A stretch of 64,000 nt of DNA, taken from the NCBI GenBank assembly GCA_965207455.1, contig CBDBMJ010000003.1, forward strand, positions 54,197-118,196, read 5' to 3'. How positions within the stretch are numbered: the stretch's first letter is position 1; every line of letters begins with the position of its first letter. Made by a program: the position numbers and the translations under genes. The notes beneath the pieces were generated by a model. That model had not been told where the DNA came from. It made no database searches and saw only the letters and a list, made by a program, of their open reading frames with translations. Shown one piece after another: positions 1 through 64,000 of the stretch. This DNA is from Bdellovibrionota bacterium (lineage in GTDB: Bacteria; Bdellovibrionota; UBA1018; CAIPTA01; JAALKR01).

Positions 1-213
1 CACACCCTAGTGGATAAAAAAAATACGGTGGTTTTTATCGAGCATAGCTTGGACATGATCGCCCAAGCGGACTGGATCATCGACCTAGGCCCCAAGGGAG
101 GCGACGAAGGTGGCGACATTATGGCACAGGGACCACCTGAGTCCGTCATCCGTGAGTCAAAATCTGTAACAGGAAAATTTCTAGCTCCATTTTTAAACAA
201 AAAAAAATCCTAG
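1..213 (+). CDS. uvrA: Excinuclease ABC subunit A, C-terminal fragment (CDS begins upstream of window)
   Basis: Translation ...[40 protein letters not shown] matches the UvrA C-terminal ABC signature region; ORF is open to the window edge. Confidence 0.75.
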
Positions 214-221
214 CAGCCATA

Positions 222-986
222 ATGATTCTACTAATCCTCTCTATCCTCACATCACTCATACCCTCCCCAACACTTGCCACCACCTTTGGCGAGATTCATC
301 TTACCCGTCAACTCCAAAGAGCTCCCCATATTGCTCGTGTGGGCATTGGCGAGCGAACCGTGGAAAAAAATCCCCAAGATAGACTAACCCATACCTATTG
401 GGAAGCCTCTGTTTTGGAGGTGTTTAGTTCCCGTCCCTTAGAGGAGAACATTCGTATCCGTCAACCAGGAGGCATCATCGACGGTTCCGGTTCTCAAGTA
501 TTGGGTACAGCCTCTTTTACAGAGGGAGAGGAAAGCATTGTTCTGCTACGGGATACCAAGGAAGATGCTAAGGAACTGATTGGCCTAGCCTCAGGAAAGT
601 ACACCATAACAAAAAACGCCTCAGGAAAAGAAATACTAAAAAGTGGATTAGGCGTTGTGCTGAAAAACCAAAAGAACCAAATTTTTCGCCTACAAGATTT
701 TCGCAACCTTATGGAAAGAATAAAAACAAAGACTCTTACCCCAGGAGATAAATCCATAACCATTAACCTAGAGAAAACGCACCACAATCATTTAAATAAT
801 CACAAACCCCCCAGGAACATAGAAAGCTCCACTCCAACAACCTCCCAACCCCCTGAAACTCGTCAAAAAGATAGGGAAGAAAGAAAAGAAAGGGAAAACC
901 CACCTTCTTTTTTTTGGTGGACTGTGGGCGCCCTACTCGCGAGTACCCTCCTAATCACCCTAGCCTTGAAACATTACCGTTCTTAG
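222..986 (+). CDS. Hypothetical protein with N-terminal signal-like segment and C-terminal TM anchor
   Basis: 254-aa ORF; hydrophobic N-terminus; Ser/Thr/Pro-rich linker; C-terminal FFWWTVGALLASTLLITLAL helix. No recognisable family. Confidence 0.4.
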   Translation: MILLILSILTSLIPSPTLATTFGEIHLTRQLQRAPHIARVGIGERTVEKNPQDRLTHTYWEASVLEVFSSRPLEENIRIRQPGGIIDGSGSQVLGTASFTEGEESIVLLRDTKEDAKELIGLASGKYTITKNASGKEILKSGLGVVLKNQKNQIFRLQDFRNLMERIKTKTLTPGDKSITINLEKTHHNHLNNHKPPRNIESSTPTTSQPPETRQKDREERKERENPPSFFWWTVGALLASTLLITLALKHYRS

Positions 987-1018
987 GGATATACTGTTTA
1001 CATAGGGAGAAGAGGGAT

Positions 1019-1552
1019 ATGTCAAAATTTACTATACTACCCATACTTGTTTTTTTCATCACCCATAGCCTTTGGGCAAACTTTTCCCCTCGCACCGTGG
1101 TACCCGCCTCTAAGGGAAAATTTCAAAAATACCAAGTAGACGCAATCATTCGCGGGGGCTACGCCCTAGCCAAAAATAGCAAAATATCTAAAATTCGTTG
1201 GGCAAGAAAAAATGGCTTTGAACGCTTGGTACTGGAAGTAATATTGGAGGGCACAAAGCAAACCAACCGATCTCCACCCTACTTTCAAGTGGCCCTAGAA
1301 CCAAACAAGGGAAAGGTGAACCTGGGAATACGAAGCATAAAAAACGTGCTGTTTTCTCAAAAGGAAGTCCAGCGTATTGCACAGTCCAGTGGACTGATCA
1401 AGAGCGCCTACCTTGCACCCATGTTGCAGGATAAACTTGTGCTACTGAATCTACAAATGCAAGTACCTGTGGACGTTGAAGCCTTTTATTTAGTCAATCC
1501 ACCTAGAATTGTGCTGGATATTCGAGCAAGAAAAACGACAACCCCACTATAA
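1019..1552 (+). CDS. Secreted hypothetical protein, AMIN-like beta-sandwich motifs
   Basis: ATG at 1019 gives MSKFTILPILVFFITHSLWA signal peptide; motifs RLVLEVILEG and PPRIVLDIRA resemble AMIN-domain repeats. The stop codon lies inside an 11-bp tandem repeat. Confidence 0.4.
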   Translation: MSKFTILPILVFFITHSLWANFSPRTVVPASKGKFQKYQVDAIIRGGYALAKNSKISKIRWARKNGFERLVLEVILEGTKQTNRSPPYFQVALEPNKGKVNLGIRSIKNVLFSQKEVQRIAQSSGLIKSAYLAPMLQDKLVLLNLQMQVPVDVEAFYLVNPPRIVLDIRARKTTTPL

Positions 1553-1575
1553 CCCCACTATAACCCCAACTATAA
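1542..1575. repeat. 11-bp tandem repeat (ccccactataa) x3, first unit contains the stop codon of the preceding CDS
   Basis: Read directly: ccccactataa / ccccactataa / ccccaactataa. Confidence 0.8.
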
Positions 1576-1584
1576 ACCTACCGC

Positions 1585-2187
1585 TTAGTATGCTTCTTTA
1601 ATTTGCTTAAAGTAATAGCAATATTTTTCGTCAGTTTTAGTTGAACCGAGCCAAAAGGGAAGAAATGAATCATATTTAGCCAGAAAGTACTCTGTTTCTT
1701 TCTCTGATCCTCGCTCTACTACTACTATCTTTTTTAAGTGAACTTCAATATCTGTCATATCCAAAAAAATAGCATAGCTTAAAACAAGGCTGTTATTTTC
1801 CTCTTTTGCAGACACCGCACGCTTATTTATAAAGTTTGTCAACTGTTCTATACGCCCTTCACTTTCTTCCATAAAACTCTCATAATAGCCTAGCTTATTA
1901 GAGACTAAGGCTCCAAAGATGAGTTTATATTTATAACCGATGGTCTCAAGTCCAGCAAGTAGTGAAGGTATGGGAACTGCTGGGCGCTCAATATCAAAGC
2001 ATCGTCCACTTCTCCAACCAAGAGCGTCGCCATCCTTTGCTGGGCTTGCCTTCTCAAAAACCTCTTCCAGTTTGCTGTAGCTCGCATTATCCATTGGACC
2101 CACATCAGCTAATGACTCCTCACTCAGTACTCTAGCTACTGCTGGCACAGAAAATGCACATAAAAAAATCAGTATATAGTATTTCAT
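1585..2187 (-). CDS. Secreted hypothetical protein
   Basis: 200-aa ORF with signal peptide MKYYILIFLCAFSVPAVA; AT-rich upstream region with a 9-bp inverted repeat. Confidence 0.45.
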   Translation of the reverse strand: MKYYILIFLCAFSVPAVARVLSEESLADVGPMDNASYSKLEEVFEKASPAKDGDALGWRSGRCFDIERPAVPIPSLLAGLETIGYKYKLIFGALVSNKLGYYESFMEESEGRIEQLTNFINKRAVSAKEENNSLVLSYAIFLDMTDIEVHLKKIVVVERGSEKETEYFLAKYDSFLPFWLGSTKTDEKYCYYFKQIKEAY

Positions 2188-2348
2188 TTTTTTGCTCCTT
2201 TTTTTTATTGCACACTAAAATTGCAGTATATATTATTACATAATATATTTAAATAGTCAAGTATTATTTAGCCAAACGAGTTAAAACTGCAACTTATTGT
2301 TTTTATTAATTTAATTGAACAAGACAGGGGGAAAGACAGATTAAGAAC

Positions 2349-2711
2349 CTATTCGGATACAAAGGTACGCACTGCTATTCCACGAGCCGTAGTACGCAGG
2401 AAACCGTTTCGTACTTGAAATTGAATAATAGCATTGGCACCCAGTAGGGCAGCTTCCTCTTGCAGAGAGGCTTTTGCATCGTCGCCGTCGCCCCAAACCA
2501 TGGTACTTACGGAAGCGAGGCGCTTGTATTGAATGGCAAGGTCTGCTTGAGGAGACACAATAACGGATTCTGGCTCTGTGGGCTCATAAACCTTCGTTTG
2601 CTTGGGAATAAAAAAAGTGGAGTAGGAACAAGCCCCCAAAAATAAAAACGACAATAAAAGCGGCAATAAAAAAATCAACCCGTATGTTCTATTCACCATA
2701 TTGAACCGCAA
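2349..2711 (-). CDS. YbjQ/UPF0145-like (heavy-metal-binding-domain family) lipoprotein, tandem paralog 1
   Basis: Lipobox LFLGAC; C-terminal LQEEAALLGANAIIQFQV...GIAV resembles the YbjQ-family core. Confidence 0.5.
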   Translation of the reverse strand: MRFNMVNRTYGLIFLLPLLLSFLFLGACSYSTFFIPKQTKVYEPTEPESVIVSPQADLAIQYKRLASVSTMVWGDGDDAKASLQEEAALLGANAIIQFQVRNGFLRTTARGIAVRTFVSE

Positions 2712-3024
2712 TTCCTTTCACATGAAGCGTGGGAAAAATATCTAGGGAATAATCTATGGACACGTTTACCACGGCGTCAGCTCCCAATTCCGCAGCCTCT
2801 TCTTTCAACGCCTCTACTGCCCAAACTCCACTAGTACCCAAACGAACAGTGGATAAAATAGCAAATGGTCGCGACCTCACAGGGGGAGAACCTAAATATA
2901 TCATAACGTCTCTTGGTCTCTTAGGAACGGAGAAATCCTCGTCCACTAAAAAAACTGTGGTTGTGTTGGCACAACTTGTGCACATTATAGCAACAAAAAA
3001 TAAAAACCTAAAACGCATACGCAA
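2689..3024 (-). CDS. YbjQ/UPF0145-like lipoprotein, tandem paralog 2
   Basis: Lipobox IMCTSC; LKEEAAELGADAVVNVSIDY...GIAVQY matches the YbjQ-family signature (ERAAELGANAVVGVRFDY). Confidence 0.5.
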   Translation of the reverse strand: MRMRFRFLFFVAIMCTSCANTTTVFLVDEDFSVPKRPRDVMIYLGSPPVRSRPFAILSTVRLGTSGVWAVEALKEEAAELGADAVVNVSIDYSLDIFPTLHVKGIAVQYGE

Positions 3025-3751
3025 TCGCCAATCCTGGAAAACTTTCTAAAACAGTCTCGTGACTAATATACTCTATAATTAAAGACCAGCCCCTATAAAT
3101 TTTTGCTTCAATGCCACCTCCAATGATCATACCAGCCACACCTTCTTGCAATGTATCCATCCTAAGAGCAAACTCCCCCCCCAATAAAATAAAAGGAGAA
3201 ACCGACAAAGGAATCAAATGATAGGTGAGAAAAAAACTGCCCACAAACTTCTGCTCCTTCACCTTGGGGTGAAAAAATCGAGAACTGGCAGCAATACCCA
3301 TTCCCAAGCGATTGAAGTTATGGGTCATAAAAGCTCCCACACCAGGGGTGCGCCCCTCCCCACTAATGGCAAAAAGGTTGGAGCGATACCCTTTTCTACC
3401 TAAAACAGGATGACGATAGGCTTTATTGGGCTGCAAATCCTCTGCCAACTGTGCCTCCAGCTTTGTGAAATCAATATTTTCATCAGGCCTGTGGGTTCTT
3501 CTTTTCTTCAGAAGCGTGCCGTCGTCCAGATCTGAAGTGGAATCCAGCGGTTCTGAGTCTAAGCGTTCTTCTGGTGAACCGGGTGATGGGGCTTCATCTG
3601 TGGTTTCATCTCTAATGTCATCTGTAGCTTCATCTGTGGTTTTATCTGTGGCTTCTTCCCGTCCCAAGCCCTGAGCGAAAACCGTTCCAACCCCTAATCC
3701 AAGGTACAGGCACACCAAGCCAAAACCCATCCATTTTCCATAGAACTTCAT
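3008..3751 (-). CDS. Outer-membrane beta-barrel protein with acidic TDEATDD repeats
   Basis: Signal peptide; low-complexity acidic N-region; C-terminal alternating hydrophobics ending ...LAIAYAF (terminal Phe, typical OMP signature). Contains a C8/G8 homopolymer. Confidence 0.5.
   Translation of the reverse strand: MKFYGKWMGFGLVCLYLGLGVGTVFAQGLGREEATDKTTDEATDDIRDETTDEAPSPGSPEERLDSEPLDSTSDLDDGTLLKKRRTHRPDENIDFTKLEAQLAEDLQPNKAYRHPVLGRKGYRSNLFAISGEGRTPGVGAFMTHNFNRLGMGIAASSRFFHPKVKEQKFVGSFFLTYHLIPLSVSPFILLGGEFALRMDTLQEGVAGMIIGGGIEAKIYRGWSLIIEYISHETVLESFPGLAIAYAF
3175..3182. repeat. Homopolymeric C8 (G8 on coding strand) tract inside OMP gene
   Basis: Counted across the line break: cccccc + cc. 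Encodes LGGEF. Confidence 0.8.
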
Positions 3752-4246
3752 ATATGTTTAGGTTAACAGAAATAGAAAAAATATTTATAGAAAAGGGCTG
3801 TTCCTGCTAGGCAGTCAATTCATTAAAGAGCTGGCTGCCATAACAAGGAATTTATATAGGGTCAGCGAAGAGCTCGTTTTTTCTTCGTAAATACTGTAAT
3901 ATCGCCAACGTTTACACAACCGTAAGTAACTTCCAATGTCCATCTATCCCGAGAACTATTTTGACTATGGAAAAAGTTTTTATTTTCTAGACGCTCCCAC
4001 TCTGAAAAAAAGAACTCAATCCCTTTGTCCTGAAAAGCGAAATGGACAAAAAACTAGACCAGCTTTTTTTATTATTGCAGCAGTCTAAGAATGGAAAAGC
4101 GGCATGATTTCAACGCGATGCTCCTTGGTGCGTTTTCATTATGAGTCAATACGAGGCTTTCCACAATCGGCTAAATTATCATCTTTTTTCATTCGGGGGT
4201 GTTTCCATGGTGCTATTCAGAGTATGAATAGAGAAAAAGGAAAAAA

Positions 4247-5581
4247 ATGGACAAAATTTCCACAAGTCCTCTTTCAGGATTTCGAGACTTTCTACCTCAG
4301 GAAAGTGCTGCTCGCGCTTGGGCACTGGATACTATTGCAAAGGCCTATGGTGCTTATGGCTTTCAGCCCATCATAACTCCCAGTTGTGAGCGTTTGGCGA
4401 CCCTTCAGGGAAAGGGTGCTGGTCAGGAGAATGAGCATCTTATTTTTAAATTACAAAAGCGGGGGAGGTCGTTGGAAAAGGCTTTTACCCAGGCGACGCC
4501 TGAAAATTTAGACACTCTCAGCGACATGGGCTTGCGCTTTGATCTCACGCTCTTACTAGCGCGCTATTATGCCCATTTTCAGCTTCCTCAGCCCTTCAAG
4601 GTGTTTCAGTGCGGGCCTGTTTGGCGTGCCGAGCGTCCACAAAAGGGAAGGTATAGGGAGTTTTTTCAATGCGACGTGGATGTTCTCGGAAGCGCCTCCA
4701 TAGGAGCAGAGGTGGATTGTTTGCAAGCGATTGCTCTGGCCATGCACCAGATGGGTATTGGCAAGGTGGAATTTCATCTCAATGATCGACGTCTTTTGGA
4801 TGCCTTGGGCACAAATCTGGGTATTCCTCCTGATCAGTGGACGGGTGTACTGGTAACAATGGATAAGTTGGACAAGATAGGAATCGACGGTGTGACCCAG
4901 GAGTTGGGGAAAAAAATACCGAAGCCAGAAAAAATTATTAGCGCCTTTACTGGTCGCAAGACTTTAAGGGAATGGAGTGAAATTGCCCCCACAGCGGTTG
5001 ACAGTCTTGGGGAGATTTTTGCCTGCTTGGAGCCGACTCTAACTGAAAAGGATCAGTCCCTTCACTTTTCTCCCACTCTGGTGCGTGGGCAGAATTATTA
5101 TACGGGAACGATTTTTGAAATTCGCAAGCCTTCCCTAGGTTACTCCCTTGGCGGTGGTGGGCGCTATGATCGACTGCTGGAGTTGTTTGACGTTCCTTCC
5201 ACACCGGCGTTTGGCGGCAGTATTGGTTTTGAGAGGATAATCCCCCTTTTGTTGGAGAGCAAAGACAAACCTTTCGTGCTTCCCACGCCCCAAGTTTTCT
5301 TTCCTCTCTTTTCCTCAGGCCTCTATGGAAAGGTGAACGATTTGGCAGAAAAATTGCGCAAAAAGGATATAAGCGTAGATGTATTTCCCGATGCCGTGAA
5401 GCTCAAGCGACAGTTTCGGTATGCAGAGGCACGGGATATTCCCTATGTGGCTAGTATTGGTGAGAGTGAGTTAGACCAGGGGACAGTTACATGTAAGAAT
5501 ATGAAGACAGGCAAGGAAGAAACAATGGATGAAAGTGCATTTATTATAGAAATGGAAAAAAAATGTCGAAACAACCGTTAG
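4247..5581 (+). CDS. hisS: Histidine--tRNA ligase
   Basis: N-terminal GFRDFLPQE motif and class II motif VWRAERPQKGRYREFFQCD; 444 aa. Confidence 0.9.
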   Translation: MDKISTSPLSGFRDFLPQESAARAWALDTIAKAYGAYGFQPIITPSCERLATLQGKGAGQENEHLIFKLQKRGRSLEKAFTQATPENLDTLSDMGLRFDLTLLLARYYAHFQLPQPFKVFQCGPVWRAERPQKGRYREFFQCDVDVLGSASIGAEVDCLQAIALAMHQMGIGKVEFHLNDRRLLDALGTNLGIPPDQWTGVLVTMDKLDKIGIDGVTQELGKKIPKPEKIISAFTGRKTLREWSEIAPTAVDSLGEIFACLEPTLTEKDQSLHFSPTLVRGQNYYTGTIFEIRKPSLGYSLGGGGRYDRLLELFDVPSTPAFGGSIGFERIIPLLLESKDKPFVLPTPQVFFPLFSSGLYGKVNDLAEKLRKKDISVDVFPDAVKLKRQFRYAEARDIPYVASIGESELDQGTVTCKNMKTGKEETMDESAFIIEMEKKCRNNR

Positions 5582-7365
5582 TATACCGAACCCATACCTG
5601 TGGAGAGCTTTCTTTAGATCAAAACAAAGAAAAAGTGATCCTTAGTGGGTGGGTGGATACCCAACGAAACCATGGTGGGCTGATATTTATCGACCTTAGG
5701 GATCGTTACGGTATTACCCAATTGGTCTTTGATCCGGATCAGGGAAAAGAGTTGATGGATCAGGCCGGCAGGGTTCGTAGTGAGTATGTATTGCGAGTGG
5801 TGGGGATGGTACGCAATCGACCTGAAAATATGGTGAATACAAAGATTTCCACGGGTTCGGTGGAAGTGCTTGCTCAGGAGATCACTGTGCTGTCTGCGGC
5901 AAAAACGCCTCCTTTTGTTATTGAGGATAAGGCAAATGTTAGTGAGGATATTCGTTTGGAGTTTCGGTATTTGGATCTTCGTCGTCCATTTCTACAAAAG
6001 ATTCTTCAACTCAAGCACCGTTTTGTCCAGGGTATGCGTAACTACCTTACGGAAAAAGATTTCCTAGAGATAGACACTCCTATTTTATTTAAAAGCACTC
6101 CTGAAGGGGCAAGGGATTATTTGGTGCCGTCCAGGAATTCACAGGGATCTTTTTATGCCCTACCACAGTCTCCCCAGACCCTAAAGCAGCTTCTGATGAT
6201 CGGTGGGTTGGATCGTTATTTTCAATTTGCCCATTGTTTTCGAGATGAAGATTTGCGTTCGGACCGTCAGCCGGAGTTTGTCCAGTTGGATTTAGAAATG
6301 TCCTTTGTCAATGAGGAGTCCATCTATGCCTTAGTGGAGGGATTGATGACAGCAGCCTATAAGGAGGCTTCCAATAGTAAGCTCACCCCACCGTTTCCAC
6401 GGCTGACGTATAAAACTGCCATGGAGAAATATGGGAATGACAAGCCAGACACTCGTTTTGACTTATTGTTAGAGAACGCCAGTGCTGTGTTTGAAAAGAC
6501 AGCATTCAAGGCATTCTCTTCGGTGTTAGGGGCTGGTGGTAGTATTAAGGGTTTATGTGTAAAGGCTGGCACCGATCTTTCCCGCAAGAATATTGACAAT
6601 CTCACTTCTCTTGTGGCTCGATTTGGAGCCAAGGGTTTAGCTTGGCTAAAAGTAGAGGAGTCTTTAGTTTCTCCCATTGCAAAGTTTCTATCCTCGCAGG
6701 AGCAAAGTGCTTTAGTGAAATGTATGAAAGCAGAAAAAGGGGATTTAATTCTTTTAGTGGCAGACATTGATCCTGAGGTAGTGGATGCATCTTTGGGTAA
6801 CCTACGGGTCCATCTGGGGAAAGAGCGAAATCTAATTAAGGACAATTGTTTTAACTTTCTTTGGGTCACTGACTTTCCTCTTTTTGAATACGACTCTGAA
6901 ACAAAAACCTATTCAGCCAAGCACCACCCTTTCACTCAGCCCCATCCCGACGATATAGAGTTATTGAAAAATCAAAAAAATATGGGGGAGATACGTTCCG
7001 TGGCCTATGATCTTGTTTGTAATGGTCATGAAATTGCTGGTGGTAGTTTGCGTATTTACCAATCGGATGTGCAGGAGGCCATGTTCCGAGCCTTGAATGT
7101 AACGAAAAAAGAAGTGGAAGAAAAATTTGGTTTTTTCATACGTGCCCTACAGTACGGAACTCCTCCCCATGGCGGTATTGCCTTTGGTCTTGACCGAAAT
7201 ATCATGTTATTGACGGGAGTGAAATCCATTCGAGATGTTATTGCCTTTCCCAAGACTCAGACGGGAGCTTGTTTGATGAGTTCTTGTCCCGACCCGGTAA
7301 CAGATAAACAACTGCGAGAATTATCTATTCGGGTGAGTAAAGAGGATCGTCCCACCCCAAAATAA
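5563..7365 (+). CDS. aspS: Aspartate--tRNA ligase
   Basis: 600 aa. N-terminal OB-fold RTHTCGELSLDQNKEKVILSGWVDTQRNHGGLIFIDLRDRYGITQ and class II core FRDEDLRSDRQPEF. Overlaps hisS by 19 nt. Confidence 0.9.
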   Translation: MSKQPLVYRTHTCGELSLDQNKEKVILSGWVDTQRNHGGLIFIDLRDRYGITQLVFDPDQGKELMDQAGRVRSEYVLRVVGMVRNRPENMVNTKISTGSVEVLAQEITVLSAAKTPPFVIEDKANVSEDIRLEFRYLDLRRPFLQKILQLKHRFVQGMRNYLTEKDFLEIDTPILFKSTPEGARDYLVPSRNSQGSFYALPQSPQTLKQLLMIGGLDRYFQFAHCFRDEDLRSDRQPEFVQLDLEMSFVNEESIYALVEGLMTAAYKEASNSKLTPPFPRLTYKTAMEKYGNDKPDTRFDLLLENASAVFEKTAFKAFSSVLGAGGSIKGLCVKAGTDLSRKNIDNLTSLVARFGAKGLAWLKVEESLVSPIAKFLSSQEQSALVKCMKAEKGDLILLVADIDPEVVDASLGNLRVHLGKERNLIKDNCFNFLWVTDFPLFEYDSETKTYSAKHHPFTQPHPDDIELLKNQKNMGEIRSVAYDLVCNGHEIAGGSLRIYQSDVQEAMFRALNVTKKEVEEKFGFFIRALQYGTPPHGGIAFGLDRNIMLLTGVKSIRDVIAFPKTQTGACLMSSCPDPVTDKQLRELSIRVSKEDRPTPK

Positions 7366-8185
7366 TATTATCAATAAGACGGGTTTCGCCCAGAAAAGCA
7401 GCCAGGGCATACACAGCCTTTCCTTTTGTTTCTAGGGGCTTGAGATCGGGATAGGAAAGAATTTCCAGGTATTGGATACGAAAACTTTTTTCTGTTTGGA
7501 TTTGCTCCCTGCCCTGTTGGATAATTTCATCCACAGAGTGCTCTCCCTGTGTATAGAGCTTTGCTCCCTCCCTTAGGGTTTTGTATAAAAGAGGTGCTTT
7601 TTTTCTATCTTCGGAGGAAAGGTATTGGTTCCTAGAACTCAGTGCGAGTCCGTCGGACTCCCTCACTGTGGGACAAAACTGTAATTTCACGGGCAACAGA
7701 AGGTCCTTCACCATGCGTTCAATAACGAGGCATTGCTGAATATCTTTTTTTCCAAAGTAGGCGCAGGTGGGTTGGACGAGGGCAAAAAGACGGGCAACAA
7801 CGGTGGCCACTCCCTGGAAGTAGGTACTACGAAACTTACCACACAAGGGAGCTGAGACTCCCTCCACTTGAATATAAGAAGAAAAACCAGGGGGATAGAT
7901 AAGGGATCTATGGGGGCAAAAAAGTATGGTTAGGTTTTTTTCCCGTAAGCGATTTTTATCTTCCTCCAATGTTCTGGGGTAGACAGAAAAATCTTCGTTT
8001 TCTCCAAATTGTGTGGGGTTTACATAGATGGAAACCACGGTGCACTTGTTTTCTTTTATGGAGGCATCTACCAAAGATTCATGCCCAGGGTGGAGCGCGC
8101 CCATGGTGGGCACAAAACCAATGCTCCCTTGGCGATAGGGTTTAAGGGCATGGTTTAATTCTTCGAGAGTGGTAACGATCTTCAC
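7325..8185 (-). CDS. panC: Pantoate--beta-alanine ligase
   Basis: PTMGALHPGHESLV HIGH-like motif; 286 aa. Confidence 0.9.
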   Translation of the reverse strand: MKIVTTLEELNHALKPYRQGSIGFVPTMGALHPGHESLVDASIKENKCTVVSIYVNPTQFGENEDFSVYPRTLEEDKNRLREKNLTILFCPHRSLIYPPGFSSYIQVEGVSAPLCGKFRSTYFQGVATVVARLFALVQPTCAYFGKKDIQQCLVIERMVKDLLLPVKLQFCPTVRESDGLALSSRNQYLSSEDRKKAPLLYKTLREGAKLYTQGEHSVDEIIQQGREQIQTEKSFRIQYLEILSYPDLKPLETKGKAVYALAAFLGETRLIDNIILGWDDPLYSPE

Positions 8186-9402
8186 TAGCTACTCCAGCGA
8201 GTGTGGGCAATATCCAGTAGCCTTTGAGCAATTTCTTCCTTGGAGGCTTTCGGTAAAAACGTATGGGAAGCATTATTTTCAAAAACATATAGCTCGTTGG
8301 TATCCACATCAAAGCCAATGTCGCTTCTACTCACGTCGTTTAAAGCAATAAAATCCAAGCCCTTTGTTTTTAATTTATCCTGTGCTTTTTCCATTTGCTC
8401 TTTTTTTGTACCCACTTCTGCGGCAAATCCCATAAACACTTGCCCCGGCTTTCGCTTAGCTGTCAAAGAGGAAAGAATATCTTTTGCAGAATTAAGTTCC
8501 AGATTTAATGTTTCCTTGCGTGGAATTTTTCCTTTCTTTTCATCTTTCATTAAAAAATCGCAGACGGCGGCTGTGCTAAAAATTATATTGGCTTTGGGAA
8601 GGGCGCTAAGGGCTTGGGCTTCCATTTCATCGTTGGTTTCCACTTGAAATGTTTTTCCTTGCTCAAGCTTGGTATAGGCGGAATCTACTGGTCCGGATAT
8701 TAAGGTAACATGGGCACCCTGTTTTTCTGCTGCCCTAGCAATCATATAACCCATGCGACCACTGGATCGGTTTGTGAGAAAACGAACCGGGTCCAAATAA
8801 GTACGAGTGGGACCACTGGTAACTAAAACATGTACTCCCTTTAGGGGTTGTGATTCTAATTTCTCCGCAACCTTTTGGTATATCTCCATGGGTTCTGCCA
8901 TTTTACCCATACCCGTTTCCCCACAAGCTAAGTCTCCACTCACGGGTCCAATTTCTTCAACCTTGCGTGCCCGTAGTTTTTTTCTATTCTCTTGAGTAAT
9001 GGGTGCTTCCCACATGCGCACATTCATGGCAGGAGCCATAAAAATAGGTTTCGTGAATGCTAGGGCTTCGGTGAGAAGAGCATCGTCGCAAATTCCATGG
9101 GCGAGCTTTGCCATAAAATTTGCTGTGGCAGGAGCCACCACTAGGGCATCTCCCCATTCACAAAGGTCGATATGGGCAGTGGCAGACAGATCGTAACTCT
9201 GTTGGTCGCCTAGAGAACGAAGCACAGGATTATTGCTCAAGCTCTCCAACGTTAGTGGAGTAACAAATTGCTCTCCCTGCTTGGTTAGTATCACACGCAC
9301 ATTGGATCCATTTTTTACAAACAAGCGCACAAGCTCACAGGATTTATAGGCAGCAATTCCTCCCGTTATTCCTAAAATAATATTTTTATTAAGCAATGGC
9401 AT
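8185..9402 (-). CDS. coaBC: Bifunctional phosphopantothenoylcysteine decarboxylase/synthetase
   Basis: N-terminal flavoprotein ILGITGGIAAYKS and C-terminal DFP ligase domain; 405 aa. Confidence 0.9.
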   Translation of the reverse strand: MPLLNKNIILGITGGIAAYKSCELVRLFVKNGSNVRVILTKQGEQFVTPLTLESLSNNPVLRSLGDQQSYDLSATAHIDLCEWGDALVVAPATANFMAKLAHGICDDALLTEALAFTKPIFMAPAMNVRMWEAPITQENRKKLRARKVEEIGPVSGDLACGETGMGKMAEPMEIYQKVAEKLESQPLKGVHVLVTSGPTRTYLDPVRFLTNRSSGRMGYMIARAAEKQGAHVTLISGPVDSAYTKLEQGKTFQVETNDEMEAQALSALPKANIIFSTAAVCDFLMKDEKKGKIPRKETLNLELNSAKDILSSLTAKRKPGQVFMGFAAEVGTKKEQMEKAQDKLKTKGLDFIALNDVSRSDIGFDVDTNELYVFENNASHTFLPKASKEEIAQRLLDIAHTRWSS

Positions 9403-10165
9403 ACAAACCCTCTAACGTTAGGTTGGGTTCAAAGTGGGTAACGGACTGAGATGTTCCCTCTAACAGATACCCAAATCCACCTGTGGCAATCACGGGGCAA
9501 TCCTGGGGAAAGTTCTTTTCTTTACGAATAGCTTCCACCATACCGTCTACCATAAAAGCAAACCCATGAATGGCTCCACTACTCATGGCAGTTTTCGTAT
9601 CATGGCCCACAACGGGAAGTTCTCCCGACGATGGAGTGAGGGCAATGGGTCCAAGGAGTGCGGTTTTTTGTACCAAAGCGTTCATGGAAATTCCCACACC
9701 TGGGCTAATAATACCTCCCATATATGCAAAGCAATTTTCATTTTTCCCAATAATGTCGAAGGTAGTAGCCGTGCCTGCGTCCACAACAATTGCTGGTGCT
9801 CCAAAACGCAAAGCTCCCTGAGCATTGGCCATTCGATCAGCACCCAAGATAGCAGGGTTGGGTAATTGTATTTCAAAGGACCATGGACTGCTTTCTTTGG
9901 CTATCACTAGGGGAATACTCAGTTCATGGAACAGTTGGCTCCAAGTGGACTCCAGCGCTGGAACCACGGAAGCAAGGACTGCTTTTTCAAGCTGCTTCTC
10001 TAGAGAGTGTTTCCTACGGGAAAGGTTTGTTTCCAAGTAGGTGAAAAGCTCATCAGCATAGGCATGGCGATTGCTTTGTATGTGGAAAGTATGAAGCTTT
10101 CCATCGGACTCGAATAAGCCAAATGTTGTGCGTGAGTTGCCGATGTCAATAATGAGTTTAGCCAT
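9389..10165 (-). CDS. coaX: Type III pantothenate kinase
   Basis: MAKLIIDIGNSRTTFGLF start, ASKHA fold; 258 aa. Confidence 0.85.
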   Translation of the reverse strand: MAKLIIDIGNSRTTFGLFESDGKLHTFHIQSNRHAYADELFTYLETNLSRRKHSLEKQLEKAVLASVVPALESTWSQLFHELSIPLVIAKESSPWSFEIQLPNPAILGADRMANAQGALRFGAPAIVVDAGTATTFDIIGKNENCFAYMGGIISPGVGISMNALVQKTALLGPIALTPSSGELPVVGHDTKTAMSSGAIHGFAFMVDGMVEAIRKEKNFPQDCPVIATGGFGYLLEGTSQSVTHFEPNLTLEGLYAIA

Positions 10166-10770
10166 TATTTTTTACCTCTATTTTCATTTCTACTTTCATA
10201 TTTGGCTTCATTTTTCTTGCTATTCTTTTTTTTCTTTTCAACTTTGACTTCGGGCTTGGGTTTTGGTTTCTTATCTGGATAGTTAATTTTGTAGATAACG
10301 GGAACGCCCAGTACTTTATTTCTTATGGGTAGGAGTACAACGCTAATGCCTTGATTTATTTTTTTTAAAGAGGGGGGGGAGCTCTTTTTTCGAAGTATGG
10401 ATCTTACCATGGGTTTAAGCTCTGTGGGCCAATGGGCCACGAATTTCTTCTCAGAGAGATTTACCCAAAATTTAACATTATATTCTTTTTTATTGACATA
10501 GACTTGTCCCTCTATGCTGGATTTTTTTACGGTGGGGAACTTTTTATTATTGTCAAGTAAGAAAACACTCATTCCACTTCCTCTAATGAGTAACTCGGTT
10601 AGGAAGGTGCCTGCGGATCGAAGTTGACCACCCCTGGGGCCTACGTTTCTCCCTTTACTTTTTTGGGTATTGGAGGCTTTGGAGGTTTTTTGAGCCAACG
10701 ATGGGGGAGCTATGAGGAGAATCGCCAAGGAAAGGAACAGAAGAGAACTTTTTTTAATTTGTTTTTTCAT
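10165..10770 (-). CDS. Secreted lysine-rich hypothetical protein embedded in the pan/coa operon
   Basis: Signal peptide MKKQIKKSSLLFLSLAILLIAPPSLA; KPKPKPEVKVEKKKK tail; no family recognised. Contains a G8 tract. Confidence 0.45.
   Translation of the reverse strand: MKKQIKKSSLLFLSLAILLIAPPSLAQKTSKASNTQKSKGRNVGPRGGQLRSAGTFLTELLIRGSGMSVFLLDNNKKFPTVKKSSIEGQVYVNKKEYNVKFWVNLSEKKFVAHWPTELKPMVRSILRKKSSPPSLKKINQGISVVLLPIRNKVLGVPVIYKINYPDKKPKPKPEVKVEKKKKNSKKNEAKYESRNENRGKK
10372..10379. repeat. Homopolymeric G8 tract (C8 on coding strand, encodes SPPS) inside secreted-protein gene
   Basis: Read directly: agggggggga. Confidence 0.8.
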
Positions 10771-10771
10771 C

Positions 10772-11572
10772 CTATCCCTTGACTTGTTTTACATAATCCG
10801 AGGCAGCTCCACTGACTATTTTTTTCAAATTGCAGTAGGGCGTAGCAAACTTTGGCGTGGGACCAAAGGTATAGCCTAAGATATCATTTACCACGAGCAC
10901 CTCTCCATCACAAACAGTTCCTGCTCCGATCCCAATGGTCGGAATTTTTAATTCTTGGGTAATTTGTTCCGCTGCTGTGGGATGTAGGCACTCCAGTACC
11001 AAAGAAAAACATCCAGCTTTTTCTAAAGCTAGGGCTGATTGCACCAAGAGGTCCACATCTTTTTCCGTTTTTCCGTGGATATAAAACCCTCCCATTTGGT
11101 GTATGGACTGAGGAGTGAGACCAATGTGACCCATCACTGGGATCCCTGTCTCCACACAGCGACGGGTGAGTTCTAGAATATGGGGGGAGGCGCCCTCCAT
11201 TTTTACGGCCTGTACTCCACCCTCGCCCAAACAACGACCACTACTGATCAGACCCGTCTCCACAGAACTTTGATAGCTCATAAAAGGAAGGTCTGCGATA
11301 ACAAACGCTCGCTCACTTCCTCGAACCACGGCTGCTGAGTGTTCTATAATAGTATCCAAACGAACCTGAAGGGTATTTTCTTGACCGTAGACCACGTTGC
11401 CGATGGAGTCGCCCACGAGGAGAATATCCACACCTGCATCGTCTAGGCATTGGGCTGTCATCACATCGTAGGCTGTTAGGGCAGCTAGGCGTTCCTTGCC
11501 CTTCATGGCTTGGAGGGAGTGGAGTGTGTGTCGTTTTGTTTTGTTTTGTACGCTACTCATATTTTGTTCCAT
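10772..11572 (-). CDS. panB: 3-methyl-2-oxobutanoate hydroxymethyltransferase
   Basis: LAALTAYDVMTAQCLDDAGVDILLVGDSIGNVVYG core; 266 aa. Confidence 0.9.
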   Translation of the reverse strand: MEQNMSSVQNKTKRHTLHSLQAMKGKERLAALTAYDVMTAQCLDDAGVDILLVGDSIGNVVYGQENTLQVRLDTIIEHSAAVVRGSERAFVIADLPFMSYQSSVETGLISSGRCLGEGGVQAVKMEGASPHILELTRRCVETGIPVMGHIGLTPQSIHQMGGFYIHGKTEKDVDLLVQSALALEKAGCFSLVLECLHPTAAEQITQELKIPTIGIGAGTVCDGEVLVVNDILGYTFGPTPKFATPYCNLKKIVSGAASDYVKQVKG

Positions 11573-12479
11573 TGGTAGTTGGGTTCCTATAGCGTTCCGT
11601 TCCTTTCTTGCTAATCGGTGATCCCGATTCTATTTCTTTAGAAAACTCTTGGGCAAAAACTCCAGACTCAATATCTTCCCAAAGTTTTTCCATTCGGGGT
11701 TGAAGTTCCTTTTGGGGAAGTAAATATTCTGAAGCTCGTATGCCGCCGAACCTAGCGGTGCTACTTACTTTTTCTAACATTCCAGCCACACCCCATTCTA
11801 CCATCATATCCACGATGAGTTTGGTTTCATGCAAGCACTCATAGGTGGCTAGTGTCGGATTGATTCCTTTTTTCACAAGGTGGCGTATGCTGGCATCCAG
11901 TAGGTGGGGGATTCCCCCGCATAATAGGATTTGTTCGCTGAAAAGATCGGCGTTGGTTTCCTCGGAAAAGGTGCTTTCCAGCAAGCCCACTCGATGGCAG
12001 CCCAGTCCTGTGGCAATTGCGCGGGCAAGTTCCCAAGAATTACCCGAGGCATCCTGAGATACAGCAAGCACGCCCATCACTCCTGAACCAGCCACATAGT
12101 TTTCTCGGAGTTTTTTACCGATACCTTTCGGGGCAACGAGAATGGAGTTGTCTTGGGGAGAGAGGGGAAGTTTCCCGTACGTTACGGCAAAGCCGTGGGC
12201 AAAAACAAAGGTTCGGGGTGAGCCATCTTTGCAGTGGGTTTGGAAAAAAAGTGGAATCTTTTCATCTGGAATTAAAATGGCTATGGGGTGGAGCGCTCGA
12301 TTTTCCAGTGCCTCCTCTAGGGAGCAGGTGGCAAAGCCATCTTTTTGAGCTCGCTCAATGGAGGTTCCCTTGTTTAATGCATTGCGCCCAGAGACAGTCA
12401 CGTCCCATCCTGAGTCTTTTAGGTTTTTTGCCCATGCTTGCCCTTGATTTCCGTAGCCAATAAGTGTAATTTGTGCCAT
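11553..12479 (-). CDS. Ketol-acid reductoisomerase (IlvC)-like NADPH reductase, in the operon position of ketopantoate reductase
   Basis: IGYGNQGQAWAKNLKDSG Rossmann motif; AHGF...APKG...GLLESTFSEETNADLFSEQILLCGG...YECLHETKLIVD matches the KARI knotted domain. 308 aa, slightly shorter than class I KARI. Confidence 0.7.
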   Translation of the reverse strand: MAQITLIGYGNQGQAWAKNLKDSGWDVTVSGRNALNKGTSIERAQKDGFATCSLEEALENRALHPIAILIPDEKIPLFFQTHCKDGSPRTFVFAHGFAVTYGKLPLSPQDNSILVAPKGIGKKLRENYVAGSGVMGVLAVSQDASGNSWELARAIATGLGCHRVGLLESTFSEETNADLFSEQILLCGGIPHLLDASIRHLVKKGINPTLATYECLHETKLIVDMMVEWGVAGMLEKVSSTARFGGIRASEYLLPQKELQPRMEKLWEDIESGVFAQEFSKEIESGSPISKKGTERYRNPTTNGTKYE

Positions 12480-12505
12480 GTGACTAATTACTAGCAGGAT
12501 TTTCC

Positions 12506-12913
12506 ATGTTACTCAACTTTATGAAAGCAAAAATTCACCGACTTCGGGTTACTCAAGCCAATCATGAGTATGAGGGGAGTGTGACCATTGATGAGCTCCT
12601 GATGAAGGAGGCAGGCATATTGCCTTATGAGCAGGTGCAGGTCTATGACGTGACCTCTGGGAGTCGTTTTGTGACGTATGCGATGGAGGGCCCTCCTGGA
12701 AAAGGGGATTGCTGTGTGAATGGAGCAGCCGCACGTTTGGTGGCTCTAGGGGATGAGGTAATTATCATGAGTTATTGCTTATTAACCCAAGAGGAGGCTT
12801 TGGATTACCAGCCCAAGGTGGTGCTTATGAATAAAGACAATTCTATTAAAGACAGTTTTACGGTTCGAGGGGGACATAAGGAAGTGGGCGCACCGTTGGT
12901 GGAAAGAAAGTAA
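12506..12913 (+). CDS. panD: Aspartate 1-decarboxylase (pyruvoyl-dependent)
   Basis: MLLNFMKAKIHRLRVTQANHEYEGSVTID with the G-S self-cleavage site; 135 aa. Confidence 0.9.
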   Translation: MLLNFMKAKIHRLRVTQANHEYEGSVTIDELLMKEAGILPYEQVQVYDVTSGSRFVTYAMEGPPGKGDCCVNGAAARLVALGDEVIIMSYCLLTQEEALDYQPKVVLMNKDNSIKDSFTVRGGHKEVGAPLVERK

Positions 12914-12917
12914 GCCT

Positions 12918-14039
12918 ATGGAGTGGGTGGTATTTCTTGTTCTTGCTGCTCTAACTGTTCTAGTAGCTGCTCTTGTATTTATTTTTCGTTCTAACAGTAG
13001 GGATAGGGATTTAGCCCTGATCGCGCTTCAGCAAAACATGATGAAGCAAATGCAAGAGGATGGTGTGAGTTTGCGAAAAGAGTTTAGCCAGTCTTTGCAC
13101 GAGTCCATGCAAAATATTTCCACAGTGCTGGGTGGGGTGAGTACTCAGCTCAATAAGCGTATGGAGGAGACAAACACTACTTTGGGTCGCACTCAAAATA
13201 ATGTGGGAGATCGGCTCGACAATGCGGCCAAAGTTATCCACAACCTACAAAATCAATTGGGAACTTTGGAGGAGTCCAGCCGACGTATGTTGGATATAGG
13301 TCAGGGGCTTAAAAATTTAGAGAATGTGTTGAGAAATCCAAAAATTCGAGGAAACATGGGCGAGTTTTTTCTAGAGGATCTTCTCAGACAAGTTTTGCCC
13401 ACGGGTAGCTACGGCATACAACATTCCTTTCGATCAGGTGTTACCGTAGATGCTGTGGTGTATGTGGGTGATAATCTGCTACCCATCGACTCCAAGTTTC
13501 CTGTGGAGAGTTTTGTGCGTTTTTTGACTATTCCCGATGATGAACCCGACAAAAAGAAAAAAGAATACCGGGCTTTTATTGCCACCATCAAACACCACGC
13601 CAATGACATTGCTAAAAAATATATTTGTCCCGATGAAAACACCTTTGATTTTGCTTTTATGTATATTCCTGCGGAGAATGTATACTACGAGACTATTATT
13701 CGTAACGACGGTACAATCAATTCAGACTCCCTATACTCCTGGTTACTACAAAAGAAAGTAATTCCCGTATCTCCTAACTCTCTATATGCTTACCTGCAAG
13801 TAATACTGTTGGGTTTAAAGGGCATGAAGATTCAAGAAAGTGCAAAAGAGATTCTCCAGGGCTTAGACCAGCTCTCCGGCGATCTCCGCCGCTTCCAAAG
13901 CGACTACTCCGTATTGGGAAAGCACATAAAAAATGCAGGCAATACTTTCGAGGGTGGAAATAAATATTTGGAAAAATTTCAAGGTCGTTATGACCAGCTT
14001 CTACAAACGAAGGAGTATCGTGGAATTACCAAAGAATAA
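12918..14039 (+). CDS. rmuC: DNA recombination protein RmuC
   Basis: N-terminal TM and coiled-coil; NMGEFFLEDLLRQVLP and PIDSKFP motifs of the RmuC family. Confidence 0.8.
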   Translation: MEWVVFLVLAALTVLVAALVFIFRSNSRDRDLALIALQQNMMKQMQEDGVSLRKEFSQSLHESMQNISTVLGGVSTQLNKRMEETNTTLGRTQNNVGDRLDNAAKVIHNLQNQLGTLEESSRRMLDIGQGLKNLENVLRNPKIRGNMGEFFLEDLLRQVLPTGSYGIQHSFRSGVTVDAVVYVGDNLLPIDSKFPVESFVRFLTIPDDEPDKKKKEYRAFIATIKHHANDIAKKYICPDENTFDFAFMYIPAENVYYETIIRNDGTINSDSLYSWLLQKKVIPVSPNSLYAYLQVILLGLKGMKIQESAKEILQGLDQLSGDLRRFQSDYSVLGKHIKNAGNTFEGGNKYLEKFQGRYDQLLQTKEYRGITKE

Positions 14040-14082
14040 ATCCTCCATACGTTCCTGGTCCTACTTTATTCTCTACTGTGTG

Positions 14083-14391
14083 ATGATTGTGTTTTTCACT
14101 CATAAGAAACCACTGGATCCCAGTTCCTACCCTTTTCCAAAGTATGGGGAATTGGTCCATTGTGTGGAATACTTTTTCTTTGCCATACTATTGCAGAAAG
14201 CCCTGCTTCGCAGTGAGGTGCCCAGGAGTTTTTGGTATGCCTTTGGGGGCACGTCCATCTTTGCTGTGGGAAACGCCCTGTATCTCTCCTTTTTCTCCAA
14301 CGGTGGCGCTTGGAGCACTACGGATTATATGGCCGTTGGGCTGGGAATAGGGCTTGCCATGTTTCTCTTAAATAGTATTTATCGCACCTAG
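14083..14391 (+). CDS. Small integral membrane protein (possibly VanZ-like)
   Basis: ORF 13933..14391 overlaps rmuC by 100 nt; internal ATG at 14083 avoids the overlap. Three predicted TM helices. Family assignment weak. Confidence 0.3.
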   Translation: MIVFFTHKKPLDPSSYPFPKYGELVHCVEYFFFAILLQKALLRSEVPRSFWYAFGGTSIFAVGNALYLSFFSNGGAWSTTDYMAVGLGIGLAMFLLNSIYRT

Positions 14392-14597
14392 GGTCCCAGG
14401 TCCGTGAGCATTTCCACCCCACCCACATCCGTTAGGTACACATGACCCGCGGGGCACACATGCTGTTCCACTTTTCTGGAAACATCATCGGGACGAATCC
14501 CACGAATCACAGGTATTGAGGAAAAATTGGTCTTACAGATGGGACAATCCAATGCTCGTTCCAAGGGATGCTTGGGTAGGGAATGTGCTTTTGTCAT
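14388..14597 (-). CDS. Small zinc-ribbon-like hypothetical protein (CPICK...CPAGH)
   Basis: 69-aa ORF with CxxC...C...H spacing; downstream of the paralog pair on the same strand. Confidence 0.35.
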   Translation of the reverse strand: MTKAHSLPKHPLERALDCPICKTNFSSIPVIRGIRPDDVSRKVEQHVCPAGHVYLTDVGGVEMLTDLGP

Positions 14598-14707
14598 GCC
14601 ATTACCATAACATTAATTATATATATTTAAAAGCATCACTTATTTAAATATTTGAGAAACAAAAAAGCCCTCTCTATTTCTAAAGAAGGCTTTTCTATTA
14701 AGAAGAT

Positions 14708-14804
14708 TTTGTAATAAATTAAAATTTATGTATTTAAATTTTTTGGTTAGCTGCCGGTTGCATTTTTTGATGAGCAATCATCAGCATCAGTTGATGCGAA
14801 AGGC
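14708..14804. repeat. 97-bp direct repeat copy 1 (3' end of CDS + 3' UTR)
   Basis: Identical to 15524..15620 at the nucleotide level. Confidence 0.85.
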
Positions 14805-15502
14805 TCTTTATAGCTCATGCCTCGTTCTTTGAGGCTGGTGTAGTCGTCATTTCTTTTCAATTCAGTACAGAGGTTATTTAACTTCTGTACTTGTTTCGCT
14901 AACCTTTTAGCTTCTGCTTCCGCTTCTTGAGCTTCAGTTATTGCTTCTTCAACTTCTTTTTCTCCAATCAAATTTTTAAATCTTTTTTCCTTGATTACAA
15001 GCGCCAGCTCAGACTCTACTCTTGTACTTACTTGAGAACCTATTTCATCTTCTATATTCGTCTTATATCTATCAAGCAGATCAGCGCCAAAACCCTTAGT
15101 ATATCCAGAAAAAATACAAGTAAATATACCTTCTTTAAGTAATTTATAATTAGTCAAGAGAACATCTGATCTAGTCGAGACTCCACGGAGTATAAATCTT
15201 GAAATTATACTTGGCTCTTCTGTTGCCTCACATCTAGAATAATTTTCAGAGATATAAGTTGCGATATGAGACTTTAGCTTTTCCCTGATCACAGTATCTG
15301 TGGAAGAAATAGTTTTTTGATATTCCGCTGTCTTACTTTCCGCATCTCTAACTCTCTCTTTTGCACGTATGAATTTCTCCTCAGCAGAAACAGGTTTCAC
15401 CGATGAATCATCACTCTCAGGATTCAGCGCATGTCCAATTGTTGGTGATGCTATGGAAAGCGCTATTGCTGTTATCATTACTATATTTTTTGTTTTTATC
15501 AT
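14747..15502 (-). CDS. Secreted coiled-coil protein, paralog A (conserved C-terminal ...PFASTDADDCSSKNATGS)
   Basis: Signal peptide MIKTKNIVMITAIALSIASPTIGHA. Clear homology to 15563..16240. Last 19 codons and 3' UTR identical to paralog B. Confidence 0.6.
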   Translation of the reverse strand: MIKTKNIVMITAIALSIASPTIGHALNPESDDSSVKPVSAEEKFIRAKERVRDAESKTAEYQKTISSTDTVIREKLKSHIATYISENYSRCEATEEPSIISRFILRGVSTRSDVLLTNYKLLKEGIFTCIFSGYTKGFGADLLDRYKTNIEDEIGSQVSTRVESELALVIKEKRFKNLIGEKEVEEAITEAQEAEAEAKRLAKQVQKLNNLCTELKRNDDYTSLKERGMSYKEPFASTDADDCSSKNATGS

Positions 15503-15523
15503 TTTTTTATCCTCAGGGAGTAG

Positions 15524-15620
15524 TTTGTAATAAATTAAAATTTATGTATTTAAATTTTTTGGTTAGCTGCCGGTTGCATTTTTTGATGAGCAATCATCAG
15601 CATCAGTTGATGCGAAAGGC
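15524..15620. repeat. 97-bp direct repeat copy 2
   Basis: Identical to 14708..14804. Confidence 0.85.
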
Positions 15621-16240
15621 ACTTTATAGTCTAGACGTTGATCTAGGATAATAGCGATGTCATCTCTTATTGCTCTATCAAGGAGGTTCTCTAATTTTAG
15701 AAGTTGCATAGCCAATTGAATAGCTTTTTCTTCTGCATATGCAAATTTTCTTTCTGCATCTAGATCTTCTTCCGCACTTATAGCATCGTTTATATCCTTT
15801 TTTTCAGCTTCTACTTTTGTACTTACTTGAAGCTCTATTTCATCACCCAGCATTTCAAAATACGTTTTATTTATACTACCTTTAGTAAATCCATGAAAAA
15901 TGCATCTCGATATTCCTATTTCGATTCCTTCATTACGATCAACTGGTATGCTTCTATTGTTCAAATAACGATAGTCCGCACCCATTATCCGAATATCGTT
16001 TATTTCTTCTTCCTTGCACCTAGTATAATTTTTAGAAATATAAGATGAGAGATGAGACTTTATTTCTTTATTTTTAGAATCAAGTTCCACTTGATATTCC
16101 ACAATCACTTCATTTAAAACCGCGGTCCTCTGCTTAGAGTTCTTTGACAAATCATCATCAGAATATCCAATTGTTGGTAAGGCTATGGCAAGTACCATTG
16201 CTGTTATCGCTATTATATTTTTATTGCTTGTTTTCATCAT
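15563..16240 (-). CDS. Secreted coiled-coil protein, paralog B
   Basis: Signal peptide MMKTSNKNIIAITAMVLAIALPTIGYS; shared YTRC...CIFHGFTKG core and identical C-terminus. Confidence 0.6.
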   Translation of the reverse strand: MMKTSNKNIIAITAMVLAIALPTIGYSDDDLSKNSKQRTAVLNEVIVEYQVELDSKNKEIKSHLSSYISKNYTRCKEEEINDIRIMGADYRYLNNRSIPVDRNEGIEIGISRCIFHGFTKGSINKTYFEMLGDEIELQVSTKVEAEKKDINDAISAEEDLDAERKFAYAEEKAIQLAMQLLKLENLLDRAIRDDIAIILDQRLDYKVPFASTDADDCSSKNATGS

Positions 16241-16449
16241 TATTCTTATCTCCTTTATTCATGTTAGTTATATTTGTTAATGCAAGGGACGTGCCAGAAT
16301 AGCTTTAAAAGGGTATAATTTAAAAAAGCTTTATTTTCAGTCGCTTAGCCGTTAATCTTATGCCTGCTGATACAAAGGCTACAAGAAATCAAGCCCTGGA
16401 TTGACTAAAAAATAAACAATGTCGAGGAATTTTACAGTAACCAGTAAAT

Positions 16450-17553
16450 TTATGTGTTTGGTTGAAGAGTGAGTACTTCTGCTTCTATCCAGGAGCCTGC
16501 CCCTGTTTGGGTTATGAGTCGGGGGTTGTGGAGTTGAAACATGGTGGGTTCTTCGGCAAAGGCAAGAGGGTATTCCGTTATGGTCACTAGGGCTTTGGTG
16601 AGTTTATAGGAAGGAGGCAAAAATCCTCCGATGGTGTCCACCAATCGGGACTGCACACAACGCTTCCAAAGGGCAGGGCCTCTGTGAATAGCTGTTAAAT
16701 AAAATCCAAAATTTCGCAGTTGACGAAGAATGGGTGCTACATCCATATAATTCTCTTTGATTGGGATTTGAACCACATGTATGCCAGCATTGATCATTTG
16801 CTTGCGCTTTTCTTCTTGGGCGGGAGCGTCCCCGATAAATACAATGGTTTTTTCCTCTCTATTTTGCACCAAGTGGGATTCCATCGGTATGGCCCCAAAG
16901 GGGTCCAGCACACATACCCAGTCTTGGAGGGAAACAATACTATCTTCCCGATAGGCTGCTTCCACGTCGAAAAGAAGAATGTCGTAGAAAAATGGAGTGC
17001 TCTTATTGTGCACACTCACCCGTACTATCTTTTTCTCATCGTCTATCTTTAAATCCCAAATTAGTTTTATTTGTGGGAGAAAGCGGTTGATGGATTTTTT
17101 GTAATCTTCATACAAGAGTTGGCAAAGGTGAGCTTCCTCTCCGTCGGCAATAATTACCTCTAAACCGTATTGCTCTAAACTTTGTATACCCTTGCCGCTA
17201 ATACTTTGTGTGGGATGGAGAGTACCAATTAACACTCTGGGAATGCCCATGTTTCGTATGCTTTCCGTTACTGGAGGAATGCGCTGGTAGGTGGGGTTGG
17301 GCTCCAAACTTAAGTATAGGGAAAGCTCCTCTGGCCTGGAGTGATCGTCGATGGTGTTCCACGCTTGGACCACACCATCTTCCTTGTCGCCCGGTTGAAA
17401 AACCGCTTTAGCCAGCACAGTACTTCCTCTGGCAATAATTGCGGACCAGGTGCTCTCCAAGGGTTGACCTATTTTTACTGGCGGTCGTCGACCCTCCAAA
17501 ACCAACTTATGGGTTTGGAGTAACATCTTTCTATCTAAATTCTCAAAGGTCAT
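16450..17553 (-). CDS. RibD-family (deaminase-like + RibD_C reductase-like) protein with degenerate deaminase active site
   Basis: N-half aligns to the CDA fold (…YLSLEPNPTYQRIPPVTESIRNMGIPRVLIG… versus …YVTLEPCxHxGRTPPCADALIEAGVARVVVA…) but lacks the HAE/PCxxC zinc ligands. C-half matches RibD_C topology. Confidence 0.45.
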   Translation of the reverse strand: MTFENLDRKMLLQTHKLVLEGRRPPVKIGQPLESTWSAIIARGSTVLAKAVFQPGDKEDGVVQAWNTIDDHSRPEELSLYLSLEPNPTYQRIPPVTESIRNMGIPRVLIGTLHPTQSISGKGIQSLEQYGLEVIIADGEEAHLCQLLYEDYKKSINRFLPQIKLIWDLKIDDEKKIVRVSVHNKSTPFFYDILLFDVEAAYREDSIVSLQDWVCVLDPFGAIPMESHLVQNREEKTIVFIGDAPAQEEKRKQMINAGIHVVQIPIKENYMDVAPILRQLRNFGFYLTAIHRGPALWKRCVQSRLVDTIGGFLPPSYKLTKALVTITEYPLAFAEEPTMFQLHNPRLITQTGAGSWIEAEVLTLQPNT

Positions 17554-17572
17554 GGGATTAGGAAATCATTCC

Positions 17573-18637
17573 TTAAGCAGGCTCTTCCACAAGAGCGCGC
17601 ATTTCCTGTTCCACATGGTATGTCTGTGGTTGGGTGGCATCCTCTAAAATCGGAGATATGCCAACTCCCGGAATATGCTTTCCTGCAATCATGCGAGGGC
17701 GCACTTGAAGAGAATAAAAAAGTTCGTCACATACCCTGCGAATAAGATGCTCAGAAAAATTGCACACCTCAGTGTCCTCGTTGATACAAATAAAGCGCCC
17801 TGTTTTTTTTACGGATTTGCGAATCGACTCCCAGTCGTAGGGATAAATAGTTCGTAGATCAATAACCTCGTAATGAATACCCTCTTGAGCCAATTTTTTT
17901 GCTATCCCCTCCACTATGGGCATGAGCCTTCCCCAAGCCACCACTGTGGCCCTGTCTCCCTCTTGGCAGGTTCGTGCCTTACCAATGGAAATATTGGGAT
18001 CCGAAAGCCCTTGGGGCCAACGGGGCTTCCAATTCATTTTCTTTTTTTCGTTCACAGGCATATCGATCATGTCGCGAAGTTGCTTTTCATCATCAGGCTC
18101 ACCCGGTATTTTCTTCTCCCCCTTACTCCGCAAAAGCGCCTTGGGCTTTAAGTACATAACAGGGTTGGGATCTTTAATGGCCGCTAACATTAAGCCGTAA
18201 GCATCGTAAGCGTTGGAGGGCATAACCGTCTTCCAACCAGGGATCTGTACCATTTTAGAATCAAAGGAATGGGAATGATAAATAGAACCGTGAATACCAC
18301 TTCCAACGGGAGTCATCACCACAATGGGGCAAGTATAGTCGCCATTACTGGCCCAACAAGCATTGCCCGCAAGTTTTAATAGGTCGATGGTATTAAAAAT
18401 ATAATCACAGAACTGAATTTCTGCCACACAACGGCTTCCTGCATAGCCCAGACCAGTGGCCATGCCAATCACACCTCGCTCGTCCAAAGGACTGTTCCAA
18501 CTTGTCTCCAACCCTTGGGTGGCTGTAAATACTCCACCTAGTGGAGGACCCACGTCTTCCCCAAAAACGTCCTTTAAATCCAAGTTTTTTTCTCCGTACG
18601 CCAACGCCATTCGGATTGCCTGTGCAATAGTCGCCAT
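17573..18637 (-). CDS. 2-oxoacid dehydrogenase E1 component beta subunit (transketolase-like)
   Basis: GEDVG...GGVF...RVIDTP-like N-terminus and AEIQF, LRTIYPYD motifs. About 35-aa Lys-rich insertion relative to typical E1-beta. Confidence 0.8.
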   Translation of the reverse strand: MATIAQAIRMALAYGEKNLDLKDVFGEDVGPPLGGVFTATQGLETSWNSPLDERGVIGMATGLGYAGSRCVAEIQFCDYIFNTIDLLKLAGNACWASNGDYTCPIVVMTPVGSGIHGSIYHSHSFDSKMVQIPGWKTVMPSNAYDAYGLMLAAIKDPNPVMYLKPKALLRSKGEKKIPGEPDDEKQLRDMIDMPVNEKKKMNWKPRWPQGLSDPNISIGKARTCQEGDRATVVAWGRLMPIVEGIAKKLAQEGIHYEVIDLRTIYPYDWESIRKSVKKTGRFICINEDTEVCNFSEHLIRRVCDELFYSLQVRPRMIAGKHIPGVGISPILEDATQPQTYHVEQEMRALVEEPA

Positions 18638-18640
18638 AAA

Positions 18641-19735
18641 TTAACCCCTTCGTTTATTCTTCCATTGCTCTTTGGCAAGTTTTATAAAGTCCACACCAAT
18701 GGACTCAGCTAAGGTGTCCCTACCTCGATCATTATTCTCTTGAGCATAGACATGATCGAAAATACTCTCAGGTGTGGGATGCGTTTCTTGTCGTACTTTT
18801 TTCCAACTCTCACTAATTTCCTTCGTCCATTTTTCCCAAACCTTTTTCGCGTCCTGAGAGGAAAGTATGCTCTGCTTTTTTAATTCCTTTTCAAACCCCT
18901 CAATAGGACAAGGGTCTGTGGTTCGGTTAGCACCACTAGCAGACGAATGACCATAAAGACGACTCACACAAAACTCCAAAAGATAGGGCTTGCGCTCCTT
19001 GCGCACATATTCCATGGCCTGGCTTAAAGCACCCCAAGCCTCCCATACATTGTTTCCGTCGACAGTGAGGGAAGGAATTCCAAAGGCTTTTCCCCGGTCG
19101 GAAATTTTTCTCTCTCCGTGTTGACCGTCGTAAGTGGTGGAAATACCCCAACGGTTATTATTCACAATTATAAGTAGAGGCAAAGGAGCCGCTGGTCGAC
19201 TCGCCCAAATAAGAGCACTGGCAAAATCACCCTCAGCTGTGCCCGCATCTCCCCCATTGGCAATGGTAATACCCCTACTTCCCCTCTGAGCATGAGCCGT
19301 TCCAATAGCCTGGGTATATTGGGGCTCAATACAAGAAGAGATGGGAGGAATATTCCACTCCCGCTTGCTATAATGATTTACAAAGTTTCGACCCCCAGAA
19401 TAGGGATCCGTGGAAACACAGGCCATTTGGCGAATAGTGTCTGCTGGGTCCGCTCCCATTGCCATTAAAATACCGCTGGATCGATAGTGCAGATGAAGGA
19501 AATCATGATCCAGACCAGAACCCTTATCGAGTAAAAGCCCAAGGGGAATGGAACTTGCCTCTTCTCCCGGCCCCCCAATCCAAAAAAATCCCTCGCCTGA
19601 TTTCCCCATAAGAATGATGCGCTCTTCCAATACCCTGGTCTTTACCATGAGGCTGTGAATTTGTAGCAAGGTTTTTGGGGGTATGGCTGACTGAACTGAT
19701 CGCACAGCCGCTGGAGAAAGTACTTTTCTGGTCAT
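18641..19735 (-). CDS. 2-oxoacid dehydrogenase E1 component alpha subunit (TPP-binding)
   Basis: TPP motif GDAGTAEGDFASALIWAS...IIVNNNRWGIST; 364 aa. Confidence 0.8.
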   Translation of the reverse strand: MTRKVLSPAAVRSVQSAIPPKTLLQIHSLMVKTRVLEERIILMGKSGEGFFWIGGPGEEASSIPLGLLLDKGSGLDHDFLHLHYRSSGILMAMGADPADTIRQMACVSTDPYSGGRNFVNHYSKREWNIPPISSCIEPQYTQAIGTAHAQRGSRGITIANGGDAGTAEGDFASALIWASRPAAPLPLLIIVNNNRWGISTTYDGQHGERKISDRGKAFGIPSLTVDGNNVWEAWGALSQAMEYVRKERKPYLLEFCVSRLYGHSSASGANRTTDPCPIEGFEKELKKQSILSSQDAKKVWEKWTKEISESWKKVRQETHPTPESIFDHVYAQENNDRGRDTLAESIGVDFIKLAKEQWKNKRRG

Positions 19736-19860
19736 AGGTTTGCCCTCATAATAACTTTGTTCCCATAATAACTTTGCCCCCTCCAGCTATTGGCAGTAGA
19801 CTCTATTAGATGCACTTCTATGAAGTGTGACTAGTCGAGTCTAGGAGTAAAAAGGATATC

Positions 19861-20796
19861 ATGAAGTGGAAATTTCCTCCAGCTTTAGCGTCGGATCAAG
19901 CAATCGGGGTGGTGGCACCCTCGAGCTTTGTGGATAATACATTCTTGCAATCAGGGCAAAAAAAATGCAGTCAGCTGGGCTTAAAACTCCACTATGACGA
20001 ATCCATATTGCAGAAAAAATTGTTCTTCGCAGGCGAAGACTCTCAAAGGGCAGAGAATTTTATTGCTGCCCATACTAGCGAGACCAATAATATGCTTTGG
20101 TGTGCACGAGGAGGCTACGGGGCTGCTCGTATTCTTCCCCTATTGGAGGAAAAAAAATTCCATACAACACTCCAAGAAAATCCAAAACTCCTTATTGGTT
20201 ACTCGGACTCCACAGCTCTCTTTACCTATTACCTACAAAGGGGAGGAGTTTCCTGTTTACACGCTCCCTTAATGGCAGCTCCCAGTTGGTTAGATACGAC
20301 AGAAAAAGATTCTACCGACTTTCTCAATATCCTTCATGGAACCACAGGTCTGGGCAAAGCCTCCCATACCGCAAAATGGAATACCCTTTTTTTAGGAAAC
20401 CGTGGGACAGCTGAAGGAATTCTCATGGGAGGAAATATTAGCGTGCTATGTTCTTTAGTGGGTACGCCTTGGCAGCCCAAGTTTCAAGGAGGGATTGTGC
20501 TACTGGAAGATTGTAACGAACCCCCTTACCGGCTTCACCGTATGCTTACCCAATTGGATCAGGCCGGTTGTTTCGACGGAATACGAGGAGTAATTCTCGG
20601 CGACTGCACCCACGGAGTGCCCAAAGGCACTACCTGGGAAACGGTCTTTTCCGACATACTCGTTCCCAAATGTCTCGTGCTTCATGGTGCTCCCGTGGGA
20701 CACAGCAAGCGCAACAGCCCTCTCCCACTAGGGGTGCGAGCTAGAATCAACTCCCAAGGAAAACTGGAGTTATTGGAGCAGGTGGTAGGGCTCTAG
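19861..20796 (+). CDS. ldcA: LD-carboxypeptidase (S66 family)
   Basis: VVAPSS...LW...GG...LIGYSDSTAL nucleophile-elbow region; 311 aa. Confidence 0.75.
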   Translation: MKWKFPPALASDQAIGVVAPSSFVDNTFLQSGQKKCSQLGLKLHYDESILQKKLFFAGEDSQRAENFIAAHTSETNNMLWCARGGYGAARILPLLEEKKFHTTLQENPKLLIGYSDSTALFTYYLQRGGVSCLHAPLMAAPSWLDTTEKDSTDFLNILHGTTGLGKASHTAKWNTLFLGNRGTAEGILMGGNISVLCSLVGTPWQPKFQGGIVLLEDCNEPPYRLHRMLTQLDQAGCFDGIRGVILGDCTHGVPKGTTWETVFSDILVPKCLVLHGAPVGHSKRNSPLPLGVRARINSQGKLELLEQVVGL

Positions 20797-20806
20797 GATT
20801 ATTAAG
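20760..20806. repeat. Imperfect ~45-bp direct repeat, left copy (covers last 12 codons of ldcA)
   Basis: aaaactggagttattgg[agcaggtg]gtagggctctaggattatta versus 22216..22256 aaaactggagttattgg[g]ggtaggactctaggattatta. Confidence 0.75.
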
Positions 20807-21431
20807 AGACCCAAAATTTCTGTAATTCATCAATAAAGCTCTGGTAAGCCTCTTCAAAGCTAGGTGCTTCTTTGATTCCTGAAACAGCACTTGACCAACC
20901 GATCTTCAGAAGGCTCAAATCTATGGTTTTTAAATGCTGGATAAGATCTTTAGGAATAACTGTTTCTCGATAATTGAAACAAGCTTCAAGAGAACGAAAT
21001 AAATTGTTTTTTTCAGCTCTTGGAAGAAAGTAGGATAAGTCAAATATATCCTTTGAGCGTGAATTGTACTTTCCAAGATCCACTAGTGCATGAATTTTTT
21101 CTGCAATCATTGTTTCTATAGGATAAACAAACCAAGTCAGTTCATTTTCTCCAATCAGCTCTGGTGTTTTAATTTGAAGAGGAGAAGGAACAATAGGATC
21201 ACCAATTCCTAGGTCAAATTGAATAATCTGGAACTTTTTTATATTTTTAGGTATCTCGCCAATCCCAGCACGAAATACTTGTCGAACTCCACCATACTCG
21301 CCCTGAGTTTTAAGATCTATTTCTTTTTCAAACCTAAACCAAACAGCATCATTAAAAGTTTTTTCTACGACTACCTTAACAGCATCAAGATCAATTGTAT
21401 ACCTGCTGGATTTATAAATACGTAGTCCCAC
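20802..21431 (-). CDS. abiEii: AbiEii/DUF1814 nucleotidyltransferase toxin (type IV TA / abortive infection); N-terminus ambiguous
   Basis: IETMIAEKIHALVDLGKYNSRSKDIFDL matches the AbiEii signature. First canonical start is GTG at 21431, but the in-frame upstream 33 codons encode ...LVFKGGYVGL (the conserved GG nucleotide-binding motif) with no ATG/GTG/TTG; in-frame stop at 21531. Confidence 0.6.
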   Translation of the reverse strand: MGLRIYKSSRYTIDLDAVKVVVEKTFNDAVWFRFEKEIDLKTQGEYGGVRQVFRAGIGEIPKNIKKFQIIQFDLGIGDPIVPSPLQIKTPELIGENELTWFVYPIETMIAEKIHALVDLGKYNSRSKDIFDLSYFLPRAEKNNLFRSLEACFNYRETVIPKDLIQHLKTIDLSLLKIGWSSAVSGIKEAPSFEEAYQSFIDELQKFWVS

Positions 21432-21557
21432 ATAGCCACCCTTGAAAACAAGAGATTTGTAGAGTGTTGCATTTGATGTAATTCTGACAACTAAGATTAT
21501 TTTTTTTAGCCCAATTTGAAAGCTTCTGTTTTATCGAGATGCTCTGATTCTTTATAC

Positions 21558-22124
21558 TCATAAAATGATGGCCTCCCAATATTTATCAAAGGTTTTTTTT
21601 AGGTTTAGTGCAGTTGCCATTTTTCCAAGTTTCGTTTCTGTAGTAAGGTCATCTTTAAGAGCACGTCTTGTTGCATTTATCGCAATTCTAAGACCGAGTT
21701 TCGTTGCAAATTTTAGTGATTCAATAAGTGTGCGCTCAATATTTGTGATTTTAAAGCATCCTCGATCTTCGATTCCTTTAGTAAAAGGTGTGCTTGTTCT
21801 AAGACATTTATATTTTTTGCGTTCATTTTTTTTTGCTTGAGGTACGATAAGCCAAACTTGCTGAGGAGCCTGATCAATGAGTCCGTAATGAAAAAGAGCA
21901 GAGAGCCCACTTACGGCAGCATCTGGTCCAAAATACTTGTATGCCATAGCAAAATCCAGCTCTTCTGGATCAATGGAAGACTTTGGATGCATATAAAGAC
22001 CACGATCAATTCGTAGGAGCTTTTCCTGCTTCACCCACCTTGAAAGCGTGTGTCGCCCAATGCCCGCGCTGCTTTGAGCTTCTTTCGCATTGAATATTCC
22101 AAGTTTTTTTAGTTTGCTAGGCAT
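21558..22124 (-). CDS. abiEi: AbiEi antitoxin / transcriptional regulator
   Basis: N-terminal wHTH LGIFNAKEAQSSAGIGRHTLSRWVKQEKLLRIDRGLY typical of AbiEi_4; 188 aa; directly upstream of abiEii. Confidence 0.65.
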   Translation of the reverse strand: MPSKLKKLGIFNAKEAQSSAGIGRHTLSRWVKQEKLLRIDRGLYMHPKSSIDPEELDFAMAYKYFGPDAAVSGLSALFHYGLIDQAPQQVWLIVPQAKKNERKKYKCLRTSTPFTKGIEDRGCFKITNIERTLIESLKFATKLGLRIAINATRRALKDDLTTETKLGKMATALNLKKTFDKYWEAIIL

Positions 22125-22136
22125 CTTATTCTATTA

Positions 22137-22182
22137 TGCACCAAATCCGACATTTTTCAACAAAAATGTCGGATTTGGTGCA
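22137..22182. promoter_or_regulatory. Perfect 21-bp inverted repeat with 4-nt loop, 13 nt upstream of abiEi start (candidate AbiEi operator and/or terminator of upstream lipoprotein gene)
   Basis: tgcaccaaatccgacattttt-caac-aaaaatgtcggatttggtgca; arms are exact reverse complements. Confidence 0.55.
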
Positions 22183-22215
22183 TATACGATAGCAGCCATG
22201 GAGCATAAGTACCTA

Positions 22216-22256
22216 AAAACTGGAGTTATTGGGGGTAGGACTCTAGGATTATTAGG
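22216..22256. repeat. Imperfect direct repeat, right copy (ldcA-tail remnant overlapping lipoprotein stop)
   Basis: See left copy 20760..20806. Confidence 0.75.
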
Positions 22257-23004
22257 GTAGGGGCCACAAGCGAAACACGCTTTCTGTTTTCGATATCCAC
22301 TCCCCCCGTTCAAAGGGTGTTTTCACGGTATAAGGTGATTTAGCAAAACGGAAAAGCAGGGGCGGGTAGGTTTTATCTTCTTTTTGCCACTGGGGATTTT
22401 GTCTTCCTTTTGCGTGACGAAAGTTTAAGAAGTCGAAGTGTATGTACACCTCCTTTGTGTTTCCAGAGGCAAGAACTCGCCCATCTGGAGTAAGTCGCTT
22501 GGAGTAATCTATTGACGGCAGGCCCATTCGATTCATGGTAATTTCGTCTTTAATCTGAGTATATTCACAGAGATTTATATTTTCTTTTTGGGTAATATGA
22601 ACACGTCCGTGGCTCACGCCCCCATCCTTTCGTCGACCAAATACTTCAAAAGATTTTCTATTACTCAGTTTCTTTCCCTCCTTTCCCCAAAGTTCGTAAA
22701 GAAAAACCATGGACTCTTCTGGAAATAAACCGCAAGAAGGAATTTTATATACTTTCAGAAGTTTCCTGCCACCAAGGAAGCTTACTTCTATTTTCTCTTC
22801 TGTATGGCGCTCGTCGGTTGCAGCTAGGCTATCGCTTAAGGTATTTAGAGTGCCCTTCCAAGTGCCCTCTAGTTTTTCAAAAGAGAAGCTCTTCCAACTT
22901 TGGTTCATTTTGGTACACTCAAAGCATAAAGAATTTAGTCTTTGCCCCGCACAGCCACTCAAAAATAAACCCAATACGCCAATAGAAAAAAGTAAACGCA
23001 CCAT
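22252..23004 (-). CDS. Lipoprotein of unknown function
   Basis: Lipobox LFLSGCAG; 250 aa; no family recognised; sits between the AbiE and HipBA modules. Confidence 0.5.
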   Translation of the reverse strand: MVRLLFSIGVLGLFLSGCAGQRLNSLCFECTKMNQSWKSFSFEKLEGTWKGTLNTLSDSLAATDERHTEEKIEVSFLGGRKLLKVYKIPSCGLFPEESMVFLYELWGKEGKKLSNRKSFEVFGRRKDGGVSHGRVHITQKENINLCEYTQIKDEITMNRMGLPSIDYSKRLTPDGRVLASGNTKEVYIHFDFLNFRHAKGRQNPQWQKEDKTYPPLLFRFAKSPYTVKTPFERGEWISKTESVFRLWPLP

Positions 23005-23092
23005 TTTTTATGCCTCCTTATAGAAGACATATCGGCAGCAGTTATTTTTACTTGAGCACTATTTATCACCGTCAAAGAATTGACAATTTATT

Positions 23093-24313
23093 TCATGAAT
23101 ACATTTTTTTTGCTTTTTTTAACTCTGCATGTTCGAACGCTGAGGCCATGCGATCGATTTCTTTTTTACTTAAGCCAAATTGTTGGGCAATATCGCGCCA
23201 GCTAGAAACAGCCGTTGCCACCTGCTTCACAATCTTATACGCTTGATTTTTTTCTAGTCTAAATTCGTCAATAACAGATAGAGCTGTATCAATAGAGGCT
23301 GTTGAGTCATTGAAGCTAATTGAAGTTGAAAGGATACGGTCCTTTATGTCGATGGGATTTGGGTTTATATCGTAAGCAGGTGAGAGGCGCCAGCCTTTAT
23401 GTCGTTCATATAAAAAACCATGGTTTCGCAAATGATCGTCGGTATTAGAAATAAGTACGGTGAAGACAATCCTGCGCCAAAGTTCTGCCATATCTTGATC
23501 GGGTTTTTCACCATACTGTATAAGGGCATGGGCGATCTCAAGATAGCTGCGCCTATCATTATCTTTTGCACCAAGCATACTCATGGCAGAGAGGAATGGA
23601 ATGCGTTTATTACCTATTCGATCAAAGCGCTGTATAATGAGAACAGGTTTTTTCTGGATATTTTCTAAGCGCACTTCAGGGATCTGTAGACCAGCTTTTT
23701 GTGCCAGTTTAAGAGCCACAGCTTCCCATACAACAACATTATATTCATCATCTTTTTTAGGAAATTTAGCAATAGCGAGACGACCATTTTTATCATACAC
23801 AGATACCTTTGGTCTTGCACCACCAAGAGAAGAGCCTGGAGCAAGAAGTATTTTTAAATCATCCTCTGTTTCATTATCATTTAAGAAATTCTCGGAGGCA
23901 GACAAAAGCCTTGGTAAATCAATAAGTGGTGGAATGCTTGTTCTGTTTTTTCGAGTTAAGTATGGTCCTTGGGATTGCAGGGAAAAGCGCAGCGCGCCCT
24001 GACGTGATTCATCGTTGACGGCAAGGAGATAATCTATTTCTAAAAGAGGTTTCATGGCTTGCCCTTTCCTTTTTGCACGCATACTTTCAAAGCGCTGAAT
24101 GAGAATATGTCCCCAGCGATCTGGAGCAGAGTCTCCAATTGCGCCAAATAAAGCCTGACCGGGGCATGTATAAAAAGCACCCTCGGTGAGTTGCAAGGCC
24201 GGATCAATGGCAAATCTTTCGCGATTCTTGCGCTGGTGACACCATAATTTACCCACTTGCTGGCGCTCATCACCAAGTTGGATAGAAACATAAATTTGCT
24301 TACTATTTGCCAT
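23093..24313 (-). CDS. hipA: HipA-family Ser/Thr kinase toxin (type II TA)
   Basis: N-terminal couple_hipA-like domain (IYVSIQLGDERQQVGKLW) and HipA_C kinase core; start taken at MANSKQ (24313), overlapping the hipB stop by 11 nt. Confidence 0.75.
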   Translation of the reverse strand: MANSKQIYVSIQLGDERQQVGKLWCHQRKNRERFAIDPALQLTEGAFYTCPGQALFGAIGDSAPDRWGHILIQRFESMRAKRKGQAMKPLLEIDYLLAVNDESRQGALRFSLQSQGPYLTRKNRTSIPPLIDLPRLLSASENFLNDNETEDDLKILLAPGSSLGGARPKVSVYDKNGRLAIAKFPKKDDEYNVVVWEAVALKLAQKAGLQIPEVRLENIQKKPVLIIQRFDRIGNKRIPFLSAMSMLGAKDNDRRSYLEIAHALIQYGEKPDQDMAELWRRIVFTVLISNTDDHLRNHGFLYERHKGWRLSPAYDINPNPIDIKDRILSTSISFNDSTASIDTALSVIDEFRLEKNQAYKIVKQVATAVSSWRDIAQQFGLSKKEIDRMASAFEHAELKKAKKMYS

Positions 24314-24638
24314 TGTTCTCTCGATTGATCCGAGGAAACCGAATGCGTTTTGGCAGGTTTTCTGTTTCCAGATCCAGTCCAATAATATCGCGGTGTGGGC
24401 CGGCTATATTCTGCAAGTGATCAGTCATGCCTAGTACGAATAGAGCACAGGCATATGATCCCATTGAAACAGAGGGCTCACCTCTTTCAATTTTGCCTAA
24501 AGTTATAACTGAAAAGCCTGCACGTTCAGCCATAATTTTTGTGGGGATACGCCGTCGTCGTCGAGCGACAGAGATATTTTCACCAAGCTCACGCATGGCT
24601 CTTTTTGCAGGAATGGGTAATCGTGGTTTACGTTTCAT
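24303..24638 (-). CDS. hipB: HipB-like XRE-family HTH antitoxin
   Basis: HTH ISVARRRRRIPTKIMAERAGFSVITLGKIERGE; 111 aa; translationally coupled to hipA. Confidence 0.7.
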   Translation of the reverse strand: MKRKPRLPIPAKRAMRELGENISVARRRRRIPTKIMAERAGFSVITLGKIERGEPSVSMGSYACALFVLGMTDHLQNIAGPHRDIIGLDLETENLPKRIRFPRINRENNGK

Positions 24639-24650
24639 CTGTTCACCTTA

Positions 24651-24701
24651 ATATATCTTATAATATATACTATAGTATTTAAGAATAATTATAAGATATA
24701 T
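24651..24701. promoter_or_regulatory. hipBA operator candidate: 14-bp perfect inverted repeat (atatatcttataat / attataagatatat) enclosing a 12-bp palindrome atactatagtat
   Basis: Read directly, 13 to 63 nt upstream of the hipB start on the minus strand. Confidence 0.55.
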
Positions 24702-24896
24702 TATACTCCCTTGCTGTTCAGAGACTCTTTAAATTATGGTGAAGCCTCCACTGAGCACTTAAGCAATAAAAAATATGCTTAACTGTCAAAACTACTATAA
24801 GCATATGTTATTTAAGGCTATTTTTTATGTATTTAAGGGAGCGACCTCAATCCTACTGCCCACATCACTCTGCAAAATAACGAATTCCAGCTAAAT

Positions 24897-25556
24897 CTAT
24901 TCAGCAGGTTGGTGTCGAATAATAGTACCGTCGATCATGTAAATTACATCTTCCGCAATATTGACTGCATAATCACCAATATGCTCCAAGTGACGAGAGA
25001 CGGATAAATAATGGATAAGAACCTCCACGTTATTTGGATCCTTGCGAATGCAATCATAGACTTGGCGATAGGTCTGCCTATTGATTGCATCCAGCTCATC
25101 ATCGAGACCAACAGTTTCCCGTGCAAGCTCCCCATCCCTATCAATCATAGAGTCCAGTGCTCTTCGGAGGATGGTGCGCGCTTTTTTGGCCATCTCTTCA
25201 AAATCAAATGGCGCTTCAATGGGATCCATCTTAGAAATAACTGCGGCTCGCCTTGAAATATTAACAGCCAAATCTCCCACTCTCTCTAAATCGTTATTAA
25301 TTTTCAAGACACCGATCAAAAAACGCATATCTATGGCAACTGGCTGATGAAGAGCCAGCACTTTTAAGCATTCTTCTTCTAAAGCCACCTCAGCTAAATC
25401 CACCTCATGATCCAGCTCTTTAAGATGCTTAGCTAGTTTTTCATCTCGGTGCTTCAACGCTGTTATAGCTTTCCCTAGATTTCCTTCCACCATGGCACTT
25501 AATAAAAGTAATTTTCGTTTAATTGCATCTAATTCCCATTCTAATCGTTTAACCAT
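24897..25556 (-). CDS. phoU: Phosphate signalling complex protein PhoU
   Basis: Two PhoU repeats (DLERVGDLAVNI, RHLEHIGDYAVNIAE). Confidence 0.9.
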   Translation of the reverse strand: MVKRLEWELDAIKRKLLLLSAMVEGNLGKAITALKHRDEKLAKHLKELDHEVDLAEVALEEECLKVLALHQPVAIDMRFLIGVLKINNDLERVGDLAVNISRRAAVISKMDPIEAPFDFEEMAKKARTILRRALDSMIDRDGELARETVGLDDELDAINRQTYRQVYDCIRKDPNNVEVLIHYLSVSRHLEHIGDYAVNIAEDVIYMIDGTIIRHQPAE

Positions 25557-25589
25557 AATACCATTCCCTCTTTCTTATTATAATCCATA

Positions 25590-26354
25590 TTAGCCAAACC
25601 TACCCGTAATATAATCTTCTGTTTCTTTCTTCTTTGGATTTGTGAATAAATTTTTTGTTTCTCCGAACTCTACTAAAACCCCGTTAACGAGAAAGGCTGT
25701 TTCGTCGGAAATACGAGTTGCTTGCTGCATATTATGGGTCACAACCAGTATTGTGTAATTTTTTTTCAAGGAATGGATTAAGTCTTCCACTCCTGCTGTG
25801 GAGCGGGGGTCTAGGGAGGAGCAAGGCTCATCCATTAAAATTACGTCCGGCTTCATGGCTATGGCACGAGCAATGCAAAGGCGCTGCTGTTGTCCACCGG
25901 AAAGACTTTGAGCTGGATCGTCTAGACGTTTTTCCACTTCCTTCCATAGAGAAGCCTCTTTCAAAGAATTTTCCACTAGCTCATCGTCGTCCCCTTTATA
26001 CCCGTGAAGTTTTGGTCCCCAAATAATATTGTCATAGATGGACTTGGGAAAAGGGTTGGGTCGCTGAAAAACCATACCAATTCTTTTCCGAATCTCCACA
26101 GGGTCCGCTTGTGGTGAATATAAATTATTCCCTCGGTACAGCACTTCTCCTTTTATTACTGCACTGGGAATAAAATCGTTCATTCGATTGAAAACTCGTA
26201 AAAGAGTACTTTTACCACATCCAGATGGCCCAATCACCGCAGTAACCTTGTTCTCCTGAATTTGTAAATCTACTTTTTTTACTGCCTCTTCTTCACCGTA
26301 AAAACAAGATAGGTTACTTACGGATAAAACAATATTTTTATTTATATTTTCCAT
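25590..26354 (-). CDS. pstB: Phosphate ABC transporter ATP-binding protein
   Basis: Walker [10 protein letters not shown], signature LSGGQQQR, Walker B ILMDEP; start taken at MENINKN to abut pstA. Confidence 0.9.
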
Positions 26355-26355
26355 G

Positions 26356-27216
26356 CTAGGTTTGATTCCTTTTTTGTGACCTGTGACGAATCCATAGAGC
26401 ACCACAATTCATTAGAAATAAAGTAGCTAAGAAAACAATAATCGTTGCTGCAGAAAGGCTGTGGAAGTCTGCTTGTGGACGAGAAGCCCAGTTAAATATT
26501 TGAATAGGAATCGTAGTGAATGGGTCCATTGGGCTGCTAGGAATAAAGGCCACATAGGCATAGGCACCTAGAATAAGTAAGGGAGCAGCCTCGCCAATGG
26601 CACGGGAGAGGGAAAGAATAAGTCCCGTCATAATTCCCGGTGTGGCTGCGGGTAGCACCTGTCCAAAAACTGCTTGCCAGCGCTTGGCTCCAAGGGCGTA
26701 TGCTGCGTGACGAATGGAGTCCGGTACTGCTTTAATCGCCTCTTGGGTGGTAATAATAATCATGGGCAATACCAATAGGCTTAACATCAAAGCACCAGAA
26801 ATCAAACTTCTTCCTAAATCCATAAATCGTACAAATATGATCAATCCAAGCAGACCATAAATTACAGAGGGCACTCCAGCCAAATTCGATAGGTTTAAAT
26901 GTATGAAATTAGTAAAGCGGTTCTTTTCCATATATTCTTCCAAATAAATAGCAACACAAACACCCATGGGAATAGAAAATATCCCCGTTAATAGCATCAC
27001 CCAAATGGTTCCTCCAATTGCAGCTCTTAATCCAGCTTCCTTAGGCATCCATGACGTCCAGTTGGTAAGCAGGTTCCAACTTAACCAGCCAGCTCCTTTC
27101 ACAATAATGCTCGCAATCAATGTGACTAAAATAAGAGTGGACAACCAAGCAAATCCTAAGCAAGTCCATCGAAACAAGCGCTCCATTCGTTTCCTGCGTT
27201 CTATATTTTCCATCAT
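26356..27216 (-). CDS. pstA: Phosphate ABC transporter permease PstA
   Basis: Six TM helices, EAA-like loop; position in operon. Confidence 0.85.
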
Positions 27217-28130
27217 CTGGAAACCACCTTATGAGCAACGGCATTGAGACCAAAGGTCATAAAAAATAATAACGCCCCAACAGCCATACTACTTTTAAAT
27301 TCAATTCCCTCAGCCGATATATCCCCCAAACTAATTTGCACGATATAGGAAGTCATGGTTTGAATACTTTCCAGTGGGTTAATGGTAAGATTGGGTGTGG
27401 CTCCTGCGGCCAACGTAACTGCCATTGTTTCTCCAATGGCCCGGGAAATAGCAAGAATAAAAGCTGCCAATATCCGAGAAAAAGTGGCAGGAACCACAAG
27501 TTGGGTAACCACCTCATAGGTAGTGGCACCCATGGCATAACCTCCTTGCCTTAAAGCAGGGGGTACGGAACGAAAAGCATCGTCGCATAAAGATGCCACT
27601 AGCGGTAAAATCATAATGGCTACAACAATGGATGCGCTAGCTGCATTAAACACTTGAATATTTGGGAAAAATATTCCCAACAATGGAGTAATAAAGGTAA
27701 GAGCAAAGTATCCATATACAATAGAGGGAATTCCTGCCAATAACTCTAAAATGGGTTTCATGATATCCCGGGTGCTGGGCCTGGAATACTCACTAAGATA
27801 AATAGCCGTAACTAGACCAATGGGAAGGGCCAGCGCACCTGAACACACCACCACCAGCAAAGTGCCACACACAAGAGGGAGCACGCCAAAGGATTTTGGC
27901 TCCAGTAAGGGCTCCCAACGGGTGCCTGTTAAAAAATCCAGTATGGGAACTTCTGCAAAAAACTGGAAGCTCTCGTCCAATAAGCACCATAAAATAACAA
28001 CTGTAATTAACAGGGTAAAAAGAGTACAAAGCAATAAAACAAGCTCTATTGCTTTTTCCTGTAGATTAGGCTTAATGTTAAAAAAACTCTTTACCATTAT
28101 ACGCTTACTGCTTTGCCAACTCTTGCTCAA
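27213..28130 (-). CDS. pstC: Phosphate ABC transporter permease PstC
   Basis: TM permease; operon position; start may be the internal MVKSFF. Confidence 0.85.
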   Translation of the reverse strand: MSKSWQSSKRIMVKSFFNIKPNLQEKAIELVLLLCTLFTLLITVVILWCLLDESFQFFAEVPILDFLTGTRWEPLLEPKSFGVLPLVCGTLLVVVCSGALALPIGLVTAIYLSEYSRPSTRDIMKPILELLAGIPSIVYGYFALTFITPLLGIFFPNIQVFNAASASIVVAIMILPLVASLCDDAFRSVPPALRQGGYAMGATTYEVVTQLVVPATFSRILAAFILAISRAIGETMAVTLAAGATPNLTINPLESIQTMTSYIVQISLGDISAEGIEFKSSMAVGALLFFMTFGLNAVAHKVVSR

Positions 28131-29064
28131 AAAGTTTTAAAACTGCTCTATATTTCTCACCAGACATGGGTACATAACCTACCTCAGAAGCAATATTTTC
28201 CACATTCTGCAAATAAAACTGCACGAACTTTCTTAGTCCTGGAATCTTTTTTGCTTCTTTCATATTTACATAAATAAAAATAGGCCGGGATAAGGGCTTG
28301 TAACTTCCAGTCCTAATACTTTCCATTGCTGGTGCCACAGGTGGAGCTTTTTTATTAGCAATGGGTACCGCACGAATTTTATCTTTATTTTCTTTGTAAT
28401 AAGCGTAGCCAAAGAAGCCTAAGGAATATTTACTATTGGCCACACCAATAACAAGAACGTTATCATCTTCACTTTTCGTATAATCCGACCTACATCGTTG
28501 GGATTTTCCATTAATGTTTTTTGTAAAATAGTCGAAAGTACCAGAGTCTCCCCCTGGACCGTAAAGCTGTAGTGGTTTGTTGGGCCAACTTGGTCGCACA
28601 TCCCTCCAAGTTTTCACAGGACTATTTCTATCCCATATTTTTTTCAATTCTTTAACGCTAAGATAATCTGCCCATGTATTATCCTTATGAACCACAATAG
28701 ATATTCCATCGTACGCCACGGGTAACTCCAAGTATGAAATATTATTTTTCTTACTCCTTTCTATCTCGTTTGGTTTAATTTGTCGGGAAGCATTGTTAAT
28801 ATGGGTTGTTCCTCCAAGAAACTTCTTAAATCCTCCACCAGTTCCTGATATACCAATCACCACATTGATTTTTGGGTGGACTTTGCGCATTTCTTCTGCA
28901 ACAGCCTCAGTAACAGGATAGACCGTACTCGAGCCATCAACCTGCAAAACCTTGCTGTTATTTCCACCTTTTGTACAGCTCGCTACCAAAACCAAAGCAA
29001 GACAAGCAAAACAAGCAAAACAAGCAAAACCTATGGATACACCTCTCATGCTATTTTTTTTCAT
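28105..29064 (-). CDS. pstS: Phosphate-binding protein PstS
   Basis: PBP fold SGSSTVYP...GSGTGG; start at 29064 is preceded by AAGGAGG 8 nt upstream. Signal peptide contains the 9-bp x3 repeat encoding FACFACFAC. Confidence 0.85.
   Translation of the reverse strand: MKKNSMRGVSIGFACFACFACLALVLVASCTKGGNNSKVLQVDGSSTVYPVTEAVAEEMRKVHPKINVVIGISGTGGGFKKFLGGTTHINNASRQIKPNEIERSKKNNISYLELPVAYDGISIVVHKDNTWADYLSVKELKKIWDRNSPVKTWRDVRPSWPNKPLQLYGPGGDSGTFDYFTKNINGKSQRCRSDYTKSEDDNVLVIGVANSKYSLGFFGYAYYKENKDKIRAVPIANKKAPPVAPAMESIRTGSYKPLSRPIFIYVNMKEAKKIPGLRKFVQFYLQNVENIASEVGYVPMSGEKYRAVLKLFEQELAKQ
29006..29032. repeat. 9-bp tandem repeat (caagcaaaa) x3 inside the pstS signal peptide
   Basis: Read directly. 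Confidence 0.7.
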
Positions 29065-29135
29065 CCCACTGACCTCCTTTTTGCCCTTTCTATAACTCTC
29101 CTTATAGGTAAGAAATATTAGCAAAGTGTGAGAAA

Positions 29136-30548
29136 TCAGGGAGATTGTAAAAAAATTGAGAAATTACTACCCTTGCCCTGCTCACTCAGCACTGTGGCTC
29201 TCCCACCATGTACTGCCGCTATATGCTTTACAATGGCAAGCCCTAAGCCCGTGCCTCCCAGATGGCGACTACGAGACTTATCCACACGATAAAATCGCTC
29301 AAATAAACGGGGTAAATGGACCTGAGCAATGCCCTCCCCGGAATCCACCACAGAAACCATCACTTCTCCATCCTTGTTGCAAGCATTCAGCTCCACCTCA
29401 CTTCCAGCGGGACTGTAGTAAATAGAGTTGTCCAATAAATTTACCAACGCCTGCTCCAACAAAGAGGGGTTGGCTAAAACTTGAAGATCCTTGGGACACT
29501 TCACTCCAAAGCGGATCCCTTGGGCTTGGGCGTTTTGTGAGCAAGCCTCCAGTGCACTTTCCAGTATGGGCAACAAGGCTTTGGACTCCAGCGAAATACC
29601 CCTCCCTTTTTTTTCTATGCGAGACAGTAGCAGTAAATCTTCCGTAATGGCATGTAGTCGATTGGTGTGCTTGAGAACAATAGTTAAAAAATTTTTCCTT
29701 TCTTCCTCCTTAAGGTTTTTACTCTCTAGGAGCGTTTCCACAAATCCTTTAATAGAGGTAAGGGGGGTGCGCAGTTCATGGGAAATATTTTCCATAAATT
29801 CTTTGCGATGGTTTTCTAGTTGGTGCATACGAGTGGTATCGTAGAATACTAACAAAACACCAATATCCTCCCCACTGGCTCCCAATAAATGACTACTGTT
29901 GACATACCAAAAAATTTCATCCAATCCCATATTTACTTCCACCCCTGAATTGTGAGAGCTCGTATCCCTAAGTGCCTCTTTGGCAATTTTCAACAACTCA
30001 GGTATGCGTATAACCTCCTCCACAGCTCTACCACGAGCCTTCTCCCCAGAAACTTGCAGTAGGTTAGCTGCCACTTCGTTGAGCTGAACAATATGCCCCT
30101 GCCTATCGATAGCAATCACTCCTTCCATCATACTGGAAAGCATGGCCTCCTGTTCCTGCTTTTGTTCAGAAATAGTACGGAGACGATTTTTAAGTTGGTT
30201 GCCCATTCGATTTAGTGCCACACCCAAACTATGGATTTCCACCGCACTAAAGTGAGATAAATCTACCCTACCCGTAAAATCCCCCTTAGAAATTCGCTTA
30301 GCTTTATTGCGGATGGCTTCCAATGGACGACTTATCCGACGAGAATAAACCAAACTCACCAAAGAAATCAAAATAATAACTACAAGCCCTATCCATATAA
30401 ACTCCTTATACAAAGGGGAGAGAAGTTTTATTATATCCGTTTCAGGCATACCAACATATACTGCCAGCCCGATAAAAATAAGAAGCAGTGAAAAGGTAAT
30501 TACAAAATAAGATGTGTAGAGTTGCCAAAACAATTTTTTTCGTCGCAT
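29136..30548 (-). CDS. phoR: Phosphate regulon sensor histidine kinase
   Basis: N-terminal TM, HAMP/PAS, H-box SHELRTPL, HATPase G-boxes. Confidence 0.85.
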   Translation of the reverse strand: MRRKKLFWQLYTSYFVITFSLLLIFIGLAVYVGMPETDIIKLLSPLYKEFIWIGLVVIILISLVSLVYSRRISRPLEAIRNKAKRISKGDFTGRVDLSHFSAVEIHSLGVALNRMGNQLKNRLRTISEQKQEQEAMLSSMMEGVIAIDRQGHIVQLNEVAANLLQVSGEKARGRAVEEVIRIPELLKIAKEALRDTSSHNSGVEVNMGLDEIFWYVNSSHLLGASGEDIGVLLVFYDTTRMHQLENHRKEFMENISHELRTPLTSIKGFVETLLESKNLKEEERKNFLTIVLKHTNRLHAITEDLLLLSRIEKKGRGISLESKALLPILESALEACSQNAQAQGIRFGVKCPKDLQVLANPSLLEQALVNLLDNSIYYSPAGSEVELNACNKDGEVMVSVVDSGEGIAQVHLPRLFERFYRVDKSRSRHLGGTGLGLAIVKHIAAVHGGRATVLSEQGKGSNFSIFLQSP

Positions 30549-30551
30549 AAT

Positions 30552-31268
30552 TTATTCCTTAAATCGATAGCCTATGCCTCGAATAGTCTCCACCCAATCT
30601 CCATGTTTACCTAGCTTTTTTCGTAACCCCACAATTTGTACATCCACGGATCGATCCGTAACAGGATAGTTTGGCCCCTGAACCCCTTGAACAATTTGAT
30701 TTCGCGTAAACACCCAACCAGGATGGGTGGCCAAGTATGTGAGCAAGCGAAATTCAGTTACACTTAAAGGAAGTGCTTTGCCATGTATGCTCACCTCATG
30801 CTTGCCCACATGAATATAAAGACCATGAATTTTAATTTCTTCCCTCTCCTCCCAACCAGAGCTTGGCTGTTTTTTTGTTCCCTCACTTCTTCTCAATAAC
30901 GTTTTCACACGAGCCACAAGCAAACGTAGGCTGAAGGGTTTTGTAATATAGTCATCAGCCCCCATTTCCAGACCAGCGATAATGTTTTCTTCGTTGCCCT
31001 TAGCAGTCACCATAATAATAGGAATGTGGGCTGTACTTGAATCGTTCTTCAATTGTCGACAAACATCCATGCCACTCATGGACGGCAACATTAAGTCAAG
31101 AAGGGTGATATCTATGGGGTCGAGCGAAGAGTTCCGAATCCTTTCCAACCCCTTTTCCCCTGAAAAAGAACCTGATACATTATAACCCTCCTGGATCAAA
31201 GTATAGCGAAGCAAGTTTAGTATATCTTCCTCGTCTTCGATAATATGTACGTTGGCTTTCATCCCCAC
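30552..31268 (-). CDS. phoB: Phosphate regulon response regulator (OmpR family)
   Basis: Receiver domain with DL...LP and a winged-helix C-terminus; adjacent to phoR. Confidence 0.85.
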   Translation of the reverse strand: MGMKANVHIIEDEEDILNLLRYTLIQEGYNVSGSFSGEKGLERIRNSSLDPIDITLLDLMLPSMSGMDVCRQLKNDSSTAHIPIIMVTAKGNEENIIAGLEMGADDYITKPFSLRLLVARVKTLLRRSEGTKKQPSSGWEEREEIKIHGLYIHVGKHEVSIHGKALPLSVTEFRLLTYLATHPGWVFTRNQIVQGVQGPNYPVTDRSVDVQIVGLRKKLGKHGDWVETIRGIGYRFKE

Positions 31269-31433
31269 CCTTATATAGCACAGGTACGGAGGATATGGCT
31301 TTGGATTCTAGTACCGACCCATAGTTAGAGCTGCGCCAAGAGCATTGCTGCAAGCCAAGCAAAAAAATAAAAAACTCATTAAAAACAATAGTTTATGAGC
31401 GAATAAAAAACCGACTAAATGAGTATATTATTA

Positions 31434-31462
31434 TTGACTTTTATTATAATGCGATGTATAAT
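31434..31462 (+). promoter_or_regulatory. Canonical sigma70-type promoter (TTGACT-17-TATAAT) for the downstream small secreted protein
   Basis: ttgact at 31434-31439, 17-nt spacer, tataat at 31457-31462; RBS aaggaag before the ATG at 31510. Confidence 0.55.
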
Positions 31463-31509
31463 ATTAGCTGAAATAAACGTTAACCTATTTAAAGAAAGGA
31501 AGAAAGAAA

Positions 31510-31860
31510 ATGAAAAAAAGAAAAAACATAATAATACTATTGGCTGGTCTAACTTTGCTTAGTCCTGCTATTGGATCTGCAGAAGGGTGCAAATATGACC
31601 AGAGATACGATGAGAATGCGAGATTCGAAATTAATCTTCGCGAAAAGCAATTAGACCGGTATCATAGAAGGTTGGATCAAGTGAAGCTTTCAATTTCAAT
31701 TTTAGAGGCAGGTAAGATATATGATCAAGACAAGATAGGCGTCGGTGATATAGGCTATAAAATTAAAAAAGTTACTACCTTGATTAATTGTATACGAAAA
31801 AAATATAAAAACGGAAATGCGATAGATAACTGTAAAAATTTCGACTTAAAATATGAGTAA
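31510..31860 (+). CDS. Small secreted Cys-containing hypothetical protein (AT-rich islet)
   Basis: Signal peptide MKKRKNIIILLAGLTLLSPAIGSA; 116 aa; no family. Confidence 0.5.
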   Translation: MKKRKNIIILLAGLTLLSPAIGSAEGCKYDQRYDENARFEINLREKQLDRYHRRLDQVKLSISILEAGKIYDQDKIGVGDIGYKIKKVTTLINCIRKKYKNGNAIDNCKNFDLKYE

Positions 31861-31912
31861 ATCAGGACTGAAAACAATATAGCGTAGTCATTCCCGAAAA
31901 ATCGAATGCGCT

Positions 31913-32923
31913 TTAGGAGCCCGCTTTCTGGGCTCCCAGCATTTTCTTCAGCAATGTTTTCCAAGCCTCCCATTCTTCCTTTGGTAGTTCAGGGGAGGAG
32001 TTGTTTTTATCTGTAGTTCGTTCTTTTGCCTGTTCCCTCATTTGTTCTTTCATCTGTTCTTTGGCACAAGAGTAGTTCCCTTGGCAGATATTTAATTTTA
32101 TACGGGAGAGGGCTGCCTGTGCATTACTTTTCTCTAGTTTCAGTATTTCCGTCATGCGAGTGCTTGCCTGTTCTATTTCTGCATGGGCAAGGCAAAGATT
32201 TCTTGTTGTATTCAAGGGACTTTGTGCCTGCGCTCTAGTCCAATACTCCATGGCAAGTGTTACTTTTCCTTCCTTTTTACAAATGTGGCCCATAAGATCC
32301 AGGGATTTTAAATGTTCTCCTTTCTTCTCAAAAACTTTTTCCAATAGCTTTTGAGCAAGGTCTAGGTTCTTTTGATTATAGTAGTATCGAGCGGATTCAA
32401 AGAGAACGGTTGTATTGTCGTCGTAGTGAATGAGTAGTTCTTTAAATTGTAAGTCTGAGCCTACATCTCGAGAGTCTTTTTCTGTGGCTAGTGTTTGCAT
32501 AAGATCTCTCTCCCAACGTTCCGGTTCATCTTGTAGTTTTACAAGGGCTTGTCTCATGAGTCCCTTCACCTCGTTCAAGGAAAAAGGATTCTGGATCAGT
32601 TGGTTTATATTCAACTCTCCTGCCAGCACTTTAATATTGTCGTTGATGTTGTCCACGAGGAGTACAAAAAAAGTATAGCTATATAGGCTTAAGCCGCCAA
32701 TGGATCGAATAAATTGCTGGGCGCTAAAGCCAGAAAAGGAGAATGCGCAAATCACTATATTTACTGGGCGCTTTAGAAACACCTCTTTTGCACTTTCGAT
32801 GGTTTCGCAAAAGGAAATCTTTGTATTTTCAATAGCGCAAAAATACCGTTCTATGGCAGCCATGCTCGTCATTCTTTCCCCGATAATCAGTACCGTGAAT
32901 TCTGTTTTTTTAGAGCTATTCAC
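31913..32923 (-). CDS. Pseudo-receiver (REC-like lacking phospho-Asp) + TPR repeat protein
   Basis: N-terminal CheY-like topology (VLIIGERMTS...VNIVICAFSFSG) without the conserved Asp; TPR-like YYYNQKNLDLAQKLLEKV... repeats. Confidence 0.4.
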   Translation of the reverse strand: MNSSKKTEFTVLIIGERMTSMAAIERYFCAIENTKISFCETIESAKEVFLKRPVNIVICAFSFSGFSAQQFIRSIGGLSLYSYTFFVLLVDNINDNIKVLAGELNINQLIQNPFSLNEVKGLMRQALVKLQDEPERWERDLMQTLATEKDSRDVGSDLQFKELLIHYDDNTTVLFESARYYYNQKNLDLAQKLLEKVFEKKGEHLKSLDLMGHICKKEGKVTLAMEYWTRAQAQSPLNTTRNLCLAHAEIEQASTRMTEILKLEKSNAQAALSRIKLNICQGNYSCAKEQMKEQMREQAKERTTDKNNSSPELPKEEWEAWKTLLKKMLGAQKAGS

Positions 32924-33067
32924 TATCCATTAATTATAAGTCACCTTGGGGGTGAGAAAAAATAGAATTGCCACAAAAATGATGCGCACTGTAGCTTGCT
33001 TTCGGCCTCCACACAATAATTAAAAACTGTCTTTACAAGACTTCGGTATCTGCTTAAAATATAACTC

Positions 33068-33586
33068 ATGCCCTTCTCTGAGTATAAAAAATACTACACC
33101 CTTTTCTTCCTATCCCTTGGAATCATTACTCTCGATCAGGTCACAAAATCCCTGATCGTCAAAAAGTTTTATTTAGGGGAGAGTGTGTCTGTTATAAAGA
33201 ATTTTTTCGACCTCACCCTTGTACACAATTTCGGTGCGGCCTTTGGCATGTTCTCCAAACTTCCCAGCCATATTCGAGAGCCTTTCTTTATGATTATTCC
33301 CATAACCATACTTATTGTTATTTTTTTTACCTTCCGAAAATTGACAGACGATAAGGTCTATAGCGTGTTTGGTTTTTCCCTTATTATGAGTGGTGCCGTT
33401 GGGAATCTCATCGACCGTTTTCGATTTGGTTATGTGGTGGACTTCCTAGACTTCCATTGGTTTAATAAATATCATTTTGCTGCATTCAATGTTGCGGACT
33501 CCAGCATTTGTGTGGGTGTGTTTCTCCTACTGGCTTGTATTGTACTCAAACTGGAATCTTCAGAGGACGAAATCCAAGAAGAATAG
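33068..33586 (+). CDS. lspA: Lipoprotein signal peptidase II
   Basis: NFGAAFG, GAVGNLIDR and FNVAD motifs. Confidence 0.9.
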   Translation: MPFSEYKKYYTLFFLSLGIITLDQVTKSLIVKKFYLGESVSVIKNFFDLTLVHNFGAAFGMFSKLPSHIREPFFMIIPITILIVIFFTFRKLTDDKVYSVFGFSLIMSGAVGNLIDRFRFGYVVDFLDFHWFNKYHFAAFNVADSSICVGVFLLLACIVLKLESSEDEIQEE

Positions 33587-33606
33587 GGCAGAACAAGCGC
33601 CTTCCC

Positions 33607-34077
33607 CTATGGGTAGAAAACACTCAAGCTTTTCTTAACCTCCACAAAGGTCTTAATATTTCGGGTGTTTGTAATTTTCCACATTTTCGCTTTGTTGCGT
33701 ATCAAGTATGCAATTTTTCGTACGGTCATGCGTGCGTTGTCTTTTTTATTTTTCCTGTCGTATATGAGTTCATAGAGGATGCTGACCTTGTCCGTAGATT
33801 CTTGCCTTAAATCCTTGGCTTCAAATCGAACAAATTTATACTTTGGTTCCACCAGTCTCTTGAGGAATTCCTCGTCCGTCATACTTTTTATTTTTTTCAA
33901 CGCTTCTCCCGTAAAGTATTCTTCCAGGTCTTTTTTGTCCTGTTCGTTCGTGGATCGAATGGCCACCTTTATATAATTCTCCAAAACTGTTCGAGGATTA
34001 TCTTCCTTACCGTGCTTGCTACAAGCAGAAAGTGCAGTCAAGAGGGTGCAAAAAATAAATAATTTAATTGGATACAT
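33607..34077 (-). CDS. Lipoprotein of unknown function
   Basis: Lipobox LTALSACS; 156 aa. Confidence 0.45.
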   Translation of the reverse strand: MYPIKLFIFCTLLTALSACSKHGKEDNPRTVLENYIKVAIRSTNEQDKKDLEEYFTGEALKKIKSMTDEEFLKRLVEPKYKFVRFEAKDLRQESTDKVSILYELIYDRKNKKDNARMTVRKIAYLIRNKAKMWKITNTRNIKTFVEVKKSLSVFYP

Positions 34078-34789
34078 AACCTGCTCTCCTAATTTCGTTT
34101 AAGTAGTTCTGTAAATCTTTGGCCCAGTCGCCACAATTTTTATTGGTAAACTTTAAACCAATCCCTGCTTTATTCTTTGTTTGCAATCTGGTTTCAACCG
34201 TAGCATGGAATGTGTGCTGGTCACGAAAACTTAACTCGATATACTGAGGTTTAAACGTCCATGCTTTATTGAGTAAAAAAACAAAACACCCTTGCTCACC
34301 TAAGTTTACCAAGCGAACTTTTTCAAAATTCTCCGACCCCTGCTTATCATACACACATGCAGTGACTCTAGGAATAGCCTTTGGGTACTTCTCCCACCAG
34401 GCGCATTTGGAGTTGTAGTAGGGCAAGGAAAGGGTTTTTTGTATCCACTCCCCCACCAGAACCAATGCCATGGCCAAAAGAAAAATAACGGCCAAGAGAA
34501 TATGCTGGTGTTCGCTCATGGCAAATATGGATGAGCCGGCTGTAACAAGCAGGGTGGTGATGGAATAAAAGGTTTTTCCCAAGGGGTGGAATCGAAAAAG
34601 AAATACCCCGCTGATAATCGCCCCCAGGATAGCAAAATTTATATGCCACCAGAACGGCTGGTAACCCACCTCCCAGACCCATGTGATGACTTGAAACCCT
34701 TTGCTATAGAAAATATAGGGAATAACAGCTACCACAGGCAGTAACAGGACAGCCAAAGCCATAGATAGGTGGTAGGATAAATAGCGCAT
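34064..34789 (-). CDS. Membrane protein with C-terminal PilZ-like domain (tentative)
   Basis: 4-5 N-terminal TM helices; C-terminal beta-rich segment with an NLGEQG motif resembling PilZ DxSxGG; weak. Confidence 0.3.
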   Translation of the reverse strand: MRYLSYHLSMALAVLLLPVVAVIPYIFYSKGFQVITWVWEVGYQPFWWHINFAILGAIISGVFLFRFHPLGKTFYSITTLLVTAGSSIFAMSEHQHILLAVIFLLAMALVLVGEWIQKTLSLPYYNSKCAWWEKYPKAIPRVTACVYDKQGSENFEKVRLVNLGEQGCFVFLLNKAWTFKPQYIELSFRDQHTFHATVETRLQTKNKAGIGLKFTNKNCGDWAKDLQNYLNEIRRAGYVSN

Positions 34790-34853
34790 ACCTAAAATGT
34801 ATCATTTTCACTACACTCTTTAAAGTTTAAAGTAATGATGCTATGCTGTTGAA

Positions 34854-35462
34854 ATGCCTACTACGGGTCTATTCATTGTTTTCAGTTATCTGGTTGGTTC
34901 CATACCCTCAGGGGTAATCCTTGCGCGGTTGATGGGCCATGGGGATCCCAGAAAATTCGGTAGTGGCAATACGGGTGCTGCCAATCTCACCCGACTGGGA
35001 GGCAAGCCACTGGGAATGCTTACCTTTCTCTTCGACTTTCTCAAGGGCTTCCTACCCACCCTTGCGGCCCAACTGTATTTACCGCCTCAAGAATGGCTTG
35101 TTCCCACTGTGGCTGCCACCACTGTTGTGGCCCACTGTTATTCCCCGTTCCTGCGTTTTTCTGGTGGAAAGGGCGTGGCCACCAATTTTGGTGCTCTCCT
35201 TCCCTTAGCACCCATTCCTGTGCTAATCGGATCGCTCTCCTGGGGTCTTTGTTACTTTCTGAAAAAAATATCTTCCCTAGCCTCCCTCACCTCGGTGCTA
35301 GTAATACCCATTGCAATGGCTGTTATGGGCTTGCCCAACTCGGTAATTACCGCTGCATCTTTCCTATGCCTATTAATTTTCTATCGACATAAAAAAAACA
35401 TCCGAGACTTGCTGAATAACAAAGAGTGGTCATTCAGTAAAAACCAGAGCAAAAAGCCATAG
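34854..35462 (+). CDS. plsY: Glycerol-3-phosphate acyltransferase PlsY
   Basis: GSIPSG...GSGNTGAAN...FDFLKG motifs. Confidence 0.85.
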   Translation: MPTTGLFIVFSYLVGSIPSGVILARLMGHGDPRKFGSGNTGAANLTRLGGKPLGMLTFLFDFLKGFLPTLAAQLYLPPQEWLVPTVAATTVVAHCYSPFLRFSGGKGVATNFGALLPLAPIPVLIGSLSWGLCYFLKKISSLASLTSVLVIPIAMAVMGLPNSVITAASFLCLLIFYRHKKNIRDLLNNKEWSFSKNQSKKP

Positions 35463-35464
35463 CC

Positions 35465-35926
35465 CTACGGAGCCTTCCGCTTCGCCCTCTTATTGTTCTT
35501 ATTGGCTTTTGTAGTAGCTAGGCCAAACTTTTTTGCCCCTGCCCTTTTGGCAATATTCATCACCTGCAAGGTCAAGCCCAACATCACTTCCTTATCCCCT
35601 GCCAAGACAACGTTCTTTTGTTTTTGGGTGGCAAGTTTTTCTTTTAAGGCTAGCTCCAGATTGTCCAAGTTAACCCGCTTGTCTCCAAGGTATATATTGT
35701 TTTTATTGTCGATAGAAATGGTAATACCCTTTGATGGGTTGAGTGAAGAGGCGGCTCCTGCTTTTGGTAAATTCACCTTTACTCCACTTTGGGTGACTGC
35801 CGACGAGGTAACCATAAAAATAATTAATAAAACAAGGAACACATCTGTGAGAGGAGTGATATTAATCTCCGAAAAAAGGCTCAAGTCCTCGTCCTCTTCC
35901 ACAAAAGTATTGTTTAGCATTCCCAC
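35465..35926 (-). CDS. exbD: ExbD/TolR biopolymer transport protein
   Basis: INITPLTDVFLVLLIIFMV TM and periplasmic domain. Confidence 0.8.
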   Translation of the reverse strand: MGMLNNTFVEEDEDLSLFSEINITPLTDVFLVLLIIFMVTSSAVTQSGVKVNLPKAGAASSLNPSKGITISIDNKNNIYLGDKRVNLDNLELALKEKLATQKQKNVVLAGDKEVMLGLTLQVMNIAKRAGAKKFGLATTKANKNNKRAKRKAP

Positions 35927-35934
35927 AAAAATCC

Positions 35935-36552
35935 CTATTGGAGTGTTTTTTCCCAGTCGTCGATAAAACTCTCCAGACCAAGGCGACTTTTCATCACAGC
36001 ACTTGCCGCTCGTACCTGAAAAATATTAAAAAATACGGCTGCAATAATGGCCACAATAATTCCAGATGCGGTGGCCACGAGAGCCTCAGAAATACCTTGA
36101 GCCACTACGGAAAATCCCGTGTTTCCCGTAACTGCAATATCTTTAAAGGCTTGGAGAATTCCCACCACTGTTCCAAAGAGACCTAAAAAGGGTGCTGCAT
36201 TTCCTATGGTTCCTAGAATCCACAAGTAGCGTCGGTACTCTTGGGTGAGTTCCAGGCGACTGCGCATATACGTCTTTTGAATGGCTTCAGGACTGTCGCC
36301 AGAAGAACCCATAAGCTTTTTCATAAATCCAGCCTCGGGCGCCCTAGAGTGGGAGCATAGATCCAGTGCTTGGTTCCGTTTATTGCCCTCTATGGCTTGG
36401 CTCGCTCCCTGAAATAGTAGGGTGCTATTTTTATCCGCTTGGTATAAAAACCAACCCCTCTCCAGAACAACGGCCCACGTTATGATGGAACAAATAAGGA
36501 GCGGGTACATAACAAAACCGCCAGCATAAAAAATAGTAAGAATTTCACCCAT
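35935..36552 (-). CDS. exbB: MotA/TolQ/ExbB proton channel
   Basis: Three TM helices, characteristic cytoplasmic loop; adjacent to exbD. Confidence 0.8.
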   Translation of the reverse strand: MGEILTIFYAGGFVMYPLLICSIITWAVVLERGWFLYQADKNSTLLFQGASQAIEGNKRNQALDLCSHSRAPEAGFMKKLMGSSGDSPEAIQKTYMRSRLELTQEYRRYLWILGTIGNAAPFLGLFGTVVGILQAFKDIAVTGNTGFSVVAQGISEALVATASGIIVAIIAAVFFNIFQVRAASAVMKSRLGLESFIDDWEKTLQ

Positions 36553-36617
36553 AAAAAAATGCTAGCCTTTTTTTATTTTTGTGTAAAGTAAAGTGAGAAA
36601 GAGATTGAGGATATATA

Positions 36618-37622
36618 ATGCTGAAAAGAATAATAGTCAAGAATAAAGCCCTCACTACCATCATCTGCTTCTTGGTTTTTTTTCTAGCCCTGCTCTTGCG
36701 ACAATACATCATACAAAGCAATGACTCCGCTAGCATCTGGGGCCCCCCACCCACCTGCGACAAAAATGATATTACCCATTTCACCCTATCCCAAATAAAT
36801 GGCGACAAAAAAGACTCCAACACCTTTCGACGAACGAATCCCATCAAAAAAAATATTCCCGATTCGGCAAGGGATCTCTCGGCTGCTTGGGAATTTATAG
36901 AGCCGGATCTGGGTGAGGCCGACGCCCAAGTCCTACAGCGACTGGTTGGCTCCATTTGCTCCCTTCCCCTAGGACGTGCCATTCCCTCAAGGGACAAGAA
37001 AAAACTGGGGCTAGACAATCCAAGGATCAAGGGCAGTCTCCAAAAACCCCAGCCGGACGACCTCCCCCAAGTCTGGCACTTTCAGGTGGGCGGGAAGTAT
37101 ACTAGCCGTACAGTCGCAATTTTTCTCAAGAAAAACGATGGGTCTTCCGCTGTCTATGAGGCTCCTTTGGGCCTAGAAAAGCTCCTCCAATCCAATACTC
37201 AGCGCTTTCTCAATCGTCGTGTTATGAGAATGCCTCTGGGAAATGTGAACTATGTAAACGTGCAATTTGCGAAACGAAAGGGCTTCACTTTGGAGCGAGG
37301 TAGCTTGGATTGGAAAATGTTAGTGGAAGGGGAGACTGTGGCAGCCCCTAGCGATGAGATCCGTCGTTTTGTTAACAGGCTGGGCACCCTAAGGGCACTA
37401 GATATTCTAAAAAAATCTGTCACAGAAAAGAAATGTCGCAAACTTGCCGACGCTGCTATCGTGCAAATTGAAGGTATCGGTAACCATAAGGAAACTTTAT
37501 ATTTTAGCGAACCCCAGGATCTTGCGAATAAGAAAAGAAAACGAATGCTCACCTGTAATAGCCAAAGAAAATCCCTGCTTGGTGTGCATAAAGATATGTG
37601 GATGTATTTAAATACATTATAA
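36618..37622 (+). CDS. Membrane-anchored hypothetical protein
   Basis: 334 aa, N-terminal TM; preferred over the antisense low-complexity ORF 36545..37030. Confidence 0.4.
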   Translation: MLKRIIVKNKALTTIICFLVFFLALLLRQYIIQSNDSASIWGPPPTCDKNDITHFTLSQINGDKKDSNTFRRTNPIKKNIPDSARDLSAAWEFIEPDLGEADAQVLQRLVGSICSLPLGRAIPSRDKKKLGLDNPRIKGSLQKPQPDDLPQVWHFQVGGKYTSRTVAIFLKKNDGSSAVYEAPLGLEKLLQSNTQRFLNRRVMRMPLGNVNYVNVQFAKRKGFTLERGSLDWKMLVEGETVAAPSDEIRRFVNRLGTLRALDILKKSVTEKKCRKLADAAIVQIEGIGNHKETLYFSEPQDLANKKRKRMLTCNSQRKSLLGVHKDMWMYLNTL

Positions 37623-37674
37623 ACATAAAATCCCTCTTGACACGATCGACCATATGCCCTATAAGGAGAGAGAA

Positions 37675-38190
37675 ATGAAAAATATAAAAGTGCCTATTGC
37701 AATAATTCTACTCCATTCCACCCTTGCCTTCCATTCTGCCTTCGCCTTCACTACAGAAGAACAATGTCCCGACTCTACGTTTAAATTTGCAAAATATGAG
37801 TGCACCTCAACGACTGGTGAAAAGCATACATACGAAATAAAAAGCCAAGGTTGTGCCACCAAGGAGCTCGATGGAAAGGAGCAATCATACAACTCATTGA
37901 AAATAACCCAGCAGTCTGATAAAGGTGATGATTCTAAGGAGGAGTTCACTACGTGCATACGTGGGCCCCAATCAGGCAAACATTACTTTCTATGCCATCA
38001 ACCGAGCAAGGCTCAGGACATTTGTACAGAAAAAGAGTATTTAGTTTTTAATTTTGGGGAAATGGAAGATAAGTTTGGAGGAGAGAAAAGCTTACTGTTT
38101 GCTGCAAAATATATATGTGGCAAGCTTGAAGAGTACTCCTATTATATCGAGTACAATAAGTGCTCGCAAATCTTCCTAGACACCCCTTAA
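37675..38190 (+). CDS. Secreted cysteine-rich (10 Cys) hypothetical protein
   Basis: Signal peptide MKNIKVPIAIILLHSTLAFHSAFA; even number of Cys suggests disulfides. Confidence 0.45.
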   Translation: MKNIKVPIAIILLHSTLAFHSAFAFTTEEQCPDSTFKFAKYECTSTTGEKHTYEIKSQGCATKELDGKEQSYNSLKITQQSDKGDDSKEEFTTCIRGPQSGKHYFLCHQPSKAQDICTEKEYLVFNFGEMEDKFGGEKSLLFAAKYICGKLEEYSYYIEYNKCSQIFLDTP

Positions 38191-39675
38191 GCATAGAGTA
38201 TCTATGGCTTGTATGTAAAAACGTGTGGCTATATCCAATTGAGAGAGTTCATTATATTCATCGGGGGCGTACGCATTGGGAGCTTCTTTGCCAGGACCAA
38301 AGACCACGGTGGAGACTCCTTGGTCGGAAAAAATAGATCCTTCGGTGCAGGCCGAACCAGAGGTGATTTTCCCATTCACTCCAACCCTGTGGAGCGCTCC
38401 CATCAATACTCGCACAAAAGTACTTTCCCTATCCGTGTGCATAGCAGGGCTGGAGCTAACCCTCTTAAAGTTGAAACTTATTTTTGGCTCGCCCTGGGCT
38501 ATCCTATCCACGGCTTGCTGTAGGGTTTTTTCCAAATCCTCCCTTACTCCTTTGGAGGACATTTCAGGTAATAAAGATATATAAAAATATACAATGATGG
38601 TGTCTGCTTTATGCTCGATGGAATTCATGGATAGAGTGGAAAATGGAGGAGAAAACTCACTTGCGGTTTGCGTTTTTAATTCTTCTCCAACCGTTTCCAT
38701 CATATCTTCCAATTGAAAAAGAATGTCTAAGAGTTTGTCGGGAAAGAGTCGAACAACAGCATCGCTCCCGGAGCGATTAAAGTTGAGCTCAAAAAAATCA
38801 CTGGGATTCCCCTGTAAATGTTTTTTAAATTGACGACGGAACATGTCCAACTCCCCATCAGGGAGCATGATAACCGCTGTGGCACTGTCGGCTACTTTAT
38901 GCAACTCTCCCCCACCACTCAAGGATTGCATGCGTATGGGAATATGACTTGCTTTCAATGCACGCAACAGTCGCAGGAGTTTTTCAATGGCACTATCCCC
39001 TGTTTCCGGCATGGCAGCGTACGCACCCGTACCCAAAGCTTTTATTTCCACACGAACATTAAATTCTCTAGCGTCCTTTTGTATCGTCGCAAAAGATAAC
39101 TGTATGGCTGTGCTCATCTGAGATTTATGATGATTCATAATCTGTAGGGACGTGGGGTGACCAATAAGGGCGTACTTGGGATTGAGTGCTTTCGAGTCCA
39201 TCAAGTACTTGCTCCCAAAAAAAGAAGACTCTGCCCCACAGGTGGCTGCCAAGTATATGGGCTGAGCTAATTTCTTATCCACAAATTGCTTGCAGGCCTC
39301 TAACTTACATAAAAAATCTAACTTGGCATTCGCAGCACCCAGTCCGATGATCTTGTCCTTGTCTACCTGAGGACTCCATGGCTCGCTGTTCAAGCGCTTC
39401 CAGTGGGAAAGGTTCCCTGGGTAGGCTGTGTCCAAGTGGGATAGGAGAAGAAGACCTTTAGAGGTTTTGCTTTCCACTAAATCGTCGCCCAAAATTCCAA
39501 TAATATTAAATTGCCTGCGATTATAGTTTTCGATGGAGTGCTCCACTTTTTGCACAATGATCTTGGCCTGTAGGGACTCAAAAATAGGAATTAAATAATC
39601 TACTATTTTCTCATTCCCAATACTCGTAACGCTATTGATTCGCAGTAAGTTTAAGGCTTGATCGATAAAATCCAT
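38176..39675 (-). CDS. M20-family metallopeptidase/deacylase (ArgE/DapE-like)
   Basis: LSHLDTAYPG ... IGLGAANAKLDF metal-ligand motifs; 499 aa. Confidence 0.6.
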   Translation of the reverse strand: MDFIDQALNLLRINSVTSIGNEKIVDYLIPIFESLQAKIIVQKVEHSIENYNRRQFNIIGILGDDLVESKTSKGLLLLSHLDTAYPGNLSHWKRLNSEPWSPQVDKDKIIGLGAANAKLDFLCKLEACKQFVDKKLAQPIYLAATCGAESSFFGSKYLMDSKALNPKYALIGHPTSLQIMNHHKSQMSTAIQLSFATIQKDAREFNVRVEIKALGTGAYAAMPETGDSAIEKLLRLLRALKASHIPIRMQSLSGGGELHKVADSATAVIMLPDGELDMFRRQFKKHLQGNPSDFFELNFNRSGSDAVVRLFPDKLLDILFQLEDMMETVGEELKTQTASEFSPPFSTLSMNSIEHKADTIIVYFYISLLPEMSSKGVREDLEKTLQQAVDRIAQGEPKISFNFKRVSSSPAMHTDRESTFVRVLMGALHRVGVNGKITSGSACTEGSIFSDQGVSTVVFGPGKEAPNAYAPDEYNELSQLDIATRFYIQAIDTLCLRGV

Positions 39676-39767
39676 TTCCCCCTATAGTAACCTTTTCTTT
39701 ATAGGTGAGACAATTTTTCCTGAAAATTCATCTGGACCTAAGTTTATTCACACGTTAAAATCCCCCT

Positions 39768-40529
39768 ATGGGCAACTACTGTACCTTTTTTCTATATCTA
39801 ATCGCTATTCCAGTGTACGCACAGGGCACGAACACTACCGTAGAGCTGCAAACTGCGGAGCACGCCTACCAAGAAAAAAACTATGAAAAGGCCCATACCC
39901 TATACACAAAGCTCCTCAAAAAGTCTCCCAACTCAGCAAACCTTCTCTTTAACCTCGCCTCCGTAGAAATAAAAATAGGAATGTTGGGCAGGGCATACGC
40001 CCATTTGCTACGCGCCCAAAGAAATAGCCCACTGGACTCGGACATTCGCTACAATACAAAACTACTGTACCAAGCATTGTCGGAGGAAAAAAACTTAGCC
40101 ACGGTGCCTTCCCAAACCGTACTGGGCTCCACCTTTCTTGGCAGCATCCCACTAAGTCTTTGGCTATGCCTTATGCTTTTGTTCTCAGCCCTTGGTTTAC
40201 TCCTGTTTAAACGGGGCGGCTTTCCCTTAACTGCCTCTTCTTTTTTTGCCCTATTGTTTGCTATCGTCAGTGCCTCAGTTTTTTATAACCATTACCACGA
40301 GGCTGTAGTGGTAGGGGAAGAGCCGGTGGTACGCAGTGGTCCAAACGATGGCTTTCCTGAAGTGCTGCTCCTAGCTCAAGGGAGCCTCGTGGCAGTGGAG
40401 GAAAAAAACAAACAGTGGGCTAAAATTCGCTTTCGCCTCGTCCATGGCTCCAGTGATGAGGACATTATTGGTTGGCTGAAGATAAAAACCCTAGATATCT
40501 TGGCTAACCCTAGGGTAGGCTTCCAATAA
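39768..40529 (+). CDS. TPR + TM + C-terminal SH3b-like domain protein
   Basis: N-terminal TPR (EKAHTLYTKLLKKSPNSANLLFNLA), two TM helices, C-terminal VRSGPNDGFPEVLLLAQGSLVAV...GWL SH3-like. Confidence 0.45.
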   Translation: MGNYCTFFLYLIAIPVYAQGTNTTVELQTAEHAYQEKNYEKAHTLYTKLLKKSPNSANLLFNLASVEIKIGMLGRAYAHLLRAQRNSPLDSDIRYNTKLLYQALSEEKNLATVPSQTVLGSTFLGSIPLSLWLCLMLLFSALGLLLFKRGGFPLTASSFFALLFAIVSASVFYNHYHEAVVVGEEPVVRSGPNDGFPEVLLLAQGSLVAVEEKNKQWAKIRFRLVHGSSDEDIIGWLKIKTLDILANPRVGFQ

Positions 40530-40540
40530 GGTGACATCCC

Positions 40541-41293
40541 GTGTTTATTCGTAAATTTCCATCCTTTCTCCTTCTTTTCGCCCTAGCGCTTTCTGCCTGC
40601 TCCACTACGCAAAGTAAAAAAAAATCAAGCAACGTCATTACGGCTAAATACCAAGAAGCCCTAGAATTCTTGGAAGATAAACGCTACCTGGAAGCCAATA
40701 AAAGATTCCAGAGCTTAAAAATCCGTAACCCCTACAGTAGGTACGCTTCCCTATCCTCCCTTCGCATTGGAGATACCTATTTTCAGCAGGGCCTATACCT
40801 AGAGGCTGCCAGTGCATATAAACTGTTCCTAGACCTCTACCCTAAACATAAAGAAGCAAGCTATGCCCTTTTTCGTATTGGAGAAAGCAATATGAAAACC
40901 GTTCCCGATTCCATTTACTTGGATCTGACGGGAGCCACTATTGCGATAAAGAGTTTCCGTCGATTTTTACAAAGGTTTCCCAAGAGTCAGTACCGGAAAA
41001 AAGCGAAAAAATTCATTGCAAGTTTGCGAAAGAAGCTAGGGGAAAAGGAAAACTATGTGGGGAACTTTTACTTTAAACGGGAATTGTGGAAGTCCGCAAT
41101 TGAACGCTATCGTCGAATTTTGAAAGAATACTCGGACCTCAAAATATTCAATGAAAAAGCACTCTATCGCCTAGCCTATTCCTACCGACAAATAAAAGAG
41201 CGGCGAAAGTCCAGAGGCATAGTGGCACGCTTAAAAAAGAGATACCCCAAGGGAGCATTTACAAAAAAAGTACAGTCATGGAAACGACAATAA
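40541..41293 (+). CDS. bamD: BamD-like outer-membrane assembly lipoprotein (TPR-like)
   Basis: Lipobox LALSAC; 250 aa; TPR-like helices with the YxxAxF and IGxxY pattern typical of BamD/YfiO. Confidence 0.5.
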   Translation: MFIRKFPSFLLLFALALSACSTTQSKKKSSNVITAKYQEALEFLEDKRYLEANKRFQSLKIRNPYSRYASLSSLRIGDTYFQQGLYLEAASAYKLFLDLYPKHKEASYALFRIGESNMKTVPDSIYLDLTGATIAIKSFRRFLQRFPKSQYRKKAKKFIASLRKKLGEKENYVGNFYFKRELWKSAIERYRRILKEYSDLKIFNEKALYRLAYSYRQIKERRKSRGIVARLKKRYPKGAFTKKVQSWKRQ

Positions 41294-41311
41294 AGGAAAG
41301 GCGAGATTATA

Positions 41312-42013
41312 ATGGATGTAAGCAAAATTCGAAACCTGATCAAAAGCAAAAAGTACCAGCTAGCCCAAGAAGCGCTCCTACGAATGAGTGTAGACGGAAA
41401 GTCCACGGACGAATCTCAGTATTTAATGGGACTCGTCTGCCAACGACAAAATAATTTGGAGGGAGCAGTCTATGCCTACCAACAAGCCCTTGCCCGTAAC
41501 CCCGTCCATACCAATGCCTCCATTGCCCTATCCGTGATTCATAATGATATTGGTCACTACAAAAGCGCAAAGAAAATATTTGAGCAGGCAGAAAAAAATG
41601 AAACCAAGGGAGGCACACACACTCGAAACAACGCCGTAACCAAAGAACTCTTTCAAAAACACCTAGAAACGGGCAACCTATACCGGAAAATACAACGCTA
41701 CGACGAAGCTACCCATGAGTATATAAAAGCTGGTCGACTAGACCCCAACAACCCTGAAGCTAATATTTGCTTAGCTAAGCTGCTTGCCCAACGGGGACAG
41801 GTAAGTGCCGCTAAAAAAGAACTGGAAAGACTCATCTATGCCTTCCCCAACTACATATCGGCACGAATACAACTCGCTCTCCTACTATACGCCATGGGAA
41901 ATACGGTAGACGCTAGAGGGGAACTCATCAATGCCCTAGCAATAGACCCTGAAAATAAGGAAGCTAAAAAATATTTAACTCTAACGGCAAAAGCTACAGA
42001 AAGCTTATCGTAA
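41312..42013 (+). CDS. TPR repeat protein
   Basis: Several 34-aa TPR units (AYQQALARNPVHTNA..., YIKAGRLDPNNPEA...). Confidence 0.55.
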   Translation: MDVSKIRNLIKSKKYQLAQEALLRMSVDGKSTDESQYLMGLVCQRQNNLEGAVYAYQQALARNPVHTNASIALSVIHNDIGHYKSAKKIFEQAEKNETKGGTHTRNNAVTKELFQKHLETGNLYRKIQRYDEATHEYIKAGRLDPNNPEANICLAKLLAQRGQVSAAKKELERLIYAFPNYISARIQLALLLYAMGNTVDARGELINALAIDPENKEAKKYLTLTAKATESLS

Positions 42014-42018
42014 AATCC

Positions 42019-42567
42019 CTATAGGGGACTCACTTGTACGCCGGACTCCACACCTGCCAACGGAACAGCTGTGGCCACATTCGTACGGTGAATCGTTCCC
42101 ATGGGAGTTTTTGCCACCGATATCACTAGGGCTGATAACTCATTGTACATGGCACACTTCACGGAATATTCATTTTCCTGAAGCACCACCTGTCGCCCCA
42201 AACGCTCTTTGGTATTGACAACAATGGGTGCTTTTAGGTTCGCCGTCATCTCCCGAACATCCGCAGGAATGGTGAGCACGGAATACACCAAGGTTTTCTC
42301 CTTTTCTAAAGAAGAGAGCTTTAATACACGCAATTCGTTTGCCGATAAACGCACATGATAATCCTTACGAAATACCATTGGTTCCAGTATGGGAAACGCA
42401 ATCTCTGAATTTTCCACGGATTGAAACCACAGGATCATGGTCTCGTCCGACGGGTCCACAATAAAATATTGTTTTAGCTTCTCAAAACCCATCATGCCTT
42501 CCGACAAATGAATAATATGCTCCGAAGCCACATTTAATACACCAAAACGGCTTGTTTTAATCCCCAT
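42019..42567 (-). CDS. fliW: Flagellar assembly factor FliW (C-terminally extended)
   Basis: FGVLNV...IHLSEGMMGFEKLKQYFIV...WFQSVENSEIAFPILEP matches FliW; 182 aa versus about 150 typical. Confidence 0.75.
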   Translation of the reverse strand: MGIKTSRFGVLNVASEHIIHLSEGMMGFEKLKQYFIVDPSDETMILWFQSVENSEIAFPILEPMVFRKDYHVRLSANELRVLKLSSLEKEKTLVYSVLTIPADVREMTANLKAPIVVNTKERLGRQVVLQENEYSVKCAMYNELSALVISVAKTPMGTIHRTNVATAVPLAGVESGVQVSPL

Positions 42568-42637
42568 ATTCCCTCCCCACTCTTTATGTTAAAGATCACT
42601 CATTACTTTGATTTTAACTCCAACGTTTGGGAATTGG

Positions 42638-42889
42638 CTAGGATTCTTTATCTTCTTTTACGCCACTTTTAATAATATCTGCCATATTTGATACAGATTT
42701 AGGGGAAAGTCCCGCTGCTTCCTTGTTAGAATCTTGAATGGAGGTGTAAATTTCCTCCCGGTGGATTTTTGTCTCCTTGGGCGCCTGTATTCCTAGCCGT
42801 ACCTGTTTTCCCTTAATTTGCACAACCATTATCTTAATATGGTCGTCTATGGCTATCGACTCTCCAAGCTTTCTTGTTAAAACTAGCAT
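42638..42889 (-). CDS. csrA: Carbon storage regulator CsrA (flagellar-type, extended C-terminus)
   Basis: MLVLTRKLGESIAIDDHIKIMVVQIKGKQVRLGIQAPKETKIHREEIY. Confidence 0.9.
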   Translation of the reverse strand: MLVLTRKLGESIAIDDHIKIMVVQIKGKQVRLGIQAPKETKIHREEIYTSIQDSNKEAAGLSPKSVSNMADIIKSGVKEDKES

Positions 42890-42986
42890 ATCTTAATCCT
42901 CATACTCCCTGATGATTTTTCTTTTTTTCCTCTAGGTTATTAGGTGCATACCTGATTTTGCTACATTCAGCAATGGAAACCAGCAT

Positions 42987-43907
42987 TTATGTTAAAAAAT
43001 CTAGGAGTTTTAGGCTATTAAACTTTTGCGCCGCACCTAAACTAGCCTTTAAGGCCGTTTCTTCCTTAGCTAAATCTGCGACCACACGCACCAAATCTGC
43101 ATCCTCCATGGAGCTCCGAACCTCTGCCTGTATGAGGTCGCGCTCCCCAATGCCCCTGATGGAATTTTCAATGGTCGATGCTTTCGTCCCCACATCCGTT
43201 CGAGCCTCGATAAGGCGACTGCGTATACCATCCAGTGAACCCAGCACCGATTGGATCTTCTCATGGTCATTGCTCTTCAAGGCATCGTAGAATGTGTTGA
43301 GAATAAAAAAAGCATTCTCTGGCTCATCCTGTTCCAAGCCAAACTCTCCTCGATACACAGGAGAACCCGAAAATACATCCTGACCCGGCAGGTTCATGGA
43401 TACAAACACATCCTCATCCACCTCCACCATCATATTGCCATCGTCCCCAGAATAGTCCCCTCGCTCACTAAAAGGCTTTGTGCTTGTCTGAAAACCACCA
43501 AATATATAGCGACCCCCTAAGCGCTTATTGGCTAGGCTCAGTAGTTCCTGGCGTAAGGAGTTTACCTCTTCAGCTACTAGGGACCGGGTTTCTGCACCAT
43601 TGGCTGCATTGCTAGCCATTTGAATGGAAAGATCTTTCGTTCGATCCACCACATCCAAGGCAGAAGTCAATACAGTTTCCGTATAATAAAGAAAGTTCTT
43701 TGCTAAAGATGCGTTCCGAACGAATTGCTCATTATTCATTGCACTCTCCTTTATCTGAGTTACATGCTGATAACCTGCCGGATCGTCGGAAGGTTTATTG
43801 ATGCGTTTAAGGCCACCTGCCTCTTGCTGGAGCTTTGCCAAATTACTCCGAGGCTTGTTTACTGAATCTTTTATTCCTTTGTATATAGAGTTTTCTGTTA
43901 TTCTCAT
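42987..43907 (-). CDS. flgL: Flagellar hook-associated protein 3
   Basis: Flagellin-like N and C termini; position after flgK. Confidence 0.75.
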   Translation of the reverse strand: MRITENSIYKGIKDSVNKPRSNLAKLQQEAGGLKRINKPSDDPAGYQHVTQIKESAMNNEQFVRNASLAKNFLYYTETVLTSALDVVDRTKDLSIQMASNAANGAETRSLVAEEVNSLRQELLSLANKRLGGRYIFGGFQTSTKPFSERGDYSGDDGNMMVEVDEDVFVSMNLPGQDVFSGSPVYRGEFGLEQDEPENAFFILNTFYDALKSNDHEKIQSVLGSLDGIRSRLIEARTDVGTKASTIENSIRGIGERDLIQAEVRSSMEDADLVRVVADLAKEETALKASLGAAQKFNSLKLLDFLT

Positions 43908-43911
43908 AATT

Positions 43912-45342
43912 TTAACCTAATAAACCAATTATTGTTTCTAACATTTCATCAGCCACTTTCATCACTTTTGCATTAGCAGAATAGGCGTGCTGAAAGCGAA
44001 CAATGTCTGCCGTTTCTTCATCTAAACTCACACCACTGATTTGTTCTCGAAAGCCTTCCAACTGATTCATAACATCTACTTTAAATGTCAGTTCTTTATT
44101 CGCAAAAGCAGTACTACTACCTATATCAGCAACAATGGAATTATAATCTTCCACAACGGAATGATCGGGAATTCCAGAGGAGCCTTTCAAGGAAGGCAGC
44201 TTAGATATCTGTAGAGCAATGCGATTATCTCCAGGTGCCTCAGGCAAGAGACCAGCAGCAATAGCGTCCAAGGAGGAGGTGACTTCATCGGAAAGTCGAA
44301 ACAATTCTATGGCACGCCCCTTACTCTCTTCTTCAATTTTTTGAAAAAAATCTCTCTCGCCCACTCCATCTAAACCGTAACCTGCTTGATGAATGGTGTT
44401 CACATTATTGACTAGACTAAAGGCAATGGTATCCATTTTCTCCATAGCTCTTCCCACCTCTCCATCTCTTACTCCAAGGAGAGCACCTATTCTACCTTGG
44501 GTCATATAGGGAGTGAGTTCAAAGGGAGCCACATCATGCAAATAAATACTGTACGTATTTTCCGGTTTTCCATTGCTATTACCCGGAGTTCTTCGCAACT
44601 CCAACTCGTTGAGCGTATCTCCTGAAAGAACAATACCCTGTCCTGCCACCGTTATACTCATCATACCCGCATCGTTTTCAAAAACTGAGATTTCACTCAA
44701 TTCGCCCAAGCGATTTATGGCCAGATCCCTTCTATCATCTAAATCAGGCACTTCTTTTCCTCCCACTCTTCCTGCACTAATTAAGGCATTGAACTCTCGG
44801 ACTTCATGCAGAATGGAGTTAAATTCTTTTGTATAGCCTTTGATACGAGCATCGATATTTTTCTGGATTCCCAGCAAACCATTATCGATATTGCCTGCAC
44901 TTTTCACTAAACTCTTGGCAGAAGCACGCACAGTGGAACGAAGAGCAATGTTGGAAGGATCTAGGGATAGGTTTTTAAACTCGTTAAAAAATTTGGATAA
45001 CTGGTGGTTAAAACCTTCCACATTGGATTCATTAAAAACCTGCTCGGACTGTGAGAGAAAAATCTTTCTCTCCTCTGCATAACCCAAACTCGTGGCTTCC
45101 TTTCCAATACGTTGGCTGAGGTATTCATCGGACGTACGAGACACTCCCGTGTTTCTCACGCCAGAGCCCACATATCCATTTGCTTTAGGAATACTAGGCC
45201 CCGTTACTTGATCCACTTTTTGACGGGAATAGCCCTTCGTATTGGCATTGGCCACATTATGGGAAGCACTTCCTAAAGAACTCCGGGAGGCATTTAATCC
45301 TGAGTTGGCAATATCAAATATTCGTGTTGCGCCACTACTCAT
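43912..45342 (-). CDS. flgK: Flagellar hook-associated protein 1
   Basis: GLNASRSSLGSASHNVANANTKGYSRQ N-terminal rod/hook motif; 476 aa. Confidence 0.85.
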   Translation of the reverse strand: MSSGATRIFDIANSGLNASRSSLGSASHNVANANTKGYSRQKVDQVTGPSIPKANGYVGSGVRNTGVSRTSDEYLSQRIGKEATSLGYAEERKIFLSQSEQVFNESNVEGFNHQLSKFFNEFKNLSLDPSNIALRSTVRASAKSLVKSAGNIDNGLLGIQKNIDARIKGYTKEFNSILHEVREFNALISAGRVGGKEVPDLDDRRDLAINRLGELSEISVFENDAGMMSITVAGQGIVLSGDTLNELELRRTPGNSNGKPENTYSIYLHDVAPFELTPYMTQGRIGALLGVRDGEVGRAMEKMDTIAFSLVNNVNTIHQAGYGLDGVGERDFFQKIEEESKGRAIELFRLSDEVTSSLDAIAAGLLPEAPGDNRIALQISKLPSLKGSSGIPDHSVVEDYNSIVADIGSSTAFANKELTFKVDVMNQLEGFREQISGVSLDEETADIVRFQHAYSANAKVMKVADEMLETIIGLLG

Positions 45343-45357
45343 CGCCCATCCCCCTAG

Positions 45358-45867
45358 TTAAACTTTCTCGGATACAATGCGTGCGTTTCTATCTCCACTT
45401 TCATGCATCTTTCCTCGGGGATTATATGTTGGAGATTTATCTTCCGTAACTGCTAAGGCATTTTTTTTCATTTCCTGGGTTTCTTCCAGGGCATTTTCCA
45501 CTAACCTTCCATTTTCTTGATTAAAGCTATGCACACGAGTGACAATAATCCTCAAGCTGTTGCGTAATTTCATTATCGACGGATACTGAGGATACAGCCT
45601 TGCCACAGCCTCTAAACTCAGTTTCTCCACATCTTGGTTTGTGGCATTTGCTAGAGATAATAGCCATTTCTGGCGTTCCATTTCTTTCTTGTGCAATTCA
45701 CCTAAAAGAACCTCTTTGGCTAACGTAATCTTACGAATTTCTTTTATGTTTGTTTGTACAACATAATCCTTCTCTTCTCGAACGAGAAGCAACAATTCTT
45801 TATAAAGGGTAAGTTGAGACGTTAAATTTTCTTCCAGCAACTCTACTTCTGGTAGCGAATCATCCAT
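45358..45867 (-). CDS. flgN: FlgN-like flagellar export chaperone
   Basis: Helical 169-aa protein upstream of flgK; LYKELLLLVREEKDYVV pattern. Confidence 0.5.
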   Translation of the reverse strand: MDDSLPEVELLEENLTSQLTLYKELLLLVREEKDYVVQTNIKEIRKITLAKEVLLGELHKKEMERQKWLLSLANATNQDVEKLSLEAVARLYPQYPSIMKLRNSLRIIVTRVHSFNQENGRLVENALEETQEMKKNALAVTEDKSPTYNPRGKMHESGDRNARIVSEKV

Positions 45868-45921
45868 GAATTTTCCTCCATCCTCCGTGATAGAGATACC
45901 GATTTTCTTCAGCCCCTTCAG

Positions 45922-45960
45922 TTTTGGCCCCTAGTTTTGGCCCCTAGCTTTAGCTCCTAG
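45922..45960. repeat. 13-bp tandem repeat (ttttggcccctag x2 + ctttagctcctag) in the flgM-flgN junction; third unit holds the flgM stop
   Basis: Read directly. Confidence 0.75.
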
Positions 45961-46265
45961 CTTCGCAGCAACTCCTCAAGCAACATTTTATCGGCAACCT
46001 CTCCGTAATCGGGTTTATACTCATTTGCAGCAATTTGTTTTTTCAGTAACTCTACTTTTTCTTTGTTTGATAGGTCTGTGCCTTTCACTATCTCTATGGC
46101 CTTGGCCACTAGCTTCGCCTTATCGGATAACCTAACCGCTGTGCCATCCATTGTTTTAGGGGCTTGTTCTCCACGCCCCACAGTGGTATTGGGATTCAAC
46201 ATATTTTTCTTAGCTTTAGCTAAGTTTGATATTTCCACATTATCCATGGAGCTTGAAACTTTCAT
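45957..46265 (-). CDS. flgM: Anti-sigma-28 factor FlgM
   Basis: C-terminal KVELLKKQIAANEYKPDYGEVADKML matches the FlgM sigma-28-binding helix. Confidence 0.75.
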   Translation of the reverse strand: MKVSSSMDNVEISNLAKAKKNMLNPNTTVGRGEQAPKTMDGTAVRLSDKAKLVAKAIEIVKGTDLSNKEKVELLKKQIAANEYKPDYGEVADKMLLEELLRS

Positions 46266-46320
46266 AACCTATTTCCTTTCTAAAACTCAGTTTTATTGTA
46301 ACACAATAGTTGCTATCAAG

Positions 46321-46638
46321 TCATTCCTTTTTCTGTGTGTGAATGTTGCGAATACCTGTCTGAGCAGGATCCGTTAAGTGGCGAACAATGAGCTCTGCAA
46401 GACCAATCCCCCTACCACTCTCACTTGCTTTCTCTGCATAGGTATCGTCCAACATTCCACGAAATAACTGTAAAGAACGATTATTTTTTGAGTCTGCACT
46501 TTCTGGCACACTACTTCGCATGGCACGAACCAATTGCTTTAAAAAGTTTGCCTCCATGGCACGCGCTGCTTGCACTAACTTTGGGTCCACCCGATCCAGA
46601 TTTACAGGTTGGATAATTTTTGTTGTATTTACCTTCAT
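46321..46638 (-). CDS. Rod-binding protein (FlgJ N-terminal domain-like)
   Basis: AARAMEANFLKQLVRAMRSS...RGMLDDTYAEKASESGRGIGLAELI fits the Rod_binding domain. Confidence 0.6.
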   Translation of the reverse strand: MKVNTTKIIQPVNLDRVDPKLVQAARAMEANFLKQLVRAMRSSVPESADSKNNRSLQLFRGMLDDTYAEKASESGRGIGLAELIVRHLTDPAQTGIRNIHTQKKE

Positions 46639-46875
46639 AATTACTCAATAAAATAAGGAGATAGGACAGATGAAAAAAACTGCCCTACCCCCCTTGTTAG
46701 ATGCACCCAGCATCCATGCCAGCCACTATTATAAAAGAAAAAAAACAATCACCATCCATGGCAGATAATTTTTCTCCATTTCCTGCTTCATATACCAAGA
46801 CCCCATCCTAGAGTCATACATCTATCAAAAATCTATGCACATTCCTTGCCATCTTTTCTACTCTTCGTTTTATTT

Positions 46876-47919
46876 TTAAAATATTTCTAATTCCCCTTCC
46901 AAAGCACCTGATTTTTTCAAGGCTTGAAAAATTGCGGTAAGATCTTTGGGACCAACGCCAATGGTATTTAAAGCTTTTACTAACTCACTCACGCTCGTAG
47001 ACTCTTGAATTTCAATTACTTTTTTACCCACACTGCTTAACTGCCTAGTTTTATCTTCTATCTGAATGGATAGGTCTCCGTGTGAAAGCGCAACCGACTT
47101 AATCCGCACTTTTCCTCCTGCTACAATGGTTCCCGTTTTCTCATTGATAACAATTTTAGCTTTTTCGCTAGTATTCACCGTCAAATTTTCCAACACCGCC
47201 ATTAATTCGACAGCATTTCCCTTAAAAGAAAACGGAACAATTAAGTCCACCGTATTACCGTCTACCGTGGTGGCATACTTACCACCCAACTCCATATTAA
47301 TTCTACGAGCCACCCTAGCAATAGTAGTAAAATCATGCTCTTGGGTGTGCAAACGAATAGATTTTTTATTAGAAAAGTTTGCCTTTAGTTCCCGCTCCAC
47401 AGTTGCACCACTGGGAAGCCATCCCACTGTACCAAATGTTTCCTTGGTTTCAGACGTGGTCCCAAGACTCACGGAACCTTGTGCAACGGCATAAACTTTT
47501 TGATCTCCTGCTCGTAACGGCGTTGTCAGCAACGTACCACCACTTAAACTGGCCGCATCTCCCACACTGGAAATAGTTATGTCAATTTTTTGTCCTGCAC
47601 GCGCAAAGGGAGGCAACTTTGCTGTTACCACTACAGAAGCCACGTTCTTCGATTCCACATTAGCCCCTGAATCCATTCCCATCTTTTTCAACATGCGACG
47701 AAGGGCTCTTCCCGCTGTTTGACCAGAGGAGTCCCCTGTGCCCCTTAAGCCAACCACAAGCCCATAGCCAATTAAAATGTTTTCCCGTACCCCCTTTACC
47801 TTTACCACATCTTTTATACGTGCTCCCCAAACCTCCTGAACAGACACTGAAGATAATGTAAACATAATAAAAATAAATATAGAAACTCGCATCGATATCA
47901 CTCCCCTCATCTCTCTCAC
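46876..47919 (-). CDS. flgI: Flagellar P-ring protein
   Basis: VKGVRENILIGYGLVVGLRGTGD; 347 aa; start may be the internal M. Confidence 0.9.
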   Translation of the reverse strand: MREMRGVISMRVSIFIFIMFTLSSVSVQEVWGARIKDVVKVKGVRENILIGYGLVVGLRGTGDSSGQTAGRALRRMLKKMGMDSGANVESKNVASVVVTAKLPPFARAGQKIDITISSVGDAASLSGGTLLTTPLRAGDQKVYAVAQGSVSLGTTSETKETFGTVGWLPSGATVERELKANFSNKKSIRLHTQEHDFTTIARVARRINMELGGKYATTVDGNTVDLIVPFSFKGNAVELMAVLENLTVNTSEKAKIVINEKTGTIVAGGKVRIKSVALSHGDLSIQIEDKTRQLSSVGKKVIEIQESTSVSELVKALNTIGVGPKDLTAIFQALKKSGALEGELEIF

Positions 47920-47938
47920 CCCTCTTACTCCTCTTTCT

Positions 47939-48799
47939 CTACCTCAATACCCAAGCTCTAAAATCTAAGAAATCAGTAGAACTTATTTTATTATCCATAT
48001 CCAATTTCTTAATCGGCACTAAAGCAATCACCTCTATCACTTTTCTACGCCCTTGGTAGGTAATGGGTTTTTCACCCACTAGACGGAGAAAGTTGTCGCC
48101 AAGATTCTCCACTATTTCCATGCGCATAGTCTTTAGTTCAACTTTTGGATCCACACCCTTACCTTCCACAGAAGCAGGATCCACAGAATCAAGCTTCACA
48201 GAATTAATCTTCACGGAAGCGAGCTCCCTTGAACTCTTTTCCACCTTCTTAACGATTTTATCCACAGGCAAAGAACGGAAAAGCGCACGCCGCATTTCCT
48301 TATTCAATTTCTCCTTTATATTCACAAAAACCACATCACCTAAACTAACTTTTTTGTTTGTATTCTCTGTAAACAGGTAATTGTCCGGATTGTTAGCAAA
48401 CCAAAGACTGTTTTCACTTACCTCCGTGTCCCTAAAATCCTCACTCTTAAAGCGATCATTGGGAACAGCAGAAAATTTATCTCGAACGCTAACAAAAAAA
48501 TCACCCCTAGGTTTGTCTCTCAAAGAATCATGCACAGGAACGGTGTTTGCTGTAGGCGGCGGAGGAGGAGGAGGAGGAGGCAGTGGTAGTGCAGGCGGTG
48601 GTGGCAGCGGCCTATCCAGCTCTCTCTTCACCAACACATACTGCCTATCCAAACTTGCAATTCTTCTTTCTATATGAGAATTCTCCCATGCTAAAATTTT
48701 CTTTCTTTCCGATAAAGACCCTTCTTCAATCATAGAGCTAACGGAAGTGCTGCAACCATTGAACAATAACAAAAAAATAATATAGCTGGATTTTCTCAT
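47939..48799 (-). CDS. flgH: Flagellar L-ring lipoprotein with poly-Pro insert
   Basis: Lipobox LFNGCS; C-terminal ITYQGRRKVIEVIALVPIKKLDMDNKISSTDF matches FlgH; PLPPPPALPLPPPPPPPPP linker. Confidence 0.75.
   Translation of the reverse strand: MRKSSYIIFLLLFNGCSTSVSSMIEEGSLSERKKILAWENSHIERRIASLDRQYVLVKRELDRPLPPPPALPLPPPPPPPPPTANTVPVHDSLRDKPRGDFFVSVRDKFSAVPNDRFKSEDFRDTEVSENSLWFANNPDNYLFTENTNKKVSLGDVVFVNIKEKLNKEMRRALFRSLPVDKIVKKVEKSSRELASVKINSVKLDSVDPASVEGKGVDPKVELKTMRMEIVENLGDNFLRLVGEKPITYQGRRKVIEVIALVPIKKLDMDNKISSTDFLDFRAWVLR
48555..48611. repeat. GGN/(GGA)6 triplet repeat encoding poly-proline in flgH
   Basis: ggcggcggaggaggaggaggaggagg... Confidence 0.8.
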
Positions 48800-49812
48800 A
48801 ACCTAGCCTCCAATACCTTTTCCTCATTCAATCGCCCAGAAATTATTTTTCTTGTTTTTTTAATCCGCACCTGTAACGTGCGACCAATGGTTCCCTTACC
48901 CATGGCCTTGCCTGCCGTAGATATGGTTAAGCCACCCGCTCCAGAAAGAATTACTTTTACACTTTCCCCAGGAAGTACGTCCGGAATGGCGTCCAGAAAA
49001 CTCACTCTTAACACTTGCCCCCTAGAAATATTTCGATTGCTCCGCATACCAACTAAGTGCTTTTTCAATTCCTTCCTATTCTTTGCCAGCACCACAACGG
49101 CCCTATAAACACGCCGAGTCTCCCCTAGCTTTTTATAAAAATACCGGGGCTGGAGTTTTTCTAAAAACCGAATATTTCTCTTACTTACCCACTGCTGTTC
49201 AAACCATTTTATGTCTGCACTTACTAGGAAGGTTCTCCCAGCAGAGTAATTCTTCCCTTTTAATATCATGGGGGATTGTATGGAAATCCTAAAAAATATT
49301 CGACCGTTCCAACTATGATGGTGCTGAGGCTCCACCACACTTAAGCTACTCCCACCTATCCGATTTTTCTTTAAAGCAACCACCGCACTTGTGGGTATCT
49401 TGATGTCTTTTACGGAAAGAAGAACTCTCTTGGGAAGATCTCCATTCTTATGAACAAAACGCACTAGTAATTTTTTTATATTTTCCCTCAAAGACATAAC
49501 CTTTTTCTGGCGCACATGAATCACCTTTGGAGCTTTGAACTCAATGGAATTATTCCCCACAATTTCCTGAATCCTCGATAAGATATAAGAGGAAGGAATA
49601 CGCAAACTCTTCTTACCTGCTGGCAATTGTCCTATGGGCATCTCACTCAACAACTTAGCCTTCACCCCGTCGTTCAGTTTTATCTCAGCAATTTGATGAA
49701 GAAAAATACTTCTTCCCTTAATAAAAACAGGTGAACGTAAATGGATCTCTCCCCTAGCCTCCACATCCATGGGCGCGAAAAGAAAAAATAGAGCAATACT
49801 ACTTAACCACAT
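48796..49812 (-). CDS. flgA: Flagellar P-ring assembly chaperone FlgA (long form)
   Basis: C-terminal SAF-like VKVILSGAGGLTISTAGKAMGKGTIGRTLQVR; operon position between flgG and flgH. Confidence 0.65.
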   Translation of the reverse strand: MWLSSIALFFLFAPMDVEARGEIHLRSPVFIKGRSIFLHQIAEIKLNDGVKAKLLSEMPIGQLPAGKKSLRIPSSYILSRIQEIVGNNSIEFKAPKVIHVRQKKVMSLRENIKKLLVRFVHKNGDLPKRVLLSVKDIKIPTSAVVALKKNRIGGSSLSVVEPQHHHSWNGRIFFRISIQSPMILKGKNYSAGRTFLVSADIKWFEQQWVSKRNIRFLEKLQPRYFYKKLGETRRVYRAVVVLAKNRKELKKHLVGMRSNRNISRGQVLRVSFLDAIPDVLPGESVKVILSGAGGLTISTAGKAMGKGTIGRTLQVRIKKTRKIISGRLNEEKVLEARL

Positions 49813-50584
49813 TGTTTGTTATTGATAGCATCGCGTCTGCCGCTTGCATCACCTTGGAATTCATTTCATAAGAGCGTTGCACCTTAATCATATTCACCAT
49901 TTCGGTTACAATATTCACGTTGGAACCCTCCAAAGCTCCAGATAAAATTCTTCCAAATTTAGACGTTCCAGGAATACCTTGCTCCGGTACCCCCGAGGCC
50001 TCAGAAAATTTATATAAATTCCCTCCAACAGCCTTCAATCCGCTGGGATTAATAAAACGAACTAACTGGATTTGACCTAAATTCAAGCGATCCCCAGCAC
50101 TGTTTTGGGCAGTTACAGTTCCATTGCGCTCAATCCCCACACTCAAAACATTGGGAGGAATGGTAATGCCTGGTTGTAGTAGATTCCCACTGGAAGTCAT
50201 CATTTTTCCATCAGGCCCAATACGGAAATTTCCGTCCCGGGTATAACGAATCTCTCCAGAGGAATCCTCCACAGAAAAAAATCCATCCCCCTCTATCATA
50301 AGATCCAAGGGAGCATTGGTCATTCGCGCCGACCCCTGAGTAAATTCTTTATACAGACTGGCCGTCTTTACTCCCGCACCCACCTGCACGCCCGTGGGCG
50401 AAATGGTATTTCTACCTGTCTGAACACCCGGCTCTAACAACGTTTGGTAGAAAAGATCCTGGAATTTTGCAGTACCTCGCTTGTAACCCGTAGTATTTAC
50501 GTTGGCTAAGTTATTGGCAATATTGTCCAAATCCATTTGCATGGCTTCCATACCCGTTGCCGCTGTGTGAATAGCTCTAAACAT
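49799..50584 (-). CDS. flgG: Flagellar distal rod protein
   Basis: AATGMEAMQMDLDNIANNLANVNTTGYK and C-terminal rod motif. Confidence 0.9.
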   Translation of the reverse strand: MFRAIHTAATGMEAMQMDLDNIANNLANVNTTGYKRGTAKFQDLFYQTLLEPGVQTGRNTISPTGVQVGAGVKTASLYKEFTQGSARMTNAPLDLMIEGDGFFSVEDSSGEIRYTRDGNFRIGPDGKMMTSSGNLLQPGITIPPNVLSVGIERNGTVTAQNSAGDRLNLGQIQLVRFINPSGLKAVGGNLYKFSEASGVPEQGIPGTSKFGRILSGALEGSNVNIVTEMVNMIKVQRSYEMNSKVMQAADAMLSITNNVVK

Positions 50585-50607
50585 TTTTTCCCCTCCAGTG
50601 TTCCTCT

Positions 50608-51432
50608 TTATTTCGTTATGTCGCTAATAGCTTTTTTCTCTATCTCTCCATAGTTTCTTATAATATTTTGATTCGCTTCAAATAAACGATTGGCTTTTAA
50701 AAGCGCAGTTAATTCTTGAATGGGATTTACATTGGAAGTCTCCAACATACCCTGTAATATCCCAGAGGAACGAGCATCCCTGTTTATGTTGGCGTTATCT
50801 TTGTTAGTAAACAAAGTACCCTCTTCCTTTAATAGCAAACGCTTGTCCACAAAATCCACTACAGAAAGCTCACCCACTTGCTTCTTTCCATAATATACCT
50901 CTCCATTCCGGTTAATGATGAGAGTGCTCCCAGGAGTTTTGTTGTCTAAATAAATTCCACGATTTAAAAGATTCTGTCCTGCATTTTGAGGATTAAATCG
51001 TGTTTTTGATAGAACTAAATCACCCCTTAATGTAACCAAAGCACCTGCGGGATTGATACGAAAAGAACCACCCCTGCTATAACGAATTCCCTTGGGCGTG
51101 AGCACCTCTAAAAATCCACTTCCATCTATGGCAACATCCAATGGAGATCCGGTTACTTTTATTTTTCCTGAACTAAAGTCTGTGAACGTTCCCCCCATTA
51201 CCACGTAGGCTTTGTCCTTACCGTCTAAGCGATGCAAATCTTTTTCTGTATATAGTCGGCGAGGAATGCCTTTTCCCTGCTGGGCCAAATCCGAGGAACT
51301 TAAAATCTGCTGGAATACAATGGAGCTTTTTTTAAACCCATCTGTATTCACATTGGCTAAATTGTTTGCCACCACATCTAAGCGCTGACTTTGCACAATA
51401 CTACCAGAAACTGCAGGCCATATACCCTTCAT
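50608..51432 (-). CDS. flgF: Flagellar proximal rod protein FlgF (or second FlgG paralog)
   Basis: SQRLDVVANNLANVNTDGFK N-terminal rod motif. Confidence 0.75.
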   Translation of the reverse strand: MKGIWPAVSGSIVQSQRLDVVANNLANVNTDGFKKSSIVFQQILSSSDLAQQGKGIPRRLYTEKDLHRLDGKDKAYVVMGGTFTDFSSGKIKVTGSPLDVAIDGSGFLEVLTPKGIRYSRGGSFRINPAGALVTLRGDLVLSKTRFNPQNAGQNLLNRGIYLDNKTPGSTLIINRNGEVYYGKKQVGELSVVDFVDKRLLLKEEGTLFTNKDNANINRDARSSGILQGMLETSNVNPIQELTALLKANRLFEANQNIIRNYGEIEKKAISDITK

Positions 51433-51599
51433 GCTTTACCCCTCTCTTACAAAGCAAAGCAATTCCCGTACCACCTCAACAAGAAAAGAGAGAAATAGAA
51501 ATTAGTAAGAAAAATCAAGCATGTAGGCTTGAAAAAAAATATCGCAGCACTGAAGAAATCTTTTATTTTTTTATTTTTTGACAAATACTTCCAAAATAC

Positions 51600-51616
51600 T
51601 GACAGAAAAATGACAG
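51600..51616 (-). promoter_or_regulatory. Pho-box-like direct repeat (minus strand: CTGTCAT TTTT CTGTCAG)
   Basis: Plus strand tgacagaaaaatgacag; reverse complement matches the PhoB box consensus CTGTCAT-N4-CTGTCAY with 11-bp periodicity. Confidence 0.4.
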
Positions 51617-51681
51617 TTAGACTCCCCATAATTTTGATTTTTTCGATTGCGTATATTCAAAATTCTGATTACATTCTCCCT

Positions 51682-52557
51682 ATGGACGCCATATTTCCCT
51701 GCACCTCTCTAGCAAAAAAAATATTGAACGATTCCCAACAATCTGCCCAAGCCTTCCATGAACAATACAAACAAAAACCAACCCTTTGCGTGGTTTTAGT
51801 GGGAGAAGACCCTGCTAGCCTAGTCTATATAAAGAAAAAAAGTGAGGCCTGCAACACCCACTCTCTTGCAGCCACCGATATTCACCTACCCGAAAGTACT
51901 AGCCAGGCCGAACTCGACGATGTAATAGAAAAACTGAATCAAGACCCCTCCATCCACGGAATCCTTGTCCAATGCCCATTACCCCAGGGACTTTCCCAAT
52001 CTCGCATACAGGGCCTAATCGATCCCAAAAAGGACGTGGATTGCTTTCATCCCACCAATACGGGCAAACTCATGAACAATCCCCAACAAGCTTTTCAAGA
52101 AGGCTTAGTTCCCTGTACTCCTGCAGGTATAATGGAAATTTTAAAGGAAAACGATATCTCCATAGACGGAAAAAATGCTGTGGTACTGGGGCGTTCTAAC
52201 CTCGTGGGCAAACCCATGGCCCTATTGTTATTAGGCGCCAATGCCACCGTCACCCTTTGCCACTCCCGAACAAGAAATGTAAGCGACGAATGCAAACGCG
52301 CAGATATTTTAATTGTAGCCGTAGGCAAACCACAACTCGTTACCCAAGAATTTGTGAAACCTGGAGCTGTGGTAATCGACGTGGGAATCAATCGAGTAAA
52401 CGTCGACGGAAAAAATCGATTAGTAGGAGACGTGGATCAAACCTCCGTTTCCACACAGGCGAGCCTCCTTACCCCCGTACCCAAAGGAGTGGGAGTGATG
52501 ACCATTGCCATGCTTATTCGGAATACAGTGCGCGCAGCATGGAACCAAAAAAAATGA
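51682..52557 (+). CDS. folD: Bifunctional methylenetetrahydrofolate dehydrogenase/cyclohydrolase
   Basis: CVVLVGEDPASLVYIKKKSEAC...GILVQCPLP; start taken at MDAIF, giving 291 aa; the long ORF from 51529 adds an atypical leader. Confidence 0.85.
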   Translation: MDAIFPCTSLAKKILNDSQQSAQAFHEQYKQKPTLCVVLVGEDPASLVYIKKKSEACNTHSLAATDIHLPESTSQAELDDVIEKLNQDPSIHGILVQCPLPQGLSQSRIQGLIDPKKDVDCFHPTNTGKLMNNPQQAFQEGLVPCTPAGIMEILKENDISIDGKNAVVLGRSNLVGKPMALLLLGANATVTLCHSRTRNVSDECKRADILIVAVGKPQLVTQEFVKPGAVVIDVGINRVNVDGKNRLVGDVDQTSVSTQASLLTPVPKGVGVMTIAMLIRNTVRAAWNQKK

Positions 52558-53645
52558 AAAAAACACCTCTATACAAACAACATGTACAATTAGGCGCAAA
52601 CCTAGTGGACTTTAACGGCTGGCAACTGCCCGTGCAATATTCCAGCATTATGAAGGAGCATGCGGCAGTACGCAACCAAGCAGGTCTATTCGATGTCAGC
52701 CACATGGGTGAAATCTGGGCGACGGGACCGGACGCACAAGAATTTATCAATAAAGTAATTACCAACGATGTCGGCCCCCTCCAAGAAGGCAAAGCCCTAT
52801 ATACCGTACTGTGCCGACATGACGGCGGCATCCTCGATGATTTTATTGTCTATAAATACACACCCCAACGATTTTTAATCTGCGTAAACGCCTCCAACAG
52901 AGAAAAAGATTTTCGCTGGCTTGTGGAACAACTGGACAAAGAACGAGTGAAATTAGAAGACCATTCAGACAACTACTGTCAAATAGCCCTGCAAGGCCCC
53001 AAATCCCTAGAAATTTTAAAAAAAATCTGCGACCCGGATCTTCCCTACTACCACTTCACAGAAAAAGAAATTTCTTATAACGGTGTAACTGTGCCGACAA
53101 TGATTAGTCGCACAGGATATACAGGAGAATGGGGTTATGAATTATATATGCCCAGCGCATATGGTCCCCACCTATGGCAAGCACTGTTGGAGGCAGGTTC
53201 TCCCCTAGGTTTAATTCCATGCGGCCTAGGCGCGAGAGATATTCTACGAACGGAAGTAAATTTTCCCCTGTACGGTCATGAGCTTACTGAAAATGTTACC
53301 CCCTTTGCAGCAGGTCTAGCCTGGGTAGTAAAAATGGACAAACCCTCTTTTATTGGCAAAGACGCTCTCCTAGAGCTAACAGAAAAAAAGACGTGCCTAA
53401 GAAATATTGTAATGGAAGGCCGTGCAATCCCCCGCTCTGGCTGCGAAGTCTATGGACCAGAAAAAAAAGAACCCATTGGTTATATTACTAGCGGTACCCT
53501 TTCTCCTATGTTACAAAAACCTATTGCTATTGCTCAGGTCTCTAAGGACTTAACAATAGGAGAAGATATTTTTATAAAGATTCGAAACCGATTTTTTGCC
53601 GGACAGGTGGTGAAGGCTCCCTTCTATAAAAAAGAGGAAAAGTAA
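52554..53645 (+). CDS. gcvT: Glycine cleavage system aminomethyltransferase T
   Basis: TPLYKQHVQLGANLVDFNGWQLPVQY...GLFDVSHMG; ATGA start/stop overlap with folD. Confidence 0.9.
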   Translation: MKKTPLYKQHVQLGANLVDFNGWQLPVQYSSIMKEHAAVRNQAGLFDVSHMGEIWATGPDAQEFINKVITNDVGPLQEGKALYTVLCRHDGGILDDFIVYKYTPQRFLICVNASNREKDFRWLVEQLDKERVKLEDHSDNYCQIALQGPKSLEILKKICDPDLPYYHFTEKEISYNGVTVPTMISRTGYTGEWGYELYMPSAYGPHLWQALLEAGSPLGLIPCGLGARDILRTEVNFPLYGHELTENVTPFAAGLAWVVKMDKPSFIGKDALLELTEKKTCLRNIVMEGRAIPRSGCEVYGPEKKEPIGYITSGTLSPMLQKPIAIAQVSKDLTIGEDIFIKIRNRFFAGQVVKAPFYKKEEK

Positions 53646-53649
53646 TTTC

Positions 53650-54039
53650 ATGTCAGAAGAAATTCCAAAGGACTTGCGCTATACTCCAGAACACGAGTGG
53701 GTATCTGTAAAAGAAAATACTGCACTCGTAGGCATCACCTTCCATGCACAAGATGCGCTGGGTGAAATAGTTTATGTGGAATTACCAGAGGTTGGCACGG
53801 AGTTAAAAAAAGGAGACACTCTTGGCGCAGTGGAAAGTGTAAAGGCCGCTAACGATCTGTACTCCCCTATTTCGGGTAAGGTACTAAAAATAAATACAAT
53901 GCTAGCAGACGACCCAGGACAAGTAAACTCCGACCCGTATAATGCAGCATGGATGATCGCACTAGAAATTACCAACCCTCAAGAACTCGACACATTAATC
54001 GACGCTGACGCATACAAGAAGATAATATCTTCCCTATAA
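53650..54039 (+). CDS. gcvH: Glycine cleavage system H protein
   Basis: Lipoyl-lysine motif ESVKAANDLYSPISG. Confidence 0.9.
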   Translation: MSEEIPKDLRYTPEHEWVSVKENTALVGITFHAQDALGEIVYVELPEVGTELKKGDTLGAVESVKAANDLYSPISGKVLKINTMLADDPGQVNSDPYNAAWMIALEITNPQELDTLIDADAYKKIISSL

Positions 54040-54057
54040 TTTTTTTTAAAAGCTCCT

Positions 54058-54507
54058 TTGACAAAGTTTATAAACAACGATATGTTGGTCTCCGATATGC
54101 CCAGTGATACAAATTTTGCAACAGTTGACGTGAAGAAAAAAGAACTCATAACAGAAGAAAGTTCTTTATCTAATTTTGAAACAAGTACTTTTCATAACAT
54201 TTCTCCGACGATAAACGAAGACACGAACTCCACCCACGCCAACCGACAAATTTTTTCCAGCATGCTTGTTACCAGCAAAATAGATTCCAATGTGGATTGC
54301 TCCGTAACGGACAGAATATCCCAACTGCTGGAAAGCCCTCAAGTGAATGCCATACTAAGTGCTGCAGAAAAACTATCCCGCGAAAAAGATATACCATTAG
54401 CAAAGTCCATGGAACAAATTATTGGAAGCCTACGGGAACTGGACGAACTATGGACTCAAGTTCTCTTCCGTGAAGGATTAAACCACCTAAGCAAATCTAT
54501 CCAATAA
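54058..54507 (+). CDS. Hypothetical protein
   Basis: 149-aa ORF, Ser/Thr-rich N-half; no family. Confidence 0.35.
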   Translation: MTKFINNDMLVSDMPSDTNFATVDVKKKELITEESSLSNFETSTFHNISPTINEDTNSTHANRQIFSSMLVTSKIDSNVDCSVTDRISQLLESPQVNAILSAAEKLSREKDIPLAKSMEQIIGSLRELDELWTQVLFREGLNHLSKSIQ

Positions 54508-54517
54508 AACTAGCCGA

Positions 54518-54576
54518 GGTCACACAAGGGGGTCACACAAGGGGGCCGCAAGGGGGCCGCACAAGCGGACCGCACA
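54518..54576. repeat. Degenerate 11-13-bp tandem repeats (ycrcacaaggggg) ending in an imperfect GC hairpin, between convergent genes
   Basis: ggtcacacaaggggg tcacacaaggggg ccgcaaggggg ccgcacaagcgg accgcacag. Confidence 0.6.
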
Positions 54577-54577
54577 G

Positions 54578-55378
54578 TTAAGACTGCACCACAAAATCCC
54601 AATAAATTCTAATCAACCCACCTCGTTCAATCAATCCTCGTGGAGGATTGGGGAAAGGCCCCGCCCGATTAAACGCCTCAATAGCCGCCTCATCTAAATC
54701 AATAGCCCCCGACCCCCGTAACAACTTAATGGCCTTAATACGCCCATGACGATCAAGAAAAACAGAAAGGCGAGTAGTATAACTAGCATCCGTAAGAAAA
54801 CGCCGCTCACTTTTTATGTAACGAAATATGGCACCACGAAGCTCAGAACTCCAAGAACTCTCCAAGCGCTTACGAATACGATGGTAATAAGTATAGTAAA
54901 TAAATTCTTTTGTATTTAACAAAGTGCTATTACCCTTTTTCACTTTTTTCAAATAATCGTTACTGGCCGATGGCTGAGCTAAACGCTTCCTCTTCTTGAC
55001 GGACATAAAATTCCCCACTGTGCTGGGAACCAGTTGCTTTAAATCCAGCACCCTCAGCTGAGCTTTTTTTCCTGCACGAAAAGGGCTTATATTTTCAGAC
55101 TTGGTCTCCTTTTTCACACTTTGATTACGCTTACCCAAATATTTGGTTTTTTTCGGCACCCTACGATCAAGACTTTCCTCCGTCTCCACAATCTGTCTAC
55201 GCTCCACAGGCTCTAACAAATCAAACTCCACTATCTCTTGCACCTCTGCTACCGGTCGACCAAAGAAAAATCCAAAAGTAATAAAATGAATGAGAACGGA
55301 AAGCAACAGTGTCAGTAAAAGACTGGATGCCAACAATCTATTTAGCGGCAGAAAAGCTTTGGATCTCAGTTTATTCAT
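54578..55378 (-). CDS. tonB: TonB-family energy transducer (TonB_C domain)
   Basis: N-terminal TM, Pro/Lys-rich spacer, C-terminal RLSVFLDRHGRIKAIKLLRGSGAIDLDEAAIEAFNRAGPFPNPP. Confidence 0.6.
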   Translation of the reverse strand: MNKLRSKAFLPLNRLLASSLLLTLLLSVLIHFITFGFFFGRPVAEVQEIVEFDLLEPVERRQIVETEESLDRRVPKKTKYLGKRNQSVKKETKSENISPFRAGKKAQLRVLDLKQLVPSTVGNFMSVKKRKRLAQPSASNDYLKKVKKGNSTLLNTKEFIYYTYYHRIRKRLESSWSSELRGAIFRYIKSERRFLTDASYTTRLSVFLDRHGRIKAIKLLRGSGAIDLDEAAIEAFNRAGPFPNPPRGLIERGGLIRIYWDFVVQS

Positions 55379-55441
55379 ACATTCACATACCTAATAAAAT
55401 ATACCCCTATACAACAAGGTATCGGCACTTTAATAGAATTT

Positions 55442-58171
55442 CTAAAAGTCTTCGCTAAAAAAATTGCTAGAATCGGGTACCTGCTGCTTATCCCTTGTCC
55501 TGACTGTGGGTTCTGTGCCCTCTGCAAAAGCCACCTTTACGGAATCCACACTTTTGGAGCTAGCAAAACTACCGTCCTTAGGATTTATACGAACAAAAAC
55601 AATGTCTTGGGGCACTTCGTAGGTATTGAGAGGATACACCTCCAAACAACTTTTCATGTAATCCACCCAAGCAGGTAAGGCTGCCCTAGAACCGGTCTCT
55701 CCCTTTCCCAGACTTCTGGGAGCATCGAAACCAGTCCATACTCCCGTTATAATTTCAGGGGAAAAACCCACAAACCAAGCATCCACGAAATCATTGGTAG
55801 TACCTGTTTTTCCACCCAAACTTCTTCCGAGGCGAGAGGCTCTCCAGCCCGTACCACGAGTAACCACGTCACGAAGTATATCTCCTATAATAAAAGCTGT
55901 TTTTGAATTCATTGCGCGCATGGGATCCTCAAACTGAGGTGCCTTGAAGTTGGCAATTTTCTCATCCTTACTCTCATCCTTCTTTTCTCCTGCGGAATCA
56001 GCGGTTTCTGGTATGGGATCAGATTCTTCTGCCAAGGCTTTAGCTGCTGCCTCCTCCTTCATTCTTTCCTCTTCACGATCCTCTAACCATTTTTGAGCTA
56101 TTTCTGCCTGCACGTCTTCCTCATCATACTCGAAAAGAATCTCTCCATTTCTATCTTCGATTTTTAAAATATAAATGGGTTCTATTTTCAATCCATTCCT
56201 GGGAAAAAGCGCATAGCTTTTCGTCAAGTCCATCAAGGATATAATATTGGATCCAAGGGCAAGGGAGAGGTCTTCATTCAATCCTTTTCGTATGTCTAGG
56301 TTTTTTAAGTAATTTAACATATAGGGTACTTGTATTTTCTGTAATAGCTTTACCGTGGGCACATTTCGGCTTTTAATTAATGCCATCCGAAGAGTAGTGT
56401 CTCCATAAAATCGCTCACTATTGTTTTCAGGGATCCATTTAAATTCTTCTTTCCCCTGATTTTCAAAAATCATGGGAGAATCCATAATAATAGACACCGG
56501 GTTATAACCCCTATCTAAGGCAGCGGCATAGATAAAGGGCTTAAAAGCAGAACCCGGTTGACGCTTGCTCTGGATCACTCGATTATATTCTGAATTTCTA
56601 AAATCCACACCACCAACCATGGCCACCACATAGCCTGTTTTTGCTTCCATGCTCACCAGCGCACTCTGAGCTGTTGCTTTTTGGGTCAACGCCACCCTCA
56701 CATACGGATCTTCTTTTTCCTCCTCTGGAGTGTTTTCCTCAGTGAGGTTGGATGGCTCTTCCTGAAAAAGTGCTTTAGGAATATCCAAGACCCTCACATC
56801 AATCACATCACCTAAGCTAAGGGACTCTGAAACTTCTGTAAGCTTCTCACCATTGGAGAACGCATTGGATTCTATTTTTTTAGCCCAACTCATATTATTT
56901 ATACTCAGTTTTGTTTTTATCCCTCCAATCATGGCAACGGCTGCTTTCTTATCCTCATCTATACTAATAACAACGGCATGGTAATCCTCACCCTTGGCAA
57001 GTAAATCTATTTCCTTCTTATATAAGCCCAACTCCTGAGCCTTATTCATGCTGTATTGGGCCCATTCTTCCTGAGACACTTCCTCATTTTTATCTGTGGG
57101 TAAGAGCAAGAAAGGGAATTTCTTTGTGAAAACCTCCACTTGAATTTTCTTTAACTCCTCCAGTATTTCTTCGTTATCCTCTACATACACTTTTTTTGAC
57201 GGTCCCAAATATCCCTGCCTCTTAGAGAGTTTAAGAATATTCCTCACAATTGCTTTGTTTGCGGATAAGGAAAGATTATAGTTAGCGGCAGAATAGATTT
57301 TTAATCCAGCAGTATAGAGCTGATCTTGGCCGTACTCCTCCAACACTTTCCTACGAATGTGCTCCACATAATAGGGGCTAACCTGGTTATTGACTTCCTT
57401 GTAATGGTACAAGCGAACATTTTCCTCCATTGCCTGATCGTGCTGTTCTTGGTCGATATGTTTCGTATCCAACATCCTACCCAATACGTATAGTTGTCGC
57501 CTGCGCGCTTGCACGAAATTCGTCATAGGTGAGTACTTAGAGGGAGCTTGTGCAAGACCTGCCAGTAGTGCCATCTCTGCTATGGTTAGGTCTTTGGCAT
57601 TTTTCTTAAAATATGTTTTGGCTGCTGCTTCCACACCATAAGCTCCATGCCCAAGATAAATTTGATTTAAATATAAAAATAAAATCTCTCTTTTATTGAG
57701 ATTATTTTCTATTTGACTGGCAAGAATGGCTTCCTTGAACTTCCGAGTAAAGGATCGCTCCGAGGTTAATAGTAAAGATTTCGCTACCTGCTGTGTAATG
57801 GTACTTCCTCCCTGCACTACTCTACCTGCTTTCAAATTAGCCAAAGTGGCTCGAAGGATTCCTAAAAAATCAATCCCCTTATGATCAAAAAATCGATCAT
57901 CCTCTGCACTAATAAAAGCTTCCACAGCGAGTTGGGGAATTTCATCAATACTCAGCACATAACGCCTTTCCTTGTAGAACTCTCCTATTATGCGACCGTC
58001 GCGAGAAAATACTTGGGTAACTAGTGCAGGTGAGTAGTCTCGCAAAGAAGAAATAGCTGGTAGATTTTTTAATACAACAAGGATTGCAATTAAGGCTGCT
58101 GTAACTCCAATAATACCCAAGATAAAACAGCTAAAAAATATTTTTTTATACGACATTATACTCTCTCCCAA
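55442..58171 (-). CDS. mrcA: Penicillin-binding protein 1A (bifunctional glycosyltransferase/transpeptidase)
   Basis: GT51 motifs EDDRFFDHKGID and GGSTITQQ; transpeptidase SxxK (SAFK) and KTG(T) motifs; 909 aa. Confidence 0.85.
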   Translation of the reverse strand: MGESIMSYKKIFFSCFILGIIGVTAALIAILVVLKNLPAISSLRDYSPALVTQVFSRDGRIIGEFYKERRYVLSIDEIPQLAVEAFISAEDDRFFDHKGIDFLGILRATLANLKAGRVVQGGSTITQQVAKSLLLTSERSFTRKFKEAILASQIENNLNKREILFLYLNQIYLGHGAYGVEAAAKTYFKKNAKDLTIAEMALLAGLAQAPSKYSPMTNFVQARRRQLYVLGRMLDTKHIDQEQHDQAMEENVRLYHYKEVNNQVSPYYVEHIRRKVLEEYGQDQLYTAGLKIYSAANYNLSLSANKAIVRNILKLSKRQGYLGPSKKVYVEDNEEILEELKKIQVEVFTKKFPFLLLPTDKNEEVSQEEWAQYSMNKAQELGLYKKEIDLLAKGEDYHAVVISIDEDKKAAVAMIGGIKTKLSINNMSWAKKIESNAFSNGEKLTEVSESLSLGDVIDVRVLDIPKALFQEEPSNLTEENTPEEEKEDPYVRVALTQKATAQSALVSMEAKTGYVVAMVGGVDFRNSEYNRVIQSKRQPGSAFKPFIYAAALDRGYNPVSIIMDSPMIFENQGKEEFKWIPENNSERFYGDTTLRMALIKSRNVPTVKLLQKIQVPYMLNYLKNLDIRKGLNEDLSLALGSNIISLMDLTKSYALFPRNGLKIEPIYILKIEDRNGEILFEYDEEDVQAEIAQKWLEDREEERMKEEAAAKALAEESDPIPETADSAGEKKDESKDEKIANFKAPQFEDPMRAMNSKTAFIIGDILRDVVTRGTGWRASRLGRSLGGKTGTTNDFVDAWFVGFSPEIITGVWTGFDAPRSLGKGETGSRAALPAWVDYMKSCLEVYPLNTYEVPQDIVFVRINPKDGSFASSKSVDSVKVAFAEGTEPTVRTRDKQQVPDSSNFFSEDF

Positions 58172-58176
58172 TCACC

Positions 58177-59121
58177 CTAATCTAGGGCAAGCTCCTCGGC
58201 CATGGCCTCAATAGTAATAAAAGCTGCTTCTTTGCCTGCTGCCATGATTCCAGCACGTCGCTTGAAATCCATAAAAGAATAATTACTAAGCTCCGGCTTG
58301 ATGAGGAATTGAGCTTCTCCTCTTTGGTACTTGGAAATATTTTTTGCTACGAAAAACTGCATGGCTATTTTTTTCCTGTCTTTATCCAGAAAATTCAGTC
58401 GAAAATCGTCGTTCAATAAATCCACAACAACCACATGGGTGGCACCTTTTTTTTTCGCTAAAGCAATGGGCAAGGGACGAAACAAAGCGCCACTAAAGAG
58501 TTCTTTATTCTCATTGATCTTCCATGGCTCAAATATACCTGGGATGGCAATAGCCACACTCACCGCATCTGCCACCTCTTCATCATCTAAAGTGATAAAC
58601 CTGCCGTACTCAGGTTCCATGGCTGGAACAATAAGTTTTATCTTTAAATCACGTTGCTGCTTAAATCCCAAATAGGAACGAAGGAATTTATGTATCTTTT
58701 TTCCACTGGCTGCTCGGGAAAACAAGGCCGAATCCAAATAGGTATTCTTTTTTAATTTAAACAACTGCCACTGTAAGGCATTAATTTCTCCAGAACTGGC
58801 AAAAAGTCCACCTACCACTGCTCCCATTTCCATACCGACAATACAATGCAAAGGCACGTTTTTTTCCACAAAGGCTTCCAACACGCCCACATGGGCAAAA
58901 CCCCTAGCCATGCCCGGACCCAAAACAAGGCAAATGCGAGCCTCCGGATCCCAGGCAATAGCACCAGCCTTGGTGTCTTCTTTTCTTATCTTCTCACGCT
59001 CAATAACAGGCGCACTAGTGACCTCATCATATAAAGAATACTTCTTCTTGGATCCAGTGGCACAGGCTCCTAGTAGGAGAGAAAGTACACAGCCAGCAAT
59101 AATCCTATTTTTTGCTTCCAT
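58177..59121 (-). CDS. Patatin-like phospholipase lipoprotein
   Basis: Lipobox LLLGACATGS; GPGMARGFAHVGVL oxyanion motif and GxSxG. Confidence 0.75.
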   Translation of the reverse strand: MEAKNRIIAGCVLSLLLGACATGSKKKYSLYDEVTSAPVIEREKIRKEDTKAGAIAWDPEARICLVLGPGMARGFAHVGVLEAFVEKNVPLHCIVGMEMGAVVGGLFASSGEINALQWQLFKLKKNTYLDSALFSRAASGKKIHKFLRSYLGFKQQRDLKIKLIVPAMEPEYGRFITLDDEEVADAVSVAIAIPGIFEPWKINENKELFSGALFRPLPIALAKKKGATHVVVVDLLNDDFRLNFLDKDRKKIAMQFFVAKNISKYQRGEAQFLIKPELSNYSFMDFKRRAGIMAAGKEAAFITIEAMAEELALD

Positions 59122-59842
59122 AGAGAAAAAACTCCTGATTCCCTTTTTTACCTTTAATTTCTGAGGGCTTTATACCAAGCACTCGAAACGAATAACTCTC
59201 CACATGCTCCTTAGCGGAACGCAAAACATTCTCAATTAAATCCTCATTCTTTACCACACCACTTTTATTTAAACCCGATGGTCCCACTTCAAACTGAGGT
59301 TTTACAAGGGCGAGGAGCTTACCTCCTGATGGTAGAAACTTTGTTATGTGTGGAATAATTTTATGGAGCGACACAAAGGAAACATCCACTAAAACAATAT
59401 CAATCACATGAGCAATATTAACTAGAGGAAATTTCTGAATGGAAATGCCTTCCCAAAAATCTACCCGATGATCCATTCGCAGTGTTTTATCCAATTGATC
59501 CGTCCCCACATCCACACAATAAACATGTTGAGCACCTTTTTCTAATACACAACCAGTAAATCCTCCTGTGGAAGCGCCCACATCCAGAACCACCTTGTTA
59601 CGAACAGAAATAGCAAAATCACTAAGTGCTCTATCTAATTTTAAACCACCTCTGGAGATATGGGCACACCATTTTTTAGAAATCTTTACCTTGTGAGCGT
59701 GAGAAACCGTTTGACTCGGCTTCCAGCAGGTACGGTCGTCCACATACACTCCACCCCGGAGAATGAGATCCCGGGCCTGGCTCCTGCTCTTCACCAAACC
59801 TTTCTGAAAAATCCACTGATCTAGGCGAAAATCAGGTGTCAT
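59105..59842 (-). CDS. tlyA: TlyA-family rRNA 2'-O-methyltransferase
   Basis: S4-like N-terminus (RLDQWIFQKGLVKSRSQARDLI) and FtsJ-like VLDVGASTGGFT. Confidence 0.85.
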   Translation of the reverse strand: MTPDFRLDQWIFQKGLVKSRSQARDLILRGGVYVDDRTCWKPSQTVSHAHKVKISKKWCAHISRGGLKLDRALSDFAISVRNKVVLDVGASTGGFTGCVLEKGAQHVYCVDVGTDQLDKTLRMDHRVDFWEGISIQKFPLVNIAHVIDIVLVDVSFVSLHKIIPHITKFLPSGGKLLALVKPQFEVGPSGLNKSGVVKNEDLIENVLRSAKEHVESYSFRVLGIKPSEIKGKKGNQEFFLYGSKK

Positions 59843-60089
59843 CTCTAAACGCTTCAGTGTTAATCATTTCTTTATTCGAGGAAACTAAAAGTTCAATTTT
59901 CTGTTCTGCCTCACTTAGTTTTTCCTGACAACGTTTAGCCAAAACCAAGCCCTTTTCAAATTCCTCCATGGACTTCTCAAGAGGGCTTTCTCCTCTTTCT
60001 AAATTCCGAACAATTCCCCTAAGCTCCTCTAGTAGAACTTCCAATGTCTCCTGCTTTTTCTTTTTCTCGGTAACTTTTTTCTTTTTCAT
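59832..60089 (-). CDS. xseB: Exodeoxyribonuclease VII small subunit
   Basis: LEELRGIVRNLERGESPLEKSMEEFEKGLVLAKRCQEKL. Confidence 0.8.
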   Translation of the reverse strand: MKKKKVTEKKKKQETLEVLLEELRGIVRNLERGESPLEKSMEEFEKGLVLAKRCQEKLSEAEQKIELLVSSNKEMINTEAFRDDT

Positions 60090-60186
60090 CCTCCCTTCTT
60101 ATCACTTTACTTACCCCTATTTCTAGCCCGTTTTTCCAACTTTTTGCTTATAAAAGCCCTCCTCTGCTATACTTAGGCTAAGATCT

Positions 60187-60693
60187 ATGAAAATACTGAC
60201 AAAAAAACCTCTCTATCAGTTCTTTTGTCCCCTATGTGGACAAGAAAAGAAAACGCCCCACCCCAACCATAAGACTTCCCTTCGAAACCATGTCCAAATT
60301 TTCCTTGCCACCTCTTTCTTTACACTCCTCACTTGGGAGTATTTTCACTGGAAGGGCGTGGTTAGCTACTTTCTTTTCTGGAGCCTTACGGATTTTTTTC
60401 TTCGATTGAAACGACGACAGCTGCTGATTTGTAAGTCCTGTGGTTTTGACCCCTTTTTATACACTTCGAATCCTGAAAAAATGCGTAGCGTCGTAAGGAG
60501 GCATATCCAAAAGCGCATTCATGCTGAGAGCCTGTTCCAGGGGGTTGCCCTAAAAAATTATCACACAGCCCCAGAAGAGTCCTCTCCCTCCCCAAAACCA
60601 CTGGAACGCAATGCCCAAGGGCTGGAGGAAAATCTTCCATCTATGCCTCCCCCCGACTTGACTCCCATACCTCCCCTAGATACAAATCAGTAA
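60187..60693 (+). CDS. Hypothetical membrane protein with zinc-ribbon CxxC pairs and Pro-rich tail
   Basis: CPLCGQ...CKSCGF; one or two TM helices. Confidence 0.4.
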   Translation: MKILTKKPLYQFFCPLCGQEKKTPHPNHKTSLRNHVQIFLATSFFTLLTWEYFHWKGVVSYFLFWSLTDFFLRLKRRQLLICKSCGFDPFLYTSNPEKMRSVVRRHIQKRIHAESLFQGVALKNYHTAPEESSPSPKPLERNAQGLEENLPSMPPPDLTPIPPLDTNQ

Positions 60694-60723
60694 ACATCAA
60701 TTTATATTCCAAAGGAGATTTTC

Positions 60724-61167
60724 ATGTCAGTAAATAAAGTGATTTTAGTAGGACGACTGGGAGCCGACCCAGAAATACGTTATACGCCATCTGGAGCGGC
60801 CGTAACAAATTTTAACCTAGCCACCAGCGAGAGTTGGAACGACAAAAGCGGGCAAAAACAGGAGCGTACCGAATGGCACCGAATTGTGGTGTGGGCAAAA
60901 CTAGCTGAGCTATGCAATCAATACTTATCGAAAGGACGACAATGCTACCTAGAAGGTCGACTCCAAACAAGACAATGGGACGATAAGGACGGCAATAAAC
61001 GCTACACCACAGAAATCGTTGCCAGCACTGTTCAATTTCTAGGATCCAACGCCCAATCCACTACCAATACAGACGAGACAGCGGCGGATACCAGTACTAC
61101 TAATCAACCACCTCCTAGCACTGGAGCAACGGAAACATCCTTTACTGAAGACGATATACCATTTTAA
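60724..61167 (+). CDS. ssb: Single-stranded DNA-binding protein
   Basis: OB-fold N-terminus and acidic tail ending DDIPF. Confidence 0.95.
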
Positions 61168-61214
61168 ACACGCCTAACGGTATTTCGATCCACTGCGAAG
61201 TTAAGAGGTGAACC

Positions 61215-61958
61215 ATGAGATTTCTCGTTGTCATTCCGACCTATAATGAAATAGAAAATCTCCAAGATATCACCTCCTTAATCTTGCAACATGCGGACGA
61301 AACCGCAAAACTAGCTGGTATCCAAGAGTTTCATATTCTCATCGTGGACGATAACTCTCCCGACGGCACCGGCGCTCTTGCAGCGGAGCTATCCAAAAAA
61401 GATCCACGTATCTTTGTGATACACAGACAGCAAAAAGAGGGACTGGGCAGGGCCTGTATTAGTGGCTTTTGTTGGGGCATAGAAAGAAAGTATGATGCCC
61501 TTTGTGAAATGGACGCAGATTTTTCCCACCACCCCAAACACCTCAAGGACTTTTTTCCTCTCCTAAAAAACCACAGCGTGGTTATTGGTTCTCGCTACAC
61601 TCCCTCTGGAAATACAAAAAACTGGAGCATCTTTCAAAGAGCTATCAGCAGGGGAGGAAACCTATACGCCCAGACCATGCTGGGACTCCACATTCAGGAT
61701 CTAACAGGAGGCTATAACGTTTGGAAACGTGAAGTCTTGGAAGCCATCGGCCTCTCTTCTATTGAAAGCCAGGGCTATCTCTTTCAAATTGAAATGAAAT
61801 ATCGGGCATGGATAAAAGGGTTTTCCATGGTGGAAACCCCCATCGTTTTTGAAGAACAAAACCAAGGCCCCTCAAAAATATCCAAAAAAATTCTTTTAGA
61901 AGCGGTTTTCCGTATACCTGTTTTACGAACAAATAAAAACTCCCATGTCTCTCATTAA
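61215..61958 (+). CDS. GT2 polyprenol-phosphate mannosyl/glucosyltransferase (Dpm1-like)
   Basis: VVIPTYNE...DDNSPDGT...GSRY motifs. Confidence 0.8.
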   Translation: MRFLVVIPTYNEIENLQDITSLILQHADETAKLAGIQEFHILIVDDNSPDGTGALAAELSKKDPRIFVIHRQQKEGLGRACISGFCWGIERKYDALCEMDADFSHHPKHLKDFFPLLKNHSVVIGSRYTPSGNTKNWSIFQRAISRGGNLYAQTMLGLHIQDLTGGYNVWKREVLEAIGLSSIESQGYLFQIEMKYRAWIKGFSMVETPIVFEEQNQGPSKISKKILLEAVFRIPVLRTNKNSHVSH

Positions 61959-62097
61959 AAAACGCCTCCCTTACCTACTCATTGGCCTTCTCATCGGCAC
62001 GGCCCTATCCGTCCTGCTCATACAAGCCAAACGGCAGCGATTGCTAAACCAAACTACTCCAGCACCAACCCAATCAGGTGAAAAAAAACAAGATTGA
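61945..62097 (+). CDS. Possible 50-aa single-TM protein (MSLIKKRLPYLLIGLLIGTALSVLLIQ...), overlaps the GT2 stop
   Basis: ATG at 61945 in the +2 frame relative to the GT2 gene; below the ORF-track length cut-off. Confidence 0.3.
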   Translation: MSLIKKRLPYLLIGLLIGTALSVLLIQAKRQRLLNQTTPAPTQSGEKKQD

Positions 62098-62120
62098 GGT
62101 TATACTGAAGGGGTAGGAAC

Positions 62121-62873
62121 ATGAAATCTCGCCCCAATATTACTGCCACAATTATTACCTTAAATGAGGAAGAGAGCTTACTGCGCACTTTGGAAAGTCT
62201 TGCTTGGGTGGAAGAAATTGTGGTGGTGGACTGTGGTTCCGTGGATAAAACTCAACAGATTGCCCAAGCAGCAGGAGCAAAAGTAATAGAAAACAAATGG
62301 CAGGGCTATGGACAGCAAAAGAATTTTGCCATGGAACAGGCCACCCATGATTGGGTACTCAATCTGGATGCAGATGAAGTAATAAGCCCGGAGCTAAAAA
62401 AAGAAATAGAGCTTTTTTTACAATCCCCGGAGTTAACAAATTATCGAGGAGCAAAGATGCCAAGACGGGCATGGTATTTGGGACGATGGATTCGCCATGG
62501 GGGATGGTATCCAAATTACACCACACGCTTAAGCCATAAAAAATACAGCCGCTGGACGGAGCCTCCCATCCATGAATCCCTTGGGGTGGACGGCAAGGTA
62601 TATTCCTTTTCCCGTGATCTACTCCACTATCCTTTCTCCACCATGGGAGAACAGATAAACGCAAATGTGCGCTACGCTCAATTAGGTGCTGCCACAGCAA
62701 AAGCCCAAGGAGAGAAATCCTCCCTTATGAAGATACTCTCAAGACCCACCGTAAAATTTTTAGAAACCTATATTTGGAAACGGGGATTTTTAGACGGCTT
62801 CCCGGGTTTTGTGATTGCCGTAAATAGTTCCCATTCCATGTTTATGAAGTATGTGGAGATCTACCTTGCCTAA
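62121..62873 (+). CDS. GT2-family glycosyltransferase (LPS-core WaaE/KdtX-like)
   Basis: ATIITLNEEESLLRTLESL...VVDCGSVDKT...LDADE motifs. Confidence 0.75.
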   Translation: MKSRPNITATIITLNEEESLLRTLESLAWVEEIVVVDCGSVDKTQQIAQAAGAKVIENKWQGYGQQKNFAMEQATHDWVLNLDADEVISPELKKEIELFLQSPELTNYRGAKMPRRAWYLGRWIRHGGWYPNYTTRLSHKKYSRWTEPPIHESLGVDGKVYSFSRDLLHYPFSTMGEQINANVRYAQLGAATAKAQGEKSSLMKILSRPTVKFLETYIWKRGFLDGFPGFVIAVNSSHSMFMKYVEIYLA

Positions 62874-63567
62874 TATTCTAATTATCGACAACAATATAAT
62901 GCAGCCCCATGGGTGCTTAGACATTACCCGTACCCTACTGGAAAACACAAAAGATGGACTGGATACCACCGTTTGTCGAGGACCAGAGCAACAAATTCCT
63001 TTCTCTTCCAAAGGTTTTGACGGGGTTATTATCTCCGGATCCAAAACCACAATCCTAGACAATGCACCTTGGGTGGGGCAACTCATGGACTTCATTCGTA
63101 AACTACACCAAGAAAAAATTCCTGCTCTGGGTATCTGTTACGGATCTCAGATTATTATAAAATCCCTGTTTGGAGATAACCATGTTCGCAGGGCTCGTAC
63201 CCCTGAGGTGGGCTTAGTAAAAATTAAACTTACCGATGGGGGAAAAAAATCTCCTATTTTTGAGAATCTGCCTCACGAGTTTTATTCCTTTTGTTATCAC
63301 TTCGACGAAATAGCTAAACTACCACAGGAATACGCCATCACAGCCCTATCCCAAAACTGCGCCATCCAAGGCTATGACGTTCCCAACACTCCAATATGGG
63401 GCATACAGTTCCATCCGGAAAAGAACCCGAAAGAATGTGCCGCAAATGTGAGGAGTATAAAGGAAGAGATTTCGGGAATATCTATTTTTAATGAAGATGA
63501 TCTGGAGAAAATGTTTGACCGCACGGTAGGAGATAAAATCTTTACGAACTTCTTAAAGCAAGTCTAA
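62851..63567 (+). CDS. Class I glutamine amidotransferase (GATase1) domain protein
   Basis: Catalytic triad context ALGICYGSQII and GIQFHPE. Confidence 0.7.
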   Translation: MWRSTLPNILIIDNNIMQPHGCLDITRTLLENTKDGLDTTVCRGPEQQIPFSSKGFDGVIISGSKTTILDNAPWVGQLMDFIRKLHQEKIPALGICYGSQIIIKSLFGDNHVRRARTPEVGLVKIKLTDGGKKSPIFENLPHEFYSFCYHFDEIAKLPQEYAITALSQNCAIQGYDVPNTPIWGIQFHPEKNPKECAANVRSIKEEISGISIFNEDDLEKMFDRTVGDKIFTNFLKQV

Positions 63568-63679
63568 GCCAAGCTTTGGGCATACACTCCCATATTCGGA
63601 CACCGGAGCTGGGAGAGTCGCTCCAGAAAGAGATTTTCCGTTACGCTACTAAGGCCTAAATCTTGCATTTTTTCTCTTA

Positions 63680-64000
63680 ATGGGAAAACAGTACTATATC
63701 TCCGCTGCTATCAAAATCCTCAGTAAACATGCTTTTGGTTTTCCAGAAATAAAAAAAGGACAGGAAGAAATTATCCGAGCCCTAGCTCTGGGTCGATCTG
63801 TTTTTGCTATCTTCCCAACAGGCTACGGTAAAACCTTATGCTACCAAATCCCTGTACTCCTATGGAACTGGAAAATATTTATCGTCTCCCCTCTTATTTC
63901 CTTGCTCCTCGATCAACGAGAGAGAATGGAAAAAGCAGGCATACCCACTCTTTGCTTCCACAGCGGGCTTTCCAAGGAGGAAAGAAAAGAAATGAACAAA
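63680..64000 (+). CDS. recQ: ATP-dependent DNA helicase RecQ, N-terminal fragment (continues past window)
   Basis: FGFPEIKKGQEEIIRALALGRSVFAIFPTGYGKTLCYQIPVLL...IVSPLISLLLDQ matches the RecQ helicase motifs 0/I/Ia; ORF open to the window end. Confidence 0.7.
   Translation, partial: MGKQYYISAAIKILSKHAFGFPEIKKGQEEIIRALALGRSVFAIFPTGYGKTLCYQIPVLLWNWKIFIVSPLISLLLDQRERMEKAGIPTLCFHSGLSKEERKEMNK

What the first reader, a model, noticed from the sequence alone, without database searches (positions are those of the whole stretch)
11553..12479. KARI (IlvC)-like reductase occupies the ketopantoate-reductase slot of a complete pantothenate/CoA cluster
The cluster panC-coaBC-coaX-(secreted protein)-panB-X, with divergent panD, has no PanE/ApbA homologue. 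Instead X is a 308-aa protein with the KARI Rossmann motif (GYGNQGQAWAKNLKDSG) and the knotted C-domain. IlvC is known to reduce ketopantoate in some bacteria (for example Corynebacterium), so this is probably a dedicated IlvC paralog recruited as ketopantoate reductase. It is about 30 aa shorter than class I KARI.
Basis: partly seen in the sequence, partly recalled or inferred. Interest (0 to 1): 0.5.

Follow-up and report, generated by a model that had tools for sequence, protein, structure and literature searches.

The report
Truncated IlvC-like reductase heading a pantothenate operon
An uncultured Bdellovibrionota bacterium, and about a hundred relatives, start their vitamin B5/coenzyme A operon with a shortened, diverged copy of the branched-chain amino-acid enzyme IlvC, which most likely performs the ketopantoate reduction step usually done by PanE but is annotated everywhere as ordinary IlvC.

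Summary
ORF 11553-12479(-) encodes a 308-aa protein with KARI_N and KARI_C domains. Its AlphaFold model superposes on class I KARI crystal structures, and all eight KARI active-site residues are present. It is the first gene of a tightly packed operon: KARI-like, panB, a small secreted ORF, coaX, coaBC, panC. panD is divergent, 26 bp away. No PanE/ApbA, PanG-type, ilv or leu gene lies anywhere in the 64 kb.

New evidence:
- The protein belongs to a clade of about 98 sequences from Bdellovibrionota, Bacteriovoracia and Oligoflexia MAGs.
- All 9 distinct proteins whose surroundings I could read (8 clade members including the window, plus outlier P0106) sit immediately upstream of panB. None has an ilv/leu neighbour.
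- Of 77 canonical KARI control loci, 59 sit next to ilv/leu genes and none next to a pan or coa gene.
- The clade lacks the 17-aa N-terminal leader and most of the C-terminal tail (median 295 vs 338 aa).
- It has replaced more than 40 residues that are at least 85% conserved in ilv-linked KARIs.

The best reading is an NADPH/Mg2+-dependent ketopantoate reductase derived from KARI. Two things are untested: whether it is a paralog alongside a canonical ilvC, and whether it has lost isomeroreductase activity. I rate it a new variant of a known kind, of moderate interest.

The parts
11553..12479 (-). KARI (IlvC)-like reductase, 308 aa. Candidate ketopantoate (2-dehydropantoate) reductase and first gene of the operon.
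   Evidence: Pfam KARI_N and KARI_C. TIGR00465 above cutoff, NF004017 below cutoff. AF2 model pLDDT 94, TM 0.90 and rmsd 1.9 A to KARI 4TSK. Member of a 98-sequence clade linked to panB.
12441..12458 (-). Rossmann dinucleotide-binding motif G8-Y-G-N-Q-G13. The clade has N11 where ilv-linked KARIs have Ser, and W16 where they have His.
   Evidence: Translation; clade versus bona fide KARI comparison.
11934..11960 (-). Metal-ligand block E174-T-N-A-D178-L-F-S-E182. E174, D178 and E182 are conserved. G181 of canonical DLFGEQ is replaced by Ser.
   Evidence: Alignment signatures.
11826..11840 (-). Second metal-ligand pair E214-C-L-H-E218, conserved.
10772..11572 (-). panB, ketopantoate hydroxymethyltransferase. 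It makes the substrate of the reductase and overlaps the KARI-like gene by 20 nt.
   Evidence: Pfam Pantoate_transf 5.9e-96; coordinates.
10165..10770 (-). 201-aa ORF with a signal peptide and a Lys-rich tail, inserted between panB and coaX. Function unknown.
   Evidence: No Pfam or NCBIfam hit. Translation. A 37%-identical homologue (E 1e-32) sits at the same position in L093. Absent from the other relatives' operons.
9389..10165 (-). coaX, type III pantothenate kinase.
   Evidence: Pfam Pan_kinase 1.1e-50.
8185..9402 (-). coaBC, phosphopantothenoylcysteine synthetase/decarboxylase.
   Evidence: Pfam Flavoprotein and DFP.
7325..8185 (-). panC, pantoate-beta-alanine ligase. It uses the product of the reductase and is the last gene of the operon.
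   Evidence: Pfam Pantoate_ligase 6.8e-98.
12480..12505 (.). 26-bp divergent intergenic region between the KARI-like gene and panD.
   Evidence: Sequence. The equivalent gaps are 42-55 bp in L003, L005 and L094.
12506..12913 (+). panD, aspartate 1-decarboxylase (beta-alanine supply), divergently transcribed.
   Evidence: Pfam Asp_decarbox 4.9e-47. Divergent panD is conserved in 6 of the 9 loci.

Best explanation
The gene encodes a KARI-fold oxidoreductase whose main cellular job is the ketopantoate (2-dehydropantoate) reductase step of pantothenate synthesis.

**Inferred mechanism.** PanB converts 2-ketoisovalerate to ketopantoate. The KARI-like enzyme binds ketopantoate through its two Mg2+ sites (E174, D178, E182, E214, E218). 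It transfers a hydride from NAD(P)H, probably NADPH, to C2, with K118 and H95 assisting. This is the reductase half-reaction of KARI, acting on an analogue of its 3-hydroxy-3-methyl-2-ketobutyrate intermediate. PanC then joins (R)-pantoate to beta-alanine made by PanD, and CoaX and CoaBC carry the product on towards CoA.

**Expression.** The gene is co-transcribed and translationally coupled with panB.

**Lineage.** It represents a distinct, shortened KARI lineage in uncultured Bdellovibrionota that evolves under constraints different from those on ilv-operon KARIs.

**Shown versus inferred.** Shown: fold, domains, catalytic residues, operon structure, clade-wide synteny and clade-specific sequence changes. 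Inferred: substrate, cofactor and loss (or not) of acetolactate isomeroreduction.
For: 1. **Identity.** KARI_N and KARI_C domains. About 40-45% identity to solved class I KARIs. AF2 model pLDDT 94.1, with Foldseek TM 0.90 and rmsd 1.9 A to 4TSK. Catalytic octad H95, K118, E174, D178, E182, E214, E218, S239 intact in the window protein and in 97 of the 98 clade members.
2. **Operon.** Six genes with overlaps or gaps of at most 1 nt. The KARI-like gene is first and overlaps panB.
3. **Conserved synteny.** Eight further proteins, 40-59% identical to the window protein (seven clade members plus outlier P0106), sit directly upstream of panB-coaX-(coaBC)-panC: P0016, P0098, P0099, P0106, P0090, P0007, P0054, P0073. 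None of these loci has an ApbA/PanE Pfam hit or an ilv/leu gene within 8-10 kb or to the contig end (L008 has only about 1.5 kb upstream).
4. **Control.** Of 77 canonical-signature KARI loci from metagenomes, 59 have ilvI/H, leuA, ilvD or similar nearby, and none has a pan or coa gene.
5. **Shifted constraints.** Compared with 52 KARIs that sit beside ilv/leu genes, the clade has a median length of 295 vs 338 aa, an N-leader of 2 vs 17 aa and a C-tail of 15 vs 43 aa. Residues 100% invariant in those KARIs are replaced: P120I, P135M, G181S, Y206I, Y212x, L225M, L267W, all present in the window protein.
6. **Precedent.** KARI reduces ketopantoate in Salmonella and E. coli. It is the only KPR in C. 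glutamicum, replaces PanE in Buchnera, and is a third KPR in B. subtilis (PMC4306246, PMC4353338, PMC11487621).
7. **Lineage biology.** The window's AspRS groups with Bdellovibrionota/Oligoflexia MAGs. Cultured members of the phylum lack Ile/Val synthesis (PMC3526173, PMC7529429), which would leave a KARI no branched-chain role.
Against: - No biochemical or genetic test exists.
- All eight KARI catalytic residues remain, so nothing in the sequence rules out normal acetolactate isomeroreduction.
- The protein still passes the TIGR00465 ilvC equivalog cutoff.
- The rest of the genome could not be searched, so an intact ilv pathway served by this same gene, or a panE elsewhere, is not excluded.
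- The organism is only distantly related to cultured predators (AspRS at most 60% identical), so their auxotrophies may not apply. Peredibacter is reported to have more Val/Leu/Ile genes (PMC13147790).
- NJ bootstrap for the 98-member clade is only 69/100, and deeper nodes are unresolved.
- The window protein keeps canonical F180, G189 and T241 where most of the clade has changed.
Confidence: 0.65

Rival explanations
1. It is simply the organism's one ordinary, bifunctional IlvC. It serves valine, leucine and isoleucine synthesis and moonlights as ketopantoate reductase, as in Corynebacterium glutamicum, and merely happens to lie in the pan operon.
For: The full catalytic octad is retained. 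It passes the TIGR00465 cutoff. Sole-IlvC KPR systems are documented (PMC4353338, PMC4306246). Genome-wide absence of ilv genes is untested.
Against: None of 77 canonical KARI loci is pan-linked, whereas 9 of 9 loci around the window protein and its relatives are. There are no ilv/leu genes in 64 kb here or around the eight relatives. More than 40 positions conserved in ilv-linked KARIs are replaced, seven of them 100% invariant there, and both termini are lost. It scores below the NF004017 cutoff. Related cultured lineages lack Val/Ile synthesis (PMC3526173).
Confidence: 0.2
2. It works upstream of PanB rather than downstream. As a true KARI, together with an acetolactate synthase and a dihydroxy-acid dehydratase encoded elsewhere, it makes 2-ketoisovalerate only to feed pantoate synthesis. 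Another enzyme reduces ketopantoate.
For: 2-ketoisovalerate is the PanB substrate and KARI lies on the route to it. The catalytic residues for isomeroreduction are all present.
Against: No ilvB/N/D gene is found in any of the 9 operons or their flanks. This would leave the KPR step without a candidate in any of the clusters (no ApbA Pfam hits). Valine taken up from the environment plus a transaminase is a simpler source of ketoisovalerate.
Confidence: 0.08
3. It reduces some other 2-keto acid, for example 2-ketoisovalerate to 2-hydroxyisovalerate or a different hydroxy-keto acid, and its place in the operon reflects regulation rather than a pathway step.
For: KARIs are promiscuous towards 2-keto acids (PMC4353338, PMC11487621). 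The many clade-specific changes near the active site show that specificity has shifted in some direction.
Against: The strict position immediately upstream of panB, overlapping it, across 40-60% sequence divergence argues for a step in the same pathway. The only missing step in the operon is ketopantoate reduction.
Confidence: 0.05

Closest known systems
Class I ketol-acid reductoisomerase (IlvC, EC 1.1.1.86; TIGR00465 / PF07991 + PF01450), e.g. Alicyclobacillus 4TSK, S. aureus, P. aeruginosa 1NP3
   Same: Same two-domain fold (TM 0.90). Same eight active-site residues. Same Rossmann GxGxxG and DSG motifs. About 35-45% identity.
   Different: About 17 aa shorter at the N-terminus and about 20-28 aa shorter at the C-terminus. 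Residues invariant in ilv-linked KARIs are replaced (P120I, P135M, G181S, Y206I, Y212T, L225M, L267W). Never next to ilv/leu genes and always the first gene of a panB operon. Below the NF004017 equivalog cutoff.
IlvC acting as the physiological ketopantoate reductase (C. glutamicum, Merkamm 2003; Buchnera, PMC4306246; B. subtilis third KPR, PMC11487621)
   Same: A KARI-family enzyme is proposed to carry out EC 1.1.1.169 in place of PanE.
   Different: In those cases one full-length canonical IlvC in a branched-chain context moonlights. Here a separate, shortened and diverged lineage is built into the pan/coa operon itself, in a phylum whose cultured members lack Val/Ile synthesis.
PanE/ApbA ketopantoate reductase (PF02558 + PF08546) and PanG (Francisella type)
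   Same: Predicted same reaction, same pathway position, and NADPH-dependent Rossmann N-domain with a helical C-domain of the 6PGDH-like superfamily.
   Different: No sequence match to either family. PanE is metal-independent and uses a Lys/Glu/Asn active site, whereas this protein keeps the KARI two-Mg2+ site.
Streptomyces IlvC paralogues with diverging kinetics (PMC4353338)
   Same: A KARI duplicate or variant showing signs of functional divergence.
   Different: Those remain full length, with no pan linkage and no assigned new role.

Membership tests
Ketol-acid reductoisomerase, class I (structural/sequence family) | KARI_N (PF07991) plus a single KARI_C (PF01450) domain | tested here: met
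   2e-39 and 4.9e-31. KARI_C covers profile positions 1-124 of 144.
Ketol-acid reductoisomerase, class I (structural/sequence family) | KARI three-dimensional fold | tested here: met
   AF2 pLDDT 94.1. Foldseek top 50 hits are all KARIs; best is 4TSK with TMq 0.90, rmsd 1.9 A.
Ketol-acid reductoisomerase, class I (structural/sequence family) | Eight conserved polar active-site residues (His, Lys, Glu, Asp, Glu, Glu, Glu, Ser) | tested here: met
   H95, K118, E174, D178, E182, E214, E218, S239. The signature HKEDEEES is present in 97 of the 98 clade members.
IlvC equivalog (functional family, EC 1.1.1.86 in branched-chain synthesis) | Score above curated equivalog cutoffs | tested here: inconclusive
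   TIGR00465 259.6 > 226.15. NF004017 278.7 < 336. NF009940 197.9 < 406.
IlvC equivalog (functional family, EC 1.1.1.86 in branched-chain synthesis) | Full-length class I architecture (about 330-340 aa, with N-terminal leader and C-terminal helix) | tested here: not met
   308 aa. The clade median is 295 vs 338 aa, with an N-leader of 2 vs 17 aa and a C-tail of 15 vs 43 aa.
IlvC equivalog (functional family, EC 1.1.1.86 in branched-chain synthesis) | Residues invariant in ilv-operon KARIs are kept | tested here: not met
   More than 40 positions at least 85% conserved in 52 ilv-linked KARIs are replaced, including the 100%-invariant P120, P135, G181, Y206, Y212, L225 and L267.
IlvC equivalog (functional family, EC 1.1.1.86 in branched-chain synthesis) | Genomic association with ilv/leu genes | tested here: not met
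   0 of 9 loci (window protein and eight relatives), against 59 of 77 canonical loci. The whole genome was not available.
IlvC equivalog (functional family, EC 1.1.1.86 in branched-chain synthesis) | Catalyses 2-acetolactate to 2,3-dihydroxyisovalerate | not testable with these tools
   Needs an enzyme assay or complementation of an ilvC mutant.
Ketopantoate reductase (function EC 1.1.1.169, any fold) | Co-operonic with panB/panC and filling the only missing pathway step | tested here: met
   Window and 8 of 8 relatives.
Ketopantoate reductase (function EC 1.1.1.169, any fold) | NAD(P)H-dependent reduction of 2-dehydropantoate to (R)-pantoate | not testable with these tools
   Needs an assay or rescue of a panE ilvC mutant.
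PanE/ApbA family (PF02558/PF08546) | Match to the ApbA and ApbA_C domains | tested here: not met
   No such Pfam hit for this protein or for any scanned window ORF. tblastn with E. coli PanE found nothing.

The most novel reading that the evidence does not exclude
The clade is a previously unrecognised class of dedicated ketopantoate reductase, derived from KARI, that has given up branched-chain amino-acid synthesis. The organisms would make pantoate from scavenged valine, so current 'ketol-acid reductoisomerase' annotations and the resulting predictions (branched-chain capacity, pantothenate auxotrophy) for these Bdellovibrionota would be wrong. A second KARI-like group has its catalytic Lys replaced by Thr and is linked to panC and an opine-dehydrogenase-like gene. 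Together with that group, this would mean the KARI fold has been recruited to pantothenate metabolism more than once.
Probability: 0.4. Interest if true: 0.6.

Novelty: new variant of a known kind. Interest (0 to 1): 0.45.

Why it matters
**What is known and what is new.** Ketopantoate reduction is the one step of pantothenate synthesis with several non-homologous or moonlighting solutions (PanE, PanG, IlvC). A KARI lineage that is built into the pan/coa operon and carries its own sequence signature would be a natural case of a promiscuous side activity becoming the main function.

**Practical consequences.**
- Annotation pipelines name these proteins ketol-acid reductoisomerase, since TIGR00465 is passed. 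Metabolic reconstructions would therefore credit a branched-chain step and leave a gap at EC 1.1.1.169, producing false pantothenate-auxotrophy calls for uncultured Bdellovibrionota.
- The clade-specific substitutions around the active site (P120I, G181S, L267W and others) are testable specificity determinants for KARI engineering.

Tried and rejected
1. **Genome-contig scan.** A scan with the single protein returned only two archaeal KARIs.
2. **The look-up of encoding contigs for the window protein.** It found no record, so the window could not be extended.
3. **Metagenome-contig scan.** I reused these 80 loci as the control set.
4. **Deeper phylogeny.** NJ with 100 bootstraps supports the 98-member clade only moderately (69). 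It gives no support for a wider N-truncated set of about 116, or for any sister relationship. Paralogy versus orthology with canonical IlvC is therefore unresolved, and no ML tool was available.
5. **Loss of catalytic residues.** I looked for losses that would prove the isomerase is gone. There are none, so this argument is not available.
6. **Literature.** No paper in the held library describes a truncated IlvC clade in pan operons. One search was too broad to be useful.
7. **Promoter/terminator scan of 7000-14500.** Matches were no more frequent than in shuffled sequence, so it is uninformative.
8. **The 201-aa ORF.** I considered it a spurious ORF and rejected that, because a homologue occupies the same position in L093.
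Full report
**1. What is in the sequence**

The minus-strand ORF 11553-12479 encodes 308 aa beginning MAQITLIGYGNQGQAWAKNLKDSG. It matches Pfam KARI_N (2e-39) and KARI_C (4.9e-31, profile positions 1-124 of 144). Among NCBIfam models it passes the TIGR00465 ilvC cutoff (259.6 vs 226.15). It fails NF004017 (278.7 vs 336), matching only profile positions 19-310 of 337.

Its best solved relatives are class I KARIs at about 40-45% identity over residues 3-290. An AlphaFold2 model built on a 35-sequence clade alignment is confident (pLDDT 94.1, pTM 0.90). It superposes on KARI crystal structures, the best being 4TSK (TMq 0.90, rmsd 1.9 A), and all top 50 hits are KARIs.

The ORF cannot be extended. 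Only 26 nt separate its ATG from the divergent panD start, so the missing N-terminal leader is real.

**2. The operon**

Downstream on the same strand lie panB (10772-11572, overlapping the KARI-like gene by 20 nt), a 201-aa ORF with a signal peptide (10165-10770), coaX, coaBC and panC. Every junction is an overlap or a gap of at most 1 nt. panD (12506-12913) and rmuC are divergent.

I scanned every ORF of 230 aa or more in the 64 kb, plus eight shorter ones, against Pfam. I also ran tblastn with E. coli PanE, IlvI/H/D/E/A/M and LeuA-D. There is no ApbA/PanE, no PanG-type protein and no ilv or leu gene.

**3. Relatives and their neighbourhoods**

A search of 5.8 billion proteins found about 100 proteins at 45-60% identity, 280-320 aa long. 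Where named, they come from Bacteriovoracia, Bdellovibrionota or Oligoflexia MAGs, and all are annotated 'ketol-acid reductoisomerase'. Canonical 327-340-aa KARIs start at about 43% identity. The window's AspRS likewise has its nearest relatives (at most 60% identity) in uncultured Bdellovibrionota/Oligoflexia MAGs.

I read the surroundings of eight further proteins spanning 40-59% identity:
- P0016 (L003/L004)
- P0098 (L005)
- P0099 (L006)
- P0106 (L007)
- P0090 (L008)
- P0007 (L093)
- P0054 (gene table only)
- P0073 (L094)

In all of them the KARI-like gene lies immediately upstream of, and usually overlaps, panB-coaX-(coaBC)-panC. Counting the window, panD is divergent in six of the nine loci. 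None carries an ApbA-family gene or an ilv/leu gene within the 8-10 kb flanks or to the contig end (L008 has only about 1.5 kb upstream).

The metagenome scan returned 80 loci that are nearly all canonical KARIs, and I used them as a control. Of the 77 with the canonical active-site signature, 59 have ilvI/H, leuA, ilvD or leuB-D nearby, and none has panB, panC, coaX, coaBC or panD. The pan linkage is therefore a property of this lineage, not of KARIs in general.

**4. How the lineage differs from bona fide KARI**

In a MAFFT/NJ analysis of 235 KARI-like sequences, the window protein falls in a 98-member clade (bootstrap 69/100). Of these, 96 lack the N-terminal leader. Deeper nodes are unresolved.

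All eight KARI active-site residues (H95, K118, E174, D178, E182, E214, E218, S239) are retained. The Mg2+-dependent reductase chemistry should be intact, and isomerase loss cannot be read from the sequence.

Compared with 52 KARIs that actually sit beside ilv/leu genes, the clade differs in several ways:
- It is shorter: median 295 vs 338 aa, N-leader 2 vs 17 aa, C-tail 15 vs 43 aa.
- It has replaced more than 40 positions that are at least 85% conserved in those enzymes.
- These include residues that are 100% invariant there and lie in or next to active-site motifs: APKGPG to APKGIG (P120I), GVP to GVM (P135M), DLFGEQ to DL(L/F)SEQ (G181S), Y206I, Y212x, L225M and L267W.
- The window protein carries all of these but keeps canonical F180, G189 and T241, which most of the clade has changed.

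This is the pattern expected after a change of function or specificity.

**5. Interpretation**

KARI is known to reduce ketopantoate. It is the only KPR in C. glutamicum, replaces PanE in Buchnera, and is a third KPR in B. subtilis (PMC4353338, PMC4306246, PMC11487621). From my own knowledge, ketopantoate resembles the KARI reaction intermediate 3-hydroxy-3-methyl-2-ketobutyrate, so only the reductase half-reaction is needed.

Ketopantoate reduction is the only step missing from this otherwise complete operon. The gene occupies the position next to panB throughout a diverged lineage. I therefore judge the protein to be the pathway's ketopantoate reductase (confidence about 0.65).

Cultured Bdellovibrio and Halobacteriovorax lack Val/Ile synthesis (PMC3526173). 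The HD100 metabolic model predicts Leu/Ile/Val and pantothenate auxotrophy (PMC7529429). If the same holds here, the enzyme has no branched-chain role, and 2-ketoisovalerate would come from imported valine. The window organism is only distantly related to those strains, however.

Rivals:
- An ordinary bifunctional IlvC (0.2).
- A KARI that supplies ketoisovalerate upstream of PanB (0.08).
- Another keto-acid reductase (0.05).

**6. What could not be settled**

I could not test whether the genome has a second canonical ilvC, an ilv pathway or a panE elsewhere. 'Paralog' and 'dedicated' therefore remain hypotheses.

**7. Novelty**

No paper in the held library describes this lineage. The activity itself is well known, so I class this as a new variant of a known kind, of moderate interest (0.45). 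The main practical value is correcting annotation and metabolic reconstructions, and offering a natural specificity-shifted KARI.

**8. Side observation**

The nearest full-length neighbours in sequence space are P0102-P0119 and the KARI genes in loci L009, L010, L011, L095 and L096. They carry HTEDESES or HAEDESES in place of HKEDEEES, meaning the catalytic Lys is replaced by Thr or Ala and one Mg ligand Glu by Ser. In all five of those loci they sit divergent to an approximately 400-aa Octopine_DH-family gene. In four of the five, panC lies 0.1-3.6 kb downstream. None has panB or ilv/leu genes nearby. This may be a second, independent link between the KARI fold and pantothenate metabolism.

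Noticed in passing
L009 8001-8984; L010 4999-5994; L011 5951-6934; L095 10001-10984; L096 5240-6232 (proteins P0102-P0119): A second, full-length KARI-like group has the catalytic Lys replaced by Thr (Ala in P0114/L095) and one Mg-ligand Glu replaced by Ser (signature HTEDESES or HAEDESES). In 5 of 5 loci it sits divergent to an approximately 400-aa Octopine_DH-family gene. In 4 of 5, panC lies 0.1-3.6 kb downstream. None has panB or ilv/leu genes nearby. It may be another KARI-derived enzyme tied to pantothenate metabolism.
   Followed up: partly
L036 1197-2075: A KARI-like ORF with signature HVEDEEQS (Lys to Val, Glu to Gln). panC is convergent immediately downstream and there is no ilv neighbour on the 4.1-kb contig.
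   Followed up: no
window 10165-10770 (-): A 201-aa ORF with a signal peptide and a Lys-rich tail is wedged between panB and coaX. It has no family match. A 37%-identical homologue (E 1e-32) occupies the same slot in L093 (6290-6757) and is absent from the other relatives' operons. Function unknown.
   Followed up: partly
L003 8017-9558; L005 7987-9558; L094 5645-7204: In three relatives a 513-523-aa FAD_binding_4/FAD-oxidase_C protein (GlcD/D-lactate dehydrogenase-like) sits between panD and rmuC in the divergent operon. It is absent from the window. It may be a D-2-hydroxyacid dehydrogenase linked to the pathway.
   Followed up: no
window 12918-14039 (+): rmuC follows panD here and in six relatives (L003, L004, L005, L093, L094 and the P0054 locus). 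It is a conserved neighbour with no obvious link to CoA synthesis.
   Followed up: no
window 17573-19735 (-): 2-oxoacid dehydrogenase E1 beta (Transket_pyr/Transketolase_C) and E1 alpha (E1_dh) genes. The next ORF (16450-17553, 367 aa) has no Pfam match, so no recognisable E2 is adjacent.
   Followed up: no
window 20802-21431 (-) and 23093-24382 (-): Toxin-type genes: an AbiEii nucleotidyltransferase toxin domain and a HipA_C kinase domain.
   Followed up: no
window 7325-7365: The convergent genes aspS (5563-7365, +) and panC (7325-8185, -) overlap by 41 nt at their 3' ends, as called from the maximal ORFs.
   Followed up: no
window 25590-31268 (-) and 42987-51432 (-): Ordinary context. The first stretch holds a phosphate-type ABC transporter (PBP_like_2, two permeases, an ATPase) with a PhoR/PhoB-like two-component pair. 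The second holds a flagellar cluster (flagellin, FlgK, FlgI, FlgH, FlgA, FlgG/F).
   Followed up: no

What the first reader, a model, noticed from the sequence alone, without database searches (positions are those of the whole stretch)
14708..16240. Tandem secreted paralogs that have diverged everywhere except a nucleotide-identical 97-bp 3' module (last 19 codons + 3' UTR)
Genes 14747..15502 and 15563..16240 encode signal-peptide, coiled-coil proteins that are obviously homologous but substantially diverged (for example CIFSGYTKGFGADLLDRYK versus CIFHGFTKGSINKTYFEM). Yet 14708..14804 and 15524..15620 are identical. This stretch covers the C-terminal tag (K)(V/E)PFASTDADDCSSKNATGS, the stop codon and 39 nt downstream, including an AU-only hairpin (AAAUUUA-N6-UAAAUUU). 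Such mosaic conservation implies either recurrent gene conversion or cassette exchange at the 3' end, or strong constraint on a C-terminal sorting or modification signal plus a 3' RNA element. The locus is low-GC and sits next to a small zinc-ribbon gene. The arrangement resembles constant-tail/variable-body surface-protein families, or a secreted effector pair with a shared export tag.
Basis: seen in the sequence. Interest (0 to 1): 0.7.

Follow-up and report, generated by a model that had tools for sequence, protein, structure and literature searches.

The report
Tandem orphan genes sharing homogenised tail
Two neighbouring, fast-diverging genes for exported helical proteins, found in only one bacterial genome, share a 106-base end that was most likely copied recently from one gene to the other by ordinary recombination; this is a clear but unremarkable case of partial concerted evolution.

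Summary
Window 14708-14813 and 15524-15629 are a 106-nt direct repeat with one mismatch, and the first 97 nt are identical. The repeat covers the last 21 codons, the stop and 39 nt downstream of two minus-strand paralogs that are otherwise 39% identical in protein and 58% in DNA. It is the only repeat of 30 nt or more in the 64-kb window. The longest identical run is 97 nt, against 15 nt in the gene bodies and 36 nt at most in 100,000 column shuffles.

The genes form a two-gene operon in a low-GC 1.85-kb insert (GC3 0.25 against 0.43-0.50 in the host genes). The insert lies between a ribD-like gene and a zinc-ribbon gene, which are directly adjacent in all nine Bdellovibrionota/Oligoflexia relatives examined. 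The proteins have no detectable homologue in 1.84 billion representative sequences, carry signal-peptide-like N-termini, and are predicted to be helical with a disordered tail.

Because synonymous and non-coding positions are identical while body dS is about 0.8, selection on a peptide tag cannot explain the tract. Recent gene conversion at the end of a tandem duplication unit is the best explanation. attC, DGR, sorting-tag, terminator and Rfam readings all failed their tests. Interest is low to moderate.

The parts
14598..16449 (.). Lineage-specific low-GC insert (1852 bp) between the zinc-ribbon gene start and the ribD-like gene stop
   Evidence: GC is 0.32-0.36 against about 0.43-0.47 in the flanks. 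GC3 of A and B is 0.25-0.26 against 0.43-0.50 in neighbouring genes. In nine relatives (L001-L007, L081, L082) the ribD-like and zinc-ribbon genes are only about 10-135 bp apart and no A/B homologue is present.
15563..16240 (-). Gene B (225 aa): upstream paralog with a signal-peptide-like N-terminus (residues 1-27, 16160-16240), a helical body and the shared tail
   Evidence: ORF, with an AAGGAG ribosome-binding site 10-15 nt before the ATG. AlphaFold2 on mature B gives pLDDT 66.9, helices 2-63, 75-91 and 98-176, and a disordered last 22 residues. No family was found in Pfam, NCBIfam, PHROGs, PADLOC or PDB.
14747..15502 (-). Gene A (251 aa): downstream paralog with a signal-peptide-like N-terminus (residues 1-25, 15428-15502), a helical body and the shared tail
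   Evidence: ORF, with a GAGGA ribosome-binding site in 15503-15523. A is 39% identical to B. The only matches among 5.8e9 clustered proteins and 1.84e9 representatives are A and B themselves.
15524..15629 (-). Module copy 2: the last 21 sense codons of B, the stop and 39 nt of the B-A spacer
14708..14813 (-). Module copy 1: the last 21 sense codons of A, the stop and 39 nt downstream
   Evidence: The coding part has GC 0.44 and the 39-nt part 0.10. Tail GC3 is 0.29, like the gene bodies and unlike the host genes.
15503..15523 (-). Unique 21-nt segment carrying A's ribosome-binding site; inferred 5' start of the second duplication unit
   Evidence: Sequence. Homology between the two units begins about 9-10 nt upstream of each ATG (blastn block 52-132 / 200-287).
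14658..14699 (-). Terminator-like hairpin ending the B-A transcript (19-bp stem, flanked by A- and U-tracts)
   Evidence: The RNA fold gives -22.7 kcal/mol, z = -5.0, with 0 of 200 shuffles folding as well. Terminator-type weak Rfam matches fall on the same spot. No comparable hairpin lies between B and A.
14388..14597 (-). Flank, not part of the feature: conserved 69-aa zinc-ribbon gene (CPxC...CPxGH)
   Evidence: It is 49-63% identical to the gene directly downstream of ribD-like in nine relatives.
16450..17553 (-). Flank, not part of the feature: ribD-like gene, the last conserved gene before the insert

Best explanation
A low-GC 1.85-kb insert, specific to this lineage, in a Bdellovibrionota/Oligoflexia-type chromosome carries a two-gene operon (B then A, minus strand). 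The two genes are tandem paralogs encoding exported, mostly alpha-helical proteins with no detectable relatives.

The pair arose by tandem duplication of a unit of about 0.8 kb. The unit runs from the ribosome-binding site, about 21 nt (at least 10 nt) before the ATG, to 39 nt past the stop codon. The gene bodies have since diverged quickly (dS about 0.8, dN/dS about 0.7). The last 106 nt of the unit was made identical again recently by non-reciprocal homologous recombination (gene conversion) between the copies.

The 3' edge of the identity (14708 / 15524) is simply the duplication junction; beyond it the sequences were never homologous. The 5' edge (14813 / 15629) marks where homogenisation stops. 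It coincides with the end of the last predicted helix and the start of the disordered tail.

Shown directly: the tract and its statistics, the insertion, the orphan status, and the layout of ribosome-binding sites and terminator. Inferred: the conversion itself, the extent of the duplication unit, protein export and co-transcription.
For: The tract has 1 difference in 106 nt and none at about 53 near-neutral sites, giving a 95% upper bound on divergence of 0.057. The gene bodies have pS 0.49, dS 0.79 and dN 0.57. The longest identical run is 97 nt, against 15 nt in the bodies and at most 36 nt in 1e5 shuffles, and the border is sharp.

Homology between the units starts about 10 nt before each ATG and ends exactly 39 nt after each stop, as expected for a head-to-tail duplication unit. 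The repeat has exactly two copies and is the only repeat of 30 nt or more in 64 kb. Tail GC3 (0.29) matches the gene bodies, so the tail belongs to the insert rather than to the host.

The body is not fully saturated: 55 of 80 conserved residues keep the same codon, against 39.4 expected at saturation (z = 3.8). This indicates genuine common descent with uneven block ages (block dS 0.13-0.46 against saturated stretches).

The tract border coincides with the boundary between the helical body and the disordered tail. Concerted evolution of gene ends in bacterial paralogs is well documented, for example the 5' and 3' regions of the H. pylori bab genes (PMC4552749), and across prokaryotes generally (PMC6053082).
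Against: Today there is no flanking homology on either side of the tract. The inner side is 43% identical and the outer side is unrelated. A fresh conversion would therefore have to start and resolve inside about 100 nt, close to the minimum for RecA-type exchange.

Only one genome carries the genes, so the defining test of concerted evolution (paralogs more alike than orthologs) cannot be run. Conversion cannot be told apart from capture or replacement of one gene body by recombination anchored in the tail. Read-level support for the assembly was not available.

dN/dS from Nei-Gojobori counting on an AT-biased, gap-rich alignment is approximate (bootstrap 0.49-1.02).
Confidence: 0.6

Rival explanations
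1. Cassette capture or exchange. The 106-nt module acts as a homology handle. A circular or incoming DNA carrying a diverged gene body plus the module integrates by a single crossover in the resident module, or replaces a body using the tail and the signal-peptide region as anchors. The result is module-body-module, so the bodies diverged before they became neighbours.
For: The topology is exactly repeat, then a 719-bp segment (RBS plus A body), then repeat, which is the product expected from a Campbell-type single crossover. Both borders are abrupt rather than graded. The 5' signal-peptide block is also unusually similar (83-87% nt, dS 0.13), as expected if the gene ends serve as anchors. The whole locus is compositionally foreign and its proteins have no detectable homologue.
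Against: No third copy, silent cassette or alternative allele was found in the window, genome, metagenome, viral, phage or plasmid collections. Homology extends a few nt upstream of both ATGs, which fits a simple duplication unit equally well. No population data are available.
Confidence: 0.2
2. Constraint at the nucleotide level. The module is a functional RNA or DNA element, such as an mRNA-stabilising or processing structure, an sRNA target or a protein-binding palindrome, and is kept invariant by selection in both copies.
For: The same three small hairpins form in both contexts: two adjacent hairpins in the coding part and an 8-bp AU hairpin in the 3' part. Identity extends into non-coding sequence.
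Against: The fold z-scores are only -1.9 to -2.2, and 6-7 of 200 shuffles fold as well. The coding palindromes follow trivially from the GAT (Asp) and TCA (Ser) codons being reverse complements of each other. No Rfam match reaches a gathering score. Selection rarely holds 97 consecutive bases invariant, loops included. No promoter-like or terminator-like site lies on the gene strand in the module.
Confidence: 0.07
3. Assembly artefact. The two genes are alleles or copies from different strains or molecules, joined wrongly through a shared 97-106-nt repeat.
For: The source is a single assembly (contig of 503,972 bp), and reads cannot be inspected. Exact repeats are classic sites of mis-joins.
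Against: The repeat is shorter than typical reads and shorter than the largest k-mers of common assemblers, so single reads should span it (general knowledge, not tested). Gene A has its own unique 21-nt junction with the module (15503-15523), unlike the sequence upstream of B, so A cannot be an allele at B's position. The copies differ at one base inside the 106 nt, so they are not a collapsed duplicate.
Confidence: 0.05
4. Selection on the peptide. The tail PFASTDADDCSSKNATGS is a C-terminal sorting, modification (Cys, or the N-A-T sequon) or partner-binding tag, and purifying selection is the cause of the conservation.
For: Both proteins have signal-peptide-like N-termini and the same 18-residue tail. 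The tail contains the third conserved Cys and an N-x-T motif.
Against: All 14 synonymous sites and 39 non-coding bases are also identical, which peptide selection cannot produce. The tail is hydrophilic and acidic, lacks a transmembrane or basic segment and is predicted disordered. No sorting-domain model matches. No other ORF in the window carries the tail. The tail may still have a function, but that would not explain the observation.
Confidence: 0.03
5. An integron-like cassette array without an integrase (CALIN), with the module acting as an attC site at the 3' end of each cassette.
For: The layout of ORF-module-ORF-module, with the module 3' of each ORF and a length of 97-106 nt, lies within the attC size range.
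Against: No pair of R'' (RYYYAAC) and R' (GTTRRRY) core sites 50-160 nt apart occurs on either strand of 14550-16500. Neither strand folds into the long imperfect hairpin of an attC site; only three short local hairpins form. No integrase or other recombinase lies within about 7 kb.
Confidence: 0.02

Closest known systems
Concerted evolution / gene conversion of gene ends in bacterial paralog families, for example Helicobacter pylori babA/babB/babC (PMC4552749) and the prokaryote-wide survey PMC6053082
   Same: Paralogs have diverged middles while a terminal segment is kept near-identical at the DNA level by intragenomic homologous recombination. The proteins are exported or surface-exposed.
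   Different: Here the homogenised tract is very short (106 nt, against several hundred nt in bab). The copies are adjacent in one operon rather than at distant loci. No orthologs exist to show that the paralogs are more alike than orthologs. The family occurs in a single genome.
Integron gene cassettes and CALIN arrays (ORF plus a 3' attC site)
   Same: The layout is an ORF followed by a conserved element of about 100 nt, repeated in tandem, in compositionally foreign DNA.
   Different: There are no attC core sites and no attC-type hairpin. No integrase is nearby. The module is mostly coding sequence.
Antigenic-variation families with conserved ends flanking a hypervariable centre (Anaplasma msp2/p44, Neisseria opa/pilS); comparison from general knowledge
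   Same: The gene ends are conserved (5' signal-peptide block 83-87%, 3' tail 100%), the centre is fast-evolving, and dN/dS is near 1.
   Different: There are only two copies, both complete with their own ribosome-binding site. There is no expression site or silent-cassette arrangement. The host is a probable free-living or predatory bacterium, not a pathogen under immune pressure.
C-terminal protein-sorting tags (LPXTG, PEP-CTERM, GlyGly-CTERM, T9SS C-terminal domain); definitions from NCBIfam/TIGRFAM
   Same: Signal-peptide-bearing paralogs share a C-terminal tail.
   Different: The tail has no signature motif, no hydrophobic helix and no basic cluster, and no model matches it. Identity extends to silent and non-coding positions.
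Diversity-generating retroelement VR/TR pairs
   Same: A repeat of about 100 nt sits at the 3' end of a gene with a near-identical second copy nearby.
   Different: There is one mismatch rather than many adenine-specific ones. Both copies are the in-frame ends of full paralogs. No reverse transcriptase lies within about 7 kb.

Membership tests
Gene conversion / concerted evolution between paralogs | A tract whose identity, including synonymous and non-coding sites, significantly exceeds that of the rest of the paralogs | tested here: met
   97 identical nt against a longest run of 15 nt in the bodies; 0 of 1e5 shuffles reach it. dS is 0 in the tract against 0.79 in the bodies.
Gene conversion / concerted evolution between paralogs | Paralogs within a genome are more similar in the tract than orthologs between genomes | not testable with these tools
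   No ortholog or other homologue exists in any collection searched.
Tandem duplication | Head-to-tail units whose homology starts and ends at the same relative positions, with a single novel junction | tested here: met
   Homology runs from about 10 nt upstream of each ATG to 39 nt after each stop. The junction is at 15523/15524.
Integron cassette / attC (CALIN) | R'' (RYYYAAC) and R' (GTTRRRY) core sites bracketing a site of 57-141 nt | tested here: not met
   A regex scan of 14550-16500 on both strands found no R''/R' pair 50-160 nt apart.
Integron cassette / attC (CALIN) | The single-stranded site folds into one long imperfect hairpin | tested here: not met
   ssDNA folds of both strands give only three short local hairpins.
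Integron cassette / attC (CALIN) | A match to the attC covariance model (IntegronFinder) | not testable with these tools
   The model is not in Rfam or in the tool set.
Diversity-generating retroelement | A reverse transcriptase gene close to the TR/VR pair | tested here: not met
   Pfam and NCBIfam annotation of ORFs from 8185 to 23004 shows no RT. The rest of the window was not scanned.
Diversity-generating retroelement | The TR and VR copies differ at many positions, all adenines in the TR | tested here: not met
   There is only one mismatch in 106 nt.
C-terminal sorting tags (LPXTG, PEP-CTERM, GlyGly-CTERM, T9SS CTD) | A signature motif followed by a hydrophobic helix and basic residues, or a CTD beta-sandwich; a match to the family HMM | tested here: not met
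   No NCBIfam or Pfam match covers the tail. The tail is acidic and hydrophilic and predicted disordered.
C-terminal sorting tags (LPXTG, PEP-CTERM, GlyGly-CTERM, T9SS CTD) | The same tail on several otherwise unrelated exported proteins of the genome | tested here: inconclusive
   None was found in the 64-kb window. The rest of the genome is not available. The tail-only protein search failed technically.
Dispersed repeat element (REP/MITE type) | Many dispersed copies; terminal inverted repeats or a strong palindrome | tested here: not met
   There are only the two tandem copies in the window. No terminal inverted repeats are visible in the sequence. The core is absent from the metagenome and viral collections. 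The genome-wide count is not testable.
Rho-independent terminator (for the AU hairpin) | A G+C-rich stem followed by a U-run | tested here: not met
   The stem is A-U only and the terminator scan does not call it. A strong terminator-like hairpin lies downstream at 14658-14699.
Known RNA family (Rfam 15) | A score at or above the family gathering threshold | tested here: not met
   The best hits score 22-26 bits against thresholds of 43-100.

The most novel reading that the evidence does not exclude
The 106-nt module is the homology handle of a recombinase-independent cassette array. Fast-evolving genes for exported proteins with no detectable homologue are added, deleted or swapped at this site by RecA-type crossovers within the constant 3' module, through an excisable 816-bp circle. 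This would give a population-level hypervariable secreted-protein locus in a Bdellovibrionota-type bacterium, working like an integron but without attC sites or an integrase.
Probability: 0.1. Interest if true: 0.6.

Novelty: new member of a known kind. Interest (0 to 1): 0.25.

Why it matters
If the main reading holds, this is a clean, small example of partial concerted evolution. A structured, rapidly diverging body (dN/dS about 0.7) is uncoupled from a disordered tail that stays inside the recombination regime. The locus also shows a protein family with no detectable homologue being born or acquired inside a conserved operon. That makes it useful as an illustration and as a caution that identical tails need not be functional tags, but it does not change current understanding. 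It would matter more if strain comparisons showed different gene bodies attached to the same module (a cassette system), or if the tail turned out to be a new export or modification signal in Bdellovibrionota, where many secreted proteins remain uncharacterised.

Tried and rejected
Searches for homologues of A and B:
- The word-indexed 5.8e9-cluster search found only A and B.
- The exhaustive profile search of 1.84e9 representatives found only A and B, plus three spurious repeat-protein hits.
- Pfam, NCBIfam, PHROGs, PADLOC and PDB sequence searches gave nothing above threshold.
- tblastn against phage and plasmid records gave nothing.
- Back-translated pattern scans of genome, metagenome and viral contigs gave nothing. 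These scans confirm hits with the whole protein, so a gene sharing only the tail would have been discarded.

Searches for the module and the tail:
- An exact 30-nt module core scan of metagenome and viral contigs gave 0 hits.

Source genome:
- Exact-protein look-ups of A, B and E1-beta found no contig on record.
- The source genome is not in the species-representative collection, so a genome-wide copy number of the module could not be obtained.

Structure:
- AlphaFold2 on A gave pLDDT 35.6 and was unusable.
- Mature B gave pLDDT 66.9 but no Foldseek PDB match better than E = 1.
- The AFDB library was unavailable.

Readings rejected: attC site, DGR, sorting tag, MITE, Rfam family, promoter in the module, and the AU hairpin as a terminator.

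A third partial copy of the motif AAATTTATGT at 16446 (family D5) is a 10-nt match with E = 4.7 and was dismissed as chance.
Full report
**Observation**

The region was read directly and its ORFs listed. Two minus-strand ORFs sit head to tail: B at 16240..15563 (225 aa) and A at 15502..14747 (251 aa). Each has a Shine-Dalgarno-like sequence (AAGGAG and GAGGA).

The repeat finder reports one 106-nt direct repeat, 14708-14813 / 15524-15629, at 99% identity. The first 97 nt are identical, and no further copy lies in the window even with three mismatches allowed. The single difference (14805 T / 15621 A) changes Glu (GAG) in A to Val (GTG) in B.

The tract covers Y-K-(E/V)-PFASTDADDCSSKNATGS, the TAA stop and 39 nt downstream. 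The proteins are 39% identical overall.

**Is it more than chance?**

- On the codon alignment plus the 39 downstream bases, 455 of 708 aligned positions are identical.
- The gene bodies are 58% identical and their longest identical run is 15 nt.
- The observed run of 97 nt was never reached in 100,000 column shuffles (maximum 36).
- The 30 nt just inside the tract are only 43% identical, so the border is abrupt.
- Nei-Gojobori counting gives pS 0.49, dS 0.79 and dN 0.57 for the 200 aligned body codons. It gives 0 synonymous and 1 non-synonymous difference in the last 21 codons.
- With no differences at about 53 near-neutral sites, the tract's divergence is below 0.057 (95% bound), more than ten-fold below the body.
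- The repeat is the only one of 30 nt or more in the whole 64-kb window.

**Context**

PDH E1-beta (17573..18637) finds Bdellovibrionota/Oligoflexia metagenome-assembled genomes as its closest relatives, with a best identity of 76-78%. In L001-L007 the gene order is LD-carboxypeptidase (opposite strand), E1-alpha, E1-beta, ribD-like, zinc-ribbon. The last two genes are separated by only about 30-135 bp.

The two nearest ribD-like homologues in the 5.8e9-cluster protein database (40-42% identical) show the same adjacency, with gaps of 10 and 110 bp. In the window, 1852 bp (14598-16449) separate these two genes. This segment has GC 0.32-0.36 against about 0.43-0.47 around it, and GC3 of 0.25-0.26 against 0.43-0.50.

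The pair is therefore a compositionally foreign insertion, specific to this lineage, into a conserved operon. The zinc-ribbon gene is an unrelated resident. No integrase, transposase or reverse transcriptase lies within about 7 kb. The neighbours are pantothenate/CoA genes, RmuC, PDH E1, an LD-carboxypeptidase and an AbiEii/AbiEi pair.

**The proteins**

No curated family matches either protein, and PDB sequence search finds nothing. The word-indexed search of 5.8e9 clusters returns only A and B. The exhaustive profile search of 1.84e9 representatives returns A, B and three repeat-inflated TPR-type hits that are spurious. Phage and plasmid tblastn searches are empty.

Despite having no detectable homologue, they look like real genes. 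In 33%-GC DNA two ORFs of 225-251 codons are unlikely by chance. All indels between them are in frame, and both have a ribosome-binding site.

The N-termini (MIKTKNIVMITAIALSIASPTIGHA / MMKTSNKNIIAITAMVLAIALPTIGYS) have the basic-hydrophobic-small layout of Sec signal peptides, with no lipobox Cys. This was judged by inspection; no predictor was available.

AlphaFold2 failed on A (pLDDT 35.6). On mature B it gave pLDDT 66.9, three long helices and a disordered last 22 residues. Foldseek against the PDB found nothing better than E = 1. Both proteins have a heptad-like segment just before the tail.

Body dN/dS is 0.72 (bootstrap 0.49-1.02), far above what is typical of conserved bacterial genes. 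One caveat is that AT-biased codon usage compresses dS. Even so, identical residues keep identical codons in 55 of 80 cases against 39.4 expected at saturation (z = 3.8), so the signal is not purely saturation. Divergence is patchy: the signal-peptide block has dS 0.13, two internal blocks have dS 0.42-0.46, and the rest is near saturation.

**The module as nucleic acid**

As RNA or ssDNA the module forms two adjacent short hairpins in the coding part and an 8-bp A-U hairpin in the 3' part. The z-scores are only -1.6 to -2.2. The coding palindromes are an automatic consequence of GAT (Asp) and TCA (Ser) codons being reverse complements.

No Rfam family approaches its threshold. No promoter-like or terminator-like site falls in the module on the gene strand. 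A strong terminator-like hairpin (19 bp, -22.7 kcal/mol, z = -5.0) lies immediately downstream of copy 1 at 14658-14699. Nothing comparable lies between B and A, so B and A are probably co-transcribed and terminated there.

No attC core-site pair exists, and neither strand folds like an attC site.

**Interpretation**

Identity at silent and non-coding sites, next to a body with dS of about 0.8, cannot come from selection on the peptide. It must reflect recent shared ancestry of that segment, meaning recombination.

The simplest model has three parts.

- First, the pair is a tandem duplication of a unit that runs from the ribosome-binding site to 39 nt past the stop. Homology is detectable from about 10 nt before each ATG.
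- Second, the outer edge of the identity (14708 / 15524) is therefore the duplication junction.
- Third, the inner edge (14813 / 15629) marks where homogenisation by gene conversion stops. This is also where the helical body ends and the disordered tail begins.

A plausible dynamic is that rapid, possibly diversifying, change in the body destroyed the homology needed for conversion there, leaving the tail as the last segment that still recombines.

The main rival is cassette capture or replacement, with the tail (and perhaps the signal-peptide block) as recombination anchors. It gives the same topology and cannot be excluded without other strains. Assembly error is unlikely for three reasons: the repeat is short, A has its own unique junction (15503-15523), and the copies differ at one base. 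It remains untested.

**Comparison with known systems**

The behaviour matches concerted evolution of gene ends in paralog families, such as the 5' and 3' regions of H. pylori bab genes exchanged by intragenomic recombination (PMC4552749) and the prokaryote-wide cases in PMC6053082. The arrangement superficially resembles integron cassettes, DGR VR/TR pairs and C-terminal sorting tags. Each of those failed at least one defining test here (see the membership table).

**Verdict**

The tag and RNA-element branches are not supported as causes of the identity.

The mechanism is of a known kind, while the gene family is new and so far confined to one genome. Interest is 0.25.

The most novel reading not excluded is a recombinase-free cassette array that uses the module as a homology handle. 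I give it about 0.1 probability.

Noticed in passing
window 20802-22124 (minus strand): An AbiEii toxin / AbiEi antitoxin pair (type IV toxin-antitoxin / abortive-infection system) lies in a second low-GC patch (GC 0.357 in 21001-22000), 4.5 kb from the A/B insert. Accessory DNA seems to accumulate around the PDH operon.
   Followed up: partly
window 14388-14597 and leftwards; L081 4494-5773; L082 3307-4487: In relatives the zinc-ribbon gene is followed by lipoyl synthase and further 2-oxoacid dehydrogenase genes. In the window it faces convergent VanZ-like and RmuC genes instead. There is therefore a synteny breakpoint at the zinc-ribbon gene in addition to the 1.85-kb insert.
   Followed up: partly
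L001 11350-11841 (minus strand); L082 1543-2043: Other lineages carry different small ORFs (163 and 166 aa, no Pfam hit on record for the L082 one) inserted between E1-beta and the ribD-like gene. This operon appears to take up small insertions repeatedly.
   Followed up: no
window 16450-17553 (minus strand): The ribD-like protein scores far below the RibD cut-offs (46.5 against 156 bits, with only a weak RibD_C match). It is nevertheless conserved directly after the PDH E1-alpha/beta genes and before the zinc-ribbon gene in nine relatives. This is an unusual and unexplained gene partnership.
   Followed up: no
window 8185-12913: A pantothenate/CoA cluster is present: coaBC, type III pantothenate kinase, a 201-aa ORF with no Pfam match (10165-10770, with a local GC dip to 0.36), panB, a ketol-acid-reductoisomerase-like gene and an ORF (12506-12913) that looks like panD (aspartate decarboxylase) from its translation but was not scanned against any family library.
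   Followed up: no
window 13933-14391 (+ strand): A 152-aa ORF with weak VanZ/DUF2238 similarity overlaps the 3' end of rmuC by 107 nt. Its real start is probably further downstream.
   Followed up: no
window 14747-16240, proteins A and B: Three Cys are conserved between the paralogs (A: C91, C129, C243; B: C75, C113, C217), so one is necessarily unpaired within a monomer. The one in the shared tail could form an intermolecular disulfide. The tail also contains an N-A-T sequon. This is speculation only.
   Followed up: no

Follow-up and report, generated by a model that had tools for sequence, protein, structure and literature searches.

In one clade of the Bdellovibrionota, the genes for the E1 alpha and E1 beta subunits of a 2-oxoacid dehydrogenase form a conserved four-gene unit with two further genes, which encode a RibD-like protein, termed here pseudo-RibD, and a small zinc-ribbon-like protein, termed s64. 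Pseudo-RibD keeps the deaminase-plus-reductase fold, but neither domain retains its catalytic and presumed cofactor-binding residues. Because a doubly inactivated RibD copy and a zinc-ribbon protein are conserved together after the E1 genes, the most likely role is that of a non-catalytic helper of the complex, and we infer, at about even odds (roughly 0.5), that pseudo-RibD is a RibD-derived pseudoenzyme which assists or regulates a canonical lipoate-dependent complex as an accessory partner.

The window, i.e., the whole 64-kb stretch of DNA that was analysed, carries on its minus strand the open reading frames of E1 alpha (364 aa, 18641..19735), E1 beta (354 aa, 17573..18637) and pseudo-RibD (367 aa, 16450..17553), with coordinates exactly as given in an earlier sequence-only reading of this DNA. 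The two-domain nature of pseudo-RibD was assigned from profile, structure-model and alignment evidence, and its N-terminal deaminase-like domain is encoded at roughly 17074-17553 on the same strand. A divergent LD-carboxypeptidase gene (Peptidase_S66 by Pfam; 19861..20796, plus strand) serves as a syntenic marker of the locus; wherever a related locus extends far enough upstream, the gene is found at this same place. The order E1 alpha-E1 beta-pseudo-RibD-s64 was found in approximately 17 loci, the window and about 16 relatives from the Bdellovibrionota, the source MAGs being labelled Oligoflexia, Bdellovibrionales and Bacteriovoracia and their synonymous divergence being saturated. The gap between E1 beta and pseudo-RibD amounts to 5-19 bp in the window and in three related loci (L001, L002 and L010). 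The claim that the RibD-like gene is co-operonic with the E1 pair is therefore borne out as regards spacing and gene order, whereas a promoter and terminator scan of the locus returned the same counts as shuffled sequences, so that operon structure is not demonstrated. Moreover, an opposite-strand ORF lies between E1 beta and pseudo-RibD in L006 and L023, which, together with the displacement of s64 in the window, indicates that tight coupling is not obligatory. A scan of the locus against Rfam gave zero matches to FMN or TPP riboswitches or other cofactor-linked RNA, no canonical ribD was detected within the window, and no rib, thi or flavin genes were seen near the locus.

Fourth in the conserved unit comes s64 (14388..14597, minus strand), which was located by tblastn and encodes a CPxC ... 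CPxGH protein; this protein is 63% identical to the product of the 64-aa gene following pseudo-RibD in L001. The s64 family contains 22 invariant columns, including three Cys and one His, and pseudo-RibD lies upstream in every metagenome locus found that holds s64 together with upstream sequence. In related loci s64 follows pseudo-RibD directly, with no genes between them, while in the window it is displaced by about 1.85 kb. This interval is filled by a tandem pair of paralogs (14747..16240, minus strand), whose products, of 251 and 225 aa, look secreted, belong to no Pfam family and share 39% mutual identity (E=1e-36), with a 106-nt repeat at 99% identity. The tandem genes gave no tblastn match with the query genes of L001 and L002, and they are a lineage-specific insertion that lies outside the conserved unit.

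As a single sequence, pseudo-RibD falls below every curated family cutoff, with 46.5 bits against the TIGR00326 cutoff of 156, 16.2 bits (E=0.0094) against the RibD_C cutoff of 24.1, and no match to dCMP_cyt_deam (PF00383). Its family profile, however, retrieved full-length RibD structures from the PDB at E=1e-20, covering both domains over residues ~36-304. Furthermore, the best Foldseek match of its AF2 model (pLDDT 81) was Bacillus subtilis RibG 2b3z (E=9e-20, TM 0.62), and the top 20 matches were full-length RibD in every case. The RibD fold that the sequence-only reading had proposed for the 367-aa protein was thus recovered by profile and by structure, in both its deaminase and reductase domains. 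The association with riboflavin genes that would be expected of a RibD was seen near none of the sampled loci.

Judging from the alignments, the deaminase domain lacks both the zinc site and the catalytic Glu, as had been proposed for this single protein, and this loss extends to the whole family. In about 36 members, the catalytic Glu and all three zinc-binding residues, the His of HAE and the Cys of PC and of PPC, are replaced: HAE has become D-A-V, LEPC has become LEPx with the Cys retained in 2 of the 36 members, and PPC has become P-V/T/I-T-E. No Cys or His is conserved across the family at any position. Zinc ligands shifted in register were also considered and discarded, since the MAFFT and HMMER alignments differ by one residue at HAE (x-D-A in the latter) and neither yields His, Cys or Glu. 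The second domain was compared with six canonical RibD sequences, all of which keep the reductase-domain motifs; the K of LK..SLDGK, GxGT, DDP and EGG, which we take to form the NADPH/substrate site of the RibD reductase domain, are absent or non-conserved in the approximately 36 pseudo-RibD sequences. With these motifs lost, the idea of a reductase-like half working as the active partner of a dead deaminase does not hold, and the losses in both domains are, by this comparison, shared family-wide. The motif loss in the reductase half had been overlooked by the sequence-only reading.

The family comprises about 23 clusters at 50% identity that stand apart from canonical RibD: 23 representatives were recovered at E<=1e-30 and were followed by a score gap, with canonical RibD reaching at most 116 bits. 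Identity across lineages is only 30-40%. Pseudo-RibD is under purifying selection, with dN/dS values of 0.02-0.19 that are approximate because dS is near saturation, and with dN 3-5 times that of E1 alpha and E1 beta. The operational signature of a pseudoenzyme, i.e., catalytic residues gone and purifying selection present, was hence found. The suggestion of a regulatory or moonlighting RibD paralog agrees with these data, which favour a non-catalytic reading. Conservation is concentrated in residues 71-160, with the invariant E149-D150-Y151, while the C-terminal domain is poorly conserved. The same residues 71-160 constitute the least confident part of the AF2 model (pLDDT 52-71, and below 50 at 148-155), as would be expected of an interface that depends on a partner. 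In addition, the invariant polar residues E33, D56, D59, E84, R91, E97 and R100 are positioned at or near the former deaminase active site, and in the alignment R91 falls on the K/R of the canonical G(K/R)TPPC motif.

The E1 pair itself carries the hallmarks of a heterotetrameric TPP-dependent 2-oxoacid dehydrogenase. E1 alpha matches the E1_dh domain PF00676 at E=2e-40, and its closest solved relatives are the BCKDH E1 alpha chains of Thermus, P. putida and human and the PDH E1 alpha of Geobacillus; its translation shows the TPP motif GDA-X27-NN as well as the YGHSSAS segment. E1 beta contains Transket_pyr and Transketolase_C domains, aligns with solved E1 beta chains at E=1e-44 to 4e-49 and is 66-84% identical to E1 beta from loci of the same gene order. 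Three segments, YGHSSAS, YHSHSFD and SPLDE, are invariant among the E1 relatives; going by established E1 structures, we take them to hold the catalytic His of E1 alpha (Y-G-H-S), the catalytic His of E1 beta (H-S-x-S) and the TPP-activating Glu of E1 beta (P-L-x-E), respectively. The E1 alpha His is presumably the residue used in the reductive acylation of lipoyl-E2. Both subunits score far below the cutoffs of the PDH E1 equivalogs TIGR03181/NF006667 (alpha 169.6 vs 411 bits, beta 152.6 vs 321 bits), and the PDB ranking tilts slightly to the BCKDH type, although family models and ranking are not decisive between PDH and BCKDH.

Two segments of the E1 subunits fall outside the regions aligned to solved chains. 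Between the two domains of E1 beta lies an insertion of about 35 aa (residues ~177-212; 18002..18109, minus strand), which is missing from every solved E1 beta chain for which an alignment was displayed. The insertion is real, as had been noted, yet it is only mildly Lys-rich instead of distinctly so, and its motif IPGEP..K.L..MID.P....WK..WP is at least 80% conserved across the best 120 homologs, loci without pseudo-RibD included. It was considered as a docking site for pseudo-RibD and rejected as a specific co-feature, since four sister loci without pseudo-RibD keep it equally well; by this distribution it is a trait of the wider E1 clade and not special to the pseudo-RibD locus. The other segment is the C-terminal tail of E1 alpha, approximately its last 35 residues (18641..18748, minus strand), which lies beyond the alignment to solved chains (query residues 23-332). 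Its motif NxDxG[RK]Dx[FL]AxxxG[IVL]D[FY] occurs in 16 of the 16 sampled pseudo-RibD loci and in 0 of the 4 sister-clade loci, where E1 beta identity is at most 64% and pseudo-RibD, s64 and the tail are missing together. The tail is thus a candidate docking element.

The E1 pair had been regarded as an orphan with no adjacent E2 or E3, pointing to a non-canonical pathway. The local part of this claim withstood the search, as the E2, E3, lipA and lipB of relatives, used as tblastn queries against the whole 64-kb window, found no match, so that no E2 had been missed downstream; likewise, none of the best 120 E2 matches lies on the window's own contig. The pathway part fared differently, because all related pseudo-RibD loci that extend far enough have lipA, E2, lpdA and lipB 0.1-3 kb downstream, the E2 having lipoyl, PSBD and catalytic domains and the lpdA scoring 548 bits where the cutoff is 409. 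Since the unit normally adjoins this block, it belongs to a canonical lipoate-dependent complex of the PDH/BCKDH type. The unit in the window has lost this adjacency, and the description as an orphan E1 is true only locally; a rearrangement would have split the unit from the E2/E3 block, which is presumably located elsewhere in the genome. A truly orphan E1 pair that works with the RibD-like protein in an E2-independent pathway is accordingly very improbable. A window free of E2, E3 and lipA and the lack of its contig among the best 120 E2 matches would suit it, as would the sister-clade E1 pairs, which are likewise encoded apart from any E2, but E1 alpha keeps the TPP motif and the reductive-acylation His, E1 beta keeps its C-terminal domain, and the RibD-like protein offers no recognisable redox or catalytic site.

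Within the preferred reading of an accessory partner, pseudo-RibD would be a non-catalytic E1 accessory subunit with a structural, assembly or ligand-sensing regulatory role, binding E1 by way of the strongly conserved N-terminal domain, possibly at the clade-only E1 alpha tail. We infer such a physical association, and any regulatory effect, from the gene order and co-occurrence described above. A sharper version, held only tentatively and with odds clearly against it, makes pseudo-RibD and s64 true extra E1 subunits seated on the E1 alpha tail, where the carboxylate-rich former deaminase pocket senses a metabolite or cofactor and tunes E1. The invariant polar residues of this pocket could just as well reflect new chemistry or a small-molecule site that was kept, and it is just as doubtful, though conceivable, that pseudo-RibD is a neo-functionalised binder or enzyme and not a stoichiometric E1 subunit, its rebuilt carboxylate/arginine pocket handling a complex-relevant ligand, for example of the thiamine, flavin or nucleotide type or a divalent metal. 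The seven invariant residues at or beside former active-site positions, the match of R91 to a canonical K/R and the neighbouring lipA and lipB, cofactor-maturation genes of the same complex, speak for such a role; the disappearance of all canonical deaminase-site and reductase-domain motifs, the weak conservation of the C-terminal domain, and a locus free of cofactor-linked RNA in Rfam and of rib, thi and flavin genes nearby speak against it. It is less probable still that a RibD duplicate and a small ORF simply landed after E1 beta in the ancestor of the clade and stayed there as unrelated passengers. In a narrow clade, conserved synteny is partly shared ancestry, and the restriction of the family to one clade, the tolerance of intervening genes in L006 as well as in the window, and the chance-level promoter and terminator scan are all compatible with inheritance of this kind. 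Nevertheless, the order has been held despite saturated synonymous divergence and low pseudo-RibD identity, very short spacers separate the genes, the E1 alpha tail was gained together with pseudo-RibD and s64, and s64 never occurs without pseudo-RibD upstream in the metagenome loci with upstream sequence.

The 2-oxoacid dehydrogenase complexes are textbook machines, and their accessory proteins (E3BP, kinases and phosphatases) are, to our knowledge, essentially eukaryotic. If the preferred reading is true, a conserved bacterial E1 operon partner composed of a doubly inactivated RibD and a zinc ribbon would represent a new type of accessory component and a clean example of an enzyme fold recycled to a non-catalytic role; if the extra-subunit and sensor version is true, it would add a bacterial, non-kinase mode of regulation or assembly derived from a recycled riboflavin-pathway enzyme. 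Meanwhile, pseudo-RibD should not be taken as a sign of riboflavin biosynthesis in metabolic reconstructions of Bdellovibrionota MAGs, where automatic pipelines may mislabel it; proteins of the family were met in JGI under the name 'pyrimidine deaminase RibD-like'.

Among known systems, the accessory proteins of 2-oxoacid dehydrogenases, namely the E3-binding protein (E3BP), the PDK/BCKDK kinases and their phosphatases, are non-E1/E2/E3 polypeptides that sit on the complex for assembly or regulation. We know of none with a RibD fold or zinc ribbon, those known to us being eukaryotic or mitochondrial; no homology of pseudo-RibD or s64 to them was detected, and a literature search for a RibD-like E1 partner or for Bdellovibrio dehydrogenase operons found nothing relevant. 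With the alpha2beta2 E1 of PDH and BCKDH (PDB 1um9, 1qs0, 1dtw, 1w85), the present E1 shares the domains, the TPP motif, the catalytic His and, in the window's relatives, the adjoining E2, lpdA, lipA and lipB genes, while it differs in the E1 beta insertion, the clade-specific E1 alpha tail and the two extra conserved genes after E1 beta. Canonical RibD (PDB 2b3z, 2g6v, 3zpc) has in common with pseudo-RibD the two-domain architecture and fold and the scaffold motifs LEP, RVV.G..DP and G.G...L...G.EV. In contrast, pseudo-RibD is only 13-18% identical to it, is devoid of its His, Cys, Cys, catalytic Glu and K/GxGT/DDP/EGG, and is encoded with E1 genes instead of rib genes. A RibD homolog of plants, PyrR, reportedly (Hasnain et al. 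2013) combines a deaminase-like domain that is inactive with a reductase domain that is active. Both proteins would be RibD paralogs that retain a non-catalytic deaminase domain as a module, but the PyrR reductase works and serves riboflavin synthesis, whereas both halves of pseudo-RibD appear dead and its context is a 2-oxoacid dehydrogenase; PyrR and PyrD are also mentioned in PMC6793443. In Francisella, a canonical RibD dimer docks via its deaminase domain on an enolase dimer (PDB 9no2; PMC12742849), although this RibD is active, no operon pairing of the two genes was reported and the study saw no change in activity (PMC12742849). The Francisella assembly thereby provides a structural precedent for the RibD fold as a protein partner of a central-metabolism enzyme, with an active RibD in place of a pseudoenzyme and with enolase in place of E1.

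The interval 16450-19735 of the window is occupied by three collinear minus-strand ORFs, as the sequence-only reading had described: E1 alpha (19735..18641, 364 aa; PF00676, E=2e-40), E1 beta (18637..17573, 354 aa; Transket_pyr and Transketolase_C) and a 367-aa RibD homolog (17553..16450), termed pseudo-RibD together with its family and assigned by a family profile and an AF2 model. Both E1 subunits look catalytically intact, judging from the GDA-X27-NN (thiamine diphosphate) motif and YGHSSAS histidine of E1 alpha and the SPLDE and YHSHSFD motifs of E1 beta, whose residues we take to play the roles established in E1 structures. Their nearest solved relatives are BCKDH-type E1s (Thermus, P. 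putida, human) and the Geobacillus PDH E1, and every PDH equivalog score is far under the cutoff; the E1 genes are ordinary representatives of a known kind, with a substrate that is not assignable from these scores and relatives.

As a single sequence, pseudo-RibD barely reaches the RibD models (RibD_C, E=0.0094; TIGR00326, 46 bits versus a cutoff of 156), and only 13 relatives were found among 5.8 billion clustered proteins. The profile of these relatives matched full-length RibD among solved structures at E=1e-20, spanning both domains. Structure prediction bore out the RibD-like fold (mean pLDDT 81, pTM 0.78), with B. subtilis RibG 2b3z as the top Foldseek match (E=9e-20, TM 0.62) and full-length RibD chains as all of hits 1-20 (20/20). 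Six canonical RibD sequences were aligned with about 36 members of the family; this alignment, from which the HMMER register is one position off at the zinc-His site, placed an invariant Asp at the zinc His (a variable residue in the HMMER register), Val/Ile at the catalytic Glu (Ala in the other register), Val/Thr/Ile at the second zinc Cys and variable residues at the first, where Cys is retained in 2/36. The proposed loss of the deaminase zinc ligands was thereby confirmed; since no Cys or His is conserved at any position across the family, a shift of the ligands in register was ruled out. The reductase-domain motifs K, GxGT, DDP and EGG, kept by the six canonical sequences, are all absent as well. 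The description of the C-terminal half as RibD_C-like holds for its fold, by profile and Foldseek, but not for its canonical motifs; by alignment, this half is as degenerate as the N-terminal one, which had been overlooked. Pseudo-RibD is a genuine homolog of RibD in which neither active site survives. Neither an FMN or TPP riboswitch nor rib genes nor a canonical ribD were found in the window.

When 1.84 billion representatives were searched exhaustively with the profile, 23 pseudo-RibD clusters were retrieved at E<=1e-30, separated by a clear score gap from canonical RibD (<=116 bits), and on these scores the family is a small, distinct RibD offshoot. It is under purifying selection, not decaying, with dN/dS of 0.02-0.19 (measurable pairs only, dS near saturation) and dN 3-5 times that of E1 alpha/beta. 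Conservation lies mostly at residues 71-160 of the N-terminal domain; the stretch ADGEEA..CQ.LYEDY is conserved and is the lowest-confidence part of the model (pLDDT <50 at residues 148-155).

About 16 further loci were gathered by looking up gene contexts and by scanning genomes and metagenomes; the MAGs they stem from carry the labels Oligoflexia, Bdellovibrionales, Bacteriovoracia or Bdellovibrionota. Their common order opens with a divergent LD-carboxypeptidase gene (S66), followed by the genes for E1 alpha, E1 beta, pseudo-RibD and s64, a protein of 64 aa with an invariant, zinc-ribbon-like CPxC...CPxGH, the spacers within the unit being 5-19 bp where measured (the window and related loci L001, L002 and L010). 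Some 0.1-3 kb past the unit, a stretch that sometimes carries opposite-strand genes before lipA, follow lipA, E2 (with a catalytic domain besides lipoyl and PSBD), lpdA (548 bits versus a cutoff of 409), lipB and sfsA, wherever the sequence reaches that far. Metagenome contigs searched with s64 gave only loci with pseudo-RibD directly upstream, wherever upstream sequence was present. In view of this shared order and of the constant company of s64 and pseudo-RibD, E1a-E1b-pseudoRibD-s64 is a conserved unit that belongs beside a complete lipoate-dependent complex.

Among the loci examined, the tight spacing is broken only in the window and in L006, where E1 beta and pseudo-RibD are 790 bp apart and the gap is taken up by a 163-aa opposite-strand ORF (9483-9974, minus strand). 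A second, degenerate E1-like set flanks E2 in L001 (5770-9694), L006 (12430-16385) and L023 (7239-11185), the loci most closely related to the window. It comprises an uncharacterised 235-aa protein and an E1 beta paralog of 311 aa on the upstream side of E2, and on the downstream side a 315-aa protein whose similarity to E1 alpha is faint (E ~0.002 to that of BCKDH); the set may be a further pair of pseudo-subunits.

The window's locus is rearranged, and its "orphan E1" is a local accident: tblastn with the relatives' proteins found no E2, E3, lipA or lipB in the whole 64 kb, which also disposes of a missed downstream E2, whereas the relatives' unit adjoins lipA-E2-lpdA-lipB. No E2 of this contig is among the best 120 E2 homologs. 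The s64 homolog (14388-14597, minus strand; tblastn/s64 family) is parted from pseudo-RibD by two tandem minus-strand paralogs of 251 and 225 aa (14747-15502 and 15563-16240; 39% identical), which sit inside a junction conserved elsewhere and have no significant Pfam family and no counterpart in the relatives. They share at the 3' segment a 106-nt repeat, 99% identical (14708-14813/15524-15629), which suggests recent gene conversion; the N-terminus of each is hydrophobic and signal-like, and the C-terminal FASTDADDCSSKNATGS is the same in both. The 209-bp AT-rich spacer after pseudo-RibD (16241-16449) has no terminator-like hairpin, a good AAGGAG ribosome-binding site precedes the first paralog, and transcription of the E1 operon may run on into the pair. 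Past s64 lie a convergent rmuC and a pantothenate/CoA cluster (7325-12913: panC, coaBC, type III coaX, a 201-aa ORF of no known function, panB, a KARI-like reductoisomerase and divergent panD), in which the reductoisomerase gene overlaps panB and possibly serves as ketopantoate reductase. On the far side of S66, AbiEii/AbiEi type IV (20802-22124) and HipA-like kinase/overlapping HTH (23093-24638) toxin-antitoxin pairs are inserted, flanking the window's copy (22252-23004) of a 259-aa gene that the relatives conserve; AbiEii may be N-terminally truncated because its match is limited to profile positions 48-236.

The reported E1 beta insertion is real: residues ~177-212 have no counterpart among solved E1 beta chains, and the insertion (IPGEP..K.L..MID.P....WK..WP) occurs in 120/120 best homologs. 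Pseudo-RibD, s64 and an adjacent E2 are found at every sampled locus whose E1 beta is at least 66% identical to that of the window and are absent at all four loci of 63-64% (MAGs labelled Planctomycetes, GCA_044222185, Bdellovibrionales RIFOXYC1 and Bdellovibrionota FG-1). These four carry the insertion, which is therefore older than pseudo-RibD and was excluded as its specific partner. A ~30-aa C-terminal tail of E1 alpha outside the canonical fold (NGDxG[RK]Dx[FL]AxxxG[IVL]D[FY]) is present in 16/16 carrier loci versus 0/4 sister loci, and pseudo-RibD was co-gained with this tail and s64. In the sister locus L012, which lacks pseudo-RibD, the gene immediately before E1 alpha encodes a PP2C-family phosphatase (7005-7775), and L011 has genes for an ECF sigma factor and a kinase-like protein downstream; this may point to a different arrangement of regulation there.

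Of the functions once proposed, a moonlighting or regulatory RibD paralog is the best-supported reading, and we give a probability of roughly one half to pseudo-RibD being a partner of this E1 that has no catalysis of its own and serves in an accessory or regulatory role; it would associate with E1 physically, might affect its activity and would probably act together with s64. Invariant E33, D56, D59, E84, R91, E97 and R100 at or beside the former active-site positions favour a pocket rebuilt to bind or convert a small molecule, which we nevertheless consider unlikely. That pseudo-RibD is an unrelated passenger is more doubtful still, the gene order being tight and conserved. The non-canonical, E2-independent pathway proposed from the window fits poorly with the relatives, whose unit stands beside a complete lipoate-dependent complex, and is highly improbable.

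The module, confined to an uncultured clade, amounts to the recruitment of a RibD paralog, inactivated in both domains, into the operon of a 2-oxoacid dehydrogenase; should it prove to be a true subunit that senses for the complex or assembles it, the finding would gain in interest. Literature searches returned no description of a RibD-like protein associated with E1, and the pseudo-RibD and zinc-ribbon module on E1 genes appears undescribed so far. A structural precedent for pseudo-RibD as a protein partner is provided by Francisella, in which a RibD dimer binds an enolase dimer via its deaminase domain (PMC12742849).
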